From: a virus
Lineage: Duplodnaviria; Heunggongvirae; Uroviricota; Caudoviricetes
IMG/VR virus record: IMGVR_UViG_2534681672_000003
Location: 1-56,022 of that record
Length of the DNA: 56,022 nucleotides
Reading direction: 5' to 3' (one strand)
In this document: positions 1-56,022 of the stretch, one piece after another
Numbering within the stretch: the first letter of the stretch is position 1
Layout of the letters: every line of letters begins with the position of its first letter
Program-made: the position numbers and the translations under genes
Notes under the pieces: model-generated
What the model saw: the letters and a program-made list of their open reading frames with translations, nothing else
What the model was told of the DNA's origin: nothing
The model's database searches: none

Positions 1-657
1 ATGAAAAAAAACACAGATGATGGGGCTAAAATTTACACACCACTTACCCTAAAGCTTTATGACTGGTGGGTTTTGGGAGTATCAAATCGGCTTGCATGGG
101 GATGTCCTACAAAGGAGCACCTTCTTCCACACTTTCTGGAACATTTAGGTAACAACCATCTGGATATTGGTGTTGGAACTGGGTTTTACCTTACTCACGT
201 ACCTGAGAGTAGTCTGATATCTTTAATGGATTTGAACGAAGCTAGCCTGAACGCGGCATCTACAAGGGCTGGGGAATCAAAAATTAAACATAAAATTAGC
301 CATGATGTTTTTAAACCTTATCCCGCAGCGTTACATGGTCAATTTGATTCCATTTCCATGTTTTACCTTCTTCACTGCCTGCCTGGAAATATATCTACAA
401 AAAGCTGTGTAATACGCAATGCGGCGCAGGCCTTAACTGACGATGGAACTCTATACGGAGCCACAATTCTTGGCGATGGAGTTGTGCACAATAGCTTCGG
501 TCAAAAACTGATGTGCATTTACAATCAGAAAGGCATCTTTTCAAACACAAAAGATTCCGAAGAAGGCTTAACACATATACTCTCAGAGCATTTCGAGAAT
601 GTTAAAACCAAGGTTCAAGGTACTGTAGTAATGTTTTCCGCTTCAGGGAAAAAATAG
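1..657 (+). CDS. class I SAM-dependent methyltransferase (flank or moron gene)
   Basis: ORF begins at the window edge with ATG; SAM-binding-like motif LDIGVGTGF; lies beyond the tail-fibre genes. Confidence 0.5.
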   Translation: MKKNTDDGAKIYTPLTLKLYDWWVLGVSNRLAWGCPTKEHLLPHFLEHLGNNHLDIGVGTGFYLTHVPESSLISLMDLNEASLNAASTRAGESKIKHKISHDVFKPYPAALHGQFDSISMFYLLHCLPGNISTKSCVIRNAAQALTDDGTLYGATILGDGVVHNSFGQKLMCIYNQKGIFSNTKDSEEGLTHILSEHFENVKTKVQGTVVMFSASGKK

Positions 658-850
658 CATCCAACCGCAGCACGTTCTTGCTTAAGACGTGCTGCGGCAT
701 AATCCCAATGATTACTCCCTGACAGGGTTCGTAGGCCACTCAATATCAGGTGCAGTTGATGTATCAACACGGTTCAGCAACACCCGATACTTCTTCCAGG
801 CTTCCAGCAACGAGGTTTCTTCCTCCGTTGCATATACAGCTCACCTTTTT

Positions 851-1150
851 TCACCCACGATTAACCAACAGCCAGACCAGCAGACACGCCACCACCGGCA
901 CAGCAAAATCCATCAGACTTGCTACATCCCATGCACGTGGGTCAAAACCGCCCCACCACGGCATATTCATACGCTTGCCATGCCCGAACATTTCAATCCA
1001 GCGATATTCTGCCTGGGTATGTTCACGCGCAATGAAGAACGTACAACCGGCTATCGCCCCGTAAGCCCAGTTCCCGGTAAAAAGACCAATCAGTAGCTGC
1101 GCAGCCACAGCACAAAGCGCATGAAGGAAAGGTGTTATATCCATTTTCAT
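851..1150 (-). CDS. small hydrophobic membrane protein, unknown function
   Basis: ORF track (trimmed to ATG after an AGGA-like RBS); two hydrophobic stretches; no family recognised. Confidence 0.3.
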   Translation of the reverse strand: MKMDITPFLHALCAVAAQLLIGLFTGNWAYGAIAGCTFFIAREHTQAEYRWIEMFGHGKRMNMPWWGGFDPRAWDVASLMDFAVPVVACLLVWLLVNRG

Positions 1151-1186
1151 CCTACCCAATAAAACGGGGCGCTCGGCCCCTTAATA

Positions 1187-2227
1187 TTATTTAGACGCAA
1201 GCGCCGCATCAATTGCAGATAATCTTTGTCTTAATTCTGCGTTTTCTTCTTCCAGTGCTGTTATTCTGTCGTCTGACTCTCTGGCTACCTGAACAAGCAA
1301 GCCAGTAACACCAGAATAATCTACTGTGTAATAACGTTCACCTTCTTCACCTTCCGATCCGCTCGCACCGTCCTGATATTTCATTGCGGAACCTACAACT
1401 TCTGGGATTGCTTCCAGAGCTTCCTGTGCAATGACACCAGCATAGGGCATACCGTTTTCTTTAAGCGTGTATGTATAGCCGTTCATTTTACGGATGCGGT
1501 CGGTTGCATTATCGATCACCTGAATGTTGTCTTTCAGATCCCGGTCGGAATGCTGGTTAAATGCGGTGGCATGACATGCACCATTAACGCTTAACATATA
1601 GGTGTTATCGGTATTTTTCTGCGCATAGAACATATAAGCGCCACCATCAACACCGACTTCATAAACAACAGGACGGCTGGAGTTGCCCCACAATTGAGCA
1701 GTAACACCAGCATAAGCGGTTCCCTGTGTGTTTAATGTCATGGTTGACCCATGATTGGCATATTTGATCTGTAATGTGTCGGTGTAATCAAATTTAATAA
1801 GCGCGTTACTTCCACGCTTGCTGTATGACATAAGGCAGTTACCCATTTTGAGGTATCCGCTGTCACCGGGAAAAATCATCGTACCGCCATAAAGGTTGGT
1901 AAAGTCCCAGCAAATGTTTGTCCCGTTATCGTTCAGGTTAAGGCGCGCCATTGCGTTACCTGGACTGTCTATCCATTTTTTGAGGTATAGTTCGCAATAC
2001 GCATCCTCAACACCTGCCGTCCTGTGAGTTGAGCGGAGTTTTCTCCCAAATATAGCTCCGCTAGTTGGCAATACCTGCTGATACCATGAAACAGACCAGT
2101 CACCAACGATTTCATCTTTGCTGTCTACATATAATTTTGTTGCGTAGCTTCCTTGATCGTTTTTTAATTTGCTAACGTCGGATTTTAGCGTTTTGATGTC
2201 ATCAGGAATTACTGTCGATGTAGCCAT
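1187..2227 (-). CDS. tail fibre or tailspike protein with C-terminal intramolecular-chaperone (peptidase S74-like) domain
   Basis: C-terminal SDRDLKDNI...AGVIAQEALE motif followed by coiled-coil ITALEEENAELRQRL; GAGGAAG RBS; downstream of stf. Confidence 0.6.
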   Translation of the reverse strand: MATSTVIPDDIKTLKSDVSKLKNDQGSYATKLYVDSKDEIVGDWSVSWYQQVLPTSGAIFGRKLRSTHRTAGVEDAYCELYLKKWIDSPGNAMARLNLNDNGTNICWDFTNLYGGTMIFPGDSGYLKMGNCLMSYSKRGSNALIKFDYTDTLQIKYANHGSTMTLNTQGTAYAGVTAQLWGNSSRPVVYEVGVDGGAYMFYAQKNTDNTYMLSVNGACHATAFNQHSDRDLKDNIQVIDNATDRIRKMNGYTYTLKENGMPYAGVIAQEALEAIPEVVGSAMKYQDGASGSEGEEGERYYTVDYSGVTGLLVQVARESDDRITALEEENAELRQRLSAIDAALASK

Positions 2228-2236
2228 TTTTCTTCC

Positions 2237-2518
2237 TCACATCCAGCCACGAAGTTGATGCTCAACAGCAACCACGTATTCATCGAATATTGACGATATT
2301 TGCGAATCATTAATGATGCGCACGTTTACAAAATATCCGTCTTCCTTAACACATACCGGTTCGCCATCTTCAGTCAGTTCTCCAGTTTCTTTGTACACAT
2401 TACCTATCACGTCAATAAGAATATCATCCTGCATCGACTCGTCATCATAATAGCCAATGCTCTCCATAAAGGCCGAAAAGTCGGCCCTGTCTGCAAATTT
2501 GAGTGTTAAATCTTTCAT
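2237..2518 (-). CDS. hypothetical phage protein (tail-fibre region)
   Basis: 93-aa ORF with strong RBS, start overlapping the stf stop; no family recognised. Confidence 0.4.
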   Translation of the reverse strand: MKDLTLKFADRADFSAFMESIGYYDDESMQDDILIDVIGNVYKETGELTEDGEPVCVKEDGYFVNVRIINDSQISSIFDEYVVAVEHQLRGWM

Positions 2519-4914
2519 TTAATACTCTCCCCCATTTGCGCATCAGTTAATTCTTTATGCCAGAGACGAAGATTTCTCAAATGGCCGAATAGATGACGAG
2601 TTCCCGATGTGGCTTGACCTCCAATTCGAATAAAGGTCCGTGTTTTTACGCCCGTCCACTCCGTTTTCATAGTTTTAGTAGCCTCACCGTTAGAAACTAC
2701 TCGTTTAGTACCATCAGAATAAATATTAAAACCACCAATGAATTTTCGAACATCAGTTCGACCAGCAAACACACTAGAAACGTAAGTACTTGTCGACGCT
2801 TTATAAGTTTGTATATAAAGCTGACCGTAACATTTCTCAGTTGTGTTAAAAGCGTATGTAATTGACTCAATAGGTGGCACACCAGAAAAATCAAAAATAC
2901 GCGGTGCTACATTAGGAGGAATATCGCCCCAATTTCTATTGACCTCGACAAGACACGTAAGCGGTCTATTATAGATATTATTTTCAGTTGGGATCGTCAC
3001 CATATCACTGGAGCGGGTTGCGGGTGCAGTTGTCGTAATAACAAAAGATGAAGCACATCCGCCGTTTTCAAATTGTGGTGTTGCAAGGTAAATATAATCT
3101 CCCGCTTCAGTTATACCACCTTTTTTCGGCGCATACTGAATCATTGCGCCAATTAAGGCTTCACCTTCAACAGCTTCTATAGTTGCCTCATAGAAAATCC
3201 ACCCTGTAACCGGATCTTTAGTTGCAGTAGCTGCTATTCTATTGGCTGCTCCGCCAGTTTTTTCTATTATCAGAGTTCCGAAAGTTAAATAAGCATCTCC
3301 TAAAAATGTATAAACCGACCCATCGTATTTTTCAAAACGCAAACGACAACGAAGACCATCAGGAGCTTTAACCCTGCATGAAACAGTGCAATACTTATTA
3401 TCGCCACTAACATCAATCCCCCGGGATGCACTGCATGTATGCAGACTAAGTGCAGATGATTGTCCTGTCATATTATCTTTTGTTCGCATTTTGGCATATG
3501 AAAAACCAAATTCATCAACACCATTATTAGTTTTATCGATATTGCTGGTACTCGTCCATTCAGCGGGAGTATTGGATTTAACAAAATAGTTAGTGCGCTG
3601 TCCTTCAATCAATAAACCTTCTTTTTCAAATCGTGGCTCATCAATTTTAGCAACACTAAATACGCCTGATTTATTGATATATGTGGCAGTTGATGCGCGT
3701 TTAAACTTAACAACCTTGTCGCCAGGCATCGTTATTTCATCATCACCAATAACAATTTTTTTATATGACGGCGAAAAGCCCGTAATCATATCCAGTGAAT
3801 CGTTAAACGGTATCCACACATCAGGCAGTGGCTGTAAGACATATTTATACGGCTCTGCTGCCTGACTTGCATACTCTCTGGCTGCGTCTTCACTTGCTTT
3901 AGCTGCTGTCTGGCTTGCTGCCGATGCTTTCGCCGAGTTCGCCGCTGCAGTCTCGCTTGTCTTTGCATTGGTTTCACTGGTTTTTGCCGCTTTTTGACTG
4001 TTGGCTGATGCAGTGGCAGAAGCAGCCGCCGCGCTTGCAGAACCAGCTGCCGCGCTCTCGCTTTGGGCTGCTGCAACCTGGCTGTTTTTCGCCGCAGTTT
4101 CGCTGGCTTTGGCATTCGTTTCGCTGGTCTTCGCTGCCGTCTGGCTGGACTTTGCGTTAGTTTCACTCGTCTTCGCAGCTTTCTGGCTGTTAGCCGCAGC
4201 AGTTGCTGATCCAGCTGCTGAAGTCGCAGAACCGGCTGCCGCGCTCTCGCTTTGGGCTGCTGCAACCTGGCTGTTTTTTGCCGCAGTTTCACTGGCTTTG
4301 GCATTCGTTTCGCTGGTTTTCGCTGCCGTCTGGCTGGACTTTGCGTTGGTTTCGCTCGTCTTTGCGGCTGTCTCGCTATTTTTCGCGTTGGTTTCTGATT
4401 TTTTGGCTGCTGTCGCGGAGTTTGCCGATGCAGTCTTTGAGGTCGCTGCCGCCTGTGCACTATTAGCTGCATTCGTTTCTGAGGTTTTCGCCGCGTTCTT
4501 TGATGATGCCGCTGCAGTTTCGGATTTCTTTGCCGCCGCTGCGCTCTGAGAGGCGGCTTCGGCGTTGCGTGCCACTTCTTCCACCATTGCCTCAAAACGA
4601 CGCAATGCCTCCGGCATGACATCATCTTCCGTCATGGCACCGAGAAAATCATTCAGCGTACCTGGTCTGGAGCCTTCATAGACGGTAATGGTCCCGGCAT
4701 GTGAAGGCGGAAAACCTTCAACCAGCAGGGTGACGCTGTACTGGCCATACTCAACATCCATGCTGTAACGTCCGGCTTCATCCGGATTTTCAGAAGCCAC
4801 CGTGTTCACCAGTACCGTGGTGCTGTTACGCTTTGCCTTCAGTTGAATAGTGCAGTTCTGTATTGGTTTTCCCGCACCATCTTTCAGCACACCTGAGATT
4901 TTTACTGCTGCCAT
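2515..4914 (-). CDS. stf: side tail fibre protein Stf (lambda-like N-terminus, repeat-rich shaft, distinct C-terminal domain)
   Basis: N-terminus MAAVKISGVLKDGAGKPIQNCTIQLKA matches lambda Stf from memory; start trimmed to ATG at 4914. Confidence 0.85.
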   Translation of the reverse strand: MAAVKISGVLKDGAGKPIQNCTIQLKAKRNSTTVLVNTVASENPDEAGRYSMDVEYGQYSVTLLVEGFPPSHAGTITVYEGSRPGTLNDFLGAMTEDDVMPEALRRFEAMVEEVARNAEAASQSAAAAKKSETAAASSKNAAKTSETNAANSAQAAATSKTASANSATAAKKSETNAKNSETAAKTSETNAKSSQTAAKTSETNAKASETAAKNSQVAAAQSESAAAGSATSAAGSATAAANSQKAAKTSETNAKSSQTAAKTSETNAKASETAAKNSQVAAAQSESAAAGSASAAAASATASANSQKAAKTSETNAKTSETAAANSAKASAASQTAAKASEDAAREYASQAAEPYKYVLQPLPDVWIPFNDSLDMITGFSPSYKKIVIGDDEITMPGDKVVKFKRASTATYINKSGVFSVAKIDEPRFEKEGLLIEGQRTNYFVKSNTPAEWTSTSNIDKTNNGVDEFGFSYAKMRTKDNMTGQSSALSLHTCSASRGIDVSGDNKYCTVSCRVKAPDGLRCRLRFEKYDGSVYTFLGDAYLTFGTLIIEKTGGAANRIAATATKDPVTGWIFYEATIEAVEGEALIGAMIQYAPKKGGITEAGDYIYLATPQFENGGCASSFVITTTAPATRSSDMVTIPTENNIYNRPLTCLVEVNRNWGDIPPNVAPRIFDFSGVPPIESITYAFNTTEKCYGQLYIQTYKASTSTYVSSVFAGRTDVRKFIGGFNIYSDGTKRVVSNGEATKTMKTEWTGVKTRTFIRIGGQATSGTRHLFGHLRNLRLWHKELTDAQMGESIK
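4038..4415. repeat. in-frame 189-bp tandem duplication inside stf, itself built of 42-bp (14-aa TSETNAKxSQTAAK-like) sub-repeats
   Basis: Near-identical blocks start at about 4038 and 4227 (offset 189 bp). Confidence 0.75.
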
Positions 4915-4924
4915 ATCCACTCCA

Positions 4925-4951
4925 CAAAAAAGCCCGCCTGAACCGGCGGGC
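4925..4951 (-). terminator. rho-independent terminator after lom
   Basis: GCCCGCC-loop-GGCGGGC hairpin followed by a T-run on the minus strand. Confidence 0.6.
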
Positions 4952-4978
4952 TGTCATAACACTGTGTTACCTGGCTAA

Positions 4979-5578
4979 TCAGAACTTATAACCGACACCC
5001 ACGATGAAACCGTCAGTGCGCCAGTCGCCACTGCCGGAGCCTTCATAAGCAATATCAATGGCCACGGATTCGGTCGGGTTAAACTGCACGCCAGCTCCCC
5101 ACGCCAGAGACGTGTTGCTGTGGCGATCGTCATCACTTCCGGTCAGCACATCGTGCGTTTTCCCCTTGTTGTCAGTTACGCGGAGATAATCCCCGGAGAA
5201 GGTCGACACACGGCTGTAAGCCATACCCGCCATCGCATAAGCACTGAACCATTCATTCACGCGTACAGATGGCCCCGCCATCATGCTGAACCAGCGGTTA
5301 CGCACGGAATCTTCATGCCAGCGGGTATCGCTGTAATGCGTTTTTTGCTCATCTTTGGCATTGGCATAACTGAATGACGTCACCAGCCCCAGCGTGTCCG
5401 TAAATTCATAACGGTATTTCACGTTAATGCCCTTCAGGTCATCACTGCCTGGCATATCAGTATGGGTCTGAAGATACCCGGCGCTTAGTGTGGACTGATG
5501 CTCTGCTGCGCTCGCTGGCGTACCAGCGGCAACCAGCCAGACTACTGCGGACAGAATAACAGCACATAATTTACGCAT
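4979..5578 (-). CDS. lom: outer-membrane protein Lom (Ail/Lom family)
   Basis: Signal peptide plus beta-barrel protein matching lambda Lom from memory; position between J and stf. Confidence 0.9.
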   Translation of the reverse strand: MRKLCAVILSAVVWLVAAGTPASAAEHQSTLSAGYLQTHTDMPGSDDLKGINVKYRYEFTDTLGLVTSFSYANAKDEQKTHYSDTRWHEDSVRNRWFSMMAGPSVRVNEWFSAYAMAGMAYSRVSTFSGDYLRVTDNKGKTHDVLTGSDDDRHSNTSLAWGAGVQFNPTESVAIDIAYEGSGSGDWRTDGFIVGVGYKF

Positions 5579-5602
5579 AATTACCTCTCGCTTTTCTGCA
5601 AT

Positions 5603-5626
5603 AAAAAAGGCACCATTTCTGGTGCC
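5603..5626 (-). terminator. rho-independent terminator after J
   Basis: GGCACCA-TTTC-TGGTGCC hairpin with adjacent T-run on the minus strand. Confidence 0.5.
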
Positions 5627-5645
5627 CGTATCTGGGTTATAAAAT

Positions 5646-8600
5646 TCAGCTAATCGTGATGCCTGCAGTGGCTTTCTTCATCACAACAACCAGCAAATCG
5701 CTGATACTTGCTGTGGGATACCAGCCATTTACCAGCCATGCTGACACCGAAAACTCCAGTGTCATGTGACCGTGACCGGCAGGCATATCAATAACGCCAC
5801 TGTAAATCAGCGTATTATCCAGCGCGGTACGGTTATAAATTTCAGCACCGTTTTTCCGCACTATCAGACGGCATGAGGAGTAAATATCAGTATGCTCTCT
5901 CTCATGCTTAGCGCCACTGAATGCCACCGCCGGAATAACAATTTGCCGGTCAAACGGCTGATCGTCATAAACCCTGACGGTAATGGTCCCTGATGGCCAC
6001 CGCTCCGGTGCCCGGGAGTCACGGGGGAAAGCTTTGCCCACTGTTTTAACGAGATCGCCTTCAATCTGGTTCGCGGACAGTTTTCCCAGAACCCGGCAGT
6101 TCTCGTTAATCGTGACGTTGTTGAGCGTCCCGGAGTTCGCATTCACGTTACCGCTGATATCGGCATTTTTCGCCGTCAGCCGCCCGTCCGGTGTCAGGGA
6201 AAATGCCGGAGGATTACCGCCGCTGGTAATGGTGGGAGCCGTCAGATATTTCAGGAACACTTCGTTCATGAATATCTGATTGCCCTGCGCCACAAACATC
6301 GGCGTTTCATTCCCGTTTGCCGGGTCAATAAATGCGATACGGTTAGCGGCAACCAGGAACTGGCTCAGTTTGCCTTCCTCCGTGTCCTCCATGCTGAGGC
6401 CAATACCCGCGACATAATGTTTGCCGTCTTTGGTCTGCTCAATTTTGACAGCCCACATGGCATTCCACTTATCGTTGGCGTCCTTCCACTCTTTCGAAAA
6501 CTCCTCCAGTCTGCTGGCGTTATCCTCCGTCAGCTCGACTTTTTCCAGCAGCTCCTTGCCGAGATGGGATTCGGTTATCTTGCCTTTGAAAAAATCCAGG
6601 TAACCTTCCGCATCATCGCTCACCCGACCGACAGCCTCCACGAATGTCGATTTGCCGACGGTGTTCACACTGCGAACGTAAAAATAATAATCATGGCCCG
6701 GTTTGATATTGATACTGGCGGCTATCCAGTACAGCGCCGTGCCAAGATAACGCGCGCTGGTTTCAACCTGCCTGATATCCGCAATCCGATTTTCCGAGAA
6801 CCAGAACTCAAACTGTACCGTCGGATCATAAACCGCAAGATGCGGCGTGGCGGTTATCTGAAAATAGCCCGGCGTCAGCTCAATCCGCGATGGCGCTGCC
6901 GGTGCGGCAATCCGGAACGATACCGACGCCGGATCGCCCTGCTGCCCCCACGCATTTACCGCCCGGACTGTCAGACTGTAATTTCCCAGAGCCAGCTGCC
7001 TGAAGCGGTATGTGGTTTCCGTCGTCCGGGCCGTGCTGACCAGCCGCTCACTGCCGTCATCCGCTGCCACGGTCAGGCGAAGCATAAAGCTCACGCCCTT
7101 CACCACCTTCGGCGTATCCCAGCGCGCCAGCACCTGGTATTCCCCGCTGTCTGCGGTGACTTCGGCGGTCAGGTGCTGCACCGCTGGCGGCGTGACACCA
7201 TTCACCGTGCCGCTCTGGTCGCCGTCAAAGTGCGCCCCGTTATCCACGATGGCTTCTTTTTCCGGTACATGCTGCACGGCAGTGATGGCATACGTGCCGT
7301 CATCGTTCTCACGGATACTCACACAGCGGAACAGGCGCTGGCGCAGCGTCGGCAGCTTCAGCCCCCACACGCTGTATTCGGCAACGCCGTCAGGAACCCG
7401 ACTCACTTTCACCTTCACGCCGTCGGTGACGGACTGAACCTCCACGCTGACCGGACTCCCCTGCCCGTCAACCAGGCTTATCAGCGTGGTACCGGAGGAT
7501 GGCAGCGTGATTTCACGGTCGAGCGTCAGCGTCCGGGTCTGGCTGTTCACCGCCAGCACGCGCCCGCCAATGCTGATCCCCGCATAGTCATCATCGCAGA
7601 TTTCAATAACATCACCCGGTACATGGCGAAGCCCTTCTGCGCCGACGCTGAAATCCACGGTCTGCGTTTCCAGCAGTTCTGTTTTAATCAGCCACAGCCC
7701 GGCGCGGTGTGCCTGCCCCCGGCTGGTACAGCCAAAGGCATCCATCTTCGTGACGTTACGACCGTAACGGGCAATGGCCTGCGTGTCCTCCACAAGCTCT
7801 GTCGCCGTCTCCCAGCCGTTATCCGGGTCAATCCAGTTCACCTCAACGGCATTATGACGGTCCTTCAGGGCGCTGAAGCTGTAGCGGAACGGCGCGCCAT
7901 CATCCGGCATCACCACATTACTGCGGTTATAGGTCCACACCTTATCCGATGGCCGGTCCTGCACGAACGTCAGCGTCTGCCCGTTCCATACCGGCATACA
8001 GCGCATCGCCGAGCAGAAATCACTGAGCACATCCCACGCCTTGCGCTGCGTGGTCAGCCAGGCATTACAGGTGATGCGCGGCTCCGTGCCACCAAAGCCA
8101 TCCGGCACCGACTGGTCGCAATTCTGGCCGATGACATACAGCGCCCATTTGTCCACATCCGCCGCACCGAGACGCTTCCCCATGCCGTAGCGCGGATGGG
8201 TCAGCATATCCCACAGACACCAGGCCATGTTGTTGCTGTATGCCGGTTTAAACGTCCCGTCCCAGATACCGCTGTATTGCCGCGTCTGCGGGTTATAGTT
8301 CGATGGCACCTGCAGAATACGCCCGCGCAGATGATAATTACGGCTCACCTGCTGGCTGCCGAACTGCTCCGAGTCCACCTGCACGCCGACCAGTGCCGTG
8401 TTCGGGTAGCACTGTTTCACATCGATGATTTCGGTGTATGACGACCAGAGCGTTTTGTTCTGCAGCTGGTCTGTGGTGCTGTCCGGCGTCATCCTGCGCA
8501 TCCGGATATTAAACGGGCGCGGCGGCAGGTTATCCACCACCACTGAGGCCAGATACTGCGAGGTGGTTTTACCCTTAATGGTGATGTCTTTTTCCGTCAC

Positions 8601-9041
8601 CCAGCCACCGTTACGTTGTATCTGAACCAGCAGGCGGACTTCCGATGGATTCCTGTCCCCCTTTGAGGTGGTTTCCACCAGTGCCTGCACACCGAAGGTA
8701 AAGCGCAGACGGTCGATGTTTGCCGACGTGATGGTGCGGGTGATCGGCGTGTCATATTTCACTTCCGTACCCAGCACCGTCTCGGAACCGGAGGATTCAA
8801 ATCCCTCCGGCGGAGTCTGCTCCTGCTCACCGGCCCGGAACACCACCGTGACGCCGGATATATTGGTATTCCCCTCACTGTCCAGCACCGGCGTACTGTT
8901 CAGCAGCACGCTTTTTAATCCATCCACCGGACCTTCAACCGGCCCTTCGCTGATGGCATCGATCACACTCAGCAGCTGCGTGGACTTCAGGTTGTCCTTC
9001 GCTTCGCGCGGGGTATGCCCCTTACTGCTGCCTTTACCCAT
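5646..9041 (-). CDS. J: tail tip/host-specificity protein J
   Basis: 1131 aa, collinear with lambda J as recalled. Confidence 0.95.
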
Positions 9042-9101
9042 TCGTCATGCTCCATAAACGATAAAACCGCCCGGAGGCGGTTTCACATAAAACGTTTTTC
9101 A

Positions 9102-9743
9102 TCAGCGACCAATCACCACAACCTGACCACCATCACCTTCATCTGCTGTGCTGATCTCCTGAGATACCACACGTGATCCCACGCGCATTTCACCGTACAG
9201 AACGGGCAGAACATTGCCCTGGGCAACCATATTATCCAGTGAAGAAAAATAGGTGTTCTGTTTGCCGTTATCCGTTGTCTGTGTGCGGGGGGTTTTGGGT
9301 TTAGGGGCCAGCATCTGTGCAACACCGCCAAGCGTCATACTGGCACCGAGAGAAAACAGCAGATTACTCGCCATAATTCCTACCCCCGGCATCCATATAG
9401 CAACCGCCATAACAGCCGCCCCCAGCACAGCCTGAAACACACCGCCACTTTTGGCTCCTGCCAGACGCGGCACGATATGGATCACAGCACCATTTGCCAG
9501 CGGTTCATTAAGACGGGCTGATAATTCCGTTTCACCTGTATCACGCCCGGCAATCCGTACCTGATACCAGCCGTCGCTCAGTTTCTGACGAAACGCCGGG
9601 AGCTGTGTGGCCAGCGCCCGGATGGCTTCAGCCCCCGTTTTCACACGAAGGTCGATGCGGCGACCAAATCGTTGTAAATCCCCGTAAAGGCAGATGCGCG
9701 CCATGCCCGGTGACGCCAGAGGGAGTGTGTGCGTCGCTGCCAT
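9102..9743 (-). CDS. I: tail assembly protein I
   Basis: Matches lambda I N-terminus MAATHTLPLASPGMARICLYGDLQRFGRRIDLRVKTG. Confidence 0.9.
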   Translation of the reverse strand: MAATHTLPLASPGMARICLYGDLQRFGRRIDLRVKTGAEAIRALATQLPAFRQKLSDGWYQVRIAGRDTGETELSARLNEPLANGAVIHIVPRLAGAKSGGVFQAVLGAAVMAVAIWMPGVGIMASNLLFSLGASMTLGGVAQMLAPKPKTPRTQTTDNGKQNTYFSSLDNMVAQGNVLPVLYGEMRVGSRVVSQEISTADEGDGGQVVVIGR

Positions 9744-10384
9744 TTGTCGGTATACCTCTCTCGTTTGCTCAGTTGTTCAGGAATATGGTGCAGCAGCTCG
9801 CCATCACCACAGTAAATGGCGGCATGATTCGGCACCGATGAACCAAAACAGCACAGCAGCACATCGCCCGGTTGTGCTGATGACAACGGCACCTGATACA
9901 GCCCTGTGGCCTCCAGATTATCCAGATAGAGATTCTGACCGTGACGCCACCAGTCATCCTCGCGATGAAAATCCGGCATCTCAATCCCCGCCAGATGATA
10001 AGCATCCCGGAACAGCGTGTAACAGTCCGTCACCCCGTGCTCAAAGCGCCGCCCGGTGAGATGCGGCACACAGCGGAACTTATGAATCGCCCCCCGGCAG
10101 ACCAGCAACCACGGCAAATCACTCTGCACCTGCAGCCGCCGGTCAGCCTCACTCAGCCAGGGCAGACCACCGGGGTGGCTGTGGACCAGCGCCACAATCT
10201 CACCCTGCATTTCTGCCTGCAGCCAGTCCTCCGGAGCCATCCGGAAATAATCCTCCGGCTCACCGGAGATATTCACGCAGGGGAAATATCTTTCCCCCTC
10301 CGGCGTGCTTACCACGAAGCCGCACGACTCCGCTGGCGCACATCGCCGGGCGTGCGCCAGAATCGCTGATTCTGTCTCTGTCAT
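9641..10384 (-). CDS. K: tail assembly protein K (NlpC/P60 and MPN-like)
   Basis: MTETESAILAHARRCAPAESCGF matches lambda K; ORF trimmed to the ATG at 10384. Confidence 0.9.
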   Translation of the reverse strand: MTETESAILAHARRCAPAESCGFVVSTPEGERYFPCVNISGEPEDYFRMAPEDWLQAEMQGEIVALVHSHPGGLPWLSEADRRLQVQSDLPWLLVCRGAIHKFRCVPHLTGRRFEHGVTDCYTLFRDAYHLAGIEMPDFHREDDWWRHGQNLYLDNLEATGLYQVPLSSAQPGDVLLCCFGSSVPNHAAIYCGDGELLHHIPEQLSKRERYTDKWQRRTHSLWRHRAWRASAFTGIYNDLVAASTFV

Positions 10385-10388
10385 GGGA

Positions 10389-11087
10389 TTACTGCGAAAG
10401 TTTGTTAATGGAAAGGAAGCCGCCAAAGTTGCCGACGTTATTGCGGAACTTACAACCGCTCAGGCATTTGCTGCATTTATCCTTCGTGATATCGGACGTT
10501 GGCTGGTCATATTCATCCGCGACCGCCGGACCGTGATAACCGCACTCATCGCCGCGATAGGTCCAGGTGCAGGTGTTGGCCAGCATGATACGTCCTGGAA
10601 AAACAGCGCCGTCCGTTTCCGTCGGCGTGGACAGTACAAAAGAGGCACTCACCGCGCTCAGTTCGCTGCACTGCTCAATACGCCAGCGGCTGATCACCTC
10701 CTGCTCCGGATCGGCGTCTCTGTTTCCGTTGACGAAGTTCACCGCATCCAGAAAACGGGCATAAACCTTACGCCTGACCACCGTTCCGCCGACCAGACTC
10801 TGCAGATCTTCCGCCATCCCGGTGACCATGCCATACAGGTTAGAAAGCGTCAGCGTGGGGCGCGTACTGGTGCCTTTGCCATTCAGTTCGAAACCACTCC
10901 CCTGAATGGGATACGCCTGATACTGTCGCCCCTGCCAGGTGACCGGCTCACCTTTTTCGTTCTGCTCATTACAGAAAAAATAACGTTCTCCACCAACCTC
11001 TGTCAGATCGATTTCCCAGAGCACCACGCTGGCAGACTGCTCCGCACGGGTGCATTCATTCAGTGTTTCCTGTCGGATATCCTGCAT
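10389..11087 (-). CDS. L: tail tip protein L
   Basis: 232 aa, lambda L-like; correct gene order. Confidence 0.92.
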   Translation of the reverse strand: MQDIRQETLNECTRAEQSASVVLWEIDLTEVGGERYFFCNEQNEKGEPVTWQGRQYQAYPIQGSGFELNGKGTSTRPTLTLSNLYGMVTGMAEDLQSLVGGTVVRRKVYARFLDAVNFVNGNRDADPEQEVISRWRIEQCSELSAVSASFVLSTPTETDGAVFPGRIMLANTCTWTYRGDECGYHGPAVADEYDQPTSDITKDKCSKCLSGCKFRNNVGNFGGFLSINKLSQ

Positions 11088-11416
11088 CAGTTCACCACCT
11101 GTTCAAACTCTGCGCTGAACTCAACACGCAACATACTGACCCGCGACGACCATTTTGCGCAGGTCACCTTTATCTGCCGGTAGCCATAAGGCGGCGTCCA
11201 CAGAAAGGCCTTCCAGCCTCCGTGCTCAGCCAGAAACGACTCCAGCGCCGCGGCCTCCCAACGGGGAACAGAAAGCGTCACGCTGTACGTTTTCAGGTCA
11301 GTGTTCAGCCCGGCAGGCGCTCGCTGGGAATAGCCATCACCAAAGCGCACCTTTCTTACGGAAGGGGCCGAAGCCACATCCATACCGGGTTTCACTTTCC
11401 AGCGGAAGGTTTTCAT
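11087..11416 (-). CDS. M: tail tip protein M
   Basis: 109 aa, lambda M-like. Confidence 0.92.
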   Translation of the reverse strand: MKTFRWKVKPGMDVASAPSVRKVRFGDGYSQRAPAGLNTDLKTYSVTLSVPRWEAAALESFLAEHGGWKAFLWTPPYGYRQIKVTCAKWSSRVSMLRVEFSAEFEQVVN

Positions 11417-13974
11417 CGTCCACCTCCGGAGAACAGACCACCATCGCGCATCTGCCCGGTCACAACATCCATTGCCGCCTTACGGGCTACGTCATAAACA
11501 GCCTTCAGCGCCTGTGGCCCTATCTGACCGTTCGTGCCGTCGTTGTTAATCACCACATGGTTATTCTGCTCAAACTTCCCGGACGCCTGCGACCGGCTGT
11601 CCGCCATGCTGCCCGGTGTACCGACATAACCACCGGTGGCATAGCCGCGCATCAGCCGGTAGAGATTCCCCACGCCAATCCGGCTGGTTGCCTCCTTCGT
11701 GAAGACAAATTCACCGCGGTGAACAATCCCCGCAGGCTCATATTTGCCGCCGGTTCCCGTAAATCCCCCGGTCGCAAAATGGAATTTCGCCGCAGCTGCC
11801 TGAATGGCTGTACCGCCTGACGCTGATGCGTCACCACCGACAGCACCGCCAATGACACTGCCCACACTCCCGACGATCCCCACCATTGCCTGCTTAAGCA
11901 GAATTTCTGTCATCATGGACAGCACGGAACGGGTGAAGCTGCGCCAGTTCTGCTCACTGCCGGTCAGCATCGCCGCCATATTCTGTGCAATGCCATCAAA
12001 GGTCTGCGTGGCTGCACTTTTTACCTGCGACATACTGTCTGTGGCACTCTCTTTCCACTCGCTCCAGCCGGACTTCAGGCCAGCCATCCAGCTCCCACGA
12101 AGCAGGTCTTCAGCCGCCCAGGTCTTTTTCTGCTCTGACATGACGTTATTTAGCGCCAGCGGATTATCGCCATACTGCTCCTTCAGACGCTGTTCCGTGG
12201 CGTCCCGCGCTGCCTGCCGGTCAGTAAGCCCCCGGTTTTTCGCCTCAATGGCTGCCCGTTTTGCCCGTTGTTGCTGTGCGAACTTATCCGCCTGCTGCGC
12301 CAGCGCGTTCAGGTGCTCCTGATACGTGACCTTATCGCCAAGTACAGCCAGCTGGCGTTTGTACTCCAGCGTCTCATCTTTATGCGCCAGCAGGGATTTC
12401 TCCTGTGCGGATAGCTGGCGACGTTGTGCCGCCTCCTCCAGTACCGCGAACTGATTTTCCGCCTTCCACAAATCCCGGCGCTGCTGGCTGATTTTCTCAT
12501 TTGCTCCGGCATGCTTCTCCAGCGTCCGGAGTTCAGCCTGAAGCGTCAGCAGGGCAGCATGAGCACTGTCTTCCTGACGATCGCCCGCAGACACCTTCAC
12601 GCCGGACTGTTTCGGCTTTTTCAGCGTCGCTTCATAGTCCTTTTTCGCCGCCGCCATCAGCGTGTTGTAATCTGCCTGCAGAATTTTCCCGTCCTTCAGT
12701 GCCTTGTTCAGTTCTTCCTGACGGGCGGTATATTTCTCCAGCGGCGTCTGCAGCCGTTCGTAAGCCTTCTGCGCCTCTTCGGTATATTTCAGCCGTGACG
12801 CTTCGGTATCGCTCTGCTGCTGCGCATTTTTGTCCTGTTGACTCTGCTGTTCAGCCTTCTTTCTCGCGGCTTCAAGCGCAAGACGGGCCTTTTCACGATC
12901 ATCCCAGTAACGCGCCCGCGCTTCATCGTTAACAAAATAATCATCCTTGCGCAGACTCCAGATGTCGTCCGCTTTCTTAAACGCAGCCTCTGCCTTAATC
13001 AGCATCTCCTGCGCGGTATCAGGACGACCAATATCCAGCACCGCATCCCACATGGATTTGAATGCCCGCGCTGTCCTGTCTGCCCAGGTCTCCAGCGTAC
13101 CCATGTTCTCTTTCAGGCGGCGGGTCTGGTCATCAAACCCTTTCGTCGCGGCCTCGTTCGCCGCCTGCAATGCCCCGGCTTCATCGCCGGAACGCTGCAA
13201 CTGAGCAACATACGCAATCTGCTCCGCCGTCACGTTATGGAACTGGCGTGCCATCGTTGTCAGCCCTGACGTCGGGTCTGTGGTCAGCTTCCCGAAGGCT
13301 TCAGCGACCTTGTCCACCTCCACGCCGGATGCAGAGGAGAAACGCGCCACACTCTGGCTGATGGATGCAATCTGAGCCTCACCGCTTACTCCCGCCTTAA
13401 CCAGTGCGCTGAGTGACTCGCTGGTCTGGTTAAACGTCAGCCCTGCCGCCTGCCCGGCTCTGGACAGGACCAGCATGCGATCTGCCGTCAGACCTGACTG
13501 ATGACCGGAAAGGACCAGCGTTTTGTTGAAATCGGACAGGGTTGAGTTGCCCTGATACCAGGCATACGCCAGCGCACCGGTCGCCACCGCCAGCGAGGTG
13601 GCCCCGACCATCGGCAGGGTGATCGCACCGGCAAGCCCCCTGAACATGGGGATCATCCCGCCGAAGGAGTCCTTAACCTGCCCCCCCTGTTGCAGCAGGA
13701 TCAGCCACGGACTTTGCCCGCCTGCAAGCTGCGTGGCCACGTCGGTGAACTGTGCAGGAAGCATACGCATGGCGGCTTTATACTGTCCGACGGAAATCCC
13801 CGCTTTCTGTGCAGCCAGCGCCTGCCGGTTCATTGACTGTTCAACGACTGCCGCTGTTTTTTTCGCATCACTTTCCGTACCGGAAAAATGACGCCTGACT
13901 CTGGCCATCTGCTCGTCAAATCTGGCCGCATCCAGACTCAAATCAACGACCAGATCGCCTACCGGTTCAGCCAT
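11413..13974 (-). CDS. H: tape measure protein H
   Basis: 853 aa, lambda H length and sequence as recalled. Confidence 0.95.
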   Translation of the reverse strand: MAEPVGDLVVDLSLDAARFDEQMARVRRHFSGTESDAKKTAAVVEQSMNRQALAAQKAGISVGQYKAAMRMLPAQFTDVATQLAGGQSPWLILLQQGGQVKDSFGGMIPMFRGLAGAITLPMVGATSLAVATGALAYAWYQGNSTLSDFNKTLVLSGHQSGLTADRMLVLSRAGQAAGLTFNQTSESLSALVKAGVSGEAQIASISQSVARFSSASGVEVDKVAEAFGKLTTDPTSGLTTMARQFHNVTAEQIAYVAQLQRSGDEAGALQAANEAATKGFDDQTRRLKENMGTLETWADRTARAFKSMWDAVLDIGRPDTAQEMLIKAEAAFKKADDIWSLRKDDYFVNDEARARYWDDREKARLALEAARKKAEQQSQQDKNAQQQSDTEASRLKYTEEAQKAYERLQTPLEKYTARQEELNKALKDGKILQADYNTLMAAAKKDYEATLKKPKQSGVKVSAGDRQEDSAHAALLTLQAELRTLEKHAGANEKISQQRRDLWKAENQFAVLEEAAQRRQLSAQEKSLLAHKDETLEYKRQLAVLGDKVTYQEHLNALAQQADKFAQQQRAKRAAIEAKNRGLTDRQAARDATEQRLKEQYGDNPLALNNVMSEQKKTWAAEDLLRGSWMAGLKSGWSEWKESATDSMSQVKSAATQTFDGIAQNMAAMLTGSEQNWRSFTRSVLSMMTEILLKQAMVGIVGSVGSVIGGAVGGDASASGGTAIQAAAAKFHFATGGFTGTGGKYEPAGIVHRGEFVFTKEATSRIGVGNLYRLMRGYATGGYVGTPGSMADSRSQASGKFEQNNHVVINNDGTNGQIGPQALKAVYDVARKAAMDVVTGQMRDGGLFSGGGR

Positions 13975-14401
13975 ACCGGACTCCTCCTGCGATCCCTTCT
14001 GATACTGTCATCAGCATTACGTCATCCTCCGTCATGTCCGCCACATCCGGGGAAGCGGGGATAACTTCATTCCCGTCCGGGCCAAAGCGGACACCTCCGG
14101 CAAGCCCTGCCGCTTTCTGCATCAGCACATCATCTTCAGGCTCTTCGTCAGCCTCGCGCCGGTTCAGCAGACTGAAATCCAGCGGATGCATATCCGGATC
14201 GCTGAAAAACAGGCTGAGTACGGTGTACGTCAGCCCGGAAAAGTGCATATCCAGCAGAACATCATGAAAATAATGGGTACTGTAAAAGCGGTGCCAGTCG
14301 GCATACTCCGTGGATGACATCCCGGCAAGCATGGCACGCCAGTCGGGTCGCCCCATCTCGCGCGCCAGTTTCAGGGCAAAACTCAGCTCACCGTCGAACA
14401 C
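13967..14401 (-). CDS. T: T segment of the G-T tail assembly chaperone (made by -1 frameshift from G)
   Basis: ORF in the -1 frame overlapping the G 3' end; lambda T-like. Confidence 0.85.
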   Translation of the reverse strand: MFDGELSFALKLAREMGRPDWRAMLAGMSSTEYADWHRFYSTHYFHDVLLDMHFSGLTYTVLSLFFSDPDMHPLDFSLLNRREADEEPEDDVLMQKAAGLAGGVRFGPDGNEVIPASPDVADMTEDDVMLMTVSEGIAGGVRYG

Positions 14402-14805
14402 TTTCCCGCAGAAACAGGCTCTGCAGGCCCGGCGTCATCTGCCTGTTCAGGAGCATCATTCACCACAAACTCATACATACCGGACAGCCGGTACACCACG
14501 TTTTCAGCATGAGAAATTGCCTCCGTGGGCCAGGTGGTAAGCACTTCCTGCTCAATCTGTTTAACGGCTTCATTCATGGAAGGCAGCTTTGTCTTCTGCG
14601 GATGGTTATGCCACAGGGACATCGCCACCACAAAAGCGCCGGTTCTGATGGCGTCTTCCACAGTAAACTTCCGGTTGCTGTCTGACTCCGCCTGTTCTGC
14701 CTGTCGTTTCATCAGGGCGAGATGCTCAATACGCTGCAGGGCTGACAGTTCAGAAAGCGTGACGGTCACACCGTTATGTTCAAATGATTCGGTTTTCAGG
14801 AACAT
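14383..14805 (-). CDS. G: tail assembly chaperone G
   Basis: 140 aa, lambda G-like. Confidence 0.92.
   Translation of the reverse strand: MFLKTESFEHNGVTVTLSELSALQRIEHLALMKRQAEQAESDSNRKFTVEDAIRTGAFVVAMSLWHNHPQKTKLPSMNEAVKQIEQEVLTTWPTEAISHAENVVYRLSGMYEFVVNDAPEQADDAGPAEPVSAGKCSTVS
14401..14407 (-). promoter_or_regulatory. programmed -1 ribosomal frameshift slippery heptamer GGGAAAG (G to G-T)
   Basis: Plus strand reads CTTTCCC, 6 codons before the G stop, where the T frame opens. Confidence 0.85.
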
Positions 14806-14820
14806 CGCTGACTCTCCGGA

Positions 14821-15561
14821 TTAACTGGCGGTAACGTTGATTTCTGCAACCGCAGCAAGTTCACCATTACCGGATACGACCGGAATGTTGACCTTGCCTG
14901 CAGCAACACCTTTCACGGTGATGGTCATACCACTGACCGACACGGTGGCTTTTGTTTTATCCGCAGACACCGCACGGAAGCTCTTGTCGGTTGCGCCTTC
15001 CGGCTGGAATGCCACGGTCAGCGTGGTGCTCTGCCCTTTCACCACCGAGGTGCTGGCAGGCGTCACGGTCATGCCGGTTGCCGCTGTGACCGTGCTGCGA
15101 TCTTCTGCCATCGACGGGCGTCCCACATTGGTGACCTTCACCGTGCGGGTGATCACTTCCTTCGCCGTCACCGCTTTACCGATACTGCTGACCCAGCCAC
15201 GGAACACATCGACCGTGCCGTTCGGGAAGCGGATTTTATAGGCACGGGTATCACCTTCATTAAACCACGCCAGCAGCGCCTGCTGCCCCTGCTCTCCGGG
15301 CATCCACGCCAGCGTGAAGCTGGTATCTCCGGCTGATTTCTGCCCCTGCCCGGTCGCAGTCCAGTCCGCATCTTCATCATCGAGATAGCTGTCGTCATAG
15401 GACTCAGCGGTCAGTTCGCCGGGCGTCAGGTCTTTAACTTTTGCCAGACGCGACCAGTCCACGTCTGAAAGCGGGTTCGCATAAGGGTCACCGTTCCCCT
15501 TATAAACCCACAGTGTGGTCCCGGCACCTTTCACCGGCATTGTAGGATTTGGTACAGGCAT
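14821..15561 (-). CDS. V: major tail protein V
   Basis: [22 protein letters not shown]... matches lambda V; ORF trimmed to the internal ATG. Confidence 0.95.
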
Positions 15562-15568
15562 AGCGTCC

Positions 15569-15964
15569 TCACATTTCATAGGTAATGACATAAGTCAGAT
15601 CGGCTGAACTCCACAGGCCCGCATCATCGTCGCGCCGGTAGTCATAGCCGCTGGCCACCATACTGGTGATCAAATCTGACAGTGCCGGGATATCGCTCAT
15701 CACCGGATAAATCCGGGACTCCATCCACGCATCCAGCTCTGAATCCGGCACCTGAGCAGGCAGGAAAACTTCGATATGCAGCTCCGCCTGCCAGGTATCG
15801 CTGTCCAGCTCTTCGCCCGTGTATTCAGCGCCGGTGAGATAAACGGCAACTGCCGGAAAATCCGCCTCATCAAAAACAGCGGGGCGACCATCAAAAAACG
15901 TCGCCCCGGTGTCATGCTTCTCCAGTGCATCCAGTACGGCTGCACGGAGTTCAGTATGTTTCAT
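15569..15964 (-). CDS. U: tail terminator protein U
   Basis: 131 aa, lambda U-like. Confidence 0.93.
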
Positions 15965-16539
15965 CGCTTTATTACCATCCTCAGTTGATGCTGCAGCGCA
16001 TAGCCCAGCTCTTTCGGAAGACGTTCACGCCGTATCCGCTCAATATTTTGTTTAAACGCCGTGGTCAGCGGCACCGCCATCGGGATTTTCACCACATCAA
16101 TGGGGTAACGGTTTTTCCCGGCCACACGCTGCATGACATGCCACCGGCCATTTTTCAGTTGCTGAATAAACGCGCCGGGAATACGACGGTTACCCACCAC
16201 AAGCACGCTGCCGCCACCTTTCAGGGATGAACGCTGCCCCTTTTTACGACGCCTGCGGCGCGAAAGGACAACCCGCGCGTTACCCAGCCTGATTACGGGC
16301 AAATCCCCCCGGTTAACCTTGATTCTGGCCTGCGGATTTTTGACCGTGGCCCTTTTCAGCCTGGCCCTTTCCTTTACCAGTTTCCGGCGTACCTTTGTCT
16401 CACGGGCAACCTGTGACGCCGACTGCGATATCGCGGATGAAGCAACGCGGTTAATGGCCATTGCGGCGGCACCAGGCACCGCCGTTCTGCTGATACGGCT
16501 GAGGTTTTCAATGGCCTGCTCAAGACCTTTTATGGCCAT
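15961..16539 (-). CDS. Z: tail completion protein Z
   Basis: 192 aa, lambda Z-like. Confidence 0.93.
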   Translation of the reverse strand: MAIKGLEQAIENLSRISRTAVPGAAAMAINRVASSAISQSASQVARETKVRRKLVKERARLKRATVKNPQARIKVNRGDLPVIRLGNARVVLSRRRRRKKGQRSSLKGGGSVLVVGNRRIPGAFIQQLKNGRWHVMQRVAGKNRYPIDVVKIPMAVPLTTAFKQNIERIRRERLPKELGYALQHQLRMVIKR

Positions 16540-16550
16540 ACATCCCCCCT

Positions 16551-16904
16551 TCAGCGGCGACGGTTAACGGCAGGCGGTACGCCCCGCCCAAGCCAGAGAT
16601 GACAGCTTCCACCATCATCCGGCGAAACCCGGTCTATCCAGAAGTTTTCCTCACCGATGGTCAGCGTGTCTCCACGCCGCAGCTGCCGCACATCATCAGT
16701 CCGGACAAACAGGGACGGGCTGGAGCCTTCAACGCGCACGCCCTGTCCGGCATAGCTGATATTTTCAGGGTCATCAAAAACACCACGTATTACTGCGCCG
16801 GACTGCTCACCGGATGTCATGGTGGCTGACGTTCCCATGTACCCGCGTATCGTTTCATCGGCGCGAACAATGGCAGCATCGAACAGGTTATCGAAATCAG
16901 CCAC
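16551..16904 (-). CDS. FII: head-tail connector protein FII
   Basis: 117 aa, lambda FII-like. Confidence 0.93.
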   Translation of the reverse strand: MADFDNLFDAAIVRADETIRGYMGTSATMTSGEQSGAVIRGVFDDPENISYAGQGVRVEGSSPSLFVRTDDVRQLRRGDTLTIGEENFWIDRVSPDDGGSCHLWLGRGVPPAVNRRR

Positions 16905-16915
16905 AGCGCCTCCCG

Positions 16916-17311
16916 TTATTGCATTCTGGCCAGGCCGCGCTCTGTCATTTCGGCTGCCACACCGGCAGAGACACGAAACGCCGTTCCCGGCAGCACAAAT
17001 GCCACAGGTTCATCCCGCGTGGCGTGAAGTGCATCAGTATGCAGCGTCACCAGTGCCACGACCGTGACCAGAGCAGCCGTATCAGTCACGGTATCCGGCT
17101 GCGCTGATACCACCTCATTTTCATGTCCGGTCAGCGCATTTTCCGGGTTGACAGATGTGTCCTGACCGGCAGCGTCATCCGTGTCATCAAGCTCCTCTTC
17201 CAGCTCTGCCACACGGAGTGCCAGTTCTTCTTTCGTCCCCGTCAGGCTGACATCACGGTTCAGTTGCTCACCCAGCGAGCGGAGACGGGCAATCAGCTCA
17301 TCTTTCGTCAT
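16916..17311 (-). CDS. FI: DNA packaging protein FI
   Basis: MTKDELIARLRSLGEQLNRD... matches lambda FI; trimmed to the ATG at 17311. Confidence 0.9.
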   Translation of the reverse strand: MTKDELIARLRSLGEQLNRDVSLTGTKEELALRVAELEEELDDTDDAAGQDTSVNPENALTGHENEVVSAQPDTVTDTAALVTVVALVTLHTDALHATRDEPVAFVLPGTAFRVSAGVAAEMTERGLARMQ

Positions 17312-17352
17312 GGACTCCTCCACAGAGAAACAATGGCCCCGAAGGGCCATGA

Positions 17353-18141
17353 TTACGCCAGTTGTACGGACACGAACTCATCAGGGTCAGCCAGCAGCAT
17401 CAGCGGTGCTGACTGAATCATGGTGAACTCACGCGCCGGATCGCCGGTGGTCACCCAGTTTTTCGGGTAGCGGGCAGAGGCGTTAATGCCTTCGCGCTGT
17501 GCGTCCGCATCCTGAATGCAGCCATAGGTGCGCAGACCGCGTGCCTGAGTGTTCCCCAGCACCATCGTGTTGTCCGGCAGGAAGTTCTTTTTGACGCCGT
17601 TTTCCACGTACTGTCCGGAATACACGACGATGGCCACATCGCCATACATTCCCTTATAGGACACCGCTTTGCCCAGGTCTTTTACCGCTGTCTCCAGCTC
17701 GGAATGAGAGCCGCGACGGGTATCCAGCTTCTCCCTGACGGCTTTGAAAGAACGGAACAGCGCCCAGCCTTTCGGATCAAACACGATGATATTCACCACA
17801 CCGCTGGCGTTCAGCGCGTAGGCTTCGATATCGTCTGTCGGGTCATACGTGGACTTGTCACGCTTGCTCCACTCCGTGCCGCCGGACTGCGTGATGTTAT
17901 TCGCCTCACTGCGGCCCATATCCACCTCAACCGGATCGAAGGCTTCACCGGTCATGGTGTATTTGCCCTTAAGCACGGCAGAAACTGCCTGCATCTCTTC
18001 GACCTGAGCAATGGCCAGCTCTTCGTCACGCATGTTCTGCATGATGATGCGACGGCGGCGGTAAGTCGGGTCCGCCAGATTCTGCGGATCTTCATCCGGC
18101 AGGCGACGCAGGGTCATCTGCGGATTCACCTCATGCTTCGG
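17353..18141 (-). pseudogene. E: major capsid protein E, 3' fragment (codons from ...PKHEVNPQMTLRRLPDED to the stop)
   Basis: Lambda E C-terminal two-thirds; upstream reading frame hits a stop immediately past 18141, where unrelated AT-rich sequence begins. Confidence 0.9.
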
Positions 18142-18143
18142 CT
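18134..18143. repeat. left copy of 10-bp direct repeat TGCTTCGGCT (att core or target duplication)
   Basis: Identical 10-mer at 29567-29576; both copies lie in E codons K-P-K. Confidence 0.75.
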
Positions 18144-18220
18144 ACATGAGTCAAATATGAAAGGATGTGAATGATTTGATTACGTTTTAGCTATAGAATT
18201 GAAATGGAAAATCCTTGAAT

Positions 18221-18240
18221 GCAATACAACGTGCAATACA
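18221..18240. promoter_or_regulatory. candidate integrase arm-type site GCAATACAA-CGT-GCAATACA (left arm)
   Basis: Same motif in the same orientation at 29419-29438 near the other junction. Confidence 0.5.
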
Positions 18241-18277
18241 TGGATGAAAACCATCACTCATTTAACAAGAGGAATCT

Positions 18278-19183
18278 ATGCGCTCACCCAACAGAATGCA
18301 TGAACGCTCAACATTTTATAAGTATATGTCGTTGAATACCGCGAAGATTGTTCTTGATTCATGCAGCCTTAGATGGAGTTCTCCGGTCCTATTTAATGAC
18401 CCTTTTGATGTTCCAAGAGAAGTTATGCCTGGTATTAACGAAATTAATATTGGCAAAGCTTTAGCCCGCAAGTTAATAGCGGAGTTGATTACCCCCAGAG
18501 AAGACATACAAAATTTAAACCCTAGAATTAGAACAATGCTAAGTGATTTCCAAAAGTCATTTCCTTTAGGCATACCCGCAGGATTAATTGAAAGATTTCA
18601 AGAAATGGTAAACATTCCACCAGTTGGGATTGGCGCTCCTGCGGCAATACAAGAAATGAAAGATGTCTGGCGAGGAATGCTTAATAACAGAAGGATTTTG
18701 TGTTTATCTGAGAGCCCTATAATCACTCCTATGTGGAATCACTATGCCGATAAATATAAAGGTATAGTTATCGAATTTGATTGTGTAGACTTTCTGGATA
18801 GCGCTTGGTTAATAGCCAAACCTATGAAATACACAGATGAAATGCCTCTAACTCACACTGCTGAAGGGATGGCCGAGTTGCTTTTCATGCCAGACAATAA
18901 GTCAATTGAATATATCAATAATGAGATAATATTCATAAAAACAGAAGAATGGGCATATGAAAGAGAGTGGAGAATTTCAACCTACGCTAGGCCAAATAGC
19001 ACTGGTCAATATAGCGACTTAAAATTTCACCCTTTTGAGTTAAAATCTGTAATACTTGGTCCTCTTTTTGATGCCAGCGAGTTCGATGAAGTCGCATCAC
19101 TAGTTAAGATGTATCCAAGAGCGAAATTATTTAAAAGTTCATTTGGGAACGACAGAAAAATATCCATAGTACCACTACCTTAA
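18278..19183 (+). CDS. DUF2971 family protein (AT-rich cargo; candidate anti-phage function)
   Basis: N-terminal YKYMSLNTAKIVLDSCSLRWSSPVLFNDPFD matches the DUF2971 signature as recalled; AAGAGG RBS; low GC. Confidence 0.65.
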   Translation: MRSPNRMHERSTFYKYMSLNTAKIVLDSCSLRWSSPVLFNDPFDVPREVMPGINEINIGKALARKLIAELITPREDIQNLNPRIRTMLSDFQKSFPLGIPAGLIERFQEMVNIPPVGIGAPAAIQEMKDVWRGMLNNRRILCLSESPIITPMWNHYADKYKGIVIEFDCVDFLDSAWLIAKPMKYTDEMPLTHTAEGMAELLFMPDNKSIEYINNEIIFIKTEEWAYEREWRISTYARPNSTGQYSDLKFHPFELKSVILGPLFDASEFDEVASLVKMYPRAKLFKSSFGNDRKISIVPLP

Positions 19184-19223
19184 AAGGTCAAATGCTTTTG
19201 ACAAATAAAATCTATCGCCAGTT

Positions 19224-19240
19224 TTACTGGCGACTTTTAA
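19224..19240. terminator. bidirectional hairpin GCCAGT-TTT-ACTGGC between convergent genes
   Basis: Inverted repeat between the DUF2971 stop and the nu1-like stop. Confidence 0.45.
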
Positions 19241-19289
19241 GCAACAAAGAACCACCTAAGCACTCTTCCTACCTATGGTTTCATTTGTT

Positions 19290-19841
19290 TTAACTTCGCT
19301 GATTATCCTTGATATACCTTTCAGCCATATCTGGAATGTTATCTGAGATCTGGTAAGCTCGAATAAATGCTTTACTGACCTCCATCTTAATGAAGTCCTG
19401 ATACCGTTTTCCCATGCCAGGAAACTGTCGACAGATCGCAAGTGGAAGACTATCAATGATTGCTCCAACTTCCCCAGTTAATTTCGACAAGGCATAAGTC
19501 GCAAATGCAGTGTCAATTACCTCACCTGTTTCGCTGGCATTCTTCAGTTCCTGTGCGTCGGCCTGCGCACGCGTAAGTCGATGGCGTTCATACTCAATAG
19601 TCCCTGGCAGGAGATCTGCCTCGCTGGCCTGCCGCAGTTCTTCAACCTCCCGGCGCAGCTTTTCGTTCTCAATTTCAGCATCCCTTTCGGCATACCATTT
19701 TATGACGGCGGCAGAGTCATAAAGCACCTCATTACCCTTGCCACCGCCTCGCAGAACGGGCATTCCCTGCTCCTGCTAGTTCTGAATGGTACGGATACTC
19801 GCACCGAAAATGTCAGCCAGCTGCTTTTTGTTGGCTTCCAT
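19290..19841 (-). pseudogene. nu1-like small terminase subunit paralogue with in-frame TAG at codon 22 (possible restart at Met27)
   Basis: First two-thirds nearly identical at DNA level to helper nu1 (35283-35828) except TGG to TAG at 19776-19778; C-terminal third diverged. Confidence 0.7.
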
Positions 19842-19859
19842 TGTTCATTCCACGGACAA

Positions 19860-20060
19860 AACCAGAGAAAGGAAACGACAGAGGCCAAAAAGCCTGTTTT
19901 TAGCACCTGTCGTTTCCTTTCTTTTTAGGGGGTGTTTTTAATAAAAACATTAAGTTACGGCGAAGAAGAACGGAAACGCCTTAAACAGGAAAATTTTCAC
20001 AAATAGCGAAAAACTGCGCGCCTGACGCCCCGTAGCCTGTCAGATCGCCGGAAAGGACCC
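19860..20060. other. element cos site (cosB-like R-site sequences plus variant cosN at about 20019-20030)
   Basis: Aligns to helper cos at 35838-36030; flanks conserved, 12-nt overhang positions differ. Confidence 0.65.
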
Positions 20061-20086
20061 GCCAGCCAGAGCGGGCCCTAATTTCA

Positions 20087-20470
20087 TCAACCAATCAGCT
20101 TATAGCGACCATCCCGTGCATTGCGGCGTACACGCTCAATCTTGAGGCATAGCGCCGCATCTGGCTTTTTTGGGACAGGTACGCGGCAATATTCAGAAGC
20201 GCGAGGAATATTATTTATCCAGTCGATCACTTCACTTAAATACCAGGCCTTACGCCCTTCCGTAACCTGCACACGCTCCGGGAACTCTCCACTAGCCTCA
20301 AGGTTTAGCAGTGTACGACGACTCAGGGTTGTAATTTCCATCACCTGATTCATATCAACAAGGCGCTCGCTTAAACACATTTTGTCAGCGATAGCTTTTA
20401 ATTCCTCTACAGCTGGATTCGGGTACATCATTTCGGCAATTGGCTTAAGGTCATTGTAATCATTCTGCAT
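20087..20470 (-). CDS. AlpA/Xis-type HTH DNA-binding protein
   Basis: Motif TTLSRRTLLNLEASGEFPERVQVTEGRKAWYLSEVIDWI; AGGGGG RBS; last gene of the capsid operon, ending about 57 bp from cosN. Confidence 0.6.
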   Translation of the reverse strand: MQNDYNDLKPIAEMMYPNPAVEELKAIADKMCLSERLVDMNQVMEITTLSRRTLLNLEASGEFPERVQVTEGRKAWYLSEVIDWINNIPRASEYCRVPVPKKPDAALCLKIERVRRNARDGRYKLIG

Positions 20471-20481
20471 TGTATCCCCCT

Positions 20482-20823
20482 TTACACACGAGCCAGCGGC
20501 TGAACAGAAATACCTGAGCCAACAAACGCTGCAACCTTTACTGACAGTTCTTTAACAGACTCAGGCCAGTTCAGAGCATCAACATTTAAGACACCTGTCT
20601 TATAGACCTGAGCCTGTGTTTTTTTCGCGGTGTCGATTTGTACAGCGGAAACATAAACCGCTTTACCTACGCTCGAACCATCCCATACCACCAGTGCACC
20701 TGTTGCATCTTCCTGCATCAGTGGCGTAAATGCAGGAATTACCCCTTTATTAGCTGAAAATATCCCCAGCGTAGTCACCAGTGCTTCAGTGCCAGCCATG
20801 AGTTCAGTGTAATGAGTAGCCAT
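20482..20823 (-). CDS. head decoration protein, lambda D-like
   Basis: Alignable by eye to helper D (TPLM, WDG, YK-G, WPE, AF-G-IS shared); AGGGGGAG RBS. Confidence 0.7.
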   Translation of the reverse strand: MATHYTELMAGTEALVTTLGIFSANKGVIPAFTPLMQEDATGALVVWDGSSVGKAVYVSAVQIDTAKKTQAQVYKTGVLNVDALNWPESVKELSVKVAAFVGSGISVQPLARV

Positions 20824-20832
20824 TGCTCCCCC

Positions 20833-21873
20833 TTAGCCAATGCGAACGGTAACAAAACGATTGATGCGGGCCGGTATTGGCTGTGGTGCTGAATGTGTCT
20901 GCACATATTCAATAGCCGGATCACCAGGCACAATATAGTTTTTCGGTGCAAGTTCGGCTTTAGTCAGCCCCATTCGGATTAGCTCCGGATCCTGAATACC
21001 GCCATAGGCGACAATCCCCTGAAGAGCCGTATTGCCAAGCACCATCAAATCAGGATCAAGGAAATGTTTTTCTGTTCCGTCCTCGTCGGTATAACGCCCG
21101 CTGTAAACAACAATCGCAACATCGCCCATATACCCTTTAAAACTCACCGAATCACCAAGGTCTTTAAGGGCCGTTTCCAGTTCGGAATTAGAACCACGAC
21201 GGGTATCCAAAGCCTCTTTTATCGCTCTGAATGAACGGTATTTCTTCCATACATTACCACCCATAATGATGATATTAGTGACGCCCTCACTAAATTCTGC
21301 GTAGCTCTCAATATCATCATTTGGATCAAAAGTTTCTTTATCCTTACCTGACCACTCAGTACCGCCAGACTGAGTGATGATATTTTGTGGTTTTATATTC
21401 CAGTCCAGCTCATAACGTTCAATACCATCGCCCTCAATGATATTTTTCCCCGTTGTGATAGCCTGAACAGCAAGCCATTCAATACGTGCACGAATAGCTT
21501 TAGCCTGATTTACAATCGCCTGTTTAACTTTAATATTACGCGCCCCAAAAGCATTGTATTGCTCAGGTGACACACCAGCAGGGCGCACAGCTAACTTATT
21601 TGGATCAATGCTGCTTTTCGGCTTCATATAACCTGGACGAATTGTTTTTGATTCGTATCCCTCATCTCGTGAAACTTTACTGCCCACCATAGGAGAGCAA
21701 AACGCCGCGATCGGGATATTTGGATCGTCGATCGTATCAAGAATAATGTCTCTCGATTCAAACATTACCGAGCGAGTGAAAAACAAACTGGTAAACAACG
21801 CATTTAATTTTTTTTGTACATCTACAGCATTAACCACCTGTACAAGCTGAGTAGGCGAATATAAATCAACCAT
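20833..21873 (-). CDS. major capsid protein, lambda E-like (HK97 fold)
   Basis: 346 aa, alignable over the full length to helper E (ITQSGGTEWS, ALDTRRGSNSELETA, DVAIVVYSG shared); start trimmed to the ATG after AAGAGG. Confidence 0.8.
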   Translation of the reverse strand: MVDLYSPTQLVQVVNAVDVQKKLNALFTSLFFTRSVMFESRDIILDTIDDPNIPIAAFCSPMVGSKVSRDEGYESKTIRPGYMKPKSSIDPNKLAVRPAGVSPEQYNAFGARNIKVKQAIVNQAKAIRARIEWLAVQAITTGKNIIEGDGIERYELDWNIKPQNIITQSGGTEWSGKDKETFDPNDDIESYAEFSEGVTNIIIMGGNVWKKYRSFRAIKEALDTRRGSNSELETALKDLGDSVSFKGYMGDVAIVVYSGRYTDEDGTEKHFLDPDLMVLGNTALQGIVAYGGIQDPELIRMGLTKAELAPKNYIVPGDPAIEYVQTHSAPQPIPARINRFVTVRIG

Positions 21874-22074
21874 ACGCATCCTCTTTGCATTCATTAAAAA
21901 TAATTGTGGATATATGCTATCACCGATATTTGTCATGCGAACACATGCAACCGAGTGCAATGTTGTATAAAGTTTTGGGGTGACAACTTCAGTGCGGACA
22001 ATTAGTGTTAATATCTTCACTCCCTTTGGTCGGGATTTATGTAGCATGCAGGAAAATTTATTTTTTCCGGCCTT

Positions 22075-22792
22075 TTTGTGCACAGAAAACCCCCAGCTAG
22101 GCTGGGGGTTCCGGAAAGCTTTCAGCTTTGAGCCAGTTATTAAAACCCCTTTTGATTTGTTAAAACACTTTGCGGTCTGGCAACTGCAAGTGTCAAACAA
22201 GAAATCAAAAGGGGGTCCCAATGGGGAACGAAAAGAGCTTAGCGCACACCCGATGGAACTGTAAATATCACATAGTTTTTGCGCCAAAATACCGAAGACA
22301 GGTGTTCTACAGAGAGAAGCGTAGAGCAATAGGCAGTATTTTGAGAAAGCTGTGTGAGTGGAAAAGCGTACGGATTCTGGAAGCTGAATGCTGTGCAGAT
22401 CATATCCATATGCTTGTGGAGATCCCGCCCAAAATGAGCGTATCCGGGTTTATGGGATATCTGAAAGGGAAAAGCAGTCTGATGCTTTACGAGCAGTTTG
22501 GTGATTTGAAATTCAAATACAGGAACAGGGAGTTCTGGTGCAGAGGGTACTACGTCGATACAGTGGGTAAGAACACGGCGAAGATACAGGATTACATAAA
22601 GCACCAGCTTGAAGAGGATAAAATGGGAGAGCAGTTATCGATTCCCTATCCGGGCAGCCCGTTTACGGGCCGTAAGTAACGAAGTTGGATGCAAATGTCA
22701 GATCGTGTGCGCCTGTTAGGGCGCGGCTGGTAAGAGAGCCTTATAGGCGCATTTGAAAAACCTCCGGCTATGCCGGAGGATATTTATTTTAT
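22075..22792 (+). mobile_element. IS200 insertion sequence
   Basis: IS200-type TnpA flanked by terminal hairpins (about 22087-22110 and 22771-22789); boundaries approximate. Confidence 0.8.
22221..22679 (+). CDS. tnpA: IS200 transposase TnpA (Y1/HUH)
   Basis: MGNEKSLAHTRWNCKYHIVFAPKYRRQVFY... matches IS200 TnpA as recalled; trimmed to the ATG at 22221. Confidence 0.92.
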   Translation: MGNEKSLAHTRWNCKYHIVFAPKYRRQVFYREKRRAIGSILRKLCEWKSVRILEAECCADHIHMLVEIPPKMSVSGFMGYLKGKSSLMLYEQFGDLKFKYRNREFWCRGYYVDTVGKNTAKIQDYIKHQLEEDKMGEQLSIPYPGSPFTGRK

Positions 22793-22801
22793 TGGCAATA
22801 T

Positions 22802-23251
22802 TTAAAACGGGATATCATCTCCCCATTGCTCATTATCTCCCACTGGTGGCTGGCTTCCTTGCTGATCTGCCTGTTGTTTTGCTCTGTTCAGTGCGTCAGT
22901 AGCCTGCCCCTGTTGGCCTTTATTGCCGCCCGGTCGCACCGATCGCGCACTGATTACGCTGTCTGCGATAACCTGCCAGCCCTGCCGCGTTTCGCCGTTC
23001 TGTCCAGTCCACTGGCTCATCTGCATGTTACCCGCCACGCTCAGGAGTTCGCCTTTGTGATGCTTTGCCAGCGCGTCGGCTTGTCTGCCAAACGCCAGGA
23101 CAGATAACCACATCGTCGCCTGACCGTCATCCGACTGACTGCAGGGCAGTGATACCGCCATACGCGCCAACGTCATGGGGGTGCCCTTGCTGGTCTGTTT
23201 TGTCTGCGGGTCGTCCACCGACCGCCCGTAAACTGATATTTGCGCCGTCAT
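22802..23251 (-). CDS. SSB-like protein with C-terminal DDIPF tip
   Basis: Ends ...NEQWGDDIPF (SSB acidic-tip motif); glycine/glutamine-rich linker; AT-skewed neighbourhood. Confidence 0.5.
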   Translation of the reverse strand: MTAQISVYGRSVDDPQTKQTSKGTPMTLARMAVSLPCSQSDDGQATMWLSVLAFGRQADALAKHHKGELLSVAGNMQMSQWTGQNGETRQGWQVIADSVISARSVRPGGNKGQQGQATDALNRAKQQADQQGSQPPVGDNEQWGDDIPF

Positions 23252-23493
23252 GCGGCCTGCTCTCCGGACTTAATATTGATTGTTGTCACTTCCTCCGCTT
23301 CAGCAATCTCCCGTTCGGTCAGAGTGGCAAAGTTTGCAGCCGCCGTTGTCATGAATGCGCTAATCAGTTCGGGATGTGCTTTCGCGTATCCTTCCCCGGC
23401 GTTGCGGTCGATGATTTTTATCGACACCCTTAACCAGTGTTCCGTCAAATCAAGGGCGTGCGATTGTGATTTTTTTGTGTGCTTCGCTGTCAT
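23248..23493 (-). CDS. hypothetical protein
   Basis: 81-aa ORF, stop overlapping the SSB-like start. Confidence 0.35.
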   Translation of the reverse strand: MTAKHTKKSQSHALDLTEHWLRVSIKIIDRNAGEGYAKAHPELISAFMTTAAANFATLTEREIAEAEEVTTINIKSGEQAA

Positions 23494-23538
23494 AGGCTTT
23501 ATCTCACAGCAGTAAATTAAAATTTTTGCGTTTTAACC

Positions 23539-23770
23539 CTTCACCTGTTCACCTTTTGATATTTTCTCTTTTAATTCATAATGTTAATGGGTGAACAGTT
23601 TCACAAAAACTATTCACCAACTGTTCACCACTGTTCACCCTTGAAGCTCAATAAACAATCAAAAAGGTGAACAGTGAATAGTTTGGTGAACAGTTCATAA
23701 ATAACTGTTCACCCTATAATATACTGATATAAAAGATATTTATGACAGGGTGAACAGTGGTGAACAGTTA
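23539..23770. repeat. replication-origin iterons, about 9 copies of TGTTCACC / GGTGAACAG in both orientations
   Basis: Octamer recalled as the P4 alpha binding site at ori/crr; lies directly downstream of the primase-helicase gene. Confidence 0.7.
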
Positions 23771-23780
23771 TTCCATAAGT

Positions 23781-25601
23781 TTAATTTTTGCTATCGTCAT
23801 TAGTGACCGATACACATGATGGCATCCAGTCTTCTGATTCCTCCGTCAGGGTCACGTTTGAACGCAAACCGTGCTTCGTTTTCCGTTTCATATACTCCCT
23901 GCCATATTCCGCCATTGCCCCCGGCATATCTTTACCGAAGCGCGTCAGTGTTACAGGTTTACCAAACCCATGTGCCCTCATATAAGCCAGATAGGCATGA
24001 TAGAGATACCTGCGTGGGCTGAATGGCACAATTTCAGCATTACCCACTAACAGGCCATCACACATTACCGATGCCATGAGATAACCGCAGAAGTCCACCA
24101 GCGAATCCCCCTCTCGCTTTATCGCCAGTGCTTCTTCAGATTTCTGCTGCTCATATAACAGGCGTCTGGCTTCGTCCTGATCAGCAAACCTTGTAAGCAG
24201 ATGACGAATCACTACCGCCAGCTCACCTTCTATTTTTTCCGCCAGCATCGAATCGCGTTCGTTCTCCGGTACAACTTCCGAAAAATTGAATATCACCCGA
24301 CGACGTGAGATCCCCCCGCTGCGGTCACTGAATGACATGGCGTTATTGTTAACCGCCAGCACTACTGCCGGAATACGCGTTGAATAGGGGGCTTTGTGTT
24401 TCGGGTCAATTGCCACCTTGTCACCGCCTGTAATGGCCTTAATCCCTGCCCCATCACCAGCGTAGCGGGTCATATCCGGCATGATAATCAGCGAAAAGCC
24501 AACCACTAACGCACGTTCCCTTGCATCTTCCAGCGCCTTCATGCTTGCTGATACTGTATTAGCCTTACCCGCCAGCATGGTGCAAATCTCCGCCATCACA
24601 CTTTTACCACTTCCCCCCGGCCCTGTTACCTCAATGAATAACTGCCAGTCGTACCGGTTCGCCAGCACCATGAATAATGCCGCCAGTACGCGATCTGCCT
24701 TGCGGTCATTCTCAGCCACCGAACGGCGCAACCACTTCCAGAAATTCGGCGCATGTGTTGCCAGCGTTTCCCCCTCTGCTGGTGGGCTGAAAGGTAATTC
24801 ACTGGCAATTAACAACCAGTCGTTTTTGTTATGCTCCCGAAAGTTACCAGTTCTGGTATCAAATACCCCGTTACTGAATCCAATCAGGTTACGGGCTGTA
24901 TTCCCCATTACAGGCAAACTTAACTTCATGGTATCTACCGCCGATTTAATAGCGTTCTGCGAATAGCTGATCTCCGCATCAATGAAAATCTGCGCCATAG
25001 CACGCTGTAACTCTTTATCCTGAACCGGCTCCCATACAACGCCGTTGTAATGATGAACGGTGTCAGAGTCGGCATTGATTGCCAGTTCGCCGCCGTAATG
25101 TGCAAGGAGAACTTCACCGCGCTGGCTGGCCCCCATCTGATTCAACGCCAAAGATGAAGCACGCTCGTCATTTTTGCGCTCAGCCTTCTTCACTGGCAGT
25201 TCAATCACCAGACTTTCCCCATGCTCCGCTTCAGCTTTTAGGCCGACAAGGCGCGGAGTCCAGTCTTCAGGCTCTCGATCAACAAAGCTACGGTAACAAC
25301 GTGCTTCCTTTACGCCTGCAATAGCAAGTAATGTCGCAACCTTCGTCAGACTTTTCTCTGCAATCTTTCCGGCACGATAAACACGCACATAATGACGGCC
25401 TTCATCGATAATTTGCATATCATCCAGGTTTTCCAGTTGTTCCGTACCCAGAATGACTGGTGGTGTATCATCTGCTGCAATATGCTTACCTGCCCATTCA
25501 TTCCATTCTTTTGCATGGCTCCAGGCATCACTGCCAGCAAAAATGATGACTTCCGTCATTTTGTCGCGCGGTTGGTATTTTAAGTTCGGAGCACGTTTCA
25601 T
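23781..25601 (-). CDS. replication initiation primase-helicase (P4 alpha-like, P-loop NTPase)
   Basis: Walker A VTGPGGSGKS; 606 aa; GGAGG RBS; adjacent to the iteron origin. Confidence 0.65.
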   Translation of the reverse strand: MKRAPNLKYQPRDKMTEVIIFAGSDAWSHAKEWNEWAGKHIAADDTPPVILGTEQLENLDDMQIIDEGRHYVRVYRAGKIAEKSLTKVATLLAIAGVKEARCYRSFVDREPEDWTPRLVGLKAEAEHGESLVIELPVKKAERKNDERASSLALNQMGASQRGEVLLAHYGGELAINADSDTVHHYNGVVWEPVQDKELQRAMAQIFIDAEISYSQNAIKSAVDTMKLSLPVMGNTARNLIGFSNGVFDTRTGNFREHNKNDWLLIASELPFSPPAEGETLATHAPNFWKWLRRSVAENDRKADRVLAALFMVLANRYDWQLFIEVTGPGGSGKSVMAEICTMLAGKANTVSASMKALEDARERALVVGFSLIIMPDMTRYAGDGAGIKAITGGDKVAIDPKHKAPYSTRIPAVVLAVNNNAMSFSDRSGGISRRRVIFNFSEVVPENERDSMLAEKIEGELAVVIRHLLTRFADQDEARRLLYEQQKSEEALAIKREGDSLVDFCGYLMASVMCDGLLVGNAEIVPFSPRRYLYHAYLAYMRAHGFGKPVTLTRFGKDMPGAMAEYGREYMKRKTKHGLRSNVTLTEESEDWMPSCVSVTNDDSKN

Positions 25602-25885
25602 TTGTTACCTCCGGCAACTAACATTGCCCGAATTTTACGGATATAGCCTGCGGCACGCCTCTGATTATCTGTCTTGCAATTTTTTACCAGAATGAAATCT
25701 CTTTCGAACTGCTGACGCGGCATAACACATTCAAAATCATAACCATCACGCAAATAAGAGACACGACGATCATCAACCGAAATAATCTTTACCCGATAGC
25801 CATAGCTGTCTTTGAAAATATCCCCAAGGCTGATTTTTGAATGAGTTTGACCGCTGGCAATAAAGCCAGAAAATTTATTTTTCAT
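25598..25885 (-). CDS. hypothetical protein (replication operon)
   Basis: 95-aa ORF with ATGA overlap onto the primase start. Confidence 0.4.
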   Translation of the reverse strand: MKNKFSGFIASGQTHSKISLGDIFKDSYGYRVKIISVDDRRVSYLRDGYDFECVMPRQQFERDFILVKNCKTDNQRRAAGYIRKIRAMLVAGGNK

Positions 25886-25888
25886 TTT

Positions 25889-26113
25889 TTATTCTCCGGT
25901 ATAGCTCTGGTCGTGTATTTTTATAGCTTCATCCAGCTCTTTGATGACAGGATCAAGTAACGTAATTAACGCTCCAGCTAAATTAGCATCCCGTTCATCG
26001 TGTTCCGCATTTGTTGTCCCATCAAGCCAGGTTGATAAGATTTCTCGCATATTTTTGCCACAAACGAGCGCGTTTTCAGCATGTGTCAGCACTTTAAAAT
26101 AAAGATCATTCAT
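25889..26113 (-). CDS. hypothetical protein
   Basis: 74-aa ORF in the same operon. Confidence 0.35.
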   Translation of the reverse strand: MNDLYFKVLTHAENALVCGKNMREILSTWLDGTTNAEHDERDANLAGALITLLDPVIKELDEAIKIHDQSYTGE

Positions 26114-26471
26114 GGCACACCTCCTGACGAATACGGGCGGCGAATATCATCACGTAGCCAGTTGGGAATTGCTGGCGGGCTTCCTGTTCGCTGGCGGCCT
26201 CGATGTGTATTACGCGTGGTTGTGCGGTGCTCAGGGCGATAAAACGCCAGATGAAATTGTTTTCGCATTTCTGAATAAACAGCGTGTTTTCTTCACGCCC
26301 TTTCCAGAAAGCCGCAGTATAGCCCATCTCCTTAACCATCTTGCGGGCATCAACCAGCGTGTCAGCGGCAACATGTACCGTAGTTGCTCCATCTGCCATG
26401 CGGTCGTGGTGTAGTGCCAGAAAGGTGTATATAAATTTAGGGTGAGTTTGGGTATGCTGTGTTCCAGCCAT
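26106..26471 (-). CDS. hypothetical protein, first gene of the leftward operon
   Basis: 121 aa from the ATG after a GAGG RBS; the longer ORF-track version runs antisense through the neighbouring gene and was trimmed. Confidence 0.45.
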   Translation of the reverse strand: MAGTQHTQTHPKFIYTFLALHHDRMADGATTVHVAADTLVDARKMVKEMGYTAAFWKGREENTLFIQKCENNFIWRFIALSTAQPRVIHIEAASEQEARQQFPTGYVMIFAARIRQEVCHE

Positions 26472-26554
26472 AATCGTTACCTCGTTTAACGGTTTGGTTA
26501 GAAGCCCGGTTAGTGTTCGCGCACTGCCGGGTTTCGTCGTTTTTATGAATCGAT

Positions 26555-26670
26555 CATTGTGAGATACATAGCGACCATGATGTGAGATATACATTATAAT
26601 GTGGTGATATACATTGCAAGTGTTTTTATATCTCACTTTTGTGTATAGTGATATACACATAACAAATTGG
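26555..26670. promoter_or_regulatory. divergent promoter/operator region with repeated GTGAGATA(T)ACAT and GTGATATACA motifs
   Basis: At least five direct and inverted copies between the divergent operons. Confidence 0.6.
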
Positions 26671-26679
26671 TGATTAACT

Positions 26680-26982
26680 ATGTCTGTATACAAAAATGCA
26701 AAATCGCAAATGACAACGATCAGGGTTCCCCACGATGTTATGGAGGGCATGGAATCCGTAAAACTGGACGGCGAAAGCAACGCCGGATTCATAGTAACCG
26801 CCATGCGCGGTGAGATCGCCCGCCGCCAGGCAGAAGGAAGCGGAGAAAATCCCCTCGTGTCTTCACTGGATGCCTTAGCTAAGGTCGAACAAATCGGCAT
26901 CAAGGCAGCGGAGGAAATCGGGCAACTCGTAGCCGTCGCTCGTGAAGAACTCCAGCGGCGTAAAGCCAAAGAATCTGAATAA
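26680..26982 (+). CDS. putative ribbon-helix-helix (CopG/Arc-like) regulator
   Basis: TTIRVPHDVMEGMESVKL...NAGFIVTAMRGEI fits a strand-helix-helix pattern; sits beside the operator repeats. Confidence 0.4.
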   Translation: MSVYKNAKSQMTTIRVPHDVMEGMESVKLDGESNAGFIVTAMRGEIARRQAEGSGENPLVSSLDALAKVEQIGIKAAEEIGQLVAVAREELQRRKAKESE

Positions 26983-27332
26983 TTACTATCAGCGCCGTGA
27001 TGTGAGTAACTACGGCGCATTGCTATGTAAATACTGGCAATAAACAGAAAAGGTAGTTCTACTCCGAATAATTTTATCTGACACTACTCCTGAACTAACA
27101 TGCGCTTATCTTACAGGATATAAATATAGATCCATAAAATCACGATTAAATAAAGCCGCTCCAAACATAAACCACACCCAACGCTTAACAAGATAGCAAC
27201 AAACAGATAAATAACTTGCAGAAATATTTATCGCAAGGATTATCATTATTAATTACAAATCACTTTACCAAGTCATTCCCCTCTCTTATCATAAAGAGAA
27301 AGTAATAAATAAGTTAAGGGAGTTAGAATACT

Positions 27333-27869
27333 ATGAATCTAAAAAAAATAGCCACAAACATAAAAAACAAGATAATAGAAACATTCAATAAACTTATATT
27401 AGAGGCATCTAAAACCCCCACACAAGATGAAATTAAAATACTTGAGAGAAGAAGTAAAAAGTTTAATTACTCCTTTTTCTCATACGCAGTCACAGGAGCC
27501 ATAATGGTTTTTTGCTCTCAACCATTAATAAAATACGCAAACCCAATGCTTATTTTATTGAGTGGTCTGTTACTGTCTATCATCATTATCCTTCTCAGAA
27601 TGATTTATATTTCACAAGCGAATGCATCATGGACAACCAAAAAACGTTCACATGTACTAGTTCATTTTCTTTCTGCATGTTTCATAGCGTCAACATTGAC
27701 GTTGTTATATCAGGCTTACGATAATAACATCACACACAAATTGTACTGTAAAAATATACAACAACTTATTGAAAAAAGGATAGAAACAGAAAAAAATATC
27801 AGCATATTCAGTGGGATGCAATGCACCCCGGCATATGATTACTCTTTATTTGGATTTAATCTCTTATAA
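27333..27869 (+). CDS. AT-rich membrane protein (cargo, unknown function)
   Basis: 178 aa, hydrophobic segments, very low GC, preceded by about 300 bp of AT-rich DNA. Confidence 0.5.
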   Translation: MNLKKIATNIKNKIIETFNKLILEASKTPTQDEIKILERRSKKFNYSFFSYAVTGAIMVFCSQPLIKYANPMLILLSGLLLSIIIILLRMIYISQANASWTTKKRSHVLVHFLSACFIASTLTLLYQAYDNNITHKLYCKNIQQLIEKRIETEKNISIFSGMQCTPAYDYSLFGFNLL

Positions 27870-27938
27870 AGAATGTTATTACTGATTTGAGTGCAAATTC
27901 TCAAATCAGTAATTCATAATATTTTATTCTGAGATAAT

Positions 27939-28166
27939 TTAAACTACCCACTCACCTCGAATCCATGCCTGCACTTCTGAAAGACGATATGCAACAGCAG
28001 TGGAGCCAATCTTGATCCGCTTAGGAAATTTCCCTTCCTTCTCCAGCTTCCAGCGTGTGCTGTTCGCAAGAGTGGTTAGCTCCCGACATTCTTTCTCACG
28101 GATCATACGATCGATGTTAGGAATGTACTCCAAACCCTTTTTATCAACAATCGCCATTTTTTTCAT
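27939..28166 (-). CDS. alpA: AlpA-family transcriptional regulator/excisionase
   Basis: 75 aa with AlpA-type HTH (LTTLANSTRWKLEKEGKFPKRIKIG); directly downstream of int. Confidence 0.75.
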   Translation of the reverse strand: MKKMAIVDKKGLEYIPNIDRMIREKECRELTTLANSTRWKLEKEGKFPKRIKIGSTAVAYRLSEVQAWIRGEWVV

Positions 28167-28167
28167 G

Positions 28168-29403
28168 TTAACCAGCCTTTTGTTTGAGGATTATCACTTT
28201 TGAATCAGCACCTGCGATGCTATTGAGATATGTAGTCCAGAGTTCCAGAGCATCCAGTTTTTTAGCCATAAACTTACTCCGGTTGTAAACACCTGCCACG
28301 CCAGGTAGCGCATGGCCTAACAGTTGTTCTACTACATAAAATTCAACACCGAGATCACTTAGATGAGTAGATAGCGTTCTTCTAAGGTCGTGTAGTGACC
28401 ATTGTTTTTCATGGCCCAAACGTTTACCGATTTTCCCCCCAATCTTGCTTACGCTTTCTCTAATTCGCAGACTTCCCAGCACATAACCAGTATGTTTTGT
28501 CTCTTCGTGAACATCCGTTACCCACTGTCGTAGAATTTCAGGTACTGGTCTGACGATTTCAACACCAGTTTTTGAGTGATCTTTTGGTACCGTCCAAACC
28601 CAACTTTCGAGATCCCATTCGCTCCATTCAGATAATCGGGCTTCACTCATTCGACATCCAAATACTGTACAAAGCACAAACATTTTTCGCGTGTATTCAG
28701 ACATTAGTTTTAAATCAGGCTCGACAAAAATTGCCTTCCAGAGCTGGCCCAGTTCGGCTTCATCCAGAACCCGATCCCGCTTACCTGCAATCTGCCCCAC
28801 ATCACTCATGCGCAAATCCTTTAAAGCATCACATGTCGCGTACTGGCGTACCCGACAAAAACGAAGAGCTAATTTAGTGTCAGAAAAAACATACGCCGCC
28901 ATAACTGGTGCATTACGTTTAATTCGGTCAAAACAGTCCAGCCATTCATATAGGTGAGTGTCATTTACAGGCAAATGACCGATATAGGGAAAGATATGCT
29001 TTCGAAATCTGCCAAGCGTTACAGCATGAGTTTTACGACGCACCTTACAGTAATTTTCATACCAGTAATTTAGTGCATCCTCCACTGTGACCGGCTTTAA
29101 GCGTTCTTCAGCCTGAATCTTAATCTGGATACGCGGATCACGTTTGTCAGCCAACCAACCACGGCACTCGTCGCGCTTTTCCCTTGCCTGTTTGAGTGAC
29201 ATATCAGGATATTTACCCAACGTTAGCCAGACCGGAGCAGCCCGGCCACCTGCTAACCTGTAGAAGAAAACAAAGCTCACAGCCCCCTTGGTACTCACAC
29301 GAATAGAAAGCCCCTTTCCATCAGCAATGGTGATCTGCTTTTCTCTGGGTTTCCCCAGATATCCTTTAAGCGCTTTGTCGCTCAGTTTGTTCTCGCCAGC
29401 CAT
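28168..29403 (-). CDS. int: tyrosine integrase, P4/CP4-57 family with N-terminal arm-binding domain
   Basis: N-terminus LSDKALKGYLGKPREKQITIADGKGLSIRVSTKG; C-terminal HDLRRT...LLGH...Y catalytic motifs; trimmed to the ATG at 29403. Confidence 0.85.
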   Translation of the reverse strand: MAGENKLSDKALKGYLGKPREKQITIADGKGLSIRVSTKGAVSFVFFYRLAGGRAAPVWLTLGKYPDMSLKQAREKRDECRGWLADKRDPRIQIKIQAEERLKPVTVEDALNYWYENYCKVRRKTHAVTLGRFRKHIFPYIGHLPVNDTHLYEWLDCFDRIKRNAPVMAAYVFSDTKLALRFCRVRQYATCDALKDLRMSDVGQIAGKRDRVLDEAELGQLWKAIFVEPDLKLMSEYTRKMFVLCTVFGCRMSEARLSEWSEWDLESWVWTVPKDHSKTGVEIVRPVPEILRQWVTDVHEETKHTGYVLGSLRIRESVSKIGGKIGKRLGHEKQWSLHDLRRTLSTHLSDLGVEFYVVEQLLGHALPGVAGVYNRSKFMAKKLDALELWTTYLNSIAGADSKVIILKQKAG

Positions 29404-29418
29404 TTTTAGCCCCAAAAA

Positions 29419-29438
29419 GCAATACAAGCTGCAATACA
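29419..29438. promoter_or_regulatory. candidate integrase arm-type site GCAATACAA-GCT-GCAATACA (right arm)
   Basis: Matches the left-arm motif at 18221-18240. Confidence 0.5.
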
Positions 29439-29566
29439 GAGATGATTGCAACACACAGATAACGAGGAAAATTCAGTGAAAGCGCCAGATAAACTTATTC
29501 TTTATTATCAAAAGATTAAGTGTAAAAACCAGCAACTACACGAAAGCCTCAGAAAGCCATGCTAAG

Positions 29567-29576
29567 TGCTTCGGCT
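29567..29576. repeat. right copy of 10-bp direct repeat TGCTTCGGCT
   Basis: Identical to 18134-18143. Confidence 0.75.
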
Positions 29577-29811
29577 TGACATATCCCGGCGTAAATTCAG
29601 AGGTGGAGCCGCCACGGGAACGGATAACCTCACCGGAAACAATCGGCGAAACGTACAGCGCCATGTTTACAAGTCCCGGAATTTGTGAGAGATAGACTTT
29701 CTCCGTAGTGAAGGGATAGCTCTCACGGAAAAAGAGACGCAGAAACAGCGGATCAAACTTAAATTTCTGCTCATTTGCCGCCAGCAGCTGGGCGGTTGTG
29801 TACATCGACAT
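29567..29811 (-). pseudogene. E: major capsid protein E, 5' fragment (MSMYTTAQLL...GYVKPKH)
   Basis: Lambda E N-terminus; frame leaves E sequence right after KPKH at the junction. Confidence 0.9.
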
Positions 29812-29866
29812 AAAAAAATCCCGTAAAAAAAGCCGCACAGGCGGCCTTTAGTGATGAAGGGTCAGG

Positions 29867-30199
29867 TTAAACGATGCTGATTGCCGTTCCGGCAAACGCG
29901 GTCCGTTTTTTCGTCTCGTCGCTGGCAGCCTCCGGCCAGAGCACATCCTCATAACGGAACGTGCCGGACTTGTAGAACGTCAGTGTGGTGCTGGTCTGGT
30001 CAGCAGCAACCGCCAGAATGCCAACGGCAGCACCGTCGGTGGTGCCATCCCAAGCAACCAGCTTACGGGTGGAGGTGTCCAGCATCAGCGGGGTCATTGC
30101 AGGCGCTTTCGCACTCAATCCGCCGGGCGCGGTTGCGGTATGAGCCGGGTCACTGTTGCCCAGCGGCTGGTAATGGGTAAAGGTTTCTTTGCTCGTCAT
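29867..30199 (-). CDS. D: head decoration protein D
   Basis: [12 protein letters not shown]... matches lambda D. Confidence 0.95.
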
Positions 30200-30208
30200 A
30201 AACATCCC

Positions 30209-31581
30209 TTACACTGGTGTGTTCAGCAAATCGTTAACGGCATCAGATGCCGGGTTACCTGCCGCCAGCGGTGTCGGTGCCCCCTGCATCAGACGATCCA
30301 GCGCAGTGTCACTGCGCGCCTGTGCACTCTGTGGTGCTGCGGCCAGAATGCGGCGGGCCGTTTCCACGGTCATACCGGGGGTTTCTGCCAGCACGCGGGC
30401 CTGTTCTTCGCGTCCGTGAGCCTCCTCACAATTGAGGATCCCCATAATGCGGCTGTTTTCTGCCGCAACCGCTGCGGTGATCTGTGCGTTCACGTCCGGC
30501 TGCGCCGCGCTGGCGTTCTCGCCCTCTGTCGCTGACACCACGTCAGTAACGTCAGCCTGCAAAGCAGTGGCTGAAACAGTTGTTGATTGAGTCTCTTTGG
30601 TCATTCGCCCTCCTGAGAGACGGGATTTACGTGCATCCAGTGCCTCACGCATAACGGTGATCGCATCGGTGCTGTTGACAAGTTCATCAGCCAGTCCGGC
30701 ATCAATGGCCTCCTGACCGCTGTACACTGCAGCCTCGGTATCCAGCACAGCCTGCACGGACAGGCCGGTATATGCCGACACCTTCTGCGCAAACATCCGG
30801 CGGGTTGCATCCATCCGGGACTGCAGTGTCTCCCGGACGTCATCCGGAAGATGGCTGTAGGGGTTGCCATCCACCTTATGGCTGCCGCTGTAAATCAGCG
30901 TGATTTCCACGCCCTGTTTCTCCAGCGCAGCACCGTTTGCCATCCACCTTATGGCTGCCGCTGTAAATCAGCGTGATTTCCACGCCCTGTTTCTCCAGCG
31001 CAGCACCGTAATTACTGTGAGCCATCATGACGCCGATGGAGCCTGTCCGGGCGGTCTGCGTGACCAGACGCCGGGAGGCGGCACTGGCAAGCAACTGACC
31101 TGCACTGCAGTTCATGTCGTTGGCAAGCGTCCATACCGGTTTTATGTCACGCACACGGGCGATGATGTCAGCGCAGTCAAATGCCCCCGCCACCATCCCG
31201 CCGGGCGTGTCCATATCGAGCAGAATGCCGTCCACCATCGGATCGCTGGCAGCCTGTTGCAGACGGGCGATAATGCCGTTGTAACCGGTCATCCCCGAGT
31301 ACGGCTGCAGCGCCCGCGTCCGGCTGACCAGCGTGCCGGACACCGGCAGCACGGCGATGCCGTTCATGACCTGATAACTGCGGGCCTGTCGTGGTCCGTC
31401 ATCATCACCGGATAATGCCAGCGTCGCGAGTGCCTCCTGGGCAGTCAGGCTGTCGCCGGACACCGCATCCGTCAGGCGGCTGATCCCAAGCTGGCCTGCA
31501 AGCGCACAAAAGAAAACCCGCGCATAGGCGGGTTCAAGCATCAGCGGCTCATTAAAGGCCATACTGGCAATATGCGGGAGA

Positions 31582-31602
<21 letters not shown>
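30209..31602 (-). pseudogene. C: head protease/scaffold gene C (with nested Nu3), frameshifted by a 73-bp tandem duplication
   Basis: Lambda C sequence is split over two ORF-track frames (30876-31715 and 30209-30943) with AALEKQGVEITLIYSGSHKVDG encoded twice; GTG start after a GGAGGAG RBS. Confidence 0.85.
30864..31009. repeat. perfect 73-bp tandem duplication (2 copies) inside gene C
   Basis: 30864-30936 is repeated at 30937-31009; 73 is not a multiple of 3. Confidence 0.85.
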
Positions 31603-35282
<3,680 letters not shown>

Positions 35283-35308
<26 letters not shown>

Positions 35309-35828
35309 TCAGCAACCCCGGTATCAGTTCATCCAGCGCGGCTGCTTTGTTCATGGCTTTGATGATATCCCGTTTCAGGAAATCAACATGTCGGTTTTCC
35401 AGTTCCGGAAAACGCCGCTGCACCGACAGGGGGATCCCGTCGAGAATACTGGCAATTTCACCTGCGATCCGCGACAACACGAAAGTACAGAATGCGGTTT
35501 CCACCACTTCAGCGGAGTCTCTGGCATTCTTCAGTTCCTGTGCGTCGGCCTGCGCACGCGTAAGTCGATGGCGTTCGTACTCAATAGTCCCTGGCTGGAG
35601 ATCTGCCTCGCTGGACTGCCGCAGTTCTTCAACCTCCCGGCGCAGCTTTTCGTTCTCAATTTCAGCATCCCTTTCGGCATACCATTTTATAACGGCGGCA
35701 GAGTCATAAAGCACCTCATTACCCTTGCCACCGCCTCGCAGAACGGGCATTCCCTGTTCCTGCCAGTTCTGAATGGTACGGATACTCGCACCGAAAATGT
35801 CAGCCAGCTGCTTTTTGTTGACTTCCAT
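35283..35828 (-). CDS. nu1: terminase small subunit Nu1
   Basis: 181 aa, MEVNKKQLADIFGASIRTIQNWQEQGMPVLRGG... matches lambda Nu1. Confidence 0.96.
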
Positions 35829-35837
35829 TGTTCATTC

Positions 35838-36030
35838 CACGGCCAAAAACAGAGAAAGGAAACGACAAAGGCCCAAAAGTTCGTTTTCAGCACCTGTCGT
35901 TTCCTTTCTTTTCAGGGGGTATTTTAAATAAAAACATTAAGTTACGACGAAGAAGAACGGAAACGCCTTAAACCGGAAAATTTTCATAAATAGCGAAAAC
36001 CCGCGAGGTCGCCGCCCCGTAACCTGTCGG
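35838..36030. other. prophage cos site (cosB R sites plus cosN; 12-nt cohesive end at 36006-36017)
   Basis: Plus strand AGGTCGCCGCCC is the reverse complement of lambda GGGCGGCGACCT; flanks match the lambda genome ends as recalled. Confidence 0.9.
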
Positions 36031-36496
36031 ATCGCCGGAAAGGACCCGTTGGCCGTTCTGGTCTACTTCGTAATGGGATTTAATAGCTGAACGACAAAAG
36101 TCTTGCGACCACAGTCACACAGACCTGAATACACGTCCTGTTTCTTCCACCCCCGCACAGGACTGGCGAGCATGAGGGACACCCCCGCGAACCATAAACG
36201 CGGTAAAAACCCGGTGTGCATCGTTTTTGATTATTCCCGCACACTCACGCAGAAGGAATTCCCCGTCGGGCTACGGTCATGGTTAATGCGGGAATACGGC
36301 GACGATACAGCGCAGCTAAAAGGGTAATGGACAGATAGAGCGGTTTATTTCATTCCACAGGATTCTGAGTGCCCCCCCCCTCCTCCAATAGGCTGAGCAT
36401 CCACCTATATAGTTTTAATTTTCATCAATCCATTTAACTATCGTTTAATTGTTGTCACATAGGATTCTGCCGTTTTTAACAATGCAGGATAATAAG

Positions 36497-36790
36497 ATGA
36501 AAAAAATGTTGTTTTCTGCCGCTCTGGCAATGCTTATTACAGGATGTGCTCAACAGACGTTTACTGTTGGAAACAAACCGACAGCAGTAACACCAAAGGA
36601 AACCATCACCCATCATTTCTTCGTTTCGGGAATTGGACAGGAGAAAACTGTTGATGCAGCCAAAATTTGTGGCGGCGCAGAAAATGTTGTTAAAACAGAA
36701 ACCCAGCAAACATTCGTAAATGGATTTCTCGGTTTTATTACTTTAGGCATTTATACTCCGCTGGAAGCGCGTGTGTATTGCTCACAATAA
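36497..36790 (+). CDS. bor: Bor lipoprotein (serum-resistance moron)
   Basis: MKKMLFSAALAMLITGCAQQTFTV... matches lambda Bor; lipobox LITGC. Confidence 0.92.
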   Translation: MKKMLFSAALAMLITGCAQQTFTVGNKPTAVTPKETITHHFFVSGIGQEKTVDAAKICGGAENVVKTETQQTFVNGFLGFITLGIYTPLEARVYCSQ

Positions 36791-36821
36791 TTGCATGAGT
36801 TGCCCATCGATATGGGCAGCT

Positions 36822-37283
36822 CTATCTGCACTGCTCATTAATATACTTCTGGGTTCCTTCCAGTTGTTTTTGCATAGTGATCAGCCTCTCTCTGAGGGTG
36901 AAATAATCCCGTTCAGCGGTGTCTGCCAGTCGGGGGGAGGCTGCATTATCCACGCCGGAGGCGGTGGTGGCTTCACGCACTGACTGACAGACTGCTTTGA
37001 TGTGCAACCGACGACGACCAGCGGCAACATCATCACGCAGAGCATCATTTTCAGCTTTCGCATTAGCTAACTCCTTCGTGTATTTTTCATCCAGTGCAGC
37101 AACATCACGCTGGCGCATCTGCATGTCAGTAATTGCCGCGTTCGCCAGCTTCAGTTCTCTGGCATTTTTGTCGCGCTGGGCTTTGTAGGTAATGGCGTTA
37201 TCACGGTAATGATTAACAGCCCATGACAGGCAGACGATGATGCAGATAACCAGAGCGGAGATAATCGCGGTTACTCTGTTCAT
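36822..37283 (-). CDS. Rz: i-spanin Rz
   Basis: 153 aa from the ATG at 37283, lambda Rz-like. Confidence 0.92.
36881..37063 (-). CDS. Rz1: o-spanin Rz1 (embedded in Rz, +1 frame)
   Basis: 60 aa with lipobox VVGCTS and proline-rich tract, identical in character to lambda Rz1. Confidence 0.9.
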
Positions 37284-37777
37284 TGCTGACCCCACAAACA
37301 GATTTCACGCTCAATCTCACGACGAGTCATGAGACCTTTCCATTGCTTACCGCCAGCATATGTCCAGCGACGTAGCTGATCACATGCGCCTTTGATATCG
37401 CCCTGGTTTATTTTGCGAAGAAGCGTCGATGTTCTGAAATTGCCAGCGCCCACGTTGTAAACGAACGAGTAAAGAGCGCCGCGCGTTGTTTCCGGTATAT
37501 CAACTTTTATGTACGGGTTAATTTGTCTGGCGACCGTGGCAAGGTCTTTATTCAGGAGGGCTTTGCATTCTGCTTTGGTATACGTTTTACCGAGCATGAT
37601 GTCTTTTCCTGTATGCCCGTGACATACAGTCCATACACCAACAATATCTTTGTATGGTATGTAGCTGACACCCTCCAGACCATCGTTACCACTTGAGCCA
37701 GTGATTAACACTGATGCTATAGCAATTGCTCCGCCACCAATAGCAGCAGCAACGGCTTTTCGTAATGATGGAGGCAT
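37280..37777 (-). CDS. R: SAR endolysin (phage 21 R-type lysozyme)
   Basis: N-terminal signal-anchor-release segment [20 protein letters not shown] and lysozyme core, matching R21 as recalled, not lambda transglycosylase R. Confidence 0.88.
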
Positions 37778-37992
37778 TATTCACCTCTCGCAGCCTTGCG
37801 CTTATCTTCTTTAATCTTGAAATAAAGGTTTGTCAGGTACGTCAGCAAGCCAAATACCAAGCTACCCAGCACACCTATTGCTGCCCACTGTGAGGGCGTG
37901 ACTTTATCGAGCAGCTGTAAAAACCAGTAGCCAGCACTGCCTGCGGAGGTGCCGTAGGCAATGCCCGTTGTTAACTTATCCATGGATTTCAT
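37777..37992 (-). CDS. S: pinholin S (phage 21 S21-type, dual-start MKSM)
   Basis: 71 aa with two TM segments; MKSMDK dual-start motif as in S2171/S2168. Confidence 0.88.
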
Positions 37993-38180
37993 AGCCTCAC
38001 CTCCGCAAATAACGGATGGTGTACACGGTTCGGAACGAAGAGGAAAGGTATAGAAGTTACATTAGCGTAAGGCTTGAACATCTATTCAAAAAGAAAAACG
38101 CCAGCGATTATTCTGGCGTAGCTGAAAGCATCATACAATTATTAAATACGAAAATTACAAAATCATTAAAACGCATCACG

Positions 38181-38921
38181 TTACATCATGTCTTTTTCTA
38201 AAAAAAGTCTTGATGAATATTGATGGGGAGGAACACCAAAATATCTTCTGAAAACACTTACAAAATATGACGTGTTTTCATAACCGCATATCTCAGCAAC
38301 TTTTCCAACAGAATATAAATTGTAGCTTAATAACCTTTCCGCCATCACCATTCGCTCTTCAAGAATTAACTTACTAAATGATAAGCCTTCGTGCTTTAAT
38401 TTTCTTTTTAACAGACTTTCACTCAGATACAGTCTTGAAGATATATCACAAAGTCTCCATGCTGCAGATATATCCGTGTGAATAATAGCCTTAACTTTAC
38501 TTCCTAAACTATTAAGACATCCAAATAAAAAACTTTGCACTATTTTCTCTGAAGATAAGATAGCAAGACATGCAAGTGATATTTGATTTCTAACAAAATC
38601 CACAGTTCTGCCATCACAATTCAAGCATGCAATCAAGTTCTTTAACAATGAAAAATCTTCACATTCCACCATCAAGTATGCCGGATAAAACCTTCTTACA
38701 GAAAAAGGTGAGAGTGTGTTGCTTTTAAAGAAATCATTAACTGTTTTCTCTTCAACATCTACGATCATTACATGATCTATATTTGATGAAAAAAAATCTT
38801 TTAAATTGTAATCAATGAGAACAGCACTTCCTTTTTTAAACAAAATATCTTCTTTACCAATTCGGACATCAAACGAGTTCAACACCAAAATGATAGAACA
38901 TATGTATGGCATATTATCCAC
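38181..38921 (-). CDS. AraC-family transcriptional regulator (AT-rich moron between Q and S)
   Basis: C-terminal AraC HTH (VGKVAEICGYENTSYFVSVFRRYFGVPPHQY); low GC. Confidence 0.8.
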   Translation of the reverse strand: MDNMPYICSIILVLNSFDVRIGKEDILFKKGSAVLIDYNLKDFFSSNIDHVMIVDVEEKTVNDFFKSNTLSPFSVRRFYPAYLMVECEDFSLLKNLIACLNCDGRTVDFVRNQISLACLAILSSEKIVQSFLFGCLNSLGSKVKAIIHTDISAAWRLCDISSRLYLSESLLKRKLKHEGLSFSKLILEERMVMAERLLSYNLYSVGKVAEICGYENTSYFVSVFRRYFGVPPHQYSSRLFLEKDMM

Positions 38922-39263
38922 CTGATATCATTGGGGTTACACCAGGTAAGTATAGGTGGAAAATCAATATTCGCCAGTTCAACAATAAGGAAAATCTCAT
39001 TGCATCACAAGTATAAAATTATGTATTTAACTCACAAAGACAAATTATTAAACCAATCTGTTATATTATATATAGCTGCGTGGAATCATAATATTATATA
39101 TTTTGACTGGCATGTTTACCAACTTTAAGTTGCATCTCAATGGTTTCTTCAGCGTAAACAGAGTTTTTATACAAACTGACACTCTGGGTATCATAGTGTA
39201 GTTTTTACGATTGTAAATATCTTGCATGCAGGAACTCATCCTTTTGGATGATATCGCATACAA

Positions 39264-40223
39264 TTAATTTACCATCAGTCTTAGAGCCAGTTCGTCCGGA
39301 TAGGGAGCGAAGTAATTCTGTGTAAGCAAGTAATCATTAGGATACTCACCCAGATAATGCTTCAGCAGAGTCAACGGCGCAAGAAGAGGTAATGTGCCAG
39401 AACGATAGTTAAGTATAACCTCGCTCAACTCTTTACGCTGGCGTGTACTTAAGTAGTTACTAAAATACCCCTGTATATGCATCAGCACATTCGTGTGATT
39501 TTTACGTGATGCAGGTTTTCTGAGAATCGCCATCAGCTTATCACGATACACCTCAAAGTATGATTCAAGGTCCGCCCACTCGTGTATTGCAGCCACAAAT
39601 GGTCCCATATCTTTATAGCCTGCCTGACTATGCGCCAACAACTGAAGCTTATAACGACTATGAAAAGCTAATAACTCTCTTCTTGATAATTTCTCCTTGT
39701 AAAGGTGATTGAGCTCATGCAAAGCAAAAACTCTTTCAACAAAATTCTCACGAAGCACTGGATCATGTAATCGCCCATCCTCTTCAACCGGTAGCCAGGA
39801 AAACTTTTCCATCAAAGTGCTCGTAAATAGTCCCACTCCATCTTTACGACCTCGATTACCATTTTCATCATAGACACGCACGCGCTCCATGCCACAGCTG
39901 GGAGATTTAGCACAAACCACAAACCCCGATACATCCTTTAATTTGTCCATATAAGAACGACTAAACTCTGTCATTCTCTCTGTCACATCCTCATTCTGGT
40001 CGTGGCTGAAACACATCCGTATATTTCCTTGCGTCGAGCGCACAAGACGTAGAGCAGGACGCGGAACTGGCAGCCCTATAGCCATTTCCGGACATACTGG
40101 TCTGAATGTTACCCATTCCACTAATTTGTCCATTAAAAAGTCAGCTCTTTTGTGACCACCATCAAAACGAACAGCAGAGCCGGCCAAACAACCGCTGATT
40201 CCAATCACAGGTTTTTTTATCAT
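39264..40223 (-). CDS. DUF523/DUF1722-type protein (moron)
   Basis: N-terminal VIGISGCLAGSAVRFDGGHK resembles the DUF523 signature as recalled. Confidence 0.5.
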   Translation of the reverse strand: MIKKPVIGISGCLAGSAVRFDGGHKRADFLMDKLVEWVTFRPVCPEMAIGLPVPRPALRLVRSTQGNIRMCFSHDQNEDVTERMTEFSRSYMDKLKDVSGFVVCAKSPSCGMERVRVYDENGNRGRKDGVGLFTSTLMEKFSWLPVEEDGRLHDPVLRENFVERVFALHELNHLYKEKLSRRELLAFHSRYKLQLLAHSQAGYKDMGPFVAAIHEWADLESYFEVYRDKLMAILRKPASRKNHTNVLMHIQGYFSNYLSTRQRKELSEVILNYRSGTLPLLAPLTLLKHYLGEYPNDYLLTQNYFAPYPDELALRLMVN

Positions 40224-40415
40224 ATTCTCCCCCTTGACTAATTCATTAACACATAAACTGTGTAGTGCACGGAATAAATTGCCTTTCTGGCGTCATCACT
40301 GACAATTTTTCTGTTATAGACTATTCCTAATATAGTATGAAAGTTCTTTAAGTGATCGGTCGTAATCATCTATCTTTCATACTTACTCTCAACTATCAAA
40401 AGTACAGGATTTATT

Positions 40416-40940
40416 ATGAAGTTATGGCCTGTGTTGACTGGCATTGCACTCTCTTTCACTCTTATAGCATGTAAGGCCCCGACACCACCTAAAGGTGTGC
40501 AGCCGATTACAAATTTTGACGCCAACCGCTACCTCGGAAAATGGTATGAAATAGCTCGCCTCGAGAACCGGTTCGAACGTGGTCTGGAACAGGTCAGCGC
40601 TACCTATGGAAAACGGAACGACGGAGGGATTCGTGTACTTAACCGTGGATACGATCCAACGAAAAATAAATGGAGCGAGAGCGAAGGTAAAGCATACTTT
40701 ACTGGAGATACTAAAACTGCAGCGTTGAAGGTTTCGTTTTTTGGCCCCTTCTATGGTGGCTATAATGTAATCAAACTGGATGATGAGTATAAGTATGCTC
40801 TTGTCAGTGGTCCGAACAGAGAATACCTATGGATTCTGGCAAGGACCCCAACTATTCCAGATAAAGTAAAAGCAGACTATGTGCGAACCGCTCAAAAGTT
40901 GGGATTCAATGTCAATGAATTATTATGGGTTAAACAATAA
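40416..40940 (+). CDS. blc: outer-membrane lipocalin Blc-like lipoprotein
   Basis: Lipobox LIAC and lipocalin motif NFDANRYLGKWYEIARL. Confidence 0.85.
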   Translation: MKLWPVLTGIALSFTLIACKAPTPPKGVQPITNFDANRYLGKWYEIARLENRFERGLEQVSATYGKRNDGGIRVLNRGYDPTKNKWSESEGKAYFTGDTKTAALKVSFFGPFYGGYNVIKLDDEYKYALVSGPNREYLWILARTPTIPDKVKADYVRTAQKLGFNVNELLWVKQ

Positions 40941-41095
40941 AATCCCTACCCGAAATAATACTTATTAGAAAAAAACCAGCCTTTGGGGAGGCTGGCTAAA
41001 TCAGGAAACAAGCTGTTATATGATAATAACTACGTTGCGATTCCAACATTTAAAATGTTAGACTAATGAGAATCAGACAGCAACTTTTCCTTTAA

Positions 41096-41488
41096 TTATT
41101 TCGAACAATCAGCATCCATCTCCAATCGGAGATCCAACACCATCAGCATACCCTCCACTACGCCCTCAGCTTTCTGGAGCATCCTGCCAACCCAACAATC
41201 AGATCGCCCATGCTTACGTGCAAGCGCCATAAAAGTCATGCCGCCGACATAATAGTCCACCAATAAATCATGCAAATCGCTGTTGTTCTTTTTCAGACGG
41301 GCCATGCACCCGCAAATGATCATCGCGTCATCGTCACAACATTGCGGGCGAGATTTTACTTTTGAAGGAATTAATCCCTTAAAACCGGCGGCAATGGACG
41401 ACCAGGTCACATCTTCATGATTATTAGCCGCCCACGCTCCCCAACGCTCAAGAACCATCTGAATATCACGCATCAACTTACTCCACAA
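41096..41488 (-). CDS. late-gene antiterminator Q (DLP12 QuuD-like)
   Basis: [26 protein letters not shown]... matches QuuD as recalled. Confidence 0.85.
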
Positions 41489-41558
41489 AACTCAGACCAG
41501 AACGCCAATTACAAGCAAAAATCAACAAAACAGTATTAGTTGATTGTTATCTCTGACT

Positions 41559-41699
41559 TCATACTCCTGCTCCTGTCAGTGTTTTGGCGTAATTCTTCAG
41601 TATTCGGTAATCGGTCAAAACAGAGCCGGGGAAACGATATAAGCGCAGACGCCCCCAGCGGTGGCGAAGAAGTTCTGCCATATTAAACTCAAACATCAT
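41559..41699 (-). CDS. ylcG: YlcG-like small protein
   Basis: 46-aa [28 protein letters not shown]... found by hand below the ORF-track cutoff; start overlaps the rusA stop. Confidence 0.7.
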
Positions 41700-42058
41700 T
41701 CATTCCCCATTTCGGTGATGGTCAGTTCCAGCCTCCCACCTTTGGTAACAGGCATCTTCACAACGCGGTAATCAACGACCTGAGCATCATCCAGCCAGAA
41801 ACCTGCTTTAGTGAGTGCGTCAAAAGCGGCTTTTTGCAGATTATCCAGGTCACGGCTACGGCAATCCGGCATGTGGCACTCAATGCGGATTTTCACAGGC
41901 ATAGCCAGGCCGATATCCAGCATTGCGTTTTTAATGATTCGGGCGACGTTATCGCGGTATGCCTGCCCCTCTGCACTGACGTGCGTGCGCCCGCGATTAT
42001 GGCGGTAATAGCGATTATTGCTCGGAGGCCAGGGTAATGTGATACTGTAGGTATTCAC
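41696..42058 (-). CDS. rusA: Holliday-junction resolvase RusA
   Basis: 120 aa, RusA-like. Confidence 0.9.
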
Positions 42059-42345
42059 GCCTTAATAACCCCCTCTTTCAGCCAGATAACCTGTGTTCTC
42101 GCCATACCTTCCAGCGCGCATTCTTTTGCATATGCAGCATCGACAAAATGTGTGCGGCGGTCGATTTCGTCGTGGCAGGCAGAACATGCAATGGTGGCAA
42201 TCAGGTCTGGCGGTTTGATACCGGTACCGCACAATCCAGCCAGCCGGATATGTGCCAGTACAGACGTTTCAGAATTGCCATTACATACGCCAGGGATTCT
42301 TACCTGGCATTCCCGACCACGCGCTGCTTTTCTCAAATCAGCCAT
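42055..42345 (-). CDS. ybcO: YbcO-like (DUF1364) putative nuclease
   Basis: [23 protein letters not shown]... cysteine-rich; trimmed to the internal ATG. Confidence 0.8.
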
Positions 42346-42508
42346 GACTCCTCCTTGCTGCCAGTCGCAACCATTTTTTATCAACCAAGCTGGCGGTATA
42401 TCCGAGCAGTGTTGGTATTTCGGATGGCTTCAGCTCAGGTTTACGCTTACGACGATTTGGTACTCTGTAGATGTGTCCGTTCATGACACGAATAAGCGGT
42501 GTAGCCAT
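42338..42508 (-). CDS. ninE: NinE-like protein
   Basis: 56-aa [30 protein letters not shown]... found by hand; ATGs overlap neighbouring stops on both sides. Confidence 0.65.
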   Translation of the reverse strand: MATPLIRVMNGHIYRVPNRRKRKPELKPSEIPTLLGYTASLVDKKWLRLAARRSHG

Positions 42509-42963
42509 TACGCCTCCTGCTTGTCGCGGAGCAGCTGGAACTCGCAGCTCTGCGGAATAGTCAGGTGGCAGCCAATATTCACCGCCCAGGCTTCAACCTT
42601 ACACAGGAAGACATACATCTCTCCGGTATCAAGATCGGAGGTATGGCGTAACGACTGGATAGTGGTGATATCACCGGTTACGACATCAACCAGGTCTTTG
42701 GTTTCATAACCGAGATATGTGTGTTTGAGAGCATCTTTTACCCAAGCTGGAGTGGCGAACGTTTTACCCTTGCTGATGAGGTATTCACTGATTTCGCTGT
42801 ACCACATGTGGCTGAGTGCATTCTGGGAAAGACTGCGTCTCTCGCGCCACGGTTTAAGCACCATGCGAAAGCATTTGCCGTCCTCCAGATAAGGCTGGAT
42901 CTGCCGACCGATAGCGGTGAAGTTACCGCGATGCAATTTGATACCATCTTGTGGGAGGTTCAC
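42508..42963 (-). CDS. ybcN: YbcN-like protein (NinB position)
   Basis: 151 aa matching DLP12 YbcN as recalled. Confidence 0.85.
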
Positions 42964-43155
42964 GCTTCACCTCCGCAGAGATCAAACGCTGGATGCAAAA
43001 TATCGCAGGTGCATTTCTGCATCTGAGAATGGAGAAGAGAGGTTGGATTGTATGTGCGCATAAACGTCCCCGTTTAGCGCAGAAGTCACCGGAGGAGTTC
43101 AAACTCCGGTGACTTAATTATGGCAAGTTGATTGTTGAAAATCAATTTAGTGGAT

Positions 43156-43938
43156 TTAGGCGCAATACAAAGGATCATTAGCAGCTCTAATACCGCCCTG
43201 AATCGCAAGCCCTGTATGGCAATTTGACATTGAGCATGATTGCCATCTGTGCAAGCGACCTCCATTAATCGAAACTTCCAGCAGATCTTTATCTCCTTTC
43301 ATCCTGACCCCTTCATACAACATATCAAGACGCTCAACAATCAATCCTGTTGGAGGTTCCATTTTTAGAACGAGGGCAAACTCTCCTGGCCCACGTCGTA
43401 TTGTTATACGCGGGCCGGTACACTCCACATCCCAATTGTCTGATTTAGCTTTCCATTCATTTTCATCTATCAGTAAAGTCTCCTTACCAATAGAATTACA
43501 GAAAATTCCTGATAAAAGCATCGGTCCATGTGGTATGGGTGAAGGTTTCACAGAAAGAATGGGTTGTTCATTGACTACAATCAAATTTTGACAGTTATGA
43601 AACGTCACTCCTGCAAATTTTACTGTTATAGGCTCATTATGAAAATCAAACATTTCATTTGCAAAACCAGCCTGTAAGCACTTGGGATTTCTGTCAGCTA
43701 TTTCCACTGTCTGTGCTGAAAGTCTACCACGAGCTCTTTTTTGATTGCATTGGGAGCAAAGAAGTGTCATTCCATTCGGATCATGTACTTTGGCATCAAC
43801 GAAGTCAGGTTTAAAATGCTCATAATCATAAAATCCAAATCCACAAATTACACAGCCAAAGCCGCACCTTTGCCTTATCTGACGTTTTATTGTCTCAGGT
43901 ATTCTTCTTGAGAGCCCGTGTTTATTAATATTGTCCAT
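43156..43938 (-). CDS. HNH-nuclease-domain protein with uncharacterised C-terminal domain (AT-rich moron)
   Basis: N-terminal CGFGCVICG...YDYEHF...LLCSQCNQ HNH/zinc-finger motif; low GC; nin-region island. Confidence 0.6.
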   Translation of the reverse strand: MDNINKHGLSRRIPETIKRQIRQRCGFGCVICGFGFYDYEHFKPDFVDAKVHDPNGMTLLCSQCNQKRARGRLSAQTVEIADRNPKCLQAGFANEMFDFHNEPITVKFAGVTFHNCQNLIVVNEQPILSVKPSPIPHGPMLLSGIFCNSIGKETLLIDENEWKAKSDNWDVECTGPRITIRRGPGEFALVLKMEPPTGLIVERLDMLYEGVRMKGDKDLLEVSINGGRLHRWQSCSMSNCHTGLAIQGGIRAANDPLYCA

Positions 43939-44112
43939 ATGGTTAGTACGCTATAAGTTTGTTTCTATAATTTTACCACAATAGATAAGTTTGTATCAGA
44001 AATCGCTATATGGAGTGAGCGGAATATTTATATTATTCATGCAATTGCTCTCCCGTACGCAGCCCGCACTTCCGTCATCGCAGAATGACGGAAGCCTTAC
44101 TAACTAGCGCCT

Positions 44113-44436
44113 TTATTGAAACAGATTCTGAGGTAAATGCGGCAATACTCGACTCCACTTATCATCCTGCCACGGCTGAAGTTTTACATGTGCCGTTTCT
44201 CGGACGAGGATTGCTCGCGCTCTGTTGAGTATCTGGGGATATTCTTGCTCGATGGAAGTGAAGTGACCAGCTTCACCATGCTCCGCATCCTGAAGAAGAT
44301 GAGTAACGTTCTGGTAGGCAATTAACATCACATTCCCTGCTCGCCATAACCAGGCGAGTGTGCAAAGTTCGTTATCAGTGAATTGTTTTGTGATTGGGGA
44401 TTGTTGAACTGCTAGAACGAGAACGCCAGCATCCAT
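44113..44436 (-). CDS. hypothetical protein
   Basis: 107-aa ORF next to the HNH gene; no family recognised. Confidence 0.35.
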   Translation of the reverse strand: MDAGVLVLAVQQSPITKQFTDNELCTLAWLWRAGNVMLIAYQNVTHLLQDAEHGEAGHFTSIEQEYPQILNRARAILVRETAHVKLQPWQDDKWSRVLPHLPQNLFQ

Positions 44437-44547
44437 TGGCAGTCCCTATAGTAAAATCATAGCTCAGGACGCTTCGTTCAGGATAGATAATTTTATTGTA
44501 CTTACCTAACTTTCTTACTATAGCACGGTTGAAAAAGTGATTATTAC

Positions 44548-46074
44548 TCAAAAATAAACCTCACCATCAACCATATATTTGAGAGTACTTATCGCCTGCT
44601 GGGCGGATATTGTTTTCATTAAAGGATAGTGTTTAAAAACAATGCCATTCATAAAATAGATATCACAGGTTTTATTATCTGTATTGATTATGATTTTTTC
44701 GAATGTTTTATAGGCAAGTGTACGACATAGCTCTCGCCCATTTTTACTGGTTAAGTCAATAGCATGAAAATCACCAAGTGAGCTCACCGCTTTACTCTTC
44801 AAAGTTTTTAATGATACAGAAGCCCTTCGTAATTCCTTATCTAATACTCTGATTTTTTCTGCTATAGCGGTAACTTCAGGCGCAACAGATAATGCAGCAA
44901 TTAAATTATTAATTTTCATCTGAAGCTCAATAATTTTTAACTCTAAAGTTTCATTAGCATCTTTCTTGTTTTCAACTGGTTGAATTTTGCTACAATTAAA
45001 AAGCAATTCATTAATGATATTATAATCAACCAAATCTCTTTTTATTGATGGCCTGTCACATCGATGTAATCTTCTCATCGGACAAACATAATAGCCATGC
45101 AAACTTCCAGATACCGCATGAACAATCATGGTATTACCACAAGCCTCACACTTCATAACTGTTCGAAGTAGATTTATTAGCATAGGATTCTTGCTACTAT
45201 TGCTAATACCAAAAGGTGCCAACCGAATTTCCTGTACAGCGTAAAACAAATCATCTGATATGACTCTGGGATAATAGCCAGCGATTTCACTTATCCCTTT
45301 CCCTCTTGCACGATATGAAGGTACGCATATACCTATCAGAGCTTTATTCGCTAATAATTTTTCAATTACAGAAGGTCCCCATGCACTTTCTTTTCCTGAG
45401 AAATTCTTTACAGCATGATCATTTAAATACTTGGCTATTGCATTCAATGAGCGCCTTTCCATCCTGAGTTTAAAAATTAGCTCAATAGTTTTCACCCTGT
45501 CGGGGTCTGGAACAAAAGCCGTTCTTTTGTCATCCAATGAGAGCCATCTCGGACAAGACGCCGTCATAATCGTACCTGATTCCAGTGCATCCTGCCGTTT
45601 TTTCTTCCATGATAATTTAACCCGACTTGACTTTATCTCGCTTTCTTCATTTGCCCTTTGTGCTATAAGTATGGCTTTTATTAATGAATATGGCTCATTC
45701 AAAGAGTCAATATTATAGACTGTATTGTCGCAAAGAGTTATAACATCAATACCGTGATTCAAAATCAATTTCAGACGTTCAATCGCTTCACCGACTTTTT
45801 CTCTTGAAAGTCTGTCCAGACTTTCAACTAACAATGTAGTTCCTGGCAATATATAACCATGCTCTATAGCATCTAAAAATTCCGAAAAAGCTCCTGATTG
45901 TGCATGCTTTCCTTTGAATGCACTTAATCCTAAATCTTCATATGTTATGGTATCAAGATAATAATCACTATTTACCTTTAACCATTCAGCAATAAGTCTT
46001 CTCTGTCGGTTTAATGAGTCACCAGACATCTGACCTGGTGATGAAAATCGCATATATGCTATGGCTTTTTTCAT
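44548..46074 (-). CDS. large serine recombinase (DLP12 YbcK-like)
   Basis: N-terminal resolvase domain AIAYMRFSSPGQ...SLNRQ, recombinase domain, and zinc ribbon CEACGN...YYVCP. Confidence 0.85.
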   Translation of the reverse strand: MKKAIAYMRFSSPGQMSGDSLNRQRRLIAEWLKVNSDYYLDTITYEDLGLSAFKGKHAQSGAFSEFLDAIEHGYILPGTTLLVESLDRLSREKVGEAIERLKLILNHGIDVITLCDNTVYNIDSLNEPYSLIKAILIAQRANEESEIKSSRVKLSWKKKRQDALESGTIMTASCPRWLSLDDKRTAFVPDPDRVKTIELIFKLRMERRSLNAIAKYLNDHAVKNFSGKESAWGPSVIEKLLANKALIGICVPSYRARGKGISEIAGYYPRVISDDLFYAVQEIRLAPFGISNSSKNPMLINLLRTVMKCEACGNTMIVHAVSGSLHGYYVCPMRRLHRCDRPSIKRDLVDYNIINELLFNCSKIQPVENKKDANETLELKIIELQMKINNLIAALSVAPEVTAIAEKIRVLDKELRRASVSLKTLKSKAVSSLGDFHAIDLTSKNGRELCRTLAYKTFEKIIINTDNKTCDIYFMNGIVFKHYPLMKTISAQQAISTLKYMVDGEVYF

Positions 46075-46328
46075 GGTGACACCTGCTAACGTATGCTTTT
46101 ATAAACCTTAGTGGTGGGATATAATTTTTGTTTAATTTTTATTTAAAAAGACAATTAAGGTCACATTATCTTGAATATACAACAATAATCGTATTGCAAT
46201 TTTCTTACGCCATAATCTTGAAAGCACAAAAGAATACATAAAAAATAAAGACATTAACAAAAAGCATAAAACGAGGCTCATATAAATATAAGAGCCTCCA
46301 TATTTTAGTCGTTTAGAAACAAATTATT

Positions 46329-46661
46329 TTAATGTGGTGTGCTTCGTGACAATAAATTAATAACCAACACACCGGCACAAATCAACATCATGCCTATAAT
46401 GGCTGGCAGGTCCAGCCGTTGGCCGAAAAGTCCCCATGACAGTAAGCTAATCAGGACAATACCGACTCCTGACCAGATAGCATAAGCAATCCCTGTAGGA
46501 ATATAAGCCAGCGTCTGAGCTAATAACCAGAATGATGCACAATAACAAATAATTGTACCAACAGATGGCCATAACCGTGTAAAACCTTCTGAAAACTTCA
46601 TTAAGGTTGTACCAATGACCTCTGCAAGTATTGCACCACCAAGATAAATATAAGGGTTCAT
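46329..46661 (-). CDS. emrE: small multidrug resistance efflux protein EmrE
   Basis: MNPYIYLGGAILAEVIGTTLMKFSEGF... matches EmrE; trimmed to the internal ATG. Confidence 0.92.
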   Translation of the reverse strand: MNPYIYLGGAILAEVIGTTLMKFSEGFTRLWPSVGTIICYCASFWLLAQTLAYIPTGIAYAIWSGVGIVLISLLSWGLFGQRLDLPAIIGMMLICAGVLVINLLSRSTPH

Positions 46662-46728
46662 AGCATATTCTTTCCTGTTCAAACTGGAGAGAATTGTACT
46701 ACAGTTTGAACTCAACTCACCTGTTTCA

Positions 46729-47031
46729 TCATTGTGTACCCATTGATGTTCTTTTATATACCCTCAATACCCGTTTCATCGCGGCACTCTGGCGACACTC
46801 CTTAAAAATCAGATTCGTGCTCACCTTTCCTTCCCGTTCTTCTCTGGTAGCGAACCGGTAATACACCGTTCGCCAGACCTTACCATCAACGACCAGGATT
46901 CCTGCCCGCGCCATTTTAGCCGCAGCCTGATTTATGCTGGTTACGGTTGCGCCTGTTACCGCGGCAACGTCCTGCGCACAGAAGTTCTTATGAGTCCCCA
47001 GGTAATGAATAATTGCCTCTTTGCCCGTCAT
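46729..47031 (-). CDS. ren: Ren (Rex exclusion escape)
   Basis: MTGKEAIIHYLGTH... matches lambda Ren. Confidence 0.9.
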   Translation of the reverse strand: MTGKEAIIHYLGTHKNFCAQDVAAVTGATVTSINQAAAKMARAGILVVDGKVWRTVYYRFATREEREGKVSTNLIFKECRQSAAMKRVLRVYKRTSMGTQ

Positions 47032-47729
47032 ACACTTGCTCCTTTAAGCCCAAACTTAGCTTTGATTTCTGCGATCTTCGCCAGAGCCTGTGCACGATTT
47101 AGAGGTCTACCGCCCATGACAGGAAGTTGTTTTACTGGTTCAGGTATAGCCTCACCACGGTTAATTCGCGCTGTCATACAGGTCAGTTCATCGGCAGCCT
47201 TGCGCCGTAATTCCGCGTCAGTCAGCGCATTGGCTCGCATGTTCTGGTACAGGTTGGTAACCAGCCAGTAGTGCGCGTTCGATTTCCATGGATAAGACTC
47301 TGCGTCCGGATACAGGCCACGCTTCCGGCAATACTCGTAAACCATATCAACCAGCTCGCTGGCGTTTGGCAGCCCGGCGGTAATGGATGCTTCTTCCCGG
47401 CACCAGGCGACAAACTGCCCGGGTGATGGCAGGAATGGTCGATTCTGCCGACGGGCTACGCGCATTCCTGCGTTAACCTGTTCCATTGTGGTGATCCCGT
47501 TTTCCCGGAAAGCCAGCACCCACTGGCGGCGGATTTCGTTCAGTTCGTTCTGGTCCCGGTTAGCCAGGCTCGCCGGGAAAGTTGCTAGTAACTGGCTGAA
47601 CACACCATTGATGATCTGCGCTACCTGTTGTACCTGCGGCTTTTCGTCGTACTGTTCCGGCATGTTGTTGGCGATCCGACGCATCTGCTCACGGTCAAAG
47701 TTAACCATCTGTGCGGCGATGTTTTTCAT
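47028..47729 (-). CDS. P: replication protein P (DnaB loader)
   Basis: 233 aa, lambda P-like. Confidence 0.95.
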   Translation of the reverse strand: MKNIAAQMVNFDREQMRRIANNMPEQYDEKPQVQQVAQIINGVFSQLLATFPASLANRDQNELNEIRRQWVLAFRENGITTMEQVNAGMRVARRQNRPFLPSPGQFVAWCREEASITAGLPNASELVDMVYEYCRKRGLYPDAESYPWKSNAHYWLVTNLYQNMRANALTDAELRRKAADELTCMTARINRGEAIPEPVKQLPVMGGRPLNRAQALAKIAEIKAKFGLKGASV

Positions 47730-48655
47730 AGCTCCACCCCGTAAATCCAGTCAGTGTTCGTCAGGTCGAGTTTTGGTTTGCTGGCTATCACGCCTGCCTG
47801 TTGCTTGTTACGGTTGATTTCGAGTTGGGTCCACTTATCGCGGAGTTTGGCCGGGCTCAGCACGTTACCGGACCAGAAGTTGTCCTGGCATGCCCAGCGG
47901 AACAGCACGCACATGTCGCGGTGGTTACGTCCGTCACGTTCACGCATCAGGCGGATATCGTTAGCCCACCCAGCAAAATTCGGTTTTCTGGCTGATGGTG
48001 CGATAGTCTTCACCATGTCAAACATCCACTCTGCGGCGGTCAGGTCTTCTGCTGTCCCCCACTTGCTGCCGCTCTGAATTGCAGCATCCGGTTTCACCAC
48101 AGGAAGATCGTTTTCTGGCTGGTCAGAGGATTCGCCAGAATTCTCGGACGAAAAAGGTTTTATATTGTCTTTTGTTAGTTTGTCTTTTGTGTTTACCTGA
48201 TTCGGGTAAACGCCTTTACCTGATTTGGGTAAACTTTTCTTACCTGATTCAGGTAAATTTACCTCTTTCAGGTAAACTTTATTTTTCTTACCTGATTCGG
48301 GTAATGTTGACCATTCACTGACCACATTATTAATGCCGATATTCCGCCCGCTCTGAATAAGAATCCCACGCTTTACCAGAACGCTTTTTGCAGCAGAACA
48401 CTTGTGCGGCAATATCCCGGTCAATTCGGAAAGTTGCTCGTTGCTCACCCAATCCAGTCTTTTATTAAAGCCATATGTTTTGCGCATGACAGCCAGAAAG
48501 ACCAGAAGCTGGTGCTGTGTTAATCCGGTCAGCATCACAGCTTCCAGCAACTCATTTGCAATGCGCGTATAACCATCATCGAGATCTGCCACGCGCGGCT
48601 CCTTTTGTGCCGCATCCGGCACTGGAAAATTGAATATCTCAGCAGTGTTTGCCAT
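47726..48655 (-). CDS. O: replication initiator O (lambda-type fold with its own N-terminal iteron-binding specificity)
   Basis: Homology to lambda O begins at MANTAEIFNF after a GGGAGG RBS; the ORF track offers a longer version from 48745. Confidence 0.8.
   Translation of the reverse strand: MANTAEIFNFPVPDAAQKEPRVADLDDGYTRIANELLEAVMLTGLTQHQLLVFLAVMRKTYGFNKRLDWVSNEQLSELTGILPHKCSAAKSVLVKRGILIQSGRNIGINNVVSEWSTLPESGKKNKVYLKEVNLPESGKKSLPKSGKGVYPNQVNTKDKLTKDNIKPFSSENSGESSDQPENDLPVVKPDAAIQSGSKWGTAEDLTAAEWMFDMVKTIAPSARKPNFAGWANDIRLMRERDGRNHRDMCVLFRWACQDNFWSGNVLSPAKLRDKWTQLEINRNKQQAGVIASKPKLDLTNTDWIYGVEL
48192..48305. repeat. ori iterons inside O: 5 copies of about 19 bp TTACCTGAttCgGGTAAAC (each an inverted repeat), with AT-rich tract at 48140-48190
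   Basis: Regular spacing; architecture parallels lambda ori within O. Confidence 0.75.
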
Positions 48656-48741
48656 AATTCCTCCCGCAATGAGTGTGTTACGATTTGCACCTGAAAGTCG
48701 GTTCTGTTCCAGCAGACCGGCTTTCGCCATTTCTGAACCTG

Positions 48742-49281
48742 TCATATCGCCCCCAGCATGGTAGTAACCATCGCCATCAATGGACCAGCCAGATCTGGGT
48801 CCACACGAAACATCGACACAATACCTTCACTAATTTCCTTCAGTTTCTGGTGGCGTGGTGCGTTGAGAATGACAGCCTGTTTTGCCTCACTGAGTTCCTT
48901 TTCCATTTCAGCCAACCTAGCCATGAAGCTATCCTGCTCAACCAGGTAACCGCGATATTCCAGCGGTAGTACCGCCAGAATTGCCGGGGTCAGTTCACGC
49001 ACGTTATTTCGGTATTTTTCAGAATCGAATTTGTTATCGAGGAAGCGGAACAGCTTCTGGCGTGCACGGCTGACATCATCAGGGAAATCGATGGTGCCGC
49101 CGCCCTGCTCCCGATACTCATTCACAATGAGTGTGGCAACGACATCCTGATTATCTACAGCCGACCAGGCGCGGACGGCATCACGGATTTTTTCGTGGCC
49201 TGGCACCTGTTTTGTTTGAGAACGATTTATCACCGCAGTCGGGCTAAATCCGCTAGTCTGTTGGTATGTAAGTGGTTGCAT
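48742..49281 (-). CDS. regulatory protein in the cII position (family uncertain)
   Basis: 179-aa ORF between the cro-like gene and O; no confident family assignment. Confidence 0.4.
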   Translation of the reverse strand: MQPLTYQQTSGFSPTAVINRSQTKQVPGHEKIRDAVRAWSAVDNQDVVATLIVNEYREQGGGTIDFPDDVSRARQKLFRFLDNKFDSEKYRNNVRELTPAILAVLPLEYRGYLVEQDSFMARLAEMEKELSEAKQAVILNAPRHQKLKEISEGIVSMFRVDPDLAGPLMAMVTTMLGAI

Positions 49282-49350
49282 AATTGACTCCTTTAGTTTG
49301 AATTGACTGTTAAGTTGATTGCTTATTGTTAAAGAGCGTGAAATGGAAAT

Positions 49351-49581
49351 TTAAGCTGCGTTCTTTTCGGTGTGTGGAAACAACTTCGGAAGATCCGGGC
49401 GAATCTGGTATGCCTTCACTACTCCACCAGTAGCCGTAACAATGCTGCCGACATGTTCAGGGGATACCTTTGCTTTGTTGTGAAGCCACTTATAGACGGC
49501 CTGCTGTGAAACTTCGCAAGCAGCGCCCAGTTTCTTTTGTGAACCAACGATATTGATCGCTGTTTTGATAGCTGGGTTCAT
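49351..49581 (-). CDS. Cro-like HTH repressor
   Basis: 76 aa with HTH KKLGAACEVSQQAVYKWL; GGAGG RBS; divergent from the repressor gene. Confidence 0.75.
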   Translation of the reverse strand: MNPAIKTAINIVGSQKKLGAACEVSQQAVYKWLHNKAKVSPEHVGSIVTATGGVVKAYQIRPDLPKLFPHTEKNAA

Positions 49582-49685
49582 AACAACCTCCGTGGTTAAT
49601 TTGAATCAAGATTAAAACTATGGTTGTTTTTAGTCAACAACCATTTTCGTTTGATGGAATAAAACCTTGGTTGTACATTTGGACT
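49582..49685. promoter_or_regulatory. immunity operator/promoter region with ATGGTTG...CAACCAT inverted repeats
   Basis: Palindromic half-sites repeated between the divergent cro-like and cI-like starts. Confidence 0.6.
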
Positions 49686-50375
49686 ATGAAAACAACACTC
49701 TCAGAAAGACTTAAAGAAGCCAGATTAGCGCGAGGCCTTACACAAAAGGCGCTTGGGGATTTGGTCGGGGTTAGCCAGGCTGCTATTCAGAAAATCGAAA
49801 CAGGGAAAGCTAATCAAACAACTAAAATCGTGGAGATCGCGAACGCTTTGGGTGTGCGCGCAGAATGGTTATCTTCTGGCGTTGGAAATATGTCAGACAG
49901 TACAGTGCAACCAATACAATCAACTGTCAGCCATTCCAAATACTTCAAGATTGACGTTCTTGATATAGAAGTCAGTGCTGGGCCGGGAGTCATCAACCGT
50001 GAGTTTGTAGAAGTTCTACGCTCGGTTGAGTACTCGTTTGACGATGCTCGTCACATGTTCGATGGTAGGAAGGCGGAAAATATCCGCATCATTAACGTGC
50101 GTGGTGACAGCATGTCAGGAACGATCGAACCAGGTGATCTGCTGTTCGTTGATATCACAGTTAAATCTTTCGACGGTGATGGTATCTATGCGTTTCTGTA
50201 CGACGACACAGCCCATGTAAAGCGCCTGCAAATGATGAAGGATAAGCTGCTGGTCATCTCTGATAACAAAAGCTACTCACCGTGGGACCCGATCGAGAAA
50301 GACGAGATGAACCGGGTGTTCATCTTCGGTAAGGTTATTGGGAGCATGCCGCAGACATATAGGAAGCATGGGTAG
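49686..50375 (+). CDS. CI-type repressor (HTH plus LexA-like S24 autopeptidase domain)
   Basis: HTH LTQKALGDLVGVSQAAIQKIE; C-terminal GDSM serine and KR lysine motifs; trimmed to the ATG at 49686. Confidence 0.88.
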   Translation: MKTTLSERLKEARLARGLTQKALGDLVGVSQAAIQKIETGKANQTTKIVEIANALGVRAEWLSSGVGNMSDSTVQPIQSTVSHSKYFKIDVLDIEVSAGPGVINREFVEVLRSVEYSFDDARHMFDGRKAENIRIINVRGDSMSGTIEPGDLLFVDITVKSFDGDGIYAFLYDDTAHVKRLQMMKDKLLVISDNKSYSPWDPIEKDEMNRVFIFGKVIGSMPQTYRKHG

Positions 50376-50496
50376 TACCAATTAAAAATTATCAACTGGG
50401 CATTGTGCTCATTCAGTAAAGAACTAATTCCTATCTTTGCTCTAGGTAGTAATATTAAGCCACCGCAATAATATCTTTACCTAACGGCGTAAGAAT

Positions 50497-50521
50497 CCCG
50501 GTCACCGTGCCGGGTTTTCTT
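50497..50521 (+). terminator. rho-independent terminator after the repressor gene
   Basis: CCCGG-loop-CCGGG hairpin followed by TTTTCTTTT. Confidence 0.6.
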
Positions 50522-50886
50522 TTGCCCTCCCCTCATCACACACACCGTTAAAAAAACCACCATAACCTCGCTTCAGTTATCGCTATGCGATTCAAGTCAC
50601 AAAATAAATCCATCCTAAATACAACCAGTTATATCTAAAACAGCCAATAAAACAACTTTTGTTGTTGACGATAAAACAACTATAGTTTTAAATAAGTTCA
50701 TCGCAACAACACAACGATACGGCAACTACCTGATTCACCGTTGCGATGACCGCTTAGATCCGCAGTTTGAATTTCAGCAGGCTTCGGGGAGTGCGAGGGG
50801 TGAAACGGACGCGTGAACGTCGGTGTGACCAGCTGAAATTAACTCAACATTTCATACCTTAGTCGCTTCAACGAGGCGGCTTAGTT

Positions 50887-51177
50887 ATGACAACCGGCGG
50901 CCATCCACCGCCTGAATACGCGCAGAAGTCTCTATATGTTCAGCAGCCCAGCTTACGGGCAGGAGTTTTTATGGTTCATCAACATTATGGAACGCAGACC
51001 GTTAATCGAGGTGCGGTCATGCCAGGAATGCTGGTCAAACACAAAGATGGTACCTGGACTGCATCAGCTAATTTACGCGGACGGCTTTATCTGCATCGCG
51101 GCATCGAGCGCACTTATACCCGTGATTTGCTCGTGGAAGTTTTTCTCGACGGACGCGGTAACGGCCTGAATCACTAA
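50887..51177 (+). CDS. hypothetical protein (early-left operon)
   Basis: 96-aa ORF; not N-, cIII- or Kil-like by eye. Confidence 0.3.
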
Positions 51178-51252
51178 TCCCCTTTCCTGTTTTCCTAATC
51201 AGCCTGGCATTTCGCGGGCGATATTTTCACAGCCATTTTCAGGAGGTCAGCC

Positions 51253-51549
51253 ATGAACGCTTATTACATTCAGGATCGTCTTGAGGCTCAGAGCTGGGCG
51301 CGTCACTACCAGCAGATCGCCCGTGAAGAGAAAGAGGCAGAACTGGCAGACGACATGGAAAAAGGCCTGCCCCAGCACCTGTTTGAATCGCTATGCATCG
51401 ATCATTTGCAACGCCACGGGGCCAGCAAAAAAGCCATTACCCGTGCGTTTGATGACGATGTTGAGTTTCAGGAGCGCATGGCAGAACACATCCAGTACAT
51501 GGTTGAAACCATTGCTCACCACCAGGTTGATATTGATTCAGAGGTATAA
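51253..51549 (+). CDS. gam: Gam (RecBCD inhibitor, short GamS form)
   Basis: [21 protein letters not shown]... matches lambda GamS. Confidence 0.93.
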
Positions 51550-51554
51550 AACGG

Positions 51555-52340
51555 ATGAGTACAGCACTCGCAACGCTGGCAGGGAAGCTGGCTGAACGTG
51601 TCGGCATGGATTCTGTCGACCCACAGGAACTGATCACCACTCTTCGCCAGACGGCATTTAAAGGTGATGCCAGCGATGCGCAGTTCATCGCATTGTTGAT
51701 CGTCGCCAACCAGTACGGCCTTAATCCGTGGACGAAAGAAATTTACGCCTTCCCTGATAAGCAGAACGGCATCGTTCCGGTGGTGGGCGTTGATGGCTGG
51801 TCCCGCATCATCAATGAAAACCAGCAGTTTGATGGCATGGACTTTGAGCAGAACAATGAATCCTGTACATGCCGGATTTACCGCAAGGACCGTAATCATC
51901 CGATCTGCGTTACCGAATGGATGGATGAATGCCGCCGCGAACCATTCAAAACTCGCGAAGGCAGAGAAATCACGGGGCCGTGGCAGTCGCATCCCAAACG
52001 GATGTTACGGCATAAAGCCATGATTCAGTGTGCCCGTCTGGCCTTCGGATTTGCTGGTATCTATGACAAGGATGAAGCCGAGCGCATTGTCGAAAATACT
52101 GCATACACTGCAGAACGTCAGCCAGAACGCGACATCACTCCGGTTAACGATGAAACCATGCAGGAGATTAACACTCTGCTGATCGCCCTGGATAAAACAT
52201 GGGATGACGACTTATTGCCGCTCTGTTCCCAGATATTTCGCCGCGACATTCGCGCATCGTCAGAACTGACACAGGCCGAAGCAGTGAAAGCTCTTGGATT
52301 CCTGAAACAGAAAGCCACTGAGCAGAAGGTGGCAGCATGA
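51555..52340 (+). CDS. bet: Bet (Red-beta single-strand annealing protein)
   Basis: 261 aa, lambda Bet-like. Confidence 0.96.
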
Positions 52341-53017
52341 CACCGGACATTATCCTGCAGCGTACCGGGATCGACGTGAGAGCTGTCGAACAGGGGGATG
52401 ATGCATGGCACAAATTACGGCTCGGCGTCATCACCGCTTCAGAAGTTCACAACGTGATAGCAAAGCCCCGCTCAGGAAAGAAGTGGCCTGACATGAAAAT
52501 GTCCTACTTCCACACCCTGCTGGCTGAGGTTTGCACCGGTGTGGCTCCGGAAGTTAATGCTAAGGCGCTGGCCTGGGGAAAACAGTACGAGAACGACGCC
52601 AGAACCCTGTTTGAATTCACTTCCGGCGTGAATGTTACTGAATCCCCGATCATCTATCGCGACGAAAGTATGCGCACCGCCTGCTCTCCCGATGGTTTAT
52701 GCAGTGACGGCAACGGCCTTGAACTGAAATGCCCGTTTACCTCCCGGGATTTCATGAAGTTCCGGCTCGGTGGTTTCGAGGCCATAAAATCGGCTTACAT
52801 GGCCCAGGTGCAGTACAGCATGTGGGTGACGCGAAAAGATGCCTGGTACTTTGCCAACTATGACCCGCGTATGAAGCGTGAAGGCCTGCATTATGTCGTG
52901 ATTGAGCGGAATGAAAAGTACATGGCGAATTTTGACGAGATGGTGCCGGAGTTCATCGAAAAAATGGACGTGGCACTGGCTGAAATTGGTTTTGTATTTG
53001 GGGAGCAATGGCGATGA
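52337..53017 (+). CDS. exo: lambda exonuclease Exo (Red-alpha)
   Basis: 226 aa, lambda Exo-like. Confidence 0.96.
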
Positions 53018-53175
53018 AGCATCCTCACGATAATATCCGGGTAGGCGCGATCACTTTCATCTACTCCGTTACAAAGCGAGGCTGGGTATTTCCCGGCCTT
53101 TCTGTTATCAGAAATCCACTGAAAGCACAGCGGCTGGCTGAGGCGATAAATAATAAACGGGGGCTGTATGACTGA
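53014..53175 (+). CDS. small hypothetical protein
   Basis: 53-aa ORF read by hand; overlaps the exo stop and the methyltransferase start. Confidence 0.3.
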
Positions 53176-53725
53176 TTTCACCGGAAGCAATACTCCTGCC
53201 GAACATCGCGACAGCTGGCGCACACCACCAGAGATTTTTGCTGCGCTTAATGCAGAGTTCGTTTTTCAACTTGATGCTGCCGCCAGCGAAAAAAACCGAC
53301 TATGTCGGCTTTTTATCTCACAGGAGCAGAACACATTAACCACTTCATGGCCTGAAGCAATGGGATATGCCTCTGGTTATGTCTGGTTGAATCCACCATA
53401 CAGCAATATTTCCCCTTTTGTGAAAAAGGCAGCCACTGAAAACAAATTCAGTAGTGTGGGATGTGTAATGTTATTGCCTGCTGACACATCTGTCGGATGG
53501 TTTCATGAAGCGATACAAACCGCCAGTGAGGTCAGATTCATCACGGCAGGACGACTGGCATTTATTAACCCACTCACTGAGAAACCCGTCAGTGGAAATA
53601 ATAAAGGCTCGATGCTCATTATCTGGCACCCATACCCCCGTACACACTGCCACTTTACGACCGTTGATCGTGGAGAGTTGATGGCGTTCGGCTCAAGGAT
53701 TCTTGCCCGTCGGGAGGCTGCATGA
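53168..53725 (+). CDS. phage N6-adenine DNA methyltransferase (Dam-like, orphan)
   Basis: NPPY motif in WLNPPYSNI; no adjacent restriction enzyme gene. Confidence 0.8.
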   Translation: MTDFTGSNTPAEHRDSWRTPPEIFAALNAEFVFQLDAAASEKNRLCRLFISQEQNTLTTSWPEAMGYASGYVWLNPPYSNISPFVKKAATENKFSSVGCVMLLPADTSVGWFHEAIQTASEVRFITAGRLAFINPLTEKPVSGNNKGSMLIIWHPYPRTHCHFTTVDRGELMAFGSRILARREAA

Positions 53726-53805
53726 CAACCACGGAATGCATTTTTCTGGCAGCGGGCTTCATATTCTGTGTGCTTATGCTTGCCGACATGGGACTTGTTC
53801 AATGA
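53722..53805 (+). CDS. 27-aa hydrophobic micropeptide (MTTTECIFLAAGFIFCVLMLADMGLVQ)
   Basis: Read by hand; ATGA overlaps at both ends couple it to its neighbours. Confidence 0.3.
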   Translation: MTTTECIFLAAGFIFCVLMLADMGLVQ

Positions 53806-54017
53806 CACCTCAGCAGGAAAACGCCCTTCGCAGCATTGCCCGTCAGGCTAATTCTGAAATCAAAAAAGCCAGACAGCAGTTTCCGGATAAAAACGTCGAT
53901 GACATTTGCCGTAGCGTACTTAAGAAGCACCGCGAAACGGTAACGCTGATGGGATTCACACCGACTCATTTAAGCCTGGCGATCGGCATGTTAAACGGCG
54001 TCTTTAAGGAACGGTGA
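53802..54017 (+). CDS. hypothetical protein
   Basis: 71 aa from MTPQQENALRSIARQ...; start coupled to the micropeptide stop. Confidence 0.4.
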   Translation: MTPQQENALRSIARQANSEIKKARQQFPDKNVDDICRSVLKKHRETVTLMGFTPTHLSLAIGMLNGVFKER

Positions 54018-54115
54018 ACATGAAAAGCAAAATCATCAGGGAGCTACAGGCTCCTTTTTTATTGTTCGCATTCATCCTCAAGCGTATTAACCAACAATTC
54101 AGGGATTAATGGAAG

Positions 54116-54334
54116 ATGGCAGACATCATTGATTCAGCATCAGAAATCGAAGAATTACAGCGCAATACAGCAATAAAAATGCGTCGTCAGAACTACCAGA
54201 CTGTATCCGCAACTCATTGTTGTGAGTGTGGCGATCCGATAGATGAGCGAAGACGCCTGGCTGTTCAGGGTTGTCGGACTTGTGCAAGTTGCCAGGAGGA
54301 GATCGAACTTAAGAACAAACAATGGGGACTGTGA
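54116..54334 (+). CDS. TraR/DksA-family C4 zinc-finger protein
   Basis: CCECGDPIDERRR...CRTCASCQ four-cysteine motif. Confidence 0.75.
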   Translation: MADIIDSASEIEELQRNTAIKMRRQNYQTVSATHCCECGDPIDERRRLAVQGCRTCASCQEEIELKNKQWGL

Positions 54335-54381
54335 TGGCCTCAAAGCAGCAAATTTCAACATCGTCCAACTGAGGTGTAAAA

Positions 54382-54660
54382 ATGTTCAGAATCATTTTTC
54401 CTAACACCTGGTACGTCGACCACCACGGCACTCCCTGCAAAATCCTGCGTTCTACCCACAACAAAGTTCACTACATCCGAAAAGGCAGAACATGTATCGC
54501 CAGCATGTTCCGCTTTAATCATGACTTTGAACCTGTGAATAAAGCTGATGCAGATCGGATAGCAGAAGAGCTCGAAACGGCAGAACACATTAAGAAGTTA
54601 CGTGACATGCGTTCAAAAAGCAGAGGTAACCATGGAATCATACAGCCTCACACTCGATGA
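54382..54660 (+). CDS. hypothetical protein
   Basis: 92-aa ORF upstream of xis. Confidence 0.35.
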   Translation: MFRIIFPNTWYVDHHGTPCKILRSTHNKVHYIRKGRTCIASMFRFNHDFEPVNKADADRIAEELETAEHIKKLRDMRSKSRGNHGIIQPHTR

Positions 54661-55003
54661 GGCCTGTCAGTTTCTTAAGATATCCAGACCAACCGCCACC
54701 AACTGGATACGAACAGGCCGCCTACAGGCAACACGTAAAGATCCAACCAAGCCAAAATCTCCTTACCTCACAACACGGCAAGCCTGCATTGCGGCGCTTC
54801 AGTCTCCGCTGCATACTGTCCAGGTGAGCGCGGGTGATGGCATAACAGAGGAAAGAAAATGTCACTCTTCCGCAGAAATGAAATATGGTATGCCTCGTAT
54901 TCGCTCCCGGGCGGGAAACGAATTAAGGAATCTCTTGGCACAAAGGACAAGCGGCAAGCTCAGGAGTTGCACGACAAGCGAAAAGCAGAACTCTGGCGAG
55001 TAG
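54632..55003 (+). CDS. xis: excisionase (AlpA/Xis-type HTH)
   Basis: [29 protein letters not shown]; GAGG RBS; overlaps the int start. Confidence 0.7.
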
Positions 55004-56022
55004 AAAAGCTAGGGGATTTACCTGATGTCACTTTTGAAGAGGCCTGCCTAAGATGGCTTGAGGAAAAAGCTGATAAAAAATCTCTCGATTCAGATAAAAG
55101 CCGGATTGAGTTCTGGCTTGAACATTTTGAGGGTATAAGGCTTAAAGATATCTCGGAGGCAAAGATTTACTCTGCTGTAAGCAGAATGCATAACAGAAAG
55201 ACGAAAGAAATATGGAAACAGAAAGTTCAGGCCGCCATCAGGAAAGGTAAAGAACCGCCTGTTTATGAACCAAAGCCAGTATCAACTCAGACAAAGGCAA
55301 AGCATCTTGCCATGATAAAGGCCATTCTCCGTGCTGCAGAACGCGACTGGAAGTGGCTGGAAAAAGCGCCTGTCATCAAGATACCAGCGGTCAGAAACAA
55401 GCGAGTCAGATGGCTGGAAAAGGAGGAAGCAAAACGCCTTATTGATGAGTGCCCCGAACCACTGAAATCTGTCGTCAAGTTTGCGCTGGCAACTGGTCTG
55501 AGAAAGTCGAACATCATAAATCTGGAATGGCAACAAATCGACATGCAGCGACGAGTTGCCTGGGTGAATCCAGAAGAGAGCAAATCAAACCGCGCCATTG
55601 GTGTGGCGCTGAACGATACCGCCTGTAAAGTGTTGCGTGATCAAATAGGCAAGCATCACAAATGGGTGTTTGTACATACCAAGGCGGCTAAGCGAGCAGA
55701 TGGAACATCAACGCCTGCGGTCAGGAAGATGCGCATCGACAGCAAGACATCATGGCTATCAGCTTGTCGTCGTGCAGGAATTGAAGATTTCCGTTTCCAT
55801 GACCTCAGACACACCTGGGCAAGCTGGCTGATTCAGTCAGGCGTCCCATTATCAGTGCTTCAGGAAATGGGCGGATGGGAGTCCATAGAAATGGTTCGTA
55901 GGTATGCTCACCTTGCGCCTAATCATTTGACAGAGCATGCGAGGAAAATAGACGACATTTTTGGTGATAATGTCCCAAATATGTCCCACTCTGGAATTAT
56001 GGAGGATATAAAGAAGGCGTAA
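54859..56022 (+). CDS. int: tyrosine integrase, P22-type
   Basis: 387 aa, MSLFRR...[11 protein letters not shown]...VRRYAHL matches P22 Int as recalled; stop codon is the last codon of the window. Confidence 0.9.

Follow-up and report, generated by a model that had tools for sequence, protein, structure and literature searches.

An intact copy of the insertion sequence IS200C was located in the window, by which we mean the whole stretch of DNA that was analysed (56,022 nucleotides of a Caudoviricetes record). Its presence very probably reflects a recent transposition, in one Escherichia coli lineage, into the T-run of a terminator-like hairpin followed by T7, just beyond the ssb gene of an 11capE-type helper-embedded PICI (HE-PICI); any effect on this satellite would be conditional at most. 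Recent mobility is implied by the occurrence of the IS in one lineage out of 191. In the course of events that we propose, an intact IS200C would have transposed into the T-run of the hairpin+T7 beyond ssb, antisense to the satellite genes, and three hairpin-plus-U-run structures should then terminate ordinary read-through from the integration and replication zones. With the satellite embedded in the helper late operon, a Q-modified, terminator-resistant polymerase could still pass. The insertion would thus be incidental and probably neutral to mildly deleterious, rather than a regulatory adaptation. The IS itself is known and the satellite type published, and RefSeq already annotates the IS at the SCU-102 site. 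A summary of the features is provided in Table 1.

Identity and internal organisation of the insertion sequence

The preliminary description of this DNA had claimed a complete IS200-type TnpA with hairpins, and this was upheld, well above what chance would give, by family profiles, by the Rfam STnc490 model and by the 711-bp identity to IS200C. The tnpA protein matched Pfam Y1_Tnp (E=3.8e-38) and, with 147.7 bits (cutoff 55; E=1.9e-43), the NCBIfam equivalog transpos_IS200, as well as solved chains of IS608, ISDra2 and Sulfolobus TnpA (2ec2, 2a6m, 2xm3). The catalytic residues, comprising the HUH motif H61-I-H63, the tyrosine Y125 and Q129, were seen in the translation, and the protein was identical to that of the SCU-102 copy, which is annotated as WP_000526135.1. 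The only family-matching ORF within the 711 bp was tnpA, without tnpB. The complete element was 100% identical over positions 1–711 to IS200C in CFT073 and in at least 11 other records, and full-length IS200C copies were present in 2064 of 5426 E. coli genomes, a set with ~10,750 IS200C places altogether. RefSeq names the element at the SCU-102 site an IS200C family transposase. The IS in the window is an intact, canonical IS200C of the IS200/IS605 family, IS200 group, which carries tnpA only.

The 5'UTR region of tnpA matched Rfam STnc490, the gathering score of which is 56, over the full model. The perfect left-end hairpin was placed 10 nt from the IS end and had a folding energy (dG) of -23 to -25 kcal/mol, and the long stem of the 5'UTR had a dG of -37 on the plus strand and -34 on the minus strand. 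The right-end hairpin, with its core 9 nt from the IS end, was terminator-like on both strands, with the minus-strand tail UUUUUCAAAU. No terminal inverted repeats were reported at the IS ends by the inverted-repeat search. The components of the IS200C group, namely a single tnpA, a left terminator hairpin, a Shine-Dalgarno-sequestering stem, the STnc490/art200 region and a right hairpin, are all found in the window copy. Compared with IS200C in CFT073, which has the same 711-bp sequence, the window copy differs by its insertion site alone, which is a phage satellite.

Functions for these structures were drawn from Salmonella IS200, which has 707 bp, is known for the polar insertion hisD984 and for its art200 and 5'tnpA RNAs, and represents a different IS200 subtype from the 711-bp window copy. 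In the Salmonella element, the left-end hairpin at nt 12–34 is a bidirectional rho-independent terminator, a stem-loop occupies nt 69–138 and an antisense RNA covers the 5'UTR (PMC4513863). These correspond, in that order, to the left-end hairpin, the long stem-loop and the putative art200 RNA of the window copy (Table 1). By analogy with the published roles (PMC4513863), the long 5'UTR stem followed by UUUU on the minus strand would be the art200 terminator. Regulatory RNAs and terminator activity have been shown for Salmonella IS200, and those of the window copy are predicted from its sequence.

Table 1. Coordinates of the insertion sequence, its internal parts and the surrounding satellite features, in the numbering of the window.
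Feature	Position	Strand	Details
11capE-type helper-embedded PICI (HE-PICI)	18134..29576	-	in the major capsid gene of the helper lambdoid prophage
Satellite head decoration protein, lambda D-like	20482..20823	-	Pfam and RefSeq SCU-102
Satellite major capsid protein, lambda E-like	20833..21873	-	Pfam Phage_cap_E E=9.5e-42; RefSeq SCU-102
Capsid-upstream spacer between IS and capsid ATG	21874..22077	-	untouched, conserved
Target site, left part	22048..22077	+	hairpin GC(A)GGAAAA-tttatt-TTTTCCGGC, then C + T5
IS200C insertion sequence	22078..22788	+	711 bp, GTGCACAG...ATTTATT
Left-end perfect hairpin AACCCCCAGC-tag-GCTGGGGGTT	22088..22110	.	TnpA-recognition/terminator hairpin; followed on the minus strand by UUUUCUGUG
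IS200 tnpA 5'UTR region, Rfam RF01405 STnc490	22088..22211	+	144.6 bits, E=1.5e-29, full model 1-124
Putative art200 antisense sRNA	22141..22230	-	~90 nt; would be directed at the capsid gene
Long stem-loop, tnpA Shine-Dalgarno-sequestering (+)	22146..22214	.	16-nt arms, 94% complementary
tnpA, Y1 HUH transposase, intact	22221..22679	+	152 aa; profile and structure matches
Inner right-end imperfect hairpin	22708..22751	.	
Right-end hairpin	22756..22784	.	core CCTCCGGC-tat-GCCGGAGG at 22761-22779; dG -15.5
Satellite single-strand DNA-binding protein (ssb), last replication-zone gene	22802..23251	-	

The host satellite and its empty site

The element that carries the IS is an 11capE-type helper-embedded PICI, which the preliminary description had not recognised as such, although the type had already been described by Tommasini, Mageeney and Williams in 2023 (PMC10111431). 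It shows co-oriented integration in a capsid gene, the PICI gene set and order, a size within 10–20 kb (11.4 kb including the IS) and an att block. This 10-bp identity block, TGCTTCGGCT, was found at 18134–18143 and 29567–29576, with a tyrosine integrase annotated beside the att site and the capsid reading frame split. The resulting fragments of the helper capsid gene flank the satellite at about 17353–18141 and 29566–29811 and are annotated in the RefSeq entries of SCU-102 and ET490. The int, alpA, replication and capsid-module genes of the satellite are encoded on the minus strand, as are the head and tail genes of the helper, and the accessory genes (DUF2971, YlcI/YnfO-like and a hypothetical) on the plus strand. 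The order on the minus strand is int, alpA, an icd-like gene, DUF4222, a D5-type primase, a small ORF, ssb, the IS, the E-like capsid gene, the D-like decoration gene, a second AlpA-family gene and a Nu1-like terS, with Pfam matches to D5_N/Pox_D5 primase, SSB, Phage_cap_E, HDPD, Phage_AlpA and Phage_Nu1.

The start of the E-like gene at 21873 on the minus strand, as claimed earlier, agreed with both the Phage_cap_E match and the RefSeq annotation of SCU-102. The IS had further been placed between the replication genes and the capsid operon, directly upstream of the capsid gene; it does separate the replication genes (primase, ssb) from the capsid operon, but it adjoins ssb, its right end lying 11 bp from the ssb stop codon and its left end 204 bp upstream of the capsid ATG.

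The satellite closely parallels Eco567.11capE (PMC10111431), which is ~11 kb long, likewise interrupts the lambda-E-like capsid gene of a lambdoid prophage in the same orientation as that gene, and has the same arrangement of int-alpA, replication zone and late zone with its own capsid gene. The att identity block of Eco567.11capE also has 10 bp, the likeness being one of length. The window satellite is set apart by a nonsense codon in terS and by the IS200C that divides its replication zone from its late zone. In the same study (PMC10111431), ISs are mentioned only because they disturb mapping and give uninformative BLAST hits. In the model Gram-negative PICI, EcCICFT073 (PMC6092414), the replicon is followed by a c1499-like capsid gene and a c1500-like head-decoration gene, in the same order as in the window, and there is a similar dependence on lambdoid cos-type helper phages. 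EcCICFT073 is chromosomal, whereas the window satellite is helper-embedded, and no IS has been described at its ssb–capsid junction. The same module of ssb, capsid, decoration, alpA and terS genes was also found in a chromosomal PICI of PS10-3. A concern that the extra 0.7 kb might affect packaging size was dropped, as packaging of the model E. coli PICI is reported to take the form of phage-length concatemers (PMC10111431, PMC6092414).

Comparison with IS-free copies, which had been proposed as a check, was performed with a 4-kb query around the IS against complete E. coli genomes. The same satellite segment was present in 191 of these, 190 of which were without the IS and 711–712 bp shorter, the only IS-bearing one being SCU-102. 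The empty site in ET490 reads CCGGCC-TTTTTTT-ATTGGCAAT and the occupied site in the window CCGGCC-TTTTT-(GTGCACAG...GGATATTTATT)-TT-ATTGGCAAT, in compact form CC-T7-ATTGG versus CC-T5-(711 bp)-TT-ATTGG, with no target duplication. The claimed gain of about 0.7 kb is accordingly an addition of exactly 711 bp relative to the empty site. As pairwise alignment with MAFFT misplaced the gap, the junctions were read by eye and checked against collapsed-repeat contigs and complete copies. The ET490 comparison alone leaves a 2-nt (TT) ambiguity at the junction, which was resolved because all 41 left flanks of the survey described below end in TT before GTGCACAG, and right flanks vary right after TTTATT, so that the IS comprises 22078–22788. 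In the collapsed-repeat contigs, as in complete copies at other sites, the IS terminates in ...ATTTATT and the right flanks diverge directly after it. The span of 22075–22792 given previously does contain the IS, but its limits were replaced by the exact ends from the IS-free alignment and the CFT073 identity.

In IS-free copies, the target on the plus strand is the hairpin GCCGGAAAA-tttatt-TTTTCCGGC with C and T7 directly after it, a motif that the scan scored as terminator-like. Five T residues of the original T7 remain on the left of the IS and the other TT is at 22789–22790. The dG of the target hairpin was -14.1 in the IS-free copy versus -7.9 in the window, owing to a C-to-A change at 22050 that weakens the stem. 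The A allele was found only in the IS-bearing lineage, and C in all of the IS-free copies examined (52/52).

Target site and orientation

Independent insertions with the exact IS200C left end were collected from Kluyvera, Citrobacter, Phytobacter, Entomohabitans and Kosakonia, i.e. other genera sharing this end, and two E. coli sites were inspected. All 41 left flanks ended in TT. A perfect hairpin (defined by at least three G-C pairs) ending 2–9 nt before the insertion point, with a T-rich tail after it, was detected in 37 of the 41, compared with 5% of 5000 control positions. Inspection by eye of the four exceptions revealed imperfect hairpins in three (L010, L019 and L044) and short complementary CCGG(G) arms alone in the fourth (L016). 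The second E. coli case was found in a prophage of EC190759, with the IS in the T-run of the lom terminator. The target rule is therefore that the element enters a T-rich tract on the tnpA-sense strand that ends in TT, at a point a few bases 3' of a GC hairpin. In terms of predicted structure, the T-tracts in which IS200C-type elements insert belong to terminator-like hairpins whose reading direction is toward the left end of the IS.

The ssb–capsid junction offers just one such hairpin plus T-tract, and as this reads antisense to the satellite genes, tnpA opposes them. As the target rule fixes both position and orientation, a selective explanation is not needed. Elements of the IS200 group move by a single-strand peel-and-paste mechanism that favours the lagging-strand template. 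The tnpA gene is found on the C-rich strand of the window, which is not the orientation expected for a chromosomal lagging-strand template, GC skew inside a prophage being an unreliable guide.

IS1541 and IS200 copies may lie near terminators. An explicit description of an IS200/IS1541 target site was not found in the literature, which yielded only a general paper on terminator enrichment. In the published view, what terminators upstream of IS200/IS605 elements provide is a niche with limited transposase expression, not a recognition signal. A different reading, which we put forward tentatively and consider somewhat doubtful, is that IS200C may select single-stranded DNA targets by structure, with the terminator-like GC hairpin and T-rich tract ending in TT imitating the right end of the IS itself, where a hairpin precedes ATATTTATT. 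As a corollary, the capsid operon would be expressible only by the helper Q-antiterminated polymerase as long as the satellite is embedded. Such structure-based targeting, if true, would account for an IS positioned exactly at a satellite module boundary and antisense to its genes. The flank survey in any case offers a clean illustration of IS200C-type elements landing in terminator T-tracts, which aids the annotation of IS ends and the prediction of orientation.

Expression of the capsid module

In IS-free copies, the hairpin encountered in the ssb-to-capsid direction is preceded by A7 and followed by AUGCUAC, without a U-run, so that read-through from ssb to the capsid gene looks possible. 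In the IS-bearing copy, three hairpin-plus-U-run structures lie on the satellite sense strand between ssb and the capsid gene. They comprise the right-end hairpin with UUUUUC (dG -15.5, scored as terminator-like), the 5'UTR stem with UUUU (dG -34) and the left-end hairpin with UUUUCUGUG (dG -25). A polar block of ordinary read-through from the integration and replication zones is thus plausible, given these predicted structures, the bidirectional terminator activity of the left-end hairpin in Salmonella and the discovery of IS200 through a polar insertion in hisD (PMC4513863). Several observations limit the importance of such polarity, namely the intact and conserved spacer upstream of the capsid gene, the placement of the satellite inside the helper late operon in the same orientation, together with the Q antiterminator gene of the helper (41096–41488, Pfam 2.5e-51), and the reported dispensability of PICI capsid genes, as in model PICIs, for transfer (PMC10111431). 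The same study put forward the hypothesis that transcription of the helper late genes continues into the satellite (PMC10111431). The effect of the IS on satellite capsid expression would thus be at most conditional. In lambda, Q-modified RNA polymerase is terminator-resistant. The one IS-bearing copy and the 190 IS-free copies constitute a natural pair for asking whether satellite late genes are expressed via read-through from their own early promoters or via helper late transcription.

The 204-bp spacer, which corresponds to a spacer of 217 bp in IS-free copies, was aligned with four relatives, among them the chromosomal PICI of PS10-3, and lies within a late-module block of 97.7% identity common to PS10-3, which stops at the insertion site. 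If the capsid module has a promoter or operator in this intact, conserved spacer, it survives the insertion. A consensus scan detected no sigma-70 promoter in the window spacer. A weak candidate, ATGACA-16-TATATC, was recognised by eye at 21936–21909 on the minus strand, without the invariant T at position 6 of the -10 element. In IS-free copies, one 9/12 sigma-70-like match, TTGCCA-16-AAAAAT, straddles the insertion point; such a match is within what chance would give (1.6 expected per scanned region), and the -35 element of this one is not conserved in PS10-3. If this match were a real promoter, the IS would split or destroy it, and not merely block read-through. The conserved leader block ACATTGCACTCGGTTGCATGT occurs once in the window. 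In the 204-bp leader, direct repeats were absent and the inverted repeats were weak, the predicted RNA structure was not notable (fold z=-0.83) and no Rfam family matched at the gathering threshold.

Two further readings concern transcription across the junction. It is conceivable, albeit not the reading we favour, that the IS is transcriptionally silent and changes length only, the capsid operon being driven by its own, possibly activator-dependent, promoter in the spacer and/or by helper Q-antiterminated transcription. The spacer would fit this, since it is conserved and moves with the capsid module in the block shared with PS10-3, as would the weak candidate promoter and the helper Q gene. 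Against it stand the consensus scan, which gave no promoter in the spacer, the missing invariant T of the candidate, and the IS-free ssb-to-capsid direction, which is devoid of a U-run and thus fits a read-through operon that the IS would interrupt. The preliminary description had also raised the possibility that the IS re-drives the capsid operon, for which transcription from the art200 promoter would have to leave the IS at its left end and enter the capsid gene. This is very unlikely. Although art200 is reported to be abundantly expressed and, in the present orientation, points at the capsid gene, the published RNA is a discrete species of 90 nt (PMC4513863). Two strong hairpin-plus-U-run structures, its own putative terminator and the left-end hairpin, are interposed between the art200 start and the left end of the IS. 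This promoter is the sole leftward one in the IS literature, and the consensus scan retrieved no outward promoter.

Two other readings concern the history of the insertion rather than its output. That the IS is an immobile relic, with hairpins and tnpA but without functional ends, had earlier been named as an outcome that would overturn the claim of a complete element. The notoriously low transposition frequency reported for IS200 (PMC4513863) is in keeping with it. The exact ends, which are those common to the collapsed-repeat contigs, the 711 bp fully identical to many copies at different sites, the intact tnpA with its catalytic residues and the recent insertion implied by occurrence in one lineage only argue against it, and the relic was rejected as hardly credible on the grounds of the full-length identity. 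Slightly less improbable, yet still remote, is that the IS was selected to silence or uncouple the satellite late genes, as a domestication or decay of the composite that would, for example, lessen the interference of the satellite capsid with the helper. In this satellite copy, codon 22 of terS is an in-frame stop, and the helper head protease gene carries a frameshifting, perfect tandem duplication of 73 bp in the window, but not in SCU-102, both of which might be read in its favour. These lesions rather look like ordinary, independent decay of a prophage–satellite composite than adaptation. Moreover, the IS was found in 1 of the 191 complete genomes with the segment, with neither spread nor recurrence seen, and the target rule fully accounts for its position and orientation. 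Recent transposition governed by this rule is the preferred explanation.

The window and SCU-102 differed at four positions in 24.5 kb, three of which are in tnpA and are all synonymous changes at third codon positions. At the differing positions, the window tnpA has the CFT073 allele. Gene conversion between IS copies and assembly consensus effects are the obvious candidates for these three differences.

Target hairpin and insertion sites of IS200C

IS200C-type insertions lie within the T-tract of GC-hairpin terminators oriented toward the left end of the IS, as found in the left flanks of insertions sharing the exact IS200C left end (L003–L048) and in a further flank locus (L052:5940–6000). 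The left flank ended in TT in 41 of 41 such insertions, and a perfect hairpin was present in 37 of these 41 flanks, compared with 5% of controls. The right end of IS200C itself comprises a hairpin followed by ATATTTATT, which the insertion target resembles. In the window, the stem of the target hairpin adjoining the IS left end carries a C-to-A change at position 22050, which weakens the hairpin from a dG of -14.1 to -7.9. This A allele is common to the window and SCU-102, an E. coli strain with the same satellite and the IS at the same site, and was absent among the 52 IS-free copies examined.

Alleles and orientation of tnpA

Comparison of the window with SCU-102 over 24.5 kb revealed four differences, three of which fell within tnpA (see table), and at each of these three the window carries the allele of IS200C from E. 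coli strain CFT073. This pattern suggests either gene conversion between copies or an effect of the assembly consensus.

The Rfam STnc490 model matched positions 22088–22211 on the tnpA-sense (+) strand. STnc490/art200 has been described as antisense to the tnpA 5'UTR (PMC4513863), and the model therefore appears to have been constructed from the sense strand of this near-palindromic region.

GC skew on the + strand is negative over almost the entire window (1–56022), which places tnpA on the C-rich strand. This placement is opposite to the orientation expected for IS entry into the chromosomal lagging-strand template, with the proviso that skew is unreliable inside prophages.

Features of the satellite, the IS and the helper prophage, in window coordinates
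Feature	Position	Strand	Remark
Satellite Nu1-like small terminase	19290–19841	minus	in-frame stop
tnpA differences, window vs SCU-102	22367, 22448, 22562		all synonymous, third codon position
AraC-like regulator	within 38181–40940		label by eye
319-aa ORF	within 38181–40940		
Lipocalin-like lipoprotein ORF	within 38181–40940	+	label by eye
Q antiterminator, helper	41096–41488		Pfam

Satellite small terminase and accessory slot

The stop in the satellite small terminase lies at codon 22 (IQN*QEQGMP), and the SCU-102 copy is annotated as a pseudogene by RefSeq. The N-terminal half of the satellite terminase appears similar to lambda Nu1, and its C-terminal half appears divergent. Adjoining this gene, a stretch of 531 bp (19531–20061) shares 94% identity with the cos/Nu1 region of the helper itself (35518–36048). 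The satellite of ET490, the IS-free comparison copy, is without this terminase gene.

The two satellites also differ in the accessory slot that separates the late zone from the att site. In the window this slot holds a DUF2971 gene (18278–19183, + strand), and in ET490 its place is taken by a DUF262 and HEPN-domain gene pair (L001:9467–11183). This slot looks like a hotspot for defence or cargo genes.

Head protease and apparent cargo genes of the helper

A perfect 73-bp tandem duplication (30864–31009; 2.0 copies, 100% match) falls within the S49 head protease gene of the helper prophage and breaks it into two ORFs (30209–30943 and 30876–31715). The duplication is not found in SCU-102, which is otherwise near-identical to the window in this comparison. 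Given the split gene, the helper prophage in the window's genome may be head-defective.

Three apparent cargo genes (38181–40940) lie between the Q antiterminator and the lysis genes of the helper. Among these loci, Pfam was applied to the Q gene, and RefSeq labels the part of the AraC-like gene that its annotation covers just as "helix-turn-helix domain-containing protein".

Follow-up and report, generated by a model that had tools for sequence, protein, structure and literature searches.

A helper-embedded PICI satellite carries a probable replication module made of an SF3 helicase, P4-type iterons and an SSB-family protein

The window, a stretch of 56,022 nucleotides of virus DNA that was analysed as a whole, carries on its minus strand a gene for a 606-aa P-loop protein, followed in order by a cluster of short repeats (iterons), an 81-aa ORF and a gene for a 149-aa protein ending in ...WGDDIPF. 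This arrangement agrees with the earlier note on the same DNA, which had described the 606-aa protein, the repeats after it and a 149-aa protein with a DDIPF end. The features are as follows.

28168-29454, minus strand: int, upstream of the module in the unidirectional island
27939-28166, minus strand: AlpA, upstream of the module in the unidirectional island
25598-25885, minus strand: DUF4222 protein, 95 aa (Pfam DUF4222, 3.4e-22)
23781-25601, minus strand: putative Pri-Rep-type replication initiator/helicase, 606 aa (RefSeq WP_000817024.1, annotated 'DNA primase family protein')
25197-25601, minus strand: N-terminal alpha/beta domain of about 135 aa (residues 1-135), at the position of the P4 alpha primase
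24726-25115, minus strand: D5_N, the N-terminal collar of D5/P4-type SF3 helicases, residues 163-292 (Pfam PF08706, E 1.4e-13)
24300-24626, minus strand: SF3 P-loop ATPase core, residues 326-434 (matched by Pfam DUF5906 at E 1.3e-10 and more weakly by PPV_E1_C)
24600-24623, minus strand: Walker A motif GPGGSGKS, residues 327-334, read directly from the sequence
23820-24113, minus strand: C-terminal winged-helix origin-binding domain, residues 497-594 (PDB 1KA8 match; Pfam Pox_D5 at 497-592)
23850-23888, minus strand: predicted wing or specificity segment, residues 572-584, KRKTKHGLRSNVT, covarying with the iteron across related loci
23494-23780, no strand assigned: intergenic candidate origin region, in which nine exact copies and one near copy of the TGTTCACC iteron, in both orientations, lie at 23546-23766 with AT-rich spacers
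23248-23493, minus strand: 81-aa ORF (PHROG 1231, 'unknown function', E 2e-48), its stop overlapping the SSB start (ATGA)
22802-23251, minus strand: SSB-family protein, 149 aa, in which a short linker joins an OB fold (residues 4-99) to the C-terminal tip GDDIPF (codons of the tip at 22805-22819)

Annotated fragments of the capsid gene flank the island, and a 10-bp block, TGCTTCGGCT, was found at both 18134-18143 and 29567-29576, the junction reading ..GYVKPKH and then EVNPQM... The island is an 11.4-kb satellite, a PICI of the helper-embedded type (HE-PICI) inserted into the major capsid gene of a lambdoid prophage; such a configuration was reported, with its 10-bp block, in 2023 (Tommasini, Mageeney & Williams, PMC10111431), where the 'Replication zone' of such elements is made up of Primase, SSB and DUF5906 families. 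The island is unidirectional, and int and alpA precede the module in it, as in Gram-negative PICI replicons. The DUF4222 gene and the 606-aa gene share an ATGA, the stop of the former overlapping the start of the latter, and DUF4222 is likewise paired with Pri-Rep in EcCICFT073, the model Gram-negative PICI. In that element a clone of rep and ori was maintained as a plasmid in E. coli DH5alpha, and deletion of either rep or ori reduced maintenance (Fillol-Salom et al. 2018, PMC6092414), and for EcCICFT073 it has also been shown that the helper phage is needed for induction; the present module is a further example of the kind already tested there. The locus as a whole is best explained if the helicase, the iterons and the SSB form the replication zone of the 11.4-kb satellite, and we consider this highly probable. 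A replication module had already been claimed in the earlier note, and the helicase profiles, the iterons and the synteny with EcCICFT073 all support it.

No sigma-70-like promoter was predicted in 22650-23900 and no terminator within the module, the only strong terminator-like hairpin (22761-22779) belonging to the end of an IS200; transcription of the module was assumed to come from upstream by read-through. The IS200 adjoins the SSB gene on its downstream side. A 498-aa capsid-like ORF (20833-22329) was considered as a part of the module and rejected, as the ORF consists of the 346-aa capsid gene that belongs to the island plus a spurious upstream extension into the IS200. No other primase-like gene was found in the island, and when the island was searched with Rfam at gathering thresholds, the STnc490 RNA of the IS200 was the only match and an immunity RNA of the P4 type (C4/isrK) was not among the results.

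The 149-aa protein, which the note had called SSB-like, is a true member of the SSB family by curated cut-offs, scoring 55.6 bits against a cut-off of 26 for Pfam SSB (5.9e-15) and 66.2 against 53.95 for TIGR00621, and PDB structures of SSB matched it as well. The ..IPF tip is conserved, with tails in about 107 subfamily members reading DNIPF (41), DDIPF (34), DGIPF (14) or DEIPF (11). In E. coli SSB, the aromatic residues W40, W54, F60 and W88 stack on ssDNA, and His55 is a tetramer residue. W54, F60 and W88 have conserved counterparts in the 149-aa protein and its subfamily; the counterpart of W40 is Gln and that of H55 is Leu in the 149-aa protein. The neighbouring 81-aa ORF had no match in Pfam, NCBIfam or PADLOC. 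Since just 2 of 72 related loci carry an SSB, it was regarded as an optional accessory.

The SSB-like protein might instead be mainly a decoy, a role that the earlier note had offered as one of two, or a competitor. Its ..IPF tip would then titrate host SSB partners or hinder helper-phage replication or host defence, with the iterons and the helicase still forming the replicon. Such a role would fit a protein that is missing from the other 70 loci and thus dispensable for this type of replicon, and that has a short linker, a tip less acidic than that of E. coli SSB (GD[NDGE]IPF against DDDIPF) and no conserved equivalents of W40 and H55; moreover, by its description the test in EcCICFT073 involved a clone of rep and ori only, and interference genes are known in PICIs (PMC6092414). 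However, the OB fold exceeds the curated SSB cut-offs, the conserved W54, F60 and W88 equivalents argue for genuine ssDNA binding, the gene adjoins ori in the replication zone both here and in EcCICFT073, and PADLOC gave no match for the SSB, nor for the helicase or orf81. A decoy role was therefore considered unlikely, and an accessory function in replication was preferred.

The 606-aa protein was next compared with the alpha protein of P4. Residues 149-596 share 51% identity with residues 323-771 of P4 alpha, and the Walker A, LAVNNN (motif C) and RRR (Arg) motifs are identical or conserved between the two proteins. PDB 1KA8, the origin-binding domain of P4 alpha, matches residues 498-594 with an E value of 1.9e-24, and PDB 7OLA, named 'DNA primase', matches residues 238-441. 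In P4 alpha, profile matches place Zn_Ribbon_Prim at 30-66 and Toprim_3 at 210-299; no zinc-ribbon or Toprim profile matched the 606-aa protein in Pfam, even at E<=1. Thus, of the 'primase-helicase' that the earlier note had named, and for which it had suggested a domain search, the helicase half holds (D5_N, DUF5906, the weaker PPV_E1_C and the 1KA8 winged helix) and the primase half does not, neither Zn_Ribbon_Prim nor Toprim_3 being present. The name 'DNA primase family protein' used in databases is owed to the helicase part only, which matches TIGR01613 'primase_Cterm'.

The note had further supposed that the primase domain was either reduced or of a different type. The primase region of P4 alpha appears to be replaced and not reduced, the first ~148 residues belonging to an unrelated domain family of about 135 aa. 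This domain had no Pfam match even at E<=1. Its comparison with the P4 primase region by hhalign gave a probability below 1%, a negative weakened by the shallow Toprim profile (Neff about 2), as the search with the P4 primase region had returned close relatives only. A profile search against PDB sequences gave no match, the best being Cas2 at E 0.06, which was taken as chance. A usable AlphaFold2 model of the domain was obtained with a 61-sequence alignment, while the full 606 aa modelled without an alignment reached a pLDDT of 33; Foldseek found nothing in the PDB (best E 0.09). The best structural matches of the domain, which were weak, were to DnaG-type primases. The domain family has a single invariant acidic residue, E17, at the N-terminal end of strand 1. 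The Toprim Glu (after strand 1) and DxD (after strand 3) are absent, and these positions hold A22 and Y/R/A (...YRAG). The domain was found joined to four replicative ATPase modules, namely D5_N/DUF5906, VapE-like, DUF927 and AAA_25; when the N-terminal 160 aa were used in a word-indexed homology search, almost all matches were E. coli gene fragments.

The N-terminal domain is most likely non-catalytic and is possibly a degenerate Toprim. As a tentative extension, which we hold to be possible though doubtful, it may be a dead, Toprim-like primase substitute that recruits host or helper priming to the SF3 helicase (e.g. DnaG or, via SSB, the PriA-dependent primosome), and that shuffling has joined to at least four unrelated families of replicative ATPases in satellites of Enterobacterales and Pasteurellaceae. 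If this is true, the Gram-negative PICI 'Pri-Rep' proteins, including that of the model EcCICFT073, would not be primases, and priming would depend on the host, unlike in P4. No relevant paper was found in a literature search on EcCICFT073 Pri-Rep and 'primase domain'. Because neither the 'DNA primase' family name nor the 'Pri' of Pri-Rep is backed by a primase domain, the priming mechanism of Gram-negative PICIs becomes a testable question.

Alternatively, the ~135-aa domain could be a minimal, non-canonical primase derived from Toprim, so that the 606-aa protein would prime itself as P4 alpha does. The domain occupies the position of the primase on all four ATPase modules, and on our reading VIIFAGSDAW is similar to IAEGYATA, the Toprim/P4 motif, while after strand 3, at the place of DxDxxG in Toprim, there is YRAG; in addition, EcCICFT073 rep and ori replicate without any further PICI gene. 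Nevertheless, the host of that plasmid test had a functional DnaG, and the domain lacks a zinc ribbon, any profile similarity to Toprim and any Foldseek match in the PDB, with non-acidic residues at the Toprim Glu and DxD positions and E17 as its sole invariant acidic residue. Self-priming by the 606-aa protein was thus judged quite improbable, and a non-catalytic N-terminal domain remained the preferred reading.

We then examined the iterons. The octamer TGTTCACC occurs 13 times on the two strands of the window, compared with 1.9 copies expected from shuffles (maximum 7; 0 of 100 shuffles reached 13), and nine of the 13 copies fall inside 23546-23766, a span of 221 bp, together with a one-mismatch copy, TATTCACC, at 23611-23618. 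The count of about nine given in the earlier note was therefore accurate, and so was its naming of the octamer as the binding site of P4 alpha, since the P4 GenBank record (NC_001609) annotates 16 'ori type 1 repeats' that are TGTTCACC or one-mismatch variants of it. The extended consensus is ACTGTTCACC, and neighbouring copies in the same direction lie 10-11 bp apart. The cluster begins 15 bp beyond the stop of the 606-aa gene and sits in a GC trough of 28-36% between flanks of about 50-55% GC, with two spacers of ~80% AT each (about 23714-23748 and 23554-23589) between oppositely oriented iterons. An alignment of six genera showed invariant iteron cores and varying spacers, and no second iteron cluster was found in the 11.4-kb island, even with one mismatch allowed. 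Origins of Gram-negative PICIs have sets of iterons that flank AT-rich DNA (PMC6092414), and the present locus likewise has iteron sets and AT-rich DNA directly 3' of the rep gene. A literature search on P4 alpha and type I iterons found no relevant paper.

Residues 572-584 are predicted to be the wing of the C-terminal domain from winged-helix topology, and across relatives this segment varies in step with the iteron. The iteron is TGTTCACC in relatives whose wing reads KRKTKxG[IL]RSNVTL, and P4, with an identity of just 51%, combines a related wing, KRHTKQGIQTNLTL, with an identical iteron. Otherwise near-identical domains with a 5-aa insertion in the wing (..CTxGPDKGR..) are accompanied by four to six copies of TGTCTACC and no TGTTCACC; further wing variants go with ACTGTCCG or with six copies of ACTGTCCAC, and EcCICFT073, which has a different C-terminus, has the iteron CTGTCTACC. 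The wing forms that go with TGTTCACC and TGTCTACC are KRKTKHG-LRS and KRKQCTRGPDKGRTIS, respectively. Because the wing changes along with the iteron, these relatives argue for cognate binding between protein and iteron, and from homology and covariation we infer both iteron binding and origin activity at this locus. Such covariation would offer a simple, testable code of origin specificity, and hence of incompatibility among P4-like and PICI replicons. That the cluster is chiefly a regulatory element or cis-acting enhancer (like P4 crr, or an orf81-ssb operator), with initiation elsewhere or passive replication within the helper prophage, is very unlikely, for although its position is equivalent to P4 crr and not P4 ori, it lies directly upstream of orf81-ssb and a host prophage can replicate an embedded island passively (PMC10111431), it is the island's sole iteron cluster, it holds ~80% AT stretches between opposed iterons as Gram-negative PICI origins do, and deletion of the equivalent region of EcCICFT073 reduced plasmid maintenance (PMC6092414).

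With the cluster taken as an origin, the following mechanism is proposed. The 606-aa protein would serve as both initiator and replicative helicase of the satellite, in the manner of Pri-Rep. Its C-terminal winged helix, chiefly through the wing, would bind the ACTGTTCACC iterons directly 3' of its own gene, after which an SF3 hexamer would form, the AT-rich spacers between the opposed iteron sets would be melted and the DNA would be unwound at the expense of ATP. Primers would probably be supplied by the host machinery, as the 606-aa protein has no zinc-ribbon/Toprim primase and its N-terminal domain is most likely non-catalytic. The 81-aa ORF and the SSB would act as an optional accessory pair, the SSB coating the unwound strands and its conserved ..IPF tip docking SSB-interacting replication proteins of the host.

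Among known systems, EcCICFT073 shares with the present island the order of DUF4222, a ~600-aa 'primase family' protein, an iteron region of ~290 bp, a small ORF and an SSB, as well as int, alpA, an Icd-like gene, a capsid gene and a head-decoration gene. Its Pri-Rep is 44% identical over the full length (residues 1-593), the N-terminal domain included, its 85-aa ORF is 83% identical to the 81-aa ORF, and its SSB is 68% identical with the GDDIPF tail common to both. The two differ in that the C-terminal DNA-binding domain of EcCICFT073 has diverged and its iteron is not the TGTTCACC found here, in the IS200 that follows the SSB gene only here, and in location, EcCICFT073 lying at a chromosomal site and the present element inside a prophage capsid gene. 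By its published description, the HE-PICI Eco567.11capE of the 'E:Phage_cap_E' group is also alike, being a satellite of ~11 kb inside and co-oriented with a lambda-E-like capsid gene, with a 10-bp att identity block and its own capsid gene; the domains of the primase protein, the iterons and the SSB tip were not dissected in that work (PMC10111431).

A more distant parallel can be drawn on the side of the helicase. Metazoan Twinkle carries a degenerate primase-like N-terminal domain on a helicase of the SF4 (DnaB/T7 gp4-type) class, not SF3. It has no detectable sequence relationship to the 606-aa protein, and the likeness is one of analogy only.

P4 shares with the present island the SF3 helicase and winged-helix origin-binding domain at 51% identity, the identical octamer with its 10-11 bp spacing, and an iteron block directly 3' of the gene, which in P4 is crr. 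However, P4 alpha begins with a 322-aa zinc-ribbon/Toprim primase (EGYATA motif) in place of the unrelated 148-aa N-terminus found here, P4 has a terminator between gene and iterons and none was predicted here, and the sid, delta, psu and epsilon genes of P4 are absent from this island, the rest of which is PICI-like. P4 requires two iteron regions, ori and crr, and these lie 4.5 kb apart; because the present island has a single iteron region, the P4 mechanism cannot be transferred to it unchanged. That PICIs contain an origin-recognition unit of the P4 type, down to the exact P4 iteron, shows that replication modules are exchanged between two satellite families that have been regarded as separate.

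All parts of the replication module lay on the minus strand, arranged as follows together with the neighbouring island genes.

Features of the replication module and its surroundings
25885..25598, minus strand: DUF4222 protein (95 aa), first in transcription order
25601..23781, minus strand: 606-aa protein, its start overlapping the DUF4222 stop (ATGA)
23780..23494: intergenic region (287 bp) between the 606-aa gene and the 81-aa ORF
23493..23248, minus strand: 81-aa ORF, after the intergenic region
23251..22802, minus strand: SSB (149 aa), its start overlapping the stop of the 81-aa ORF (ATGA)
about 22078-22783: IS200C copy, ~20 bp past the stop codon of the SSB gene, separating the replication zone from the island capsid gene
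22170-22679, plus strand: IS200C tnpA
22088-22211, plus strand: STnc490 RNA within IS200C
20833-21873: the island's own E-like capsid gene
20482-20823: the island's own D-like decoration gene

The E. coli SCU-102 chromosome (NZ_CP051753.1) carries the 3.2-kb module region at 100% identity, and near-identical copies (coverage of at least 80%) were present in 71 of 5,426 complete E. coli genomes. The IS200C copy was missing from sister islands in other genomes, where the matches begin at query position 84-88, and its terminal hairpin (22761-22779) was the sole strong terminator-like structure after the SSB gene.

The earlier note named the 606-aa protein a primase-helicase and proposed a domain search, which supported the helicase half of that name and not the primase half. 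Pfam assigned D5_N (residues 163-292), DUF5906 (326-434) and Pox_D5 (497-592), with a weaker match to the papillomavirus E1 helicase. Residues 149-596 were 51% identical to P4 alpha 323-771, with the Walker A (GPGGSGKS), LAVNNN and RRR motifs kept, and the solved origin-binding domain of P4 alpha (1KA8) matched residues 498-594 (E 1.9e-24). P4 alpha carries Zn_Ribbon_Prim (30-66) and Toprim_3 (210-299), whereas the first 150 residues of the 606-aa protein gave no Pfam match even at E<=1, so RefSeq's label 'DNA primase family protein' stems from models of the helicase part. PDB 7OLA, entered as 'DNA primase', matched residues 238-441, and TIGR01613 'primase_Cterm' scored 95 bits, under its cut-off of 108.7. 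A scan of the island for other primase-like genes found none.

The main rival reading takes the N-terminal domain for an unrecognised primase, and the domain does fill the slot where such replicative proteins usually carry one. Among 1.84 billion cluster representatives searched exhaustively with HMMER, only 90 proteins carried it, nearly always at the N-terminus, and in full-length members it was joined to four replicative ATPase modules (D5_N/DUF5906/Pox_D5, VapE-like, DUF927 and AAA_25), indicating a mobile module. Its invariant residues (A4, P5, E17, I20, G23, A26, P48, L56, G78) include a single acidic one, and neither a DxD motif nor a Cys/His cluster was found in the domain. AlphaFold2, run on a 61-sequence alignment, gave a confident beta-alpha-repeat fold (pLDDT 85.8, pTM 0.79), for which Foldseek returned no match in the PDB; BFVD yielded a single uncharacterised viral protein (E 2.9e-4), with weak Toprim entries ranked below it. 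Comparing profiles with PDB sequences and with the P4 primase region gave negative results. Aligned by eye rather than by statistics, VIIFAGSDAW would correspond to the motif IAEGYATA of Toprim/P4, an Ala standing in for the Glu, and YRAG after strand 3 would occupy the place of Toprim DxDxxG. We conclude that active primase function is very unlikely for this domain, which is a degenerate Toprim at most.

The iteron description of the earlier note, an octamer array following the 606-aa gene and linked to the P4 alpha binding site, was borne out on both points. The window holds 13 copies of TGTTCACC against 1.9 expected from shuffles; nine of them fall within 23546-23766, as does a tenth, single-mismatch iteron, TATTCACC, at 23611-23618. 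Extended, the consensus reads ACTGTTCACC. Iterons occur in both orientations, same-direction neighbours are spaced 10-11 bp apart, two of the spacers are ~80% AT, and a GC trough (28-36%) spans the entire intergenic region. In the P4 record NC_001609, each of the 16 annotated 'ori type 1 repeats' is TGTTCACC or differs from it at one base, and those in ori are likewise spaced 10-11 bp apart; P4 crr sits immediately 3' of alpha, a position equivalent to that of the window cluster.

Relatives were scanned with one genome per species, yielding 72 related loci. Close relatives with the N-terminal domain (Raoultella, Pluralibacter, Kluyvera, Citrobacter, Klebsiella and the induced Klebsiella element vB_KppS-Ant) carried 3-8 exact TGTTCACC copies no more than 450 bp past the stop codon, the rest of the locus being free of them; across six genera the iteron cores of the intergenic region were invariant and the spacers variable. 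In three related loci (L007, L011, L012) the C-terminal domain was almost identical save a five-residue insertion and substitutions in 572-584 (..KRKQCTRGPDKGRTISNVLL), and the iterons were TGTCTACC (four to six copies), with TGTTCACC absent. Serratia variants with other sequences in this segment had ACTGTCCG or ACTGTCCAC (six copies). P4, at only 51% identity, has the related wing KRHTKQGIQTNLTL in place of the KRKTKxG[IL]RSNVTL of close relatives and retains TGTTCACC. Lying after the recognition helix, the varying segment would be the wing, judging by winged-helix topology. This covariation argues that the iterons are the cognate sites of the protein.

One of these loci, L012 (Enterobacter hormaechei CP169086.1, locus 4001-6080), encodes a 784-aa relative whose helicase part is 80% identical to the 606-aa protein and whose N-terminus is of the P4 zinc-ribbon/Toprim type; it has TGTCTACC iterons, and an SSB homologue (70% identity) lies directly downstream. 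N-terminal domain, iteron specificity and SSB therefore assort independently among close relatives. The induced, capsid-forming PICI-like element deposited as 'Escherichia phage vB_KppS-Ant' (LR881103.1, 16.5 kb) shares the N-terminal domain, with a helicase 74% identical to the 606-aa protein, and has eight exact TGTTCACC copies at 11721-11949; it is without an SSB, and its capsid gene comes directly after the origin.

The 149-aa protein, previously proposed to be SSB-like, scored above curated SSB thresholds and matched many solved SSBs. Its identity to E. coli SSB is only 22%, with the equivalents of W54, F60 and W88 kept and those of W40 and H55 not. Members of its subfamily (558 clusters of 133-151 aa, mainly from E. 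coli and Salmonella) share a short linker and end in the conserved GD[N/D/G/E]IPF, so the tip is under selection. An SSB homologue lay within 4 kb in only 2 of the 72 loci, so it is an accessory rather than a core part of the replicon. The sole match of the 81-aa ORF was PHROG 1231 ('unknown function'). Some E. coli fusions join the first ~90-140 residues of the 606-aa protein to an SSB or capsid E domain (P0011, P0018, P0019, P0058, P0017, P0043); they probably arose from such islands by deletion, a sign of frequent element decay.

We propose that the C-terminal domain lets the 606-aa protein bind the iterons, and that, assembled as an SF3 hexamer, the protein would open the AT-rich spacers and unwind the DNA. 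Priming would probably fall to the host, because no primase domain is present; candidate routes are SSB-recruited DnaG, or DnaB and DnaG loading that depends on PriA. The C-terminal tip of SSB is a known binding site for PriA and for DnaG, and the satellite SSB may coat the unwound DNA and link it to host PriA/DnaG.

The island (~18134-29576, 11.4 kb) lies inside a lambdoid prophage, where it splits the lambda-E-like major capsid gene and runs in the same orientation as that gene. It is bounded by a 10-bp direct repeat, TGCTTCGGCT (att blocks 18134-18143 and 29567-29576), and the capsid-gene junction reads ..GYVKPKH|EVNPQM.. At the far end, on the opposite strand, a 301-aa DUF2971 protein (18278-19183, plus strand) matched PDC-S31 (E 2.5e-32), in PADLOC a candidate single-gene defence system, so the gene may be anti-phage cargo carried by the satellite. 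A Nu1-like small terminase subunit (19290-19763, minus strand) matched Pfam Phage_Nu1 from profile position 27 onward only, so that the N-terminal DNA-binding part is missing; RefSeq records a pseudogene with an internal stop, and the gene could be a decayed copy or what is left of a packaging-redirection protein. Another possible cargo gene is a 178-aa ORF (27333-27869, plus strand) in an AT-rich stretch between alpA and a YlcI-like gene; the ORF lies on the opposite strand, is predicted to contain hydrophobic segments, and matched no family in either Pfam or PADLOC.

What gives the module modest interest is the wing-iteron specificity code and the lack of a primase domain. The 'helper-embedded PICI' configuration was described by Tommasini, Mageeney and Williams (PMC10111431), whose 'Replication zone' comprises Primase, SSB and DUF5906 families, and the island fits their cap_E group. 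EcCICFT073, the model Gram-negative PICI, shares the module in equal gene order: its Pri-Rep is 44% identical to the 606-aa protein over the full length, N-terminal domain included, its 85-aa ORF is 83% identical to the 81-aa ORF and its SSB 68% identical to the 149-aa SSB, whereas its iteron differs (CTGTCTACC). E. coli DH5alpha maintained a plasmid with the EcCICFT073 rep and ori, less so once rep or ori was deleted (PMC6092414). The module belongs to a known, experimentally supported kind of replication module.

Follow-up and report, generated by a model that had tools for sequence, protein, structure and literature searches.

A candidate control region of a helper-embedded PICI, with a ribbon-helix-helix regulator, predicted operators and a putative antisense RNA

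The window, by which we mean the whole stretch of 56,022 nucleotides analysed here, carries a satellite element in which a short gap separates a leftward replication operon from a rightward gene for a 100-aa protein. The 1-kb stretch that was searched, 26100-27100, is 100% identical to the chromosome of E. coli SCU-102, where, according to the RefSeq annotation, an insert of ~11 kb divides the major capsid gene of a lambdoid prophage into two pseudogene halves. The genes and features around the gap are the following.

28168-29454, minus strand: int.
27939-28166, minus strand: alpA-like gene, 75 aa, following int and transcribed towards the control region (PHROG 2790, excisionase/regulator).
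27333-27869, plus strand: orphan gene, 178 aa.
26680-26982, plus strand: gene for the 100-aa regulator, a YlcI/YnfO family protein in RefSeq, with the Shine-Dalgarno sequence GGTGA at 26669-26673.
26106-26471, minus strand: Icd-like gene, 121 aa, the first leftward gene, its start codon being the complement of 26469-26471.
After the Icd-like gene, minus strand: remainder of the leftward operon, encoding a 74-aa protein, a DUF4222 protein, a D5-type primase (23781-25601), an 81-aa protein and SSB.
23546-23766, no strand: replication origin, with nine exact iterons, TGTTCACC, that immediately follow the primase gene.
Beyond SSB: IS200, then the element's own capsid and decoration genes, a second AlpA-like gene and a disrupted small-terminase gene.

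The flanks are thus as the sequence-only reading had described them, with a leftward replication operon beginning at 26471 and a rightward 100-aa ORF at 26680-26982. The 121-aa protein matches NCBIfam NF033153 at 77.8 bits (cutoff 25), its Icd-like domain is C-terminal, and RefSeq makes the same assignment; the operon genes downstream of it have overlapping stop and start codons. A longer minus-strand ORF of 304 aa (26106-27020) was rejected as a gene, because relatives differ across the gap by indels whose lengths are no multiple of three, and because the gene annotated in RefSeq is the 121-aa one.

With int, alpA, a primase gene and adjacent origin, captured late genes, and a position within and co-oriented with the helper capsid gene, the element has the features of a helper-embedded Gram-negative PICI (E:Phage_cap_E_80). 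It is a known PICI of the 11capE type, alike in gene set and insertion site, and its embedding was already known: 11capE is ~11 kb long, carries int, alpA, primase, SSB and its own capsid and decoration genes, and sits at about codon 80 of a lambda-E-like capsid gene (PMC10111431). The paper on 11capE (Tommasini, Mageeney and Williams 2023) described integration, induction timing and gene zones, and the words ribbon, operator, antisense, SymR and DUF3950 are all absent from its text (PMC10111431). The TGTTCACC iterons number 13 in the window against 1.9 expected, nine of them at 23546-23766, and this array, placed directly after the primase gene where PICI origins have been mapped (PMC6092414), is the origin and is separate from the repeats of the control region.

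Relatives of the 100-aa protein, gathered from species genomes, metagenomes and IMG/VR, gave a comparison set of 164 loci from more than 15 genera, with 69 distinct combinations of operator region and protein N-terminus. Among the loci inspected the gap measures ~195-215 nt, and every one of them has the same layout: the start of the leftward gene, two hairpins and a T-run, the repeats, and the Shine-Dalgarno sequence and ATG of the regulator. The gap most likely holds both binding sites for the regulator and an antisense RNA, and we take the RNA, which lies nearest the leftward operon, before the sites. Its parts are as follows.

26430-26435, plus strand: weak -35 (TATAAA) of the putative RNA promoter.
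26453-26458, plus strand: putative -10 (TATGCT) of that promoter, inside codons 5-6 of the Icd-like gene.
26466-26545, plus strand: candidate cis-antisense RNA of ~80 nt, structured, over the first 75 bp of the interval.
26475-26491, plus strand: hairpin 1, with the anti-Shine-Dalgarno sequence CCUC in its loop.
26495-26502, plus strand: invariant linker UGGUUAGA.
26504-26532 and 26532-26544, plus strand: hairpin 2 and T-run, together an intrinsic terminator.

The predicted RNA begins 3 nt within the start codon of the Icd-like gene, covers the Shine-Dalgarno sequence of that gene, and is fully complementary to the RBS, start codon and leader of the Icd-like mRNA. Structure and strand are both clear in silico. 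RNAalifold on 23 diverse sequences returned the two hairpins with 21 pairs, 10 of them compensatory, and a covariance model of our own built from those sequences (R1) scores the window at 84.3 bits on the plus strand and 15 bits on the minus strand, and finds 98 of 100 related loci at the same place and on the same strand. Over 52 distinct sequences 97.9% of cells pair and 12 of the 21 pairs show double (compensatory) changes, a level of covariation reached by none of 500 shuffles and not approached by slid controls either. About 15% of paired cells are G-U on the plus strand (tally from the per-pair table), which favours that strand because such pairs would be A-C mismatches on the other. The plus strand also folds at -33.8 kcal/mol (z -5.4) as against -19.3 (z -1.7) for the minus strand, and it alone has a T-run after hairpin 2. 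A TAnnnT element precedes hairpin 1 by 15-16 nt, also in loci whose leftward gene has its start codon displaced by 6 nt. The geometry and strand of the structure fit a cis-antisense RNA to the 5' end of its target with a promoter inside the target coding sequence, and we suggest that an RNA of ~80 nt would be expressed from such a promoter within the Icd-like gene. In the relatives its predicted targets are various first genes of 43-204 aa.

The only Rfam match in the interval is to symR (RF01809), at 26466-26538 on the plus strand, with 35.3 bits and E 1.4e-4, which is below the gathering score of 61; the homologous place in locus L002 gives 38.7 bits, also below 61. SymR itself has its promoter inside symE and lies with the same geometry over the symE start (PMC1891008). 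The target here is an Icd-like protein and not the AbrB-fold toxin SymE, and we regard the RNA as an uncurated family related to SymR. Immunity RNAs of the P4/P1 type were ruled out, Rfam C4 and isrK having no match at E <= 0.1 in 19000-29700. The antisense RNA over the left 75 bp is absent from the sequence-only reading.

One alternative would grant the regulator and its operators and see in the hairpins merely a structured 5' leader of the leftward mRNA, serving for example processing or stability, with no separate RNA at all. The poor -35 of the RNA promoter and a symR score of 35 bits where 61 is the gathering score both speak for it. Against it stand the G-U pairs, which would be A-C on the mRNA strand, the difference between the strands in folding (z -5.4 against -1.7) and in model score (84 against 15 bits), the T-run on the plus strand only, and the fixed distance of TAnnnT from hairpin 1 despite the 6-nt shift of the start codon. 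We therefore think a mere leader unlikely, albeit the least unlikely of the alternatives weighed here, and keep to the reading of an antisense RNA.

The rest of the gap is occupied by the repeats. Five copies of GTG-N5/7-CAY, direct and inverted as had been claimed, lie within ~100 bp at 26559-26660.

26559-26569, plus strand: operator A, GTGAGATACAT, candidate site in the transcribed leader of the leftward operon.
26582-26594, plus strand: operator B, GTGAGATATACAT, candidate site covering the -10 and predicted start point of the leftward promoter.
26604-26614, plus strand: operator C, GTGATATACAT, candidate site in the spacer of the leftward promoter, abutting its -35.
26627-26636, minus strand: operator D, inverted copy, candidate site, reading TATATCTCAC on the plus and GTGAGATATA on the minus strand.
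26648-26660, plus strand: operator E, GTGATATACACAT, candidate site overlapping the rightward -10 and start point.
26992-27019, plus strand: hairpin GCGCCGT-N13-ACGGCGC just past the regulator stop codon, whose loop holds a degenerate copy of the motif, GTGAGTAACTA.

Centre-to-centre distances from A to E are 23, 22, 25 and 19 bp, or about two helical turns. The exact core GTGAKATA occurs nine times in the 56-kb window against 2.47 +/- 1.6 in shuffles, none of 100 shuffles reaching nine, and five of the nine fall within a span of 97 bp in the control gap. A loose 13-mer allowing 3 mismatches shows no enrichment over the window (24 against 20.8), so the signal is a local cluster. Loci of the window's specificity class keep a mean of 4.8 exact cores (12 distinct sequences from 36 loci). 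Operator A is an extra copy inside an insertion of ~20 bp peculiar to that class, operator D has a promoter on either side of it and covers about -29 to -20 of the rightward one, and operator E lies inside a palindrome, TGTGTATAgtgaTATACACA, at 26640-26659. The hairpin at 26992-27019 may mark the end of the regulator transcript.

The repeats, whose conservation in related elements the sequence-only reading had made a test of its proposal, keep their positions in the 164 loci, and it is their sequence that varies, changing with the beta-strand of the regulator as set out below. In the relatives the order is S1, then ~12-15 nt, S2 abutting GTCAA(G), a T-rich stretch with a weaker S3, the block tgtgTATAnTg and immediately S4; the counterparts in the window are B for S1, whose position B shares in all related loci, C for S2, D for S3 and E for S4. 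Orientation varies by class: the window and EcCICFT073 have S1 and S2 as direct copies, the GTGTTTC class has them inverted. S1 lies on the -10 and start point of the leftward promoter and S2 in its spacer, and S3 and S4 bracket the -10 of the rightward promoter.

26614-26619, minus strand: leftward promoter -35, TTGCAA, palindromic; TTGAC(G/A), that is GTCAA on the plus strand, in relatives.
26591-26596, minus strand: leftward promoter -10, TAATGT, homologous to TAACAT in L045 and L002.
26644-26649, plus strand: rightward promoter -10, TATAGT; TATAAT, TATACT or TATATT in relatives.

A sigma-70 scan of the window's own gap found no promoter. In L045 and L002, at the homologous place, the scanner reports TTGACG-17-TAACAT on the leftward strand; the window has TTGCAA-17-TAATGT there, with 7 of 12 consensus matches too weak for the scanner. 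The -35 column is conserved in an alignment of 19 loci. An alternative leftward -10, TATAAT at 26593-26598 on the minus strand, would give a spacer of 15 nt. The rightward promoter, which lacks a recognisable -35, is predicted at tgtgTATAnTg, a block conserved in all loci.

The 100-aa protein has a ribbon-helix-helix (RHH) fold, not a helix-turn-helix, and in this the earlier suggestion that its N-terminus fits such a pattern is borne out, with an R-V-P strand, a G-E-S turn and a strand-helix-helix fold.

Regulator, by residue: N-arm and beta-strand, K8-SQMTTIRVP-17; helix A, 18-27; turn G31-E-S; helix B, 34-52; C-terminal helix, 58-99.

Strand, helix and helix follow one another over ~45 residues, the strand alternates polar and hydrophobic residues and ends in R-h-P (K8-S-Q-M-T-T-I-R-V-P17), and a G-x-S/T/N turn comes after it (G31-E-S33); these hallmarks vary little or not at all among 17-34 homologues, and conservation of the ORF extends across genera. 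The family assignments are firm, NCBIfam NF041551 (YlcI/YnfO) matching residues 8-49 at 70.5 bits (cutoff 30) and PHROG 6522 matching at E 1.7e-61. Sequence profiles of RHH families gave no significant match: Pfam returned no family at default or gathering thresholds, PSK_trans_fac matches 13 of 17 regulator homologues weakly (E 0.001-0.02), a profile search against PDB sequences found no RHH protein, and hhalign against single Arc and Mnt sequences gave a probability below 5%. Foldseek against the PDB returned nothing useful with the full-length monomer model and had to be given the N-domain alone. If the register is that of Arc, the residues facing the DNA would be 11, 13 and 15; the spacing of sites at 22 bp would fit binding on one face of the DNA; and the C-terminal helix, which recalls the tetramerisation domain of Mnt, probably mediates oligomerisation. 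PADLOC has no match for the regulator or the Icd-like protein, and no homologue of the regulator was found in 50,697 deposited phage records. A helper-borne YlcI/YnfO paralogue acting as a subunit-poisoning anti-repressor was considered, and none was found within the window.

The evidence that ties this protein to the repeats is the agreement between operator sequence and the seven residues before R-h-P of the beta-strand, which is one-to-one over 15 signatures, on the understanding that the operators adjoin the 5' end of the RHH gene, that some co-inheritance is expected from linkage alone and that the loci are phylogenetically related. Signatures and cores include the following.

KSQMTTI (the window): operator core GTGAKATA.
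LTTV and LFTV: operator core GTGTTTC.
SLTA: operator core GTGTAAG.
QLNA: operator core GGTATTCA.
MKNI and IKNV: operator core GTGTGCA or GGTGTGTA.
MTTV: operator core GTGTATTTC.
QISI: operator core GTGTGATT.
ALKA (EcCICFT073): operator core GGTGTGGCCCAC.

Proteins with the same residues at positions 11 and 13 have the same motif even when they are otherwise very different, as are the short forms of 61-64 aa from Serratia and Pectobacterium and the forms of 101-103 aa. Natural mosaics are the strongest evidence for the predicted pairing of RHH protein and operator. In L123, codons 22-50 match those of the window at 100% identity, which falls to 78% in codons 1-21 and to 59% in the operators; in L045 the identity is 99% over codons 51-100, 97% downstream and 54% in the operators; the breakpoints fall just after the beta-strand. 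In L047 the first 50 residues differ from those of the window only in the N-terminal arm, M11L and I14V, and the operators are of the GTGTTTC type (GTGTGTTTCAT).

The repeats follow no other candidate in this way. An AlpA 100% identical to that of the window accompanies GTGAKATA at 26 loci and GTGTTTC at 7, and the GTGAKATA type also accompanies AlpAs of 30-50% identity to the window's; the 121-aa Icd-like gene of the window occurs with a different repeat type as well, a single repeat type pairs with at least four different first leftward genes, and the module accompanies three unrelated replication proteins (D5 primase, DUF927 and AAA_25). Because the repeat sequence tracks the beta-strand and not AlpA, the first gene or the type of replication protein, the repeats are best read as predicted operators of the RHH protein, and not as AlpA sites or origin iterons. 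Both AlpA and the Icd-like protein were rejected as the repeat binder on this cross-tabulation. The control switch proposed in the sequence-only reading therefore stands as to a conserved regulatory array over both promoters, a placement of sites with which a switch is in keeping, and falls as to AlpA, which is unlikely to be the cognate binder.

The same observations bear on what the repeats could otherwise be. PICIs need AlpA, their established activator, for excision and replication (PMC6092414, PMC11773190), and the alpA gene is found 1.3 kb further right, oriented towards the region, so one might suppose that AlpA binds the repeats to switch on the leftward operon and that the 100-aa protein is incidental; yet identical AlpAs occur with two repeat types (26 and 7 loci), one repeat type occurs with AlpAs of only 30-50% identity, and the repeats cover the -10, the spacer and the start point, as repressor sites do, instead of lying upstream of the -35, all of which makes the idea improbable. 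A still smaller chance attaches to replication iterons, or a centromere-like site, serving the primase or initiator or a ParG/omega-type RHH partition protein: in the window a separate and much stronger array, with nine exact copies of TGTTCACC, follows the primase gene directly, the control architecture is common to three unrelated replication proteins, a ParA-type gene is absent, and the sites coincide with promoter elements. That the cluster arose by chance in AT-rich intergenic DNA and that the ORF is no regulator at all, as the absence of window-wide enrichment of the loose 13-mer might hint, is hardly credible and already contradicted by the comparative data, given five exact cores within 97 bp where 2.5 are expected in 56 kb, positions conserved in 164 loci with a sequence that co-varies with the protein, and an ORF that has the RHH fold and is conserved across genera.

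We thus return to the RHH operators and the antisense RNA, and consider it fairly probable that the gap is the control hub of a helper-embedded PICI, in which an RHH repressor with its operators and an antisense RNA silence the replication module at rest. Binding by the regulator, the sign of its regulation, expression of the RNA and the route of induction are what we infer in this scheme. In a first layer, the regulator likely binds five dyad-like GTG-N5/7-CAY operators ~22 bp apart, of which B and C would bracket the -10 and spacer of the promoter that drives the operon of Icd-like gene and primase, A would lie in its leader, and D and E would flank the -10 from which the regulator itself is transcribed; with the sites occupied, the replication operon would be repressed and the regulator would control its own synthesis. 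In a second layer, the antisense RNA would be transcribed rightward from within the first Icd-like codons, end at the terminator at 26504-26544, and block translation of the Icd-like gene, which would lower the replication operon via the overlapping downstream genes. Together the two layers would probably keep the replication module silent in the resting state.

Induction would most likely consist of transcription entering from the int/alpA side, either dependent on AlpA or from late transcription of the helper, which would read the replication operon in the sense direction and meet the repressor gene head-on. Such read-through may bypass the operators and collide with transcription of the regulator, and this is the least supported step of the scheme. 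In its orientation the element follows the late transcription of the helper (PMC10111431), an arrangement that suggests read-through from the side of int and alpA; alpA, like the late operon of the helper, is directed through the regulator gene at the replication operon, and overexpression of AlpA alone is enough to trigger excision and replication of EcCICFT073 (PMC6092414), so that any repression by the RHH protein can be bypassed.

EcCICFT073 has the same module in mirror orientation, with a 59-aa YlcI/YnfO gene, a gap of 199 nt and a 66-aa Icd-like gene. The RNA model R1 scores 68 bits there, its own type of operator adjoins GTCAAG and TATACT, and the YlcI/YnfO-homologous gene is likewise followed by a hairpin of the GCGCCGT-N13-ACGGCGC type. 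Both small genes bear late-added locus tags, and were thus probably missing from the annotation used earlier. [quoted passage not shown] The literature searched, with subscription journals outside its scope, yielded no description of the control module, which appears to be previously undescribed in EcCICFT073 too. It is tempting to go further and propose, tentatively and with less confidence than for the control hub itself, that YlcI/YnfO RHH proteins, their co-evolving operators and the SymR-like RNA could make up the resident repressor system long missing in Gram-negative PICIs, also in EcCICFT073, that at least 15 interchangeable, immunity-like classes may set cross-repression, and that AlpA or helper late transcription may override the lock.

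Megablast finds at least part of the stretch that holds the module in 815 out of 5,426 complete genomes of E. coli. One genome carries two elements, both of the same operator class, so the module is not a strict exclusion determinant, and strict heteroimmunity of co-resident elements is unsupported by this one available pair. A repressor with operators in many orthogonal specificities would be useful, as PICIs are being engineered for delivery. The module also gives the functionally uncharacterised YlcI/YnfO N-domain a testable role in DNA binding, and is a source of natural specificity swaps with which to study RHH recognition. It is a concrete and widespread candidate, with defined operators, predicted specificity residues, a partner RNA and an experimentally tractable representative in EcCICFT073.

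A close parallel in design is the immI region of P22, where the RHH repressors Mnt and Arc act at the overlapping divergent promoters Pant and Pmnt together with the antisense RNA sar. Common to both are a small RHH repressor or repressors, operators over back-to-back promoters and an antisense RNA over the 5' end of the first gene, and Mnt, an RHH domain with a C-terminal helical oligomerisation domain, is built like the regulator of the window, in which the RHH domain is likewise followed by a C-terminal helix. The operon of the window differs in being a replication operon that starts with an Icd-like gene and not with an antirepressor gene, and the control region has five operators at a spacing of 22 bp and one regulator rather than two; there is no significant sequence similarity of the regulator to Arc or Mnt (hhalign below 5%). 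Plasmid copy control by an RHH repressor and an antisense RNA, as with CopG and RNAII of pMV158 and, functionally, CopB and CopA of R1, is a second design that the window resembles. CopG, however, is co-transcribed with its target, whereas the regulator here is divergently transcribed, and the element is an integrated satellite and not a plasmid, with a protein of the YlcI/YnfO N-domain family.

Among phage immunity systems, the immI region of P1 and P7 (C4 RNA, icd and ant) and the CI RNA immunity of P4 share with the window, as predicted here, an RNA repressor directed at the RBS of an icd or icd-like first gene whose translation governs the downstream genes, and P4-type TGTTCACC iterons and a primase are a further likeness to P4. 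The difference lies in the RNA, which in the window is cis-antisense and not processed from the same transcript and acting in trans. In SaPIs and Gram-positive PICIs the master repressor Stl (Rpr) is a helix-turn-helix protein relieved by a helper protein; its place in a phage-inducible island, as a divergently transcribed regulator with int on one side and the replication genes on the other, is that of the regulator here, which is RHH and not of the Stl helix-turn-helix type. We know of no anti-repressor for an RHH regulator of the window's type. The documented trigger in Gram-negative PICIs is activation by AlpA (PMC6092414). With SymR the predicted RNA shares a length of 77-80 nt and two hairpins, the similarity amounting to 35-39 bits and E 1e-4 to 1e-3 (PMC1891008), and it differs from SymR in scoring below the gathering score of 61, in a target that is an Icd-like or other small first gene and not the AbrB-fold SymE, and in having no evident LexA control. 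The kind of system is thus a familiar one, and what appear to be new are the protein family, its role in Gram-negative satellites, the interchangeable specificity cassettes and the RNA family.

A single genome or contig can carry more than one copy of the module formed by the ribbon-helix-helix (RHH) regulator gene, its operator array and the antisense RNA. Two or three copies of the same operator class (the repeat-sequence type paired with regulator beta-strand residues) occur in one genome or contig, as at the related loci L167 and L168 of IMG genome 2617271340 and at L007. Because these same-class copies share a genome or contig, co-resident elements need not differ in operator specificity.

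Nature also provides a variant of the antisense RNA. At locus L111 (IMGVR_UViG_3300007747_000070), which has the operator class of the window, a deletion leaves hairpin 1 of the RNA joined directly with the 3' half of hairpin 2, and this locus is among the two unmatched at E <= 0.001 by model R1, our covariance model of the RNA. Separately, the helper prophage contains, at 48643-48737 (+), a weak match (21.5 bits, E 0.005) to the antisense-RNA model; it is probably spurious.

The surroundings of the module in the window comprise the following.

Features of the satellite and its insertion site (window coordinates)
17353-18129 and ~29536-29838: halves of the helper major capsid gene, flanking the satellite
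~18142-29535: satellite element, inside the major capsid gene of the helper prophage
18278-19183 (+): DUF2971 protein gene, at the satellite's far end
22088-22211 (+): Rfam STnc490 match, 144.6 bits, at an IS200C copy
23500-23507 (-): lone additional GTGAGATA, with the start of an 81-aa gene 7 bp downstream
23546-23766: nine exact copies of the iteron TGTTCACC, some direct and some inverted, surrounding AT-rich DNA immediately 3' of the primase gene
26992-27019: hairpin directly 3' of the regulator stop codon
27333-27869 (+): AT-rich 178-aa ORF with hydrophobic segments, between regulator and alpA

The iteron array is likely to be the origin of the satellite, and its 8-mer is that of the P4 alpha-protein iterons. 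Between this origin and the SSB operon lies the lone GTGAGATA, which may be a chance occurrence or a sixth operator. A degenerate motif copy, CCGTGATGTGAGTAACTA, also lies in the loop of the hairpin behind the regulator gene (compare CCATGATGTGAGATATACA at site B). In several related elements (L008-L011, L019 and L104), a DnaA-box-like TGTGGATAA (or TGTGGATAG) sits in the stretch from the RNA terminator to the first operator, where the window instead has operator A.

Among PADLOC families, the DUF2971 protein hits PDC-S31, a candidate defence family (E 2.5e-32). No family was found for the 178-aa ORF in NCBIfam, PHROGs or PADLOC. Since related elements carry varying small genes in the same slot, it may be a cargo position. 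The STnc490 match coincides with the IS200C copy, annotated by RefSeq between the SSB and capsid genes.

Lodged in the split helper capsid gene, the satellite has capsid and decoration genes of its own. Its placement is not new, as this helper-embedded PICI configuration has been published (PMC10111431).

In EcCICFT073, the model Gram-negative PICI, the two small genes bear locus tags added late in RefSeq (C_RS30120 and C_RS30125), which suggests that both were absent from the annotation behind earlier experimental work. EcCICFT073 (L186, NC_004431.1 1380473-1381052) has the same module, with the RHH gene, an array of operators and the antisense RNA, and the same hairpin lies 3' of its homologous regulator gene.

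Follow-up and report, generated by a model that had tools for sequence, protein, structure and literature searches.

An AT-rich single-gene cassette in the variable slot of a prophage-embedded satellite encodes a candidate phage-exclusion membrane protein

Here we report that the cargo slot of a satellite in a 56,022-nt stretch of Caudoviricetes DNA (IMG/VR record IMGVR_UViG_2534681672_000003, positions 1 to 56,022; the window) holds an exchangeable AT-rich cassette with one gene, ORF178, whose product is predicted to lie in the inner membrane and may, as a tentative reading, exclude phages at the cell envelope. Satellite and prophage hotspots are a productive source of new anti-phage genes. 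The cassette is the commonest occupant found in its slot in E. coli, yet none of the defence-finding models run recognises it. The type of host satellite and the kind of hotspot were known; the exact cassette boundaries, a small protein family with a conserved face predicted to be periplasmic, and the recurrence of this family in the slot at 32-34% identity are added here.

Results

The satellite that carries ORF178 is a helper-embedded PICI within the major-capsid gene of a lambdoid E. coli prophage, a configuration already published as site type E:Phage_cap_E (Tommasini, Mageeney & Williams 2023, PMC10111431). Like the helper-embedded PICIs of that study, it lies inside a prophage late gene, here the capsid gene, is co-oriented with it and carries a doubled att-arm motif. 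The capsid gene is split into two parts (17353-18141 and 29566-29811), a split that recurs in each of the 11 related E. coli elements inspected, and the att-arm motif TGTATTGC occurs twice (18221-18240 and 29419-29438; 0.04 expected). The satellite gene order is int, alpA, ORF178, ylcI, icd-like, DUF4222, D5-type primase, SSB and capsid, which bears out the original prediction that ORF178 lies between the regulatory module (ylcI/icd) and alpA/int. ORF178 is oriented against the main operon of the satellite. Its flanking genes are:

26680-26982, plus strand: YlcI/YnfO-family gene of the satellite regulatory module, 100 aa, ribbon-helix-helix-like (NCBIfam YlcI_YnfO_N, E 8.5e-20)
27939-28166, minus strand: alpA (Pfam Phage_AlpA, E 2.8e-15)
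28168-29403, minus strand: tyrosine integrase of the helper-embedded PICI clade (Pfam matches and RefSeq annotation)

Among 5426 complete E. coli genomes, 177 carry the same int/alpA, counted at ≥95% identity, and only 68 of these elements have the ORF178 cassette; it is missing from the other 109. At least seven other occupants were found among near-identical elements. They include PD-T7-1 (E 1e-124), a defence system validated by experiment (PMC9519451), a TIR protein (PDC-S35, E 7e-67), a putAbiC-family gene (Pfam, E 2.8e-16), a DUF2971 gene with a weak PDC-S31 match, and unknown genes. In the related PICIs L034 and L035 the slot is empty, and alpA directly follows ylcI. Since its content is swapped between near-identical elements and the slot may be empty, the ORF178 cassette is dispensable cargo in a satellite defence hotspot. 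The slot lies between int-alpA and the regulation and replication genes, varies in content, can be vacant and has anti-phage genes among its alternative occupants. A variable accessory slot next to int/alpA had been anticipated, together with a comparison of its content across related elements; that content indeed varies and includes validated and candidate defence genes. Conserved and essential slot content, named beforehand as the outcome that would speak against this view, is not what the related elements have.

The ORF178 slot resembles the immune regions of PICIs and the zone of helper-embedded PICIs termed 'dynamic' (PMC10111431), which also lies directly after int-alpA. It shares with that zone the exchange of content between near-identical elements, here with PD-T7-1, TIR/PDC-S35 and putAbiC among the occupants. 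Immune systems have been reported at the 5' and 3' ends of PICIs (PMC11364771, in the passage citing Fillol-Salom et al. 2022); unlike the occupants of such immune regions, ORF178 matches no described defence gene. The dynamic zone has been described as containing mostly Bro-N network proteins and immunity RNAs (PMC10111431). Neither was detected here by Pfam and PHROG protein scans and an Rfam search for C4/isrK; for P4-type immunity RNA (C4/isrK), Rfam gave no match in the slot. To infer defence from a hotspot location is probabilistic because some hotspot cargo is non-defensive.

The cassette is self-contained and moron-like, with a predicted promoter region, a Shine-Dalgarno sequence, one gene and a hairpin terminator in common with alpA. 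Its features are:

27028-27938: accessory cassette of about 0.91 kb, 31% GC, between the satellite ylcI-like gene and alpA (junction mapping and composition)
27264-27292, plus strand: predicted sigma-70 promoter-like site, TTTACC-17 nt spacer-TATCAT (consensus scan, 9/12 matches)
27316-27322, plus strand: Shine-Dalgarno-like AAGGGAG, 10 nt before the ATG (read from the sequence)
27333-27869, plus strand: ORF178 gene, 178-aa protein (ATG-to-TAA ORF; RefSeq WP_001049526.1, 'hypothetical protein')
27878-27913, no strand: perfect 14-bp inverted repeat in the convergent gap between ORF178 and alpA (terminator scan and folding)

The left junction (27024-27027) is the end of homology with the cargo-less PICIs L034 and L035. 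The right junction (27934-27948) lies at the alpA stop codon, where homology with elements that carry other cargo resumes. The start coordinate given in the original prediction, 27021, thus nearly coincided with the true left junction. The base composition of the cassette (31% GC) differs from that of its flanks (45-52%). The claim of a very AT-rich coding and upstream region holds on counting: ORF178 has 31.3% GC and the stretch 27021-27332 upstream of it 31.7%, against 45% for alpA and int, 52% for the ylcI-like gene, 51% for the icd-like gene, 50% for the primase and 49% for the whole window. H-NS silencing may apply to DNA as AT-rich as this.

The promoter-like site lies 41 nt upstream of the ORF178 ATG; the consensus scan found 10 such matches in the AT-rich DNA, with 6.6 expected. 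The inverted repeat has folding energies of -21.2 and -18.2 kcal/mol (z-scores -5.0 and -4.5) and is likely a bidirectional terminator for the convergent ORF178 and alpA genes. A hydrophobic ORF of 46 aa on the minus strand (27106-27246) lacks a Shine-Dalgarno sequence and was therefore rejected as a probable product of chance.

ORF178 is a real gene, and the reading frame originally called at 27333-27869 was confirmed from ATG to TAA on the plus strand. The chance of 178 stop-free codons at the local base composition is 7.6e-7, and among 2000 shuffled versions of the region no ORF reached 178 codons (maximum 141, mean 54). All 24 related loci examined have the frame unbroken. Comparison of the two E. 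coli allele groups gives a pN/pS of 0.5-0.6 overall and of 0.08-0.35 outside a single mosaic patch:

27579-27683, plus strand: mosaic divergent patch, aa 83-117, spanning the end of TM2, the K/R-rich loop 2 and the start of TM3 (allele comparison)

This patch, which is also the least conserved region across the family, has a pS of 0.31 and a pN of 0.33 (elsewhere 0.06-0.15 and 0.01-0.04). As the synonymous and the non-synonymous rate are elevated to the same degree, it reads as an imported mosaic segment, which looks likelier than positive selection. Databases also hold truncated or frameshifted variants (P0006-P0008), so ORF178 is sometimes lost.

The hydrophobic segments expected of the protein are three in number (aa ~47-65, 70-93 and 106-127) and match the helices of an AlphaFold2 (AF2) model. 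Its architecture is as follows:

27333-27470, plus strand: N-terminal segment of about 46 aa with 11 K+R, predicted cytoplasmic (charge counts; AF2 helical; positive-inside rule)
27471-27527, plus strand: hydrophobic helix 1, aa 47-65 (hydropathy)
27540-27611, plus strand: hydrophobic helix 2, aa 70-93 (Kyte-Doolittle up to 2.78; AF2 helix 71-94)
27648-27713, plus strand: hydrophobic helix 3, aa 106-127 (hydropathy; within a long AF2 helix 100-147)
27714-27830, plus strand: conserved C-terminal domain, aa 128-166, predicted periplasmic (alignments A3 and A4)

With 13 diverse sequences as input, AlphaFold2 gave a pLDDT of 85.7 and helices that coincide with the three hydrophobic segments; six near-identical sequences gave an unusable model (pLDDT 43). 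ORF178 is predicted to be an inner-membrane protein with three TM helices, a cytoplasmic N-terminus and a periplasmic C-terminus, a topology read from hydropathy, from the positive-inside rule and from the Cys pair. Helix 1 is of moderate hydrophobicity (KD 1.2-1.5). The three helices and the positive-inside charge bias recur across the family: in 10 of 11 divergent members loop 2 is K/R-rich and free of acidic residues, and lysine and arginine also abound in the N-terminus of enterobacterial members, less so in that of the shorter Pseudomonas-type members.

An exhaustive search placed ORF178 in a family of about a dozen clusters, none of them annotated. Distant homologues are 25-34% identical and have P71, C139, Q143, F159 and C164 invariantly in common. 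The motif QPL(I/L)K(Y/F)ANP (aa 63-71), which follows helix 1, is the most conserved of the family. Mean pairwise identity among distant homologues is 63% in loop 1 and 36% in the C-terminal domain; the latter contains the invariant C139/C164 pair, Q143 and F159, as well as E153 in all members but one, and has a pN/pS of 0.08-0.24. The spacing of the Cys pair is constant (25-26 residues), and the two residues probably form a disulfide. The TM1-TM2 loop and the C-terminal domain of about 40 residues make up the conserved surface, both parts of which would face the periplasm in the predicted topology.

Pfam, PHROGs, PADLOC and NCBIfam gave no above-threshold match of ORF178 to known superinfection-exclusion (Sie), abortive-infection (Abi), holin or defence families. 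The sole Pfam match, to DUF443, scored 18.7 bits (cut-off 26.2) and was set aside as similarity in hydrophobic composition; other family members have scattered weak matches to unrelated membrane families. A PDB sequence and profile search found nothing, and a fold search of PDB and BFVD gave no structural match beyond generic helical hairpins.

Family members are AT-richer than their flanks in 13 of 13 genomic contexts, and none of these contexts has a conserved neighbour gene; the members would appear to act alone, without a dedicated partner. Copies in the same slot of other satellites are 32-34% identical, alongside int at 88-91%, alpA at 92% and capsid at 85-86%. An antisense insert in a phage head-gene cluster is a classic moron position, and one homologue occupies it. 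Further contexts are the end of a Pantoea T6SS gene cluster, solitary islets in the Ewingella chromosome, the vicinity of a Pseudomonas pyocin S gene and that of an Imm42 gene. One Pseudomonas homologue (L010) follows, at a distance of 49 bp, a gene that PADLOC identifies as a retron type XI RT-protease (E 1e-174). This adjacency occurs in 1 of the 13 contexts; around the two closest Pseudomonas relatives there are other neighbours or none at all. Support for a role of the family as partner of retron type XI is confined to this locus.

Discussion

The Abi or superinfection-exclusion role originally proposed for ORF178 is a candidate one, suggested by slot context and predicted topology, and envelope-level phage exclusion is the form of it that we tentatively prefer, while stopping short of calling it probable. 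Transcription against the satellite main operon suggests that ORF178 would be expressed in the resting lysogen. The protein would act alone at the envelope and keep incoming phages out; the most plausible means is a block, in the manner of superinfection exclusion, to the transit of their genome through the inner membrane. The cell with the composite of prophage and satellite would be protected in this way. HK97 gp15, T4 Imm and P22 SieA are small, prophage moron-encoded inner-membrane Sie proteins that act alone and come from AT-rich, independently transcribed inserts, with a functional part presumed to face the periplasm. Papers on gp15 are referenced in PMC11364771 (refs 15-16). ORF178 is likewise small, predicted to reside in the inner membrane, stand-alone and encoded in an AT-rich insert, with one homologue moron-like in a head-gene cluster. 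Unlike these proteins, to which searches revealed no sequence or profile similarity, it is predicted to have three TM helices, a Cys-pair domain and, on the cytoplasmic side, an N-terminus of 46 aa.

More doubtful as a whole is the larger proposal that ORF178 founds a new single-gene anti-phage family with three TM helices and a disulfide-bonded periplasmic domain, which helper-embedded satellites retain in the int-proximal slot and diversify (32-34% identity) far faster than their backbone (85-92%), and which would shield the composite by an inner-membrane entry block from superinfecting phages, possibly relatives of the lambdoid helper. If ORF178 is protective, it would add a compact single-gene membrane mechanism and a tractable case of a satellite that defends the prophage in which it sits, and the Cys-pair domain, predicted to be periplasmic, would be a lead to the component of host or phage that it touches. 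If it is not, the cassette offers a clean example of how such a slot is built, with exact junctions, a common terminator and a regulator gene independent of the cargo.

An abortive-infection membrane effector, inert until infection and then permeabilising or depolarising the inner membrane such that the cell dies before phage release, is an unlikely reading that nonetheless has several points in its favour. ORF178 is a small multi-TM protein, is occasionally pseudogenised, as expected of a costly or toxic gene, and occupies the same slot and strand as the putAbiC-family gene (PF16872) of the sister element L006. The product of that gene (227 vs 178 aa) has an N-terminal hydrophobic segment, and a small RHH-like gene precedes it, as is the case for ORF178. 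Direct comparison with this occupant revealed no similarity (BLASTP E 2.6), nor does ORF178 match PF16872 or the AbiC/AbiP models of PADLOC. Lambda RexB and the two-TM retron and CBASS effectors are small polytopic Abi membrane proteins that need a partner sensor. The ORF178 family is also small and polytopic, and the homologue directly 3' of the retron type XI RT-protease, at 49 bp, hints at an effector role; unlike those effectors, the family has no conserved sensor partner in its 13 contexts, and the closest Pseudomonas relatives of that homologue have other neighbours or none. Two-TM retron proteins of the Ec48 type have been described, while retron type XI is a single-gene system without a TM partner (PMC7736814; PADLOC annotation). 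The cytoplasmic parts, which would have to sense the cue, are moreover the least conserved and the predicted periplasmic face the most conserved, and no Abi or TM-effector model was matched. The family contexts also suggest an envelope-conflict or host-fitness protein unrelated to phages, such as an orphan immunity protein against a membrane- or periplasm-acting bacteriocin or T6SS effector, or another envelope function of benefit to the lysogen. The locations at the T6SS cluster end, near pyocin S and Imm42, and in the Ewingella islets favour this, and a conserved domain facing the periplasm would suit immunity to envelope toxins; the T6SS, islet and pyocin contexts are non-phage ones and fit such envelope-conflict roles as well as they fit phage exclusion. 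We consider it improbable, as a cognate toxin gene is adjacent in no context, and members from Enterobacteriaceae recur in the anti-phage slot of satellites and, once, in the moron position among phage head genes.

A protein of the satellite life cycle (a holin, an antiholin, or a factor in lysis timing or membrane-level interference with the helper phage) would agree with the three TM helices, as many as class I holins have, and with the fact that three diverged satellite lineages all keep a member of the family in this slot. We regard it as very unlikely: of the 177 elements that share this int/alpA, 109 lack the gene, related PICIs have nothing in the slot, ORF178 runs against the satellite operon, and the family also occurs outside phages and satellites. 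Class I holins are proteins of about 70-130 aa with N-out/C-in topology and a charged cytoplasmic C-terminus, encoded in a lysis cassette. ORF178, at 178 aa, is unlike them in its predicted N-in/C-out topology, long cytoplasmic N-terminus and periplasmic Cys-pair C-domain; its gene lies away from lysis genes, and no PHROG or Pfam holin model matched. Still harder to credit is a two-gene toxin-antitoxin-like module in which ORF178 is the toxin and the upstream ribbon-helix-helix YlcI-like protein its antitoxin or regulator. In E. coli, ORF178 always follows the 100-aa ylcI-like gene, and sister elements pair small HicB/RHH-like genes with their cargo. However, the ylcI-like gene occurs in 406 genomes and ORF178 in 68, it persists beside the empty slot of L034 and L035, and homologues in other genera have no ylcI-like gene upstream; the genome counts and the occurrence of ylcI without cargo led us to reject a two-gene system. 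ORF178 lacks the obligate pairing with ylcI in one operon that is typical of type II toxin-antitoxin systems. The two genes stand about 350 bp apart, with a hairpin in between. We give hardly any credence to a spurious or decaying ORF without function. ORF178 is an orphan annotated only as 'hypothetical', truncated variants exist, and the overall pN/pS between allele groups amounts to 0.5-0.6; against this stand the conserved family and its invariant residues, the purifying selection on all but the mosaic patch, a confident AF2 fold and an ORF length beyond chance.

Satellite and slot

ORF178 (27333-27869, plus strand) is a real gene that belongs to a small unannotated family, and the cassette that carries it is a discrete, dispensable unit in a swappable slot between the ylcI-like gene and alpA of a helper-embedded PICI satellite. 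The slot DNA is a 100% match to the chromosome of E. coli SCU-102 (NZ_CP051753.1), and the gene order of the window region was obtained from the RefSeq annotation of the SCU-102 region and Pfam scans.

Features of the satellite and its surroundings in the window
29566-29811 and 17353-18141: halves of the prophage major-capsid gene
28168-29403, minus: tyrosine integrase (int)
27939-28166, minus: alpA
27878-27913: perfect 14-bp hairpin between the convergent ORF178 and alpA
27333-27869, plus: ORF178, 'hypothetical protein' WP_001049526.1, 178 aa
10 nt 5' of the ORF178 ATG, plus: Shine-Dalgarno AAGGGAG
27264-27292: promoter-like site (weak evidence, AT-rich DNA)
26680-26982, plus: YlcI/YnfO-family gene, 100 aa, upstream of ORF178
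Beyond the ylcI-like gene, minus: Icd-like gene, two small genes, DUF4222 gene
Next in order after the DUF4222 gene, minus: D5-type primase, SSB
22088-22679: IS200C insertion between the satellite SSB and capsid genes (Rfam STnc490, 22088-22211, 144.6 bits; tnpA, 22221-22679)
After IS200C, minus: satellite major capsid gene, head-decoration gene
After the head-decoration gene, minus: AlpA-like HTH gene
19290-19841, minus: small-terminase pseudogene with internal stop (RefSeq annotation)
18425-19183, plus: DUF2971 gene, other end of the satellite

The satellite of approximately 11.4 kb (about 18150-29560) lies within the split major-capsid gene of a lambdoid prophage and has the same orientation as that gene, a site common to all 11 related E. 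coli elements inspected. Both att arms contain a doubled TGTATTGC motif (18221-18240 and 29419-29438; 0.04 expected by chance), which together with the insertion in a capsid gene is the published configuration of helper-embedded PICIs (PMC10111431). The small-terminase pseudogene and the IS200 insertion suggest that this copy may no longer be fully mobilisable. Sister elements L002, L004, L005 and L006 lack the IS200C copy.

Of 5426 complete E. coli genomes, 177 have the int-alpA segment at 95% identity or more, and only 68 have the slot DNA with ORF178. Inspection of eleven other complete-genome E. coli elements with window-type int/alpA, several of which share an identical primase protein, yielded multiple other occupants of the slot.

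Slot occupants of related E. coli loci
L002, L003: SWIM + DUF2971
L004: 305-aa unknown
L005: 273-aa unknown
L006: RHH-like gene + putAbiC-family gene
L031: TIR-domain protein
L032: HicB-like + 241-aa unknown
L033: HicB-like + 360-aa protein
L009: ORF178
L007, L008 (metagenomic/draft-genome loci): ORF178

The 360-aa protein is PD-T7-1 (PADLOC, E 1e-124), whose defence activity has been validated by experiment (PMC9519451), and the TIR protein is the candidate system PDC-S35 (PADLOC, E 7e-67). The putAbiC protein differs from ORF178 in being unrelated by direct comparison. With the DUF2971 type present in 36 genomes, putAbiC in 11, and the 305-aa and 273-aa genes in 6 and 4, ORF178 is the commonest occupant found.

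In pairwise BLAST the alpA stop codon (27934-27948) marks the right junction, and the left one falls in or just past the icd-like gene where the regulator gene differs too. PICIs integrated elsewhere in the chromosome (E. coli Nissle, CFS3313) provided the decisive comparison: in them alpA comes straight after a homologous ylcI, and there is no cargo. The homology shared with these elements spans ylcI and its downstream hairpin and ends at 27024-27027, and the cassette is therefore 27028-27938; the start originally predicted (27021) was essentially exact, and the variability predicted for the slot was evident from its other occupants in near-identical elements and its emptiness in the cargo-less PICIs.

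Earlier publications describe the host element, its integration in a capsid gene and the concept of variable defence cargo by int/alpA: PICIs have immune systems at both ends, 5' and 3' (PMC11364771), and the zone after int/alpA has been called 'dynamic' in satellites of this type (PMC10111431). New here are an exactly delimited cassette whose membrane protein represents a family of about a dozen clusters without annotation, the conserved predicted periplasmic cysteine-pair domain of this family, its rank as commonest E. coli slot occupant, and its diverged forms in the same slot. ORF178 is thus a well-founded candidate for experiment rather than a surprise.

The gene and its family

The G + C content of ORF178 and its upstream region is 31-32%, against 45-52% for the flanking genes (whole window, 49%). 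With such a composition, one stop per 13 codons is expected and 178 open codons have a probability of 7.6e-7; none of 2000 shuffles reached the length of ORF178, and a non-functional ORF is unlikely. Hydrophobic stretches are present at aa 47-65, 70-93 and 106-127. The original observation of a 178-aa ORF with hydrophobic segments and AT-rich coding and upstream DNA is thereby borne out. The hairpin at 27878-27913 folds far more strongly than shuffled sequence on either strand. The cassette upstream region also contains a hydrophobic 46-aa minus-strand ORF (27106-27246; MIILAINISASYLSVCCYLVKRWVWFMFGAALFNRDFMDLYLYPVR) with no obvious Shine-Dalgarno, which is probably a chance ORF of AT-rich DNA.

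PHROGs, PADLOC and NCBIfam gave no family for ORF178, PDB sequences searched with a profile yielded no match, and Pfam returned only a sub-threshold DUF443 match, with scattered weak matches to unrelated membrane families for other members. A word-indexed search of 5.8 billion proteins recovered only E. coli relatives of at least 85% identity and truncated variants. When 1.84 billion cluster representatives were searched exhaustively with HMMER, ten family representatives emerged, and a profile search yielded three more. The distant members stem from Phytobacter/Kosakonia, Citrobacter, Ewingella, Pantoea, Pseudomonas and metagenomes, and their identity is mostly 25-34% (15-21% for the two most distant). 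They align end to end with invariant F48, P64, P71, C139, Q143, F159 and C164; common to them are also two motifs, QPL(I/L)K(Y/F)ANP and H-D-x-Y-C ... E-K-N-S-x-I-F-N-N-M-x-C-R.

Every one of 24 E. coli-type loci, made up of 20 IMG/VR contigs, L007-L009 and the window, has an intact ORF178 in the same architecture. When the two E. coli allele groups are compared, aa 1-82 show a pN/pS of 0.16-0.35 and aa 118-178 one of 0.08-0.24. In a 35-codon patch (aa 83-117; 27579-27683), pS (0.31) and pN (0.33) are both raised several-fold, compared with synonymous divergence of at most 0.15 and non-synonymous divergence of at most 0.04 elsewhere in the gene. This patch accounts for the 8% divergence of the coding sequence (upstream region, alpA and int, 0.3-3%). 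It separates the two groups as a mosaic that spans the predicted cytoplasmic loop and the half-helices on either side, and looks like a recombined or imported, weakly constrained segment rather than the product of positive selection, since pS and pN are raised together.

Versions in Phytobacter, Kosakonia and Citrobacter (34% identical; loci L014, L019, L056) and a further version (32%; L057) occupy the same slot in the same orientation, and their satellites are likewise helper-embedded in a prophage capsid gene. These satellites are 88-91% (int), 92% (alpA) and 85-86% (satellite capsid) identical to the window element, so that the family, at 32-34%, stays in the slot but has diverged much further than the backbone, whether by rapid evolution or by recurrent replacement from a pool. 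In the Phytobacter/Kosakonia-type satellites (L014 8543-9139, 198 aa) and in L057 (5536-6483, 315 aa), a second, unrelated minus-strand gene separates the family member from alpA. No significant PADLOC or NCBIfam match was found for either gene, nor a Pfam match for the 198-aa one.

Elsewhere, members occur as an antisense insert between phage head-morphogenesis genes (a classic moron position), close to a pyocin S gene, at the end of a Pantoea T6SS cluster adjoining an HNH protein, beside a short integrase and umuDC-like genes, and as solitary chromosomal islets. At L010 8303-10447 in Pseudomonas mandelii, a member lies 49 bp 3' of a retron type XI RT-protease gene on the same strand (PADLOC, E 1e-174); this retron type is described as a single fused gene without a TM partner or known ncRNA (PMC7736814). 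No neighbour gene is conserved across the family contexts, and in 13 of 13 the G + C content of the family gene is 5-27 points below its flanks. In metagenome contigs L015-L017, the member stands with a divergently oriented gene for a 200-aa tyrosine-recombinase-domain protein, upstream of umuD/umuC-like genes; the differing left flanks suggest a small mobile unit.

Predicted structure and role

AlphaFold2 with the diverse family alignment gave a confident all-helical model (pLDDT 85.7; helices 3-26, 31-61, 63-68, 71-94, 100-147, 152-161); E. coli sequences alone gave no confident model. Over eleven divergent members, mean pairwise identity is highest in loop 1 between helices 1 and 2 (63%), followed by the C-terminal domain (aa 128-166; 36%), and lowest in loop 2 (19%) and helix 3 (13%). 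Loop 2 has 1-5 K/R and zero acidic residues in ten of the eleven members, with neither type in one member and one of each in another; the N-terminal segment is K/R-rich in enterobacterial members and less so in the shorter Pseudomonas-type ones, and C-domain charges are balanced. By the positive-inside rule, the predicted topology has the N-terminus and loop 2 inside and loop 1 and the C-terminus outside; helix 1 is only moderately hydrophobic. Loop 1 and the C-domain would then lie together on the periplasmic side, where the invariant cysteine pair (constant spacing of 25-26 residues) could form a disulfide.

We tentatively propose, at somewhat less than even confidence, that ORF178 is expressed in the resting lysogen and excludes incoming phages at the envelope, most plausibly by blocking genome passage across the inner membrane, because the slot houses proven anti-phage genes and the gene points against the induced operon of the satellite. 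The protein would act alone, on mobile elements, as an independently transcribed insert, with the periplasm-facing surface as its working part. The main rival, an abortive-infection membrane effector, draws on putAbiC as a fellow occupant type and on the one retron adjacency, but there is no conserved sensor and the cytoplasmic parts are poorly conserved, and we consider it doubtful. The T6SS and pyocin contexts would suit immunity or another envelope-conflict role unrelated to phages, which appears rather improbable. A role in the satellite's own cycle is unlikely for a dispensable cassette, as is a toxin-antitoxin pair with YlcI: the ylcI-like gene occurs in 406 genomes and is part of the satellite regulatory module, not a partner of ORF178.

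Two further observations concern the satellite itself. A sub-threshold Rfam match to the SymR antitoxin RNA (26466-26538, plus strand; E 3e-5, 35.3 bits against a gathering score of 61) runs antisense to the beginning of the icd-like gene and overlaps a 48-bp island (26495-26542) that is 83-94% conserved across otherwise different regulatory modules; it may regulate the icd-like operon in antisense fashion. At the opposite satellite end is a second variable locus (window 18425-19183; L009 3394-5110), where the DUF2971 gene of the window matches the PADLOC candidate PDC-S31 (E 8e-26) and strain 104 has a DUF262 + HEPN pair matching NsnA / PD-T4-2 (PADLOC).

Follow-up and report, generated by a model that had tools for sequence, protein, structure and literature searches.

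In phage lambda, the head-maturation protease gene C encodes an S49-domain protein, and the scaffold gene Nu3 starts inside it at codon 239. The literature classes C as essential, and its knock-down was reported to bring the EOP below 2e-7 (PMC10695390). Tommasini, Mageeney and Williams (2023) described the helper-embedded satellite (HE-PICI) configuration; that paper gives 201 instances at the site E:Phage_cap_E:80, with a 10-bp identity block, and reports that the type element (NRG857c) was precisely excised about 2 h after mitomycin C induction and that the type HE-PICI strain yielded no recoverable particles (PMC10111431). The Lovett laboratory documented that 101-bp tandem repeats are deleted in E. 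coli at high frequency and without the need for RecA; in their tetA system, two perfect adjacent repeats of about 100 bp inactivate the gene, and the precise loss of one restores it (PMC8378479). The array found here in gene C of a lambda-like prophage also consists of two perfect adjacent repeats that inactivate a gene, but it is natural, chromosomal and has a 73-bp unit.

The window, that is, the whole stretch of 56,022 nucleotides that was analysed, is a lambda-like prophage whose late genes lie on the minus strand. When one copy of the duplicated unit is taken out, the window is collinear with the prophage of E. coli SCU-102 (NZ_CP051753.1, 1258473-1202525, reverse strand), with 6 SNPs in 55,949 bp and no other indel. 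The SCU-102 prophage adjoins tRNA-Arg, between fimZ and ompT, and a full lambdoid gene set is annotated in it. This tRNA-Arg site is the integration site of the DLP12-type cryptic prophage in E. coli K-12, and the likeness to that type extends to emrE, ybcK, rusA, nohD and essD/rrrD/rzpD, all annotated in SCU-102. In the DLP12-type prophage a late gene has become a pseudogene by mutation, as in the present prophage. The present prophage differs in being full length with a complete virion module, in which the only frameshift is the potentially reversible duplication in C. The region of about 36900-47000 holds DLP12-type accessory genes, which the SCU-102 annotation gives as iss/bor, a lipocalin, a YbgA-family protein, an AraC-type regulator, emrE and the ybcK recombinase.

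The genes nu1, A, W, B, D, FI, FII, Z, U, V, G, H, M, L, K, I and J gave one full-length collinear lambda match each, and no hard lesion other than the duplication in C was found among the virion genes. In the original prediction the tail module looked intact, and this is borne out by tail genes that are full length and collinear with those of lambda. The terminase gene A, also full length against lambda, contains an imperfect two-copy tandem repeat of 21 bp at about 34517-34558 (80% matches), which is in frame. Two of the SNPs against SCU-102 (1197 and 1208) are 11 nt apart in the distal tail-fibre gene (1187-2227), a region prone to inter-prophage recombination.

The early half of the prophage is a normal lambdoid mosaic, of which the K-12-propagated phage PhiR34_1 covers 74% at 98.2% identity. 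An xis-like ORF with an HTH_17 domain (54632-55000) overlaps the start of int by about 145 nt, and no more than the first 22 codons are annotated by PGAP, which marks them as a partial pseudogene. We considered this gene, with its 'partial' call and partial HTH_17 match, as a second lesion and rejected it because several isolated, plaque-forming phages, among them Turner, 2G7b, ev243 and the PhiR series, match the xis-int region at 99.8% identity. The xis-like ORF is probably functional and under-annotated.

The head-gene region around the duplication is composed of the following features.

31582-33183, minus strand: portal gene B, intact, 99.8% to lambda B, overlapping the start of C
30876-31601, minus strand: truncated C ORF of 241 aa, with a GTG start at 31601 and a TAA stop at 30878-30876
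30937-31009, minus strand: 73-bp unit, the upstream copy with respect to translation, in the native frame of C (codons 198-222)
30864-30936, minus strand: 73-bp unit, the downstream copy, sharing its frame with the remaining C and Nu3 but not with upstream C
30209-30943, minus strand: junction-created ORF of 244 aa, Met-Ala-Asn followed by C residues 199-439
30209-30814, minus strand: Nu3 scaffold ORF of 201 aa, intact, 96.5% identical to lambda Nu3, its ATG being codon 239 of C
29870-30199, minus strand: head decoration gene D, intact, 98% to lambda D

The two 73-mers at 30864-30936 and 30937-31009 are identical. Tandem Repeats Finder described the whole array, 30864-31009, with a period of 73, 2.0 copies, 100% matches and no indels, and the adjacent exact 73-mer, with a chance expectation of about 4^-73, cannot have arisen by chance. 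The unit covers codons 198-222 of gene C (nt 593-665, minus strand) and departs from phage lambda at one position, and the two-copy junction reads ...GCAGCACCGT followed directly by TTGCCATCC... A tblastn search with lambda C placed residues 1-222 at 31601-30936 and residues 199-439, in another frame, at 30934-30212, so that AALEKQGVEITLIYSGSHKVDG is encoded twice across the array. Both the exact duplication and the double encoding of this peptide had been predicted from the sequence beforehand, and both were confirmed.

The edges of the duplication read g/T...T/a, with zero bases of further repeat at either end, and inspection of the repeat boundaries revealed no microhomology at the junction. 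A search of the ancestral one-copy sequence for direct repeats or microhomology at the duplication endpoints likewise found none. This lack of junction microhomology is somewhat unusual for a duplication made by slippage. The sole feature near the endpoints is a 16-nt quasi-palindrome, CACCGTAATTACTGTG, at 31004-31019, abutting one boundary; it may be relevant to the formation of the duplication. Rfam and promoter/terminator scans of the duplication returned no RNA element and no convincing signal. We also considered that the duplication might be what a HE-PICI att site had left behind within the protease gene, and rejected this since excision by tyrosine recombinases leaves no 73-bp duplications. 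The only protease integration site given in the main text of PMC10111431 is C:CLP_protease:110, with no S49 site.

The intact allele of C is identical to lambda C at 430/439 residues, and the two fragments in the window have 97-99% protein identity to it. As in lambda, the GTG start of C overlaps the portal gene B, the product has an S49 domain with S166 at the position of the SppA nucleophile, and Nu3 starts at codon 239; the 439-codon ORF, in contrast, is interrupted here by the duplicated nt 593-665. As 73 is not divisible by 3, the reading frame breaks off after residue 221, and the truncated product is made of residues 1-221 and 20 out-of-frame residues (KRCCAGETGRGNHADLQRQP). The 241-aa truncated protein is the only one possible from the C start, which supports the original prediction that the frameshift precludes full-length C.

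In the intact allele, Pfam Peptidase_S49 covers residues 150-298 with 148.5 bits (gathering cut-off 24.9). Both fragments in the window pass the S49 gathering score, each with about half of the profile, and the truncated C covers profile positions 3-74 of 154 only. The catalytic residues of C were placed by alignment to SppA structures. S166 was aligned with the Ser in the MAASGG motif found in SppA of both B. subtilis and E. coli, and K218, a candidate general base, with the Lys in the GTYKSAVEPF motif of E. coli SppA. The Ser and Lys of these motifs are the catalytic residues of SppA. Both S166 and K218 lie upstream of the break and are kept in the 241-aa product, and the losses are the rest of the S49 fold (222-298) and the entire Nu3-identical C-terminal domain. 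As only half of the S49 fold is kept and the Nu3-identical domain is gone, the truncated protease would be inactive and would lack targeting to procapsids. Given that C is essential in lambda, infectious heads are predicted to be absent for the prophage as well as for the satellite embedded in it. Gene C of this prophage is a member of the lambda-type C/Nu3 family by descent and a pseudogene by structure.

The start codon of Nu3 lies 49 nt past the duplication, and the 40 nt 5' of this ATG are identical to lambda. As the initiation region of Nu3 is untouched and late transcription in lambda is Q-antiterminated, Nu3, D and the downstream late genes are expected to be still expressed. The earlier suggestion that Nu3 might still be translated from its internal start is supported by the intact ORF and by this initiation region. 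Upstream of Nu3, the ATG of the junction-created 244-aa ORF directly abuts an SD-like TAAGGTGG, with a spacing near zero. An SD directly abutting the ATG is too near for efficient initiation. Gene callers picked the GTG at 30910 over this ATG, giving a product of 233 aa, and no record of the ATG-initiated 244-aa product was found in the protein collection. A C-terminal fragment of 233 or 244 aa, which is without the catalytic Ser, might be made at a low level.

The major capsid gene E lies downstream of D and is split in the window into two parts, which flank the satellite.

29567-29811, minus strand: 5' part of gene E (lambda E nt 1-245), ending in the 10-bp att identity block AGCCGAAGCA at 29576-29567
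18144-29566, minus strand: helper-embedded satellite (HE-PICI) Eco112.11.E_Phage_cap_E_80, 11,433 bp including one att copy
17353-18143, minus strand: 3' part of gene E (lambda E nt 236-1026), starting with the second copy of AGCCGAAGCA at 18143-18134

The copies of AGCCGAAGCA correspond to lambda E nt 236-245 (codons 79-82), and both E fragments are without further lesions. When they were joined in silico at this block, a 1,026-nt ORF was obtained, encoding a 341-aa E protein with 338/341 residues as in lambda E. The inserted element has the features of the HE-PICI site group E:Phage_cap_E:80, with a lambda-E cognate near codon 80 and the 10-bp identity block. It encodes a tyrosine integrase (28168-29403), an adjoining AlpA (PF05930), an Icd-like protein, a D5-type primase (23781-25601), an SSB, IS200C, an E-like capsid protein, a D-like decoration protein and a nu1-like terS pseudogene. 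The int, alpA and primase genes occupy the minus strand and run in the same direction as the late operon of the helper, with int and alpA at the upstream end. The E-like capsid gene (20836-21870) encodes a protein 43% identical to lambda E, and the D-like decoration gene is at 20485-20826. The nu1-like small terminase (19290-19841) is 72% identical to lambda Nu1 and has an internal stop, and it is a pseudogene in the SCU-102 annotation. IS200C occupies 22088-22679, with tnpA at about 22221-22679 and the Rfam STnc490 sRNA at 22088-22211. This element holds a cluster of three (22367, 22448 and 22562) of the six SNPs against SCU-102, which suggests either that IS200 copies underwent gene conversion or that a short-read assembly blended their consensus.

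This satellite has already been catalogued. Supplementary File 1 of PMC10111431 lists it as Eco112.11.E_Phage_cap_E_80 (AEZL02000017.1/192270-180838), with the helper Eco112.58.R and the att sequence agccgaagca. The element in the window agrees with the catalogued one in its size of 11,433 bp, its site, the block agccgaagca, the order int-alpA...primase...capsid and the late-operon orientation. It is the context of the gene C duplication and not the finding, and the duplication would make the helper Eco112.58.R defective. The available text and supplement of PMC10111431 contain no mention of the duplication. Both E halves are marked as pseudogenes by PGAP in SCU-102, and the original prediction counted the split E together with C as a double inactivation of the head module. 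This part of the prediction did not hold, as the split is due to a HE-PICI insert and excision at AGCCGAAGCA would restore the 341-aa E. An intact E on joining at the att repeat, and membership of a catalogued class with demonstrated excision, indicate that the interruption of E would be programmed and reversible, and not decay.

The 241-aa truncated product is EIH13597.1 of E. coli 97.0259, and the exact product occurs on 10 contigs, compared with 435 contigs that carry the intact form of the same allele. The duplication was confirmed in three NCBI assemblies from different submitters, GCA_000194235.2 (E. coli 97.0259), GCA_045954045.1 and GCA_902841845.1. An identical 73-bp, 2.0-copy array is present in AEZL02000017.1 (the 575-kb contig of GCA_000194235.2) and in JBICFQ010000029.1 (GCA_045954045.1), and CADGLN010000082.1 (GCA_902841845.1) agrees with the window at every base of the array, with 2 private SNPs outside it in 17.8 kb. 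No difference separates the 97.0259 contig from the window over 20.7 kb, and the two share 3 of the SNPs by which the window departs from SCU-102. The window thus most probably derives from 97.0259 or a clone of it. A literature search for strain 97.0259 gave no relevant paper.

SCU-102 carries gene C once, so there is no paralogue to confuse an assembler. A BLAST search (E-value limit 1e-20) found no contiguous junction in 5,426 complete E. coli genomes, in which the best matches covered 1,434 bp of the 1,507-bp query, as expected for the single-copy form. All 80 phage records covering C are single-copy as well, and an exact junction scan of species-representative genomes, IMG/VR and JGI metagenome contigs gave no match. 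Only one-copy and two-copy states were observed, the latter restricted to near-identical prophages. It had been proposed beforehand to look for collapse of the repeat in independent data and for the single-copy sequence in related prophages; at least three independent assemblies keep the two copies, and the close relatives among the complete genomes and phage records have one. Judged at the level of assemblies, the duplication appears to be a real allele that is inherited in a small E. coli clade, and its distribution points to a recent and rare event. The near-identical flanks suggest a single origin.

Several other explanations of these data have to be weighed. An untrimmed join of contig ends that overlap by one k-mer length would leave exactly 2.0 copies without microhomology, as found here, and the absence of the junction from all complete genomes searched is also what such an artefact would give. 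The array is nevertheless identical at 73 bp in at least three assemblies of different submitters, one of them with its own SNPs, and its product is on 10 contigs. The single C of SCU-102 leaves no paralogue to tangle an assembly graph, and no other indel occurs across 56 kb. We consider an artefact very improbable. Progressive decay, the view of the original prediction, supposes that E was already destroyed and that C then drifted to a pseudogene under relaxed selection. The physical interruption of E, the PGAP pseudogene calls for its two halves in SCU-102 and the failure to recover particles from the type HE-PICI strain (PMC10111431) would fit this view. The E halves, however, are free of lesions and rejoin to a perfect 341-aa ORF at the 10-bp att repeat, every other virion gene is intact, and the insert belongs to a catalogued class with 201 instances at the site, whose type element was excised precisely and in dependence on induction (PMC10111431). 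We therefore consider decay very unlikely.

A selected, reversible switch is very unlikely. It would keep particle production in a heritable OFF state, turned ON by repeat collapse in a subpopulation, as bet-hedging for the composite of helper and satellite or for the host; most cells of the clade would then be without heads, rare revertants would regain phage and satellite particles, and the array would be kept by selection and not by drift. The instability of perfect tandem repeats of about this size (PMC8378479) and the presence of both one-copy and two-copy states among near-identical prophages agree with such a switch. Yet the array is confined to one small clade (about 10 contigs against 435 intact), shows no sign of recurrent independent origin or of more than two copies, and as a lone two-copy array is unlike known contingency loci in build; moreover, inactivation of C leaves host lysis unprevented, with no obvious host benefit. 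It is also conceivable, though highly improbable, that the lesion is phenotypically silent, with the N-fragment (1-221) and a C-fragment (199/207-439, from the new ATG or GTG) reassembling non-covalently into an active, procapsid-targeted protease. The fragments overlap by 23 residues and jointly contain all C residues, and SD-like sequences are located 5' of both candidate restart codons. Against this, the break is mid-way through the compact S49 fold, the SD spacing at the candidate ATG is about zero, the 244-aa product is absent from the protein collection, and the 233-aa product is a gene-caller prediction only.

We consider it very probable that the allele is a spontaneous and recent 73-bp duplication in C that is inherited in the clade, disables the protease, can revert by collapse and is neutral to the host. 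According to this spontaneous-duplication reading, the tandem duplication would have arisen in C, the S49 protease gene, in a lambda-like prophage located at tRNA-Arg (the DLP12 site), and a small clade of E. coli with 97.0259 among its members would have inherited it. Read from its own start, C would run off-frame after residue 221 and end at a stop 20 codons on. It is predicted that neither the prophage nor the satellite inside its capsid gene forms infectious heads, and that induction, lysis and tail synthesis remain intact. The mutation would most likely be neutral to the host and fixed by drift. Given how tandem repeats are known to behave, the array should lose one copy at a measurable rate; collapse of the perfect 73-bp repeats would restore C exactly and give rare revertant cells. 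By this analogy, the lesion in C is likely not permanent but revertible by repeat collapse.

The duplication in C is an ordinary, lineage-restricted loss-of-function mutation, and its satellite context is already published. As a single finding it has small weight, being another frameshift in a prophage gene. The view of the locus is corrected to a complete lambdoid helper with a published embedded satellite and one potentially reversible lesion in an essential head gene. This suggests a caution for calls of prophage completeness, as the splitting of a capsid gene can be programmed and the real knockout can be an inconspicuous duplication inside another gene. Strain 97.0259 with two copies and SCU-102 with one copy, 6 SNPs apart across the prophage, constitute a natural near-isogenic pair, and this pair could show whether a HE-PICI with its own capsid and decoration genes still needs the protease of its helper.

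Follow-up and report, generated by a model that had tools for sequence, protein, structure and literature searches.

What appears to be an intact lambdoid prophage of the DLP12 family, of a kind common in E. coli, carries, between its antiterminator gene Q and its holin gene S, a composite moron island that was probably built from two independent acquisitions. The first would have brought a divergent pair of genes, blc and rudS, and the second a single gene for an AraC-family regulator. On the reading that we favour, and that we hold to be probable rather than secure, rudS and araC lie within the Q-dependent late transcript and the AraC protein acts on the host. The block is an ordinary moron island and has largely been described before. 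The analysis covered a window of 56,022 nucleotides (IMG/VR record IMGVR_UViG_2534681672_000003), to which all positions refer.

The cargo module spans 3.1 kb (38004-41113) and is ordered Q-blc-rudS-araC-S, with blc on the plus strand and the other genes on the minus strand (Table 1). A preliminary description had read the Q-to-S interval of this lambdoid prophage as the site of a moron block, and this placement holds: the module stands where K-12 DLP12 has nmpC. The junctions are sharp, as similarity to DLP12 ends at 41114, 18 nt short of the Q stop codon, and restarts at 38003, 11 nt ahead of the S start codon. The cargo block is a discrete, replaceable module. Beyond S follow the endolysin, Rz/Rz1 and then bor/iss. 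Features typical of morons were found in the absence of the block from the same position of a related phage, in its deviant GC content (32-44% against 49.1% for the whole window) and in its terminators; its own promoters are predicted. The regulator, the DUF523/DUF1722 protein and the lipocalin were all encoded where they had first been located, each with significant family matches. Stx phages carry tRNA genes at the Q-S slot; none was found in the window, and an Rfam search of 35800-42200 returned sub-threshold chance matches only. PADLOC gave no match for any of the three cargo proteins, and a reading of the island as anti-phage defence was therefore dropped.

Table 1. Features of the Q-to-S interval and its flanks (window coordinates).
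Feature	Position	Strand	Evidence
Holin S (essD-like), first lysis gene	37777..37992	-	PF04971 E=2e-35
Intrinsic terminator, AraC gene to holin S	38088..38119	-	7-bp stem + T run
AraC/XylS-family regulator, YdeO/GadW/PatE/PsrA group, 243 aa	38181..38912	-	HTH_18 + HTH_AraC
AT-rich region upstream of AraC gene	38913..39263	-	32% GC; two best sigma-70-like matches of region
rudS, TudS-DUF1722 tRNA 4-thiouridine desulfidase (by homology), 319 aa	39264..40223	-	PF04463 + PF08349
Divergent blc-rudS intergenic region	40224..40415	.	33% GC; 94% conserved with 1H12
blc-like outer-membrane lipocalin lipoprotein	40416..40940	+	Lipocalin_2 E=7e-44
tR'-like intrinsic terminator facing Q-side transcripts	40965..40997	-	9-bp stem + T run
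Post-Q leader with candidate late promoter pR' (inferred)	41050..41124	-	hexamer matches; 1H12 conservation
Antiterminator Q, 125 aa (RefSeq start; ORF to 41488)	41096..41473	-	PF06530 E=2.5e-51

4-Thiouridine at position 8 (s4U8) is the near-UV chromophore of tRNA; once it is cross-linked to C13, the tRNA is no longer charged and growth is delayed through ppGpp. Since the cross-link blocks charging, removal of s4U should keep translation going under UV. The middle cargo gene had been labelled DUF523/DUF1722. Both domains were recovered, PF04463 (2-thiouracil desulfurase/DUF523) at residues 7-149 and PF08349 (DUF1722) at residues 192-309, each with E~1e-40; what the label missed is that the protein is, judging by homology, RudS, a tRNA s4U desulfidase whose activity is known from orthologues. 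It is 93.4% identical (21 substitutions) to RudS_vir, the gp66 protein (H3V29_gp66) of phage 1H12. Cys12, Cys44 and Cys110 are shared with RudS_vir and RudS_ST. In an alignment with the TudS structure 6z92 the C44-P-E46 motif and Arg55 are matched, and Ser107 and Ser109 stand ahead of Cys110 in the way that Ser111 and Ser113 stand ahead of Cys114 in RudS_KT. Glu46, Arg55, Ser107 and Ser109 correspond in position to the catalytic residues of that enzyme. According to the 2024 RudS paper, the three cysteines hold a [4Fe-4S] cluster, RudS_vir lowers tRNA 4-thiouridine, overexpression of six RudS genes including RudS_vir reduced tRNA s4U 4.7- to 26-fold (a range for the set overall, not per gene), and the growth delay caused by UVA was shorter with RudS_KT (PMC11417400). 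The window protein would then carry a [4Fe-4S] cluster and turn the 4-thiouridine of tRNA position 8 back into uridine, an activity taken from its 93%-identical orthologue, and may benefit the lysogen.

The lipocalin was assigned to the NCBIfam Blc subfamily (316 bits, cut-off 267) and has a lipobox, LIAC, with Cys19 (...FTLIAC19KAP). The earlier call of a Blc-like outer-membrane lipoprotein is borne out, with one addition that it had missed: blc runs antisense to late transcription. The gene has already been listed as a lambda moron, carried by over 50% of the lambda phages from infant guts (PMC6969025). The chromosomal Blc of K-12 is a lipoprotein lipocalin of the same type but shares only 59% identity with the window protein, and a closer relative (79%) is encoded on the Buttiauxella chromosome. 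There, blc and rudS (75% amino acid identity) are likewise divergent, a MerR/MlrA-type gene lies between them, and the locus adjoins BluR-like and BLUF-EAL genes. The blc-rudS intergenic region of the window showed no nucleotide similarity to its Buttiauxella counterpart, which holds the MerR/MlrA-type gene instead. This divergent pair suggests that blc and rudS were captured jointly, without the regulator, probably from an enterobacterial light/UVA-stress locus. RudS genes are often contained in light-responsive operons, and Salmonella rudS is controlled by a MerR-family regulator, as reported in the RudS paper (PMC11417400). An AraC gene was considered as the usual neighbour of rudS in Salmonella and other enterobacteria and was rejected, since the regulators found were of MerR/MlrA type in Buttiauxella and of the MerR family in Salmonella. 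The pairing of araC with rudS therefore seems to be phage-specific. Moreover, the GC content of blc and rudS is 44% and that of the AraC gene 32%, a contrast that points to separate acquisition of the latter.

From the layout of the genes, transcription of rudS and araC from the late promoter is plausible. The Q protein is distantly similar to the Q21 structures 6p18/6jnx. The 3' half of its gene is a distinct allele that always accompanies the downstream cargo and is linked to a 173-bp post-Q segment. The post-Q leader is conserved in 1H12 and largely intact in 1096 of 5426 genomes. It contains two candidate pR' hexamer pairs, TGGAGA-18-AATAAT (41124-41095) and, read from the sequence, TTGCTG-17-TAACAT (41083-41055); both are weak (7-9/12), and neither promoter nor terminator counts in the region exceeded shuffled expectation. 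When the late promoter was sought through the Q-S interval of K-12 DLP12, similarity was no longer than 10-12-mers, so the position given here is a putative one. This lack of conservation of the late-promoter segment in K-12 DLP12 counts against the late-transcript reading. Of the two terminators, the one on the Q side (dG -14.9 kcal/mol, z -4.5, with 0/200 shuffles folding as well) is kept in 1H12, and the one before S (dG -11.3 kcal/mol, z -2.2) is identical there. A hairpin and T run also occupy the homologous pre-S place at locus L106, where the stem and loop sequence differ. In the proposed mechanism, the late promoter would lie just past Q and be followed by a terminator, through which Q-modified polymerase would read. 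The resulting transcript would run antisense over blc, sense through rudS and the AraC gene and past the second terminator into S. Without induction, both terminators would shield the cargo and lysis genes of the lysogen, and the cargo genes would rely on their own promoters; Blc would be a lysogenic-conversion lipoprotein expressed in this way.

It is also conceivable, though in our view improbable, that the cargo lies outside the late operon altogether, with a Q-dependent promoter just upstream of S and with cargo expression from own promoters or early rightward read-through, as pure lysogenic conversion. In a study of K-12 DLP12, a lysis-operon reporter fragment from -121 to +650, which is unmapped relative to nmpC, responds to Q and RpoE (PMC7918800). 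Its numbering is compatible with, and suggests, a promoter that follows the nmpC cargo, upstream of essD, and does not lie beside Q. In the window and in K-12 alike, though in non-homologous sequence, a terminator precedes S by ~100 nt. The two promoter-like matches with the highest scores, TTTACA-16-TATGAT (39217-39190) and TTGGTA-18-TATAAT (39122-39093), each 10/12, are found upstream of araC, and proteomics of a lysogen detected the same Blc protein accession in uninduced or stressed cultures (PMC13459554). Against this placement, the distance from the AraC stop codon to the pre-S hairpin is only ~60 nt, so that a promoter located there would start ~10 nt before the hairpin and leave no room for a Q-loading pause site. 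At locus L105 the AraC-S gap is ~100 nt and contains no clear terminator, so that the late promoter of that locus has to precede the AraC gene. Furthermore, the Q 3'-half allele co-varies with the segment that directly follows Q, a pattern that linkage of Q to its target site would produce.

The AraC gene was first described as AT-rich and transcribed in the late-gene direction, and both points stand (31.8% GC). Its longest ORF is 38181-38921, and translation probably begins with the ATG at 38912, given an AGGTGG ribosome-binding site and the RefSeq start. The family assignment, put forward at the outset as something to be checked, was confirmed by a C-terminal double HTH (HTH_18, E=1e-14, 54.9 bits against a cut-off of 33.6; HTH_AraC, 44.1 bits against 26.6), with PatE and PsrA as the nearest characterised relatives. 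The protein belongs to phrog_1450 and scores under every NCBIfam equivalog cut-off. Its best NCBIfam match, full length, is YdeO (NF007407) at 126.8 bits against a cut-off of 348, and it is accordingly classed by sequence as a homologue of YdeO, not an orthologue. For PatE, the Sakai orthologue ECs_0287 was used (Z0321 = PatE). Identity to it is 54%, gapless over 235 aa, and reaches 68% in the DNA-binding domain and 40% in the N-terminal domain. Identity to PsrA (ECs_1087) is 39%, to YdeO, GadW and AppY 31-34% over the full length, and to GadX 29% over 220 residues. Because the values for PatE and PsrA exceed those for chromosomal YdeO, GadW and GadX, the protein is placed, by these comparisons, with the prophage-borne PatE/PsrA/PsrB group. 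The DLP12 regulator YbcM was also considered and rejected (22% identity, partial alignment).

The preliminary description had suggested that AraC, expressed from the late promoter, could rewire host genes on induction; the characterised PatE, PsrA and PsrB act on gadE and hdeA in uninduced lysogens. They activate gadE/hdeAB and indirectly repress type III secretion (PMC10877973). By homology to them, the window AraC most likely switches on AT-rich host promoters that are silenced by H-NS, those of the gadE/hdeAB acid-fitness island being the leading candidates, although 54% identity to PatE is insufficient to establish common targets. The gene would have arrived as a single-gene module of a kind that repeatedly rides directly behind phage Q genes: relatives were seen just past Q genes from three Pfam families. 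Similarity to other AraC modules starts only at ~38931. Somewhat less probable even than a cargo outside the late operon is that AraC works locally, on the island or the phage, controlling rudS, blc or the lysis genes in place of the lost MerR-type light regulator, and has no part in host acid resistance. The layout is identical in 72 of 80 viral contigs, with the AraC gene adjoining rudS, and the ancestral MerR/MlrA-type regulator is absent from the phage copy, as such a substitution would have it. Set against this are close relatives of AraC that other prophages carry as the only gene of the Q-S slot, without rudS or blc, the GC contrast that indicates separate acquisition, and the action of the closest characterised relatives on host promoters.

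Full-length rudS was found on prophages in 1064 of 5426 complete E. coli genomes (~20%), and araC in 993. That the island is neutral or in decay and persists as a hitch-hiker, only through linkage to a successful prophage, is highly improbable: several copies do bear IS3 or IS5 insertions and deletions, and the E. coli B lineage retains only blc and 49 codons of rudS, but the number of genomes with full-length rudS, the inducible, plaque-forming phages that carry the same island and a dN/dS of 0.06-0.27 over the three genes between two diverged alleles (rudS 0.11, araC 0.27) all speak against it. By this measure, all three cargo genes are under purifying selection.

If RudS is produced from lytic transcripts, the phage could profit as well, in its making of late proteins after UV induction. 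The full version of this idea, in which RudS, transcribed together with late or lytic genes, serves as a tRNA eraser in the lytic programme of a widespread E. coli prophage after UV/SOS, removal of the near-UV-sensitive s4U8 from host tRNA spares late protein synthesis the effects of cross-linking by sunlight, of uncharged tRNA and of ppGpp, and a PatE-like AraC separately reprograms host stress regulons, is one that we regard as doubtful. The major capsid gene of the window prophage is interrupted by an inserted satellite, and a benefit to phage production is therefore impossible in this copy unless the satellite excises. Were it true, a lytic tRNA eraser would be the first example of a phage that directs the de-modification of tRNA to its own defined advantage. 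The RudS paper leaves the phage role of RudS unaddressed and describes E. coli as being without RudS (PMC11417400). With prophage rudS in about one-fifth of complete E. coli genomes, isolates may differ in s4U level, UVA growth delay and behaviour under UV disinfection according to their prophage content. The AraC protein is an abundant relative of EHEC regulators of acid resistance and type III secretion, its own targets being predicted, and the recurrence of AraC-type genes directly downstream of Q offers a simple case of prophages plugging into host regulons. Current concepts are unchanged; members and context are added to known kinds.

Among known systems, phage 1H12 is the closest, having the identical Q-blc-rudS-araC-S order with the 319-aa TudS-DUF1722 protein RudS_vir between blc and the AraC gene; RudS_vir and the window RudS are different alleles, and the measured activity belongs to RudS_vir. 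The nmpC cargo of DLP12 shares the slot and its flanks, and nmpC, like the window blc, is antisense. The same slot holds stx in 933W-type phages, where stx, like the window rudS and araC, is in the sense orientation. Compared with these cargoes, the window genes encode neither a toxin nor a porin. PatE, PsrA and PsrB of EHEC resemble the window AraC in size, subfamily, the CS(V/I)I N-terminal motif, the double HTH, AT-richness and location on prophages. The PsrA gene lies downstream of Q in Sakai Sp4, as does araC in the window, whereas the PatE gene is found at a prophage end and not in the Q-S slot. The window AraC is found chiefly in E. coli of commensal and extra-intestinal kinds, in contrast to the EHEC origin of these three regulators. 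AppY, which is encoded by DLP12 and belongs with YdeO, GadW and GadX to the acid-resistance group of K-12, occupies a different prophage locus.

The window is a lambdoid prophage of the DLP12 family, with minus-strand late genes in the order rusA, ylcG, Q, island, holin S (essD-like), endolysin, Rz/Rz1, bor/iss, nohD/terminase and portal. Homology with K-12 DLP12 (~95%) stops at 41114, 18 nt ahead of the Q stop codon, and restarts at 38003, 11 nt ahead of the S start codon; between the same flanks, K-12 DLP12 holds an IS5-disrupted nmpC. The cargo module is therefore 38004-41113, with all of the Q-to-S interval included. The island is real, well delimited and ordinary in kind. The three ORFs that the preliminary description had named within 38000-41000 were borne out by family assignment as AraC-family, 319-aa protein and Blc lipocalin genes, with GC contents of 31.8%, 43.6% and 44.2%, respectively (window, 49.1%). 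The likely AraC start is also the RefSeq start and is preceded by an AGGTGG ribosome-binding site. The plus-strand position of blc makes it antisense to the late transcripts.

Features of the island and of the surrounding prophage
Feature	Position	Strand	Remarks
AraC-family gene	38181-38921 (longest ORF)	-	likely start ATG 38912, 243 aa; HTH_18 E=1e-14
rudS (319-aa protein)	39264-40223	-	PF04463 and PF08349, both E~1e-40
blc lipocalin	40416-40940	+	family match to Blc
Intrinsic terminator 1	40997-40965	-	~100 nt after Q; dG -14.9 kcal/mol, z -4.5
Intrinsic terminator 2	38119-38088	-	~100 nt before S; dG -11.3 kcal/mol, z -2.2
Satellite integrase	28168-29454	-	tyrosine type
Satellite primase	23781-25601	-	D5-type
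Satellite capsid	20833-22329	-	own major capsid
Satellite Nu1-like	19290-19763	-	
ORF, 260 aa	43156-43938	-	between ybcN/ylcH and P22AR-like gene
bor	36449-36790	+	annotated as iss (increased serum survival)
emrE/ybcK region	46329-46715		as in DLP12

The 319-aa protein had been called DUF523-like; the ORF and the domain stand, but the name is outdated, as Pfam now has DUF523 as 2-thiouracil desulfurase. Judged by its sequence, the protein is RudS. Escherichia phage 1H12 (NC_049947) has exactly the island layout of the window, and its gp66 is the already characterised RudS_vir, which Jamontas et al. (PMC11417400) studied along with five other TudS-DUF1722 proteins. RudS overexpression lowered tRNA 4-thiouridine 4.7- to 26-fold, activity required three cluster-binding cysteines and catalytic Glu, Arg and Ser residues, and RudS_KT shortened the UVA-induced growth delay (PMC11417400). 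The window RudS shares 93.4% identity with RudS_vir, including Cys12, Cys44 and Cys110. Its C44-P-E46 motif and Arg55 can be aligned to TudS structure 6z92, and Ser107 and Ser109 stand ahead of Cys110 as in RudS_KT.

Among 5426 complete E. coli genomes, the 3.9-kb stretch was at least 80% covered in 979, while rudS alone reached at least 80% coverage in 1064 and the AraC gene did so in 993. RudS was reported to be absent from E. coli (PMC11417400); this holds for K-12, but about 20% of complete genomes have this prophage copy. By megablast, AraC alleles matched at 99% identity or more in 579 genomes and at 80-90% in 432, classes which, on identity, are the two-allele split between the window and 1H12. 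Moreover, the island was found in 12 sequenced phages, and 72 of the 80 IMG/VR contigs retrieved with the AraC protein have the order Q+ blc- rudS+ araC+ S+; departures from it trace to contig ends or to IS3/IS5 events. In the E. coli B lineage (NEBExpress, BL21(RP)), Q and blc are kept, but rudS, cut by IS3, is reduced to its first 49 codons. The NEBExpress locus (NZ_CP053599.1, 2845761-2848350) holds Q, the post-Q segment, blc and the rudS stub in a Qin-like prophage. Because this lineage keeps the 49 codons, the strain used for RudS assays holds a piece of the gene. Two short contigs (L020 and L022) binned as 'Candidatus Nanosynbacter sp.' MAG D148_maxbin.008 carry E. coli phage Q-blc-rudS and rudS-araC-S at 93-100% identity, and are almost certainly E. 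coli prophage DNA mis-binned in a Saccharibacteria MAG.

The best NCBIfam match of the AraC regulator is YdeO (full length, 127 bits; equivalog cut-off, 348). Identity is 82% to 1H12 gp67 (the second allele class), 54% to Sakai ECs_0287 (gapless over 235 aa), 39% to PsrA (ECs_1087), 31-34% to YdeO, GadW and AppY, 29% to GadX over 220 aa, and 22% to YbcM. Prophage Sp1 ends with ECs_0287, a regulator of 247 aa. Its position, together with the placement of PatE in OI-8 (PMC10877973), is the ground for taking it as the PatE orthologue. Against PatE, identity of the window AraC reaches 68% in the DNA-binding half and 40% in the N-terminal half. PatE and PsrB activate gadE and hdeAB, and PsrA and PsrB repress type III secretion via GadE (PMC10877973). 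In Sakai Sp4 (1176715-1179668), psrA is annotated at 195 aa; read further upstream, its ORF opens with MVVVCSVI..., in agreement with the family N-terminus, and the RefSeq start is probably too short.

Relatives of the AraC gene occur alone in the same slot. One (P0015, 56% identical) is flanked by a PF06323-type Q and holin S, another (P0013, 64% identical) directly follows a PF03589-type Q with S ~100 nt downstream, and in Sakai Sp4 the PsrA gene is downstream of Q. Across these modules, homology begins ~15 nt ahead of the AraC start codon and extends through the downstream terminator into S. The AraC gene is therefore a separate, recurrent single-gene module, and its differing GC content fits separate acquisition.

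Both intrinsic terminators face the late direction and are kept in 1H12; in L106, another prophage locus with an AraC relative, a different hairpin takes the place of the pre-S terminator. We infer a late promoter upstream of the cargo, which is favoured because the window's Q 3'-half allele (one of two, ~80% identical to each other) is always joined to a 173-bp post-Q segment, the AraC stop codon and the pre-S hairpin are only ~60 nt apart, and the AraC-S gap of a second such locus (L105) is ~100 nt. The promoter candidates immediately following Q (TGGAGA-18-AATAAT or TTGCTG-17-TAACAT) are weak. Counting against this placement, the reporter fragment for the lysis operon of K-12 DLP12 carries the numbering -121 to +650, which is compatible with a promoter after nmpC; the Q-S intervals of the window and K-12 DLP12 share no sequence similarity. 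As initially proposed, expression from the late promoter may let AraC act when the prophage is induced. Ahead of the AraC gene is an AT-rich stretch of 351 bp that contains the region's two best sigma-70 matches, which suggests that this gene has its own promoter, probably H-NS-silenced. In a comparison of window 41114-41330 with K-12 quuD, the 5' part of Q is ~95% identical and the 3' half only ~80%, each 3' allele being tied to its own module downstream, blc-rudS-araC or nmpC. The pattern resembles a recombination junction within Q, perhaps with co-variation of Q and its target site.

At least blc is expressed, since the window's Blc accession, WP_000780581.1 (the same in the 100%-identical locus of E. 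coli SCU-102), was detected by proteomics, where it rose 2- to 3-fold on meropenem (PMC13459554). dN/dS between the window and 1H12 alleles was lowest for blc (0.06), followed by rudS (0.11) and the AraC gene (0.27), and all three are under constraint.

In a scan of one genome per species, the nearest chromosomal RudS proteins (68-75% identity) were from Buttiauxella, Scandinavium, Pseudescherichia and Kosakonia. Divergently upstream of rudS, Buttiauxella encodes a lipocalin that shares 79% identity with phage Blc, for which the K-12 Blc value is only 59%. A MerR/MlrA-type regulator gene lies between the two, and BluR-like and BLUF-EAL blue-light genes adjoin the locus. Nucleotide similarity to the phage is limited to the blc and rudS coding regions. 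rudS genes are reported to be often in light-responsive operons. The blc-rudS pair would thus have been captured as one unit from a Buttiauxella-like light-response locus, with loss of the regulator.

The prophage holds further conversion genes besides the island, as bor/iss, emrE and ybcK are present. The 260-aa ORF, in the place of ybcL-ybcM in K-12 DLP12, has several CxxC motifs and neither a Pfam nor a PADLOC match. A satellite of ~11.4 kb (~18200-29600) is inserted in the prophage major capsid gene, which in the matching SCU-102 annotation is two pseudogene fragments. It also carries an Icd-like gene, SSB, IS200C, genes for head decoration, and a small terminase interrupted by an internal stop. 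This satellite resembles the capsid-forming PICI-type and probably disables head production by the window prophage.

Parts of the island were already known: blc was listed among frequent lambda morons (PMC6969025), and prophage AraC regulators of this clade have been described. The new elements are the link among the blc moron, RudS_vir and that AraC clade, how widespread rudS is in E. coli, the probable origin of blc-rudS in a light locus, and the repeated occurrence of this AraC clade immediately downstream of Q.
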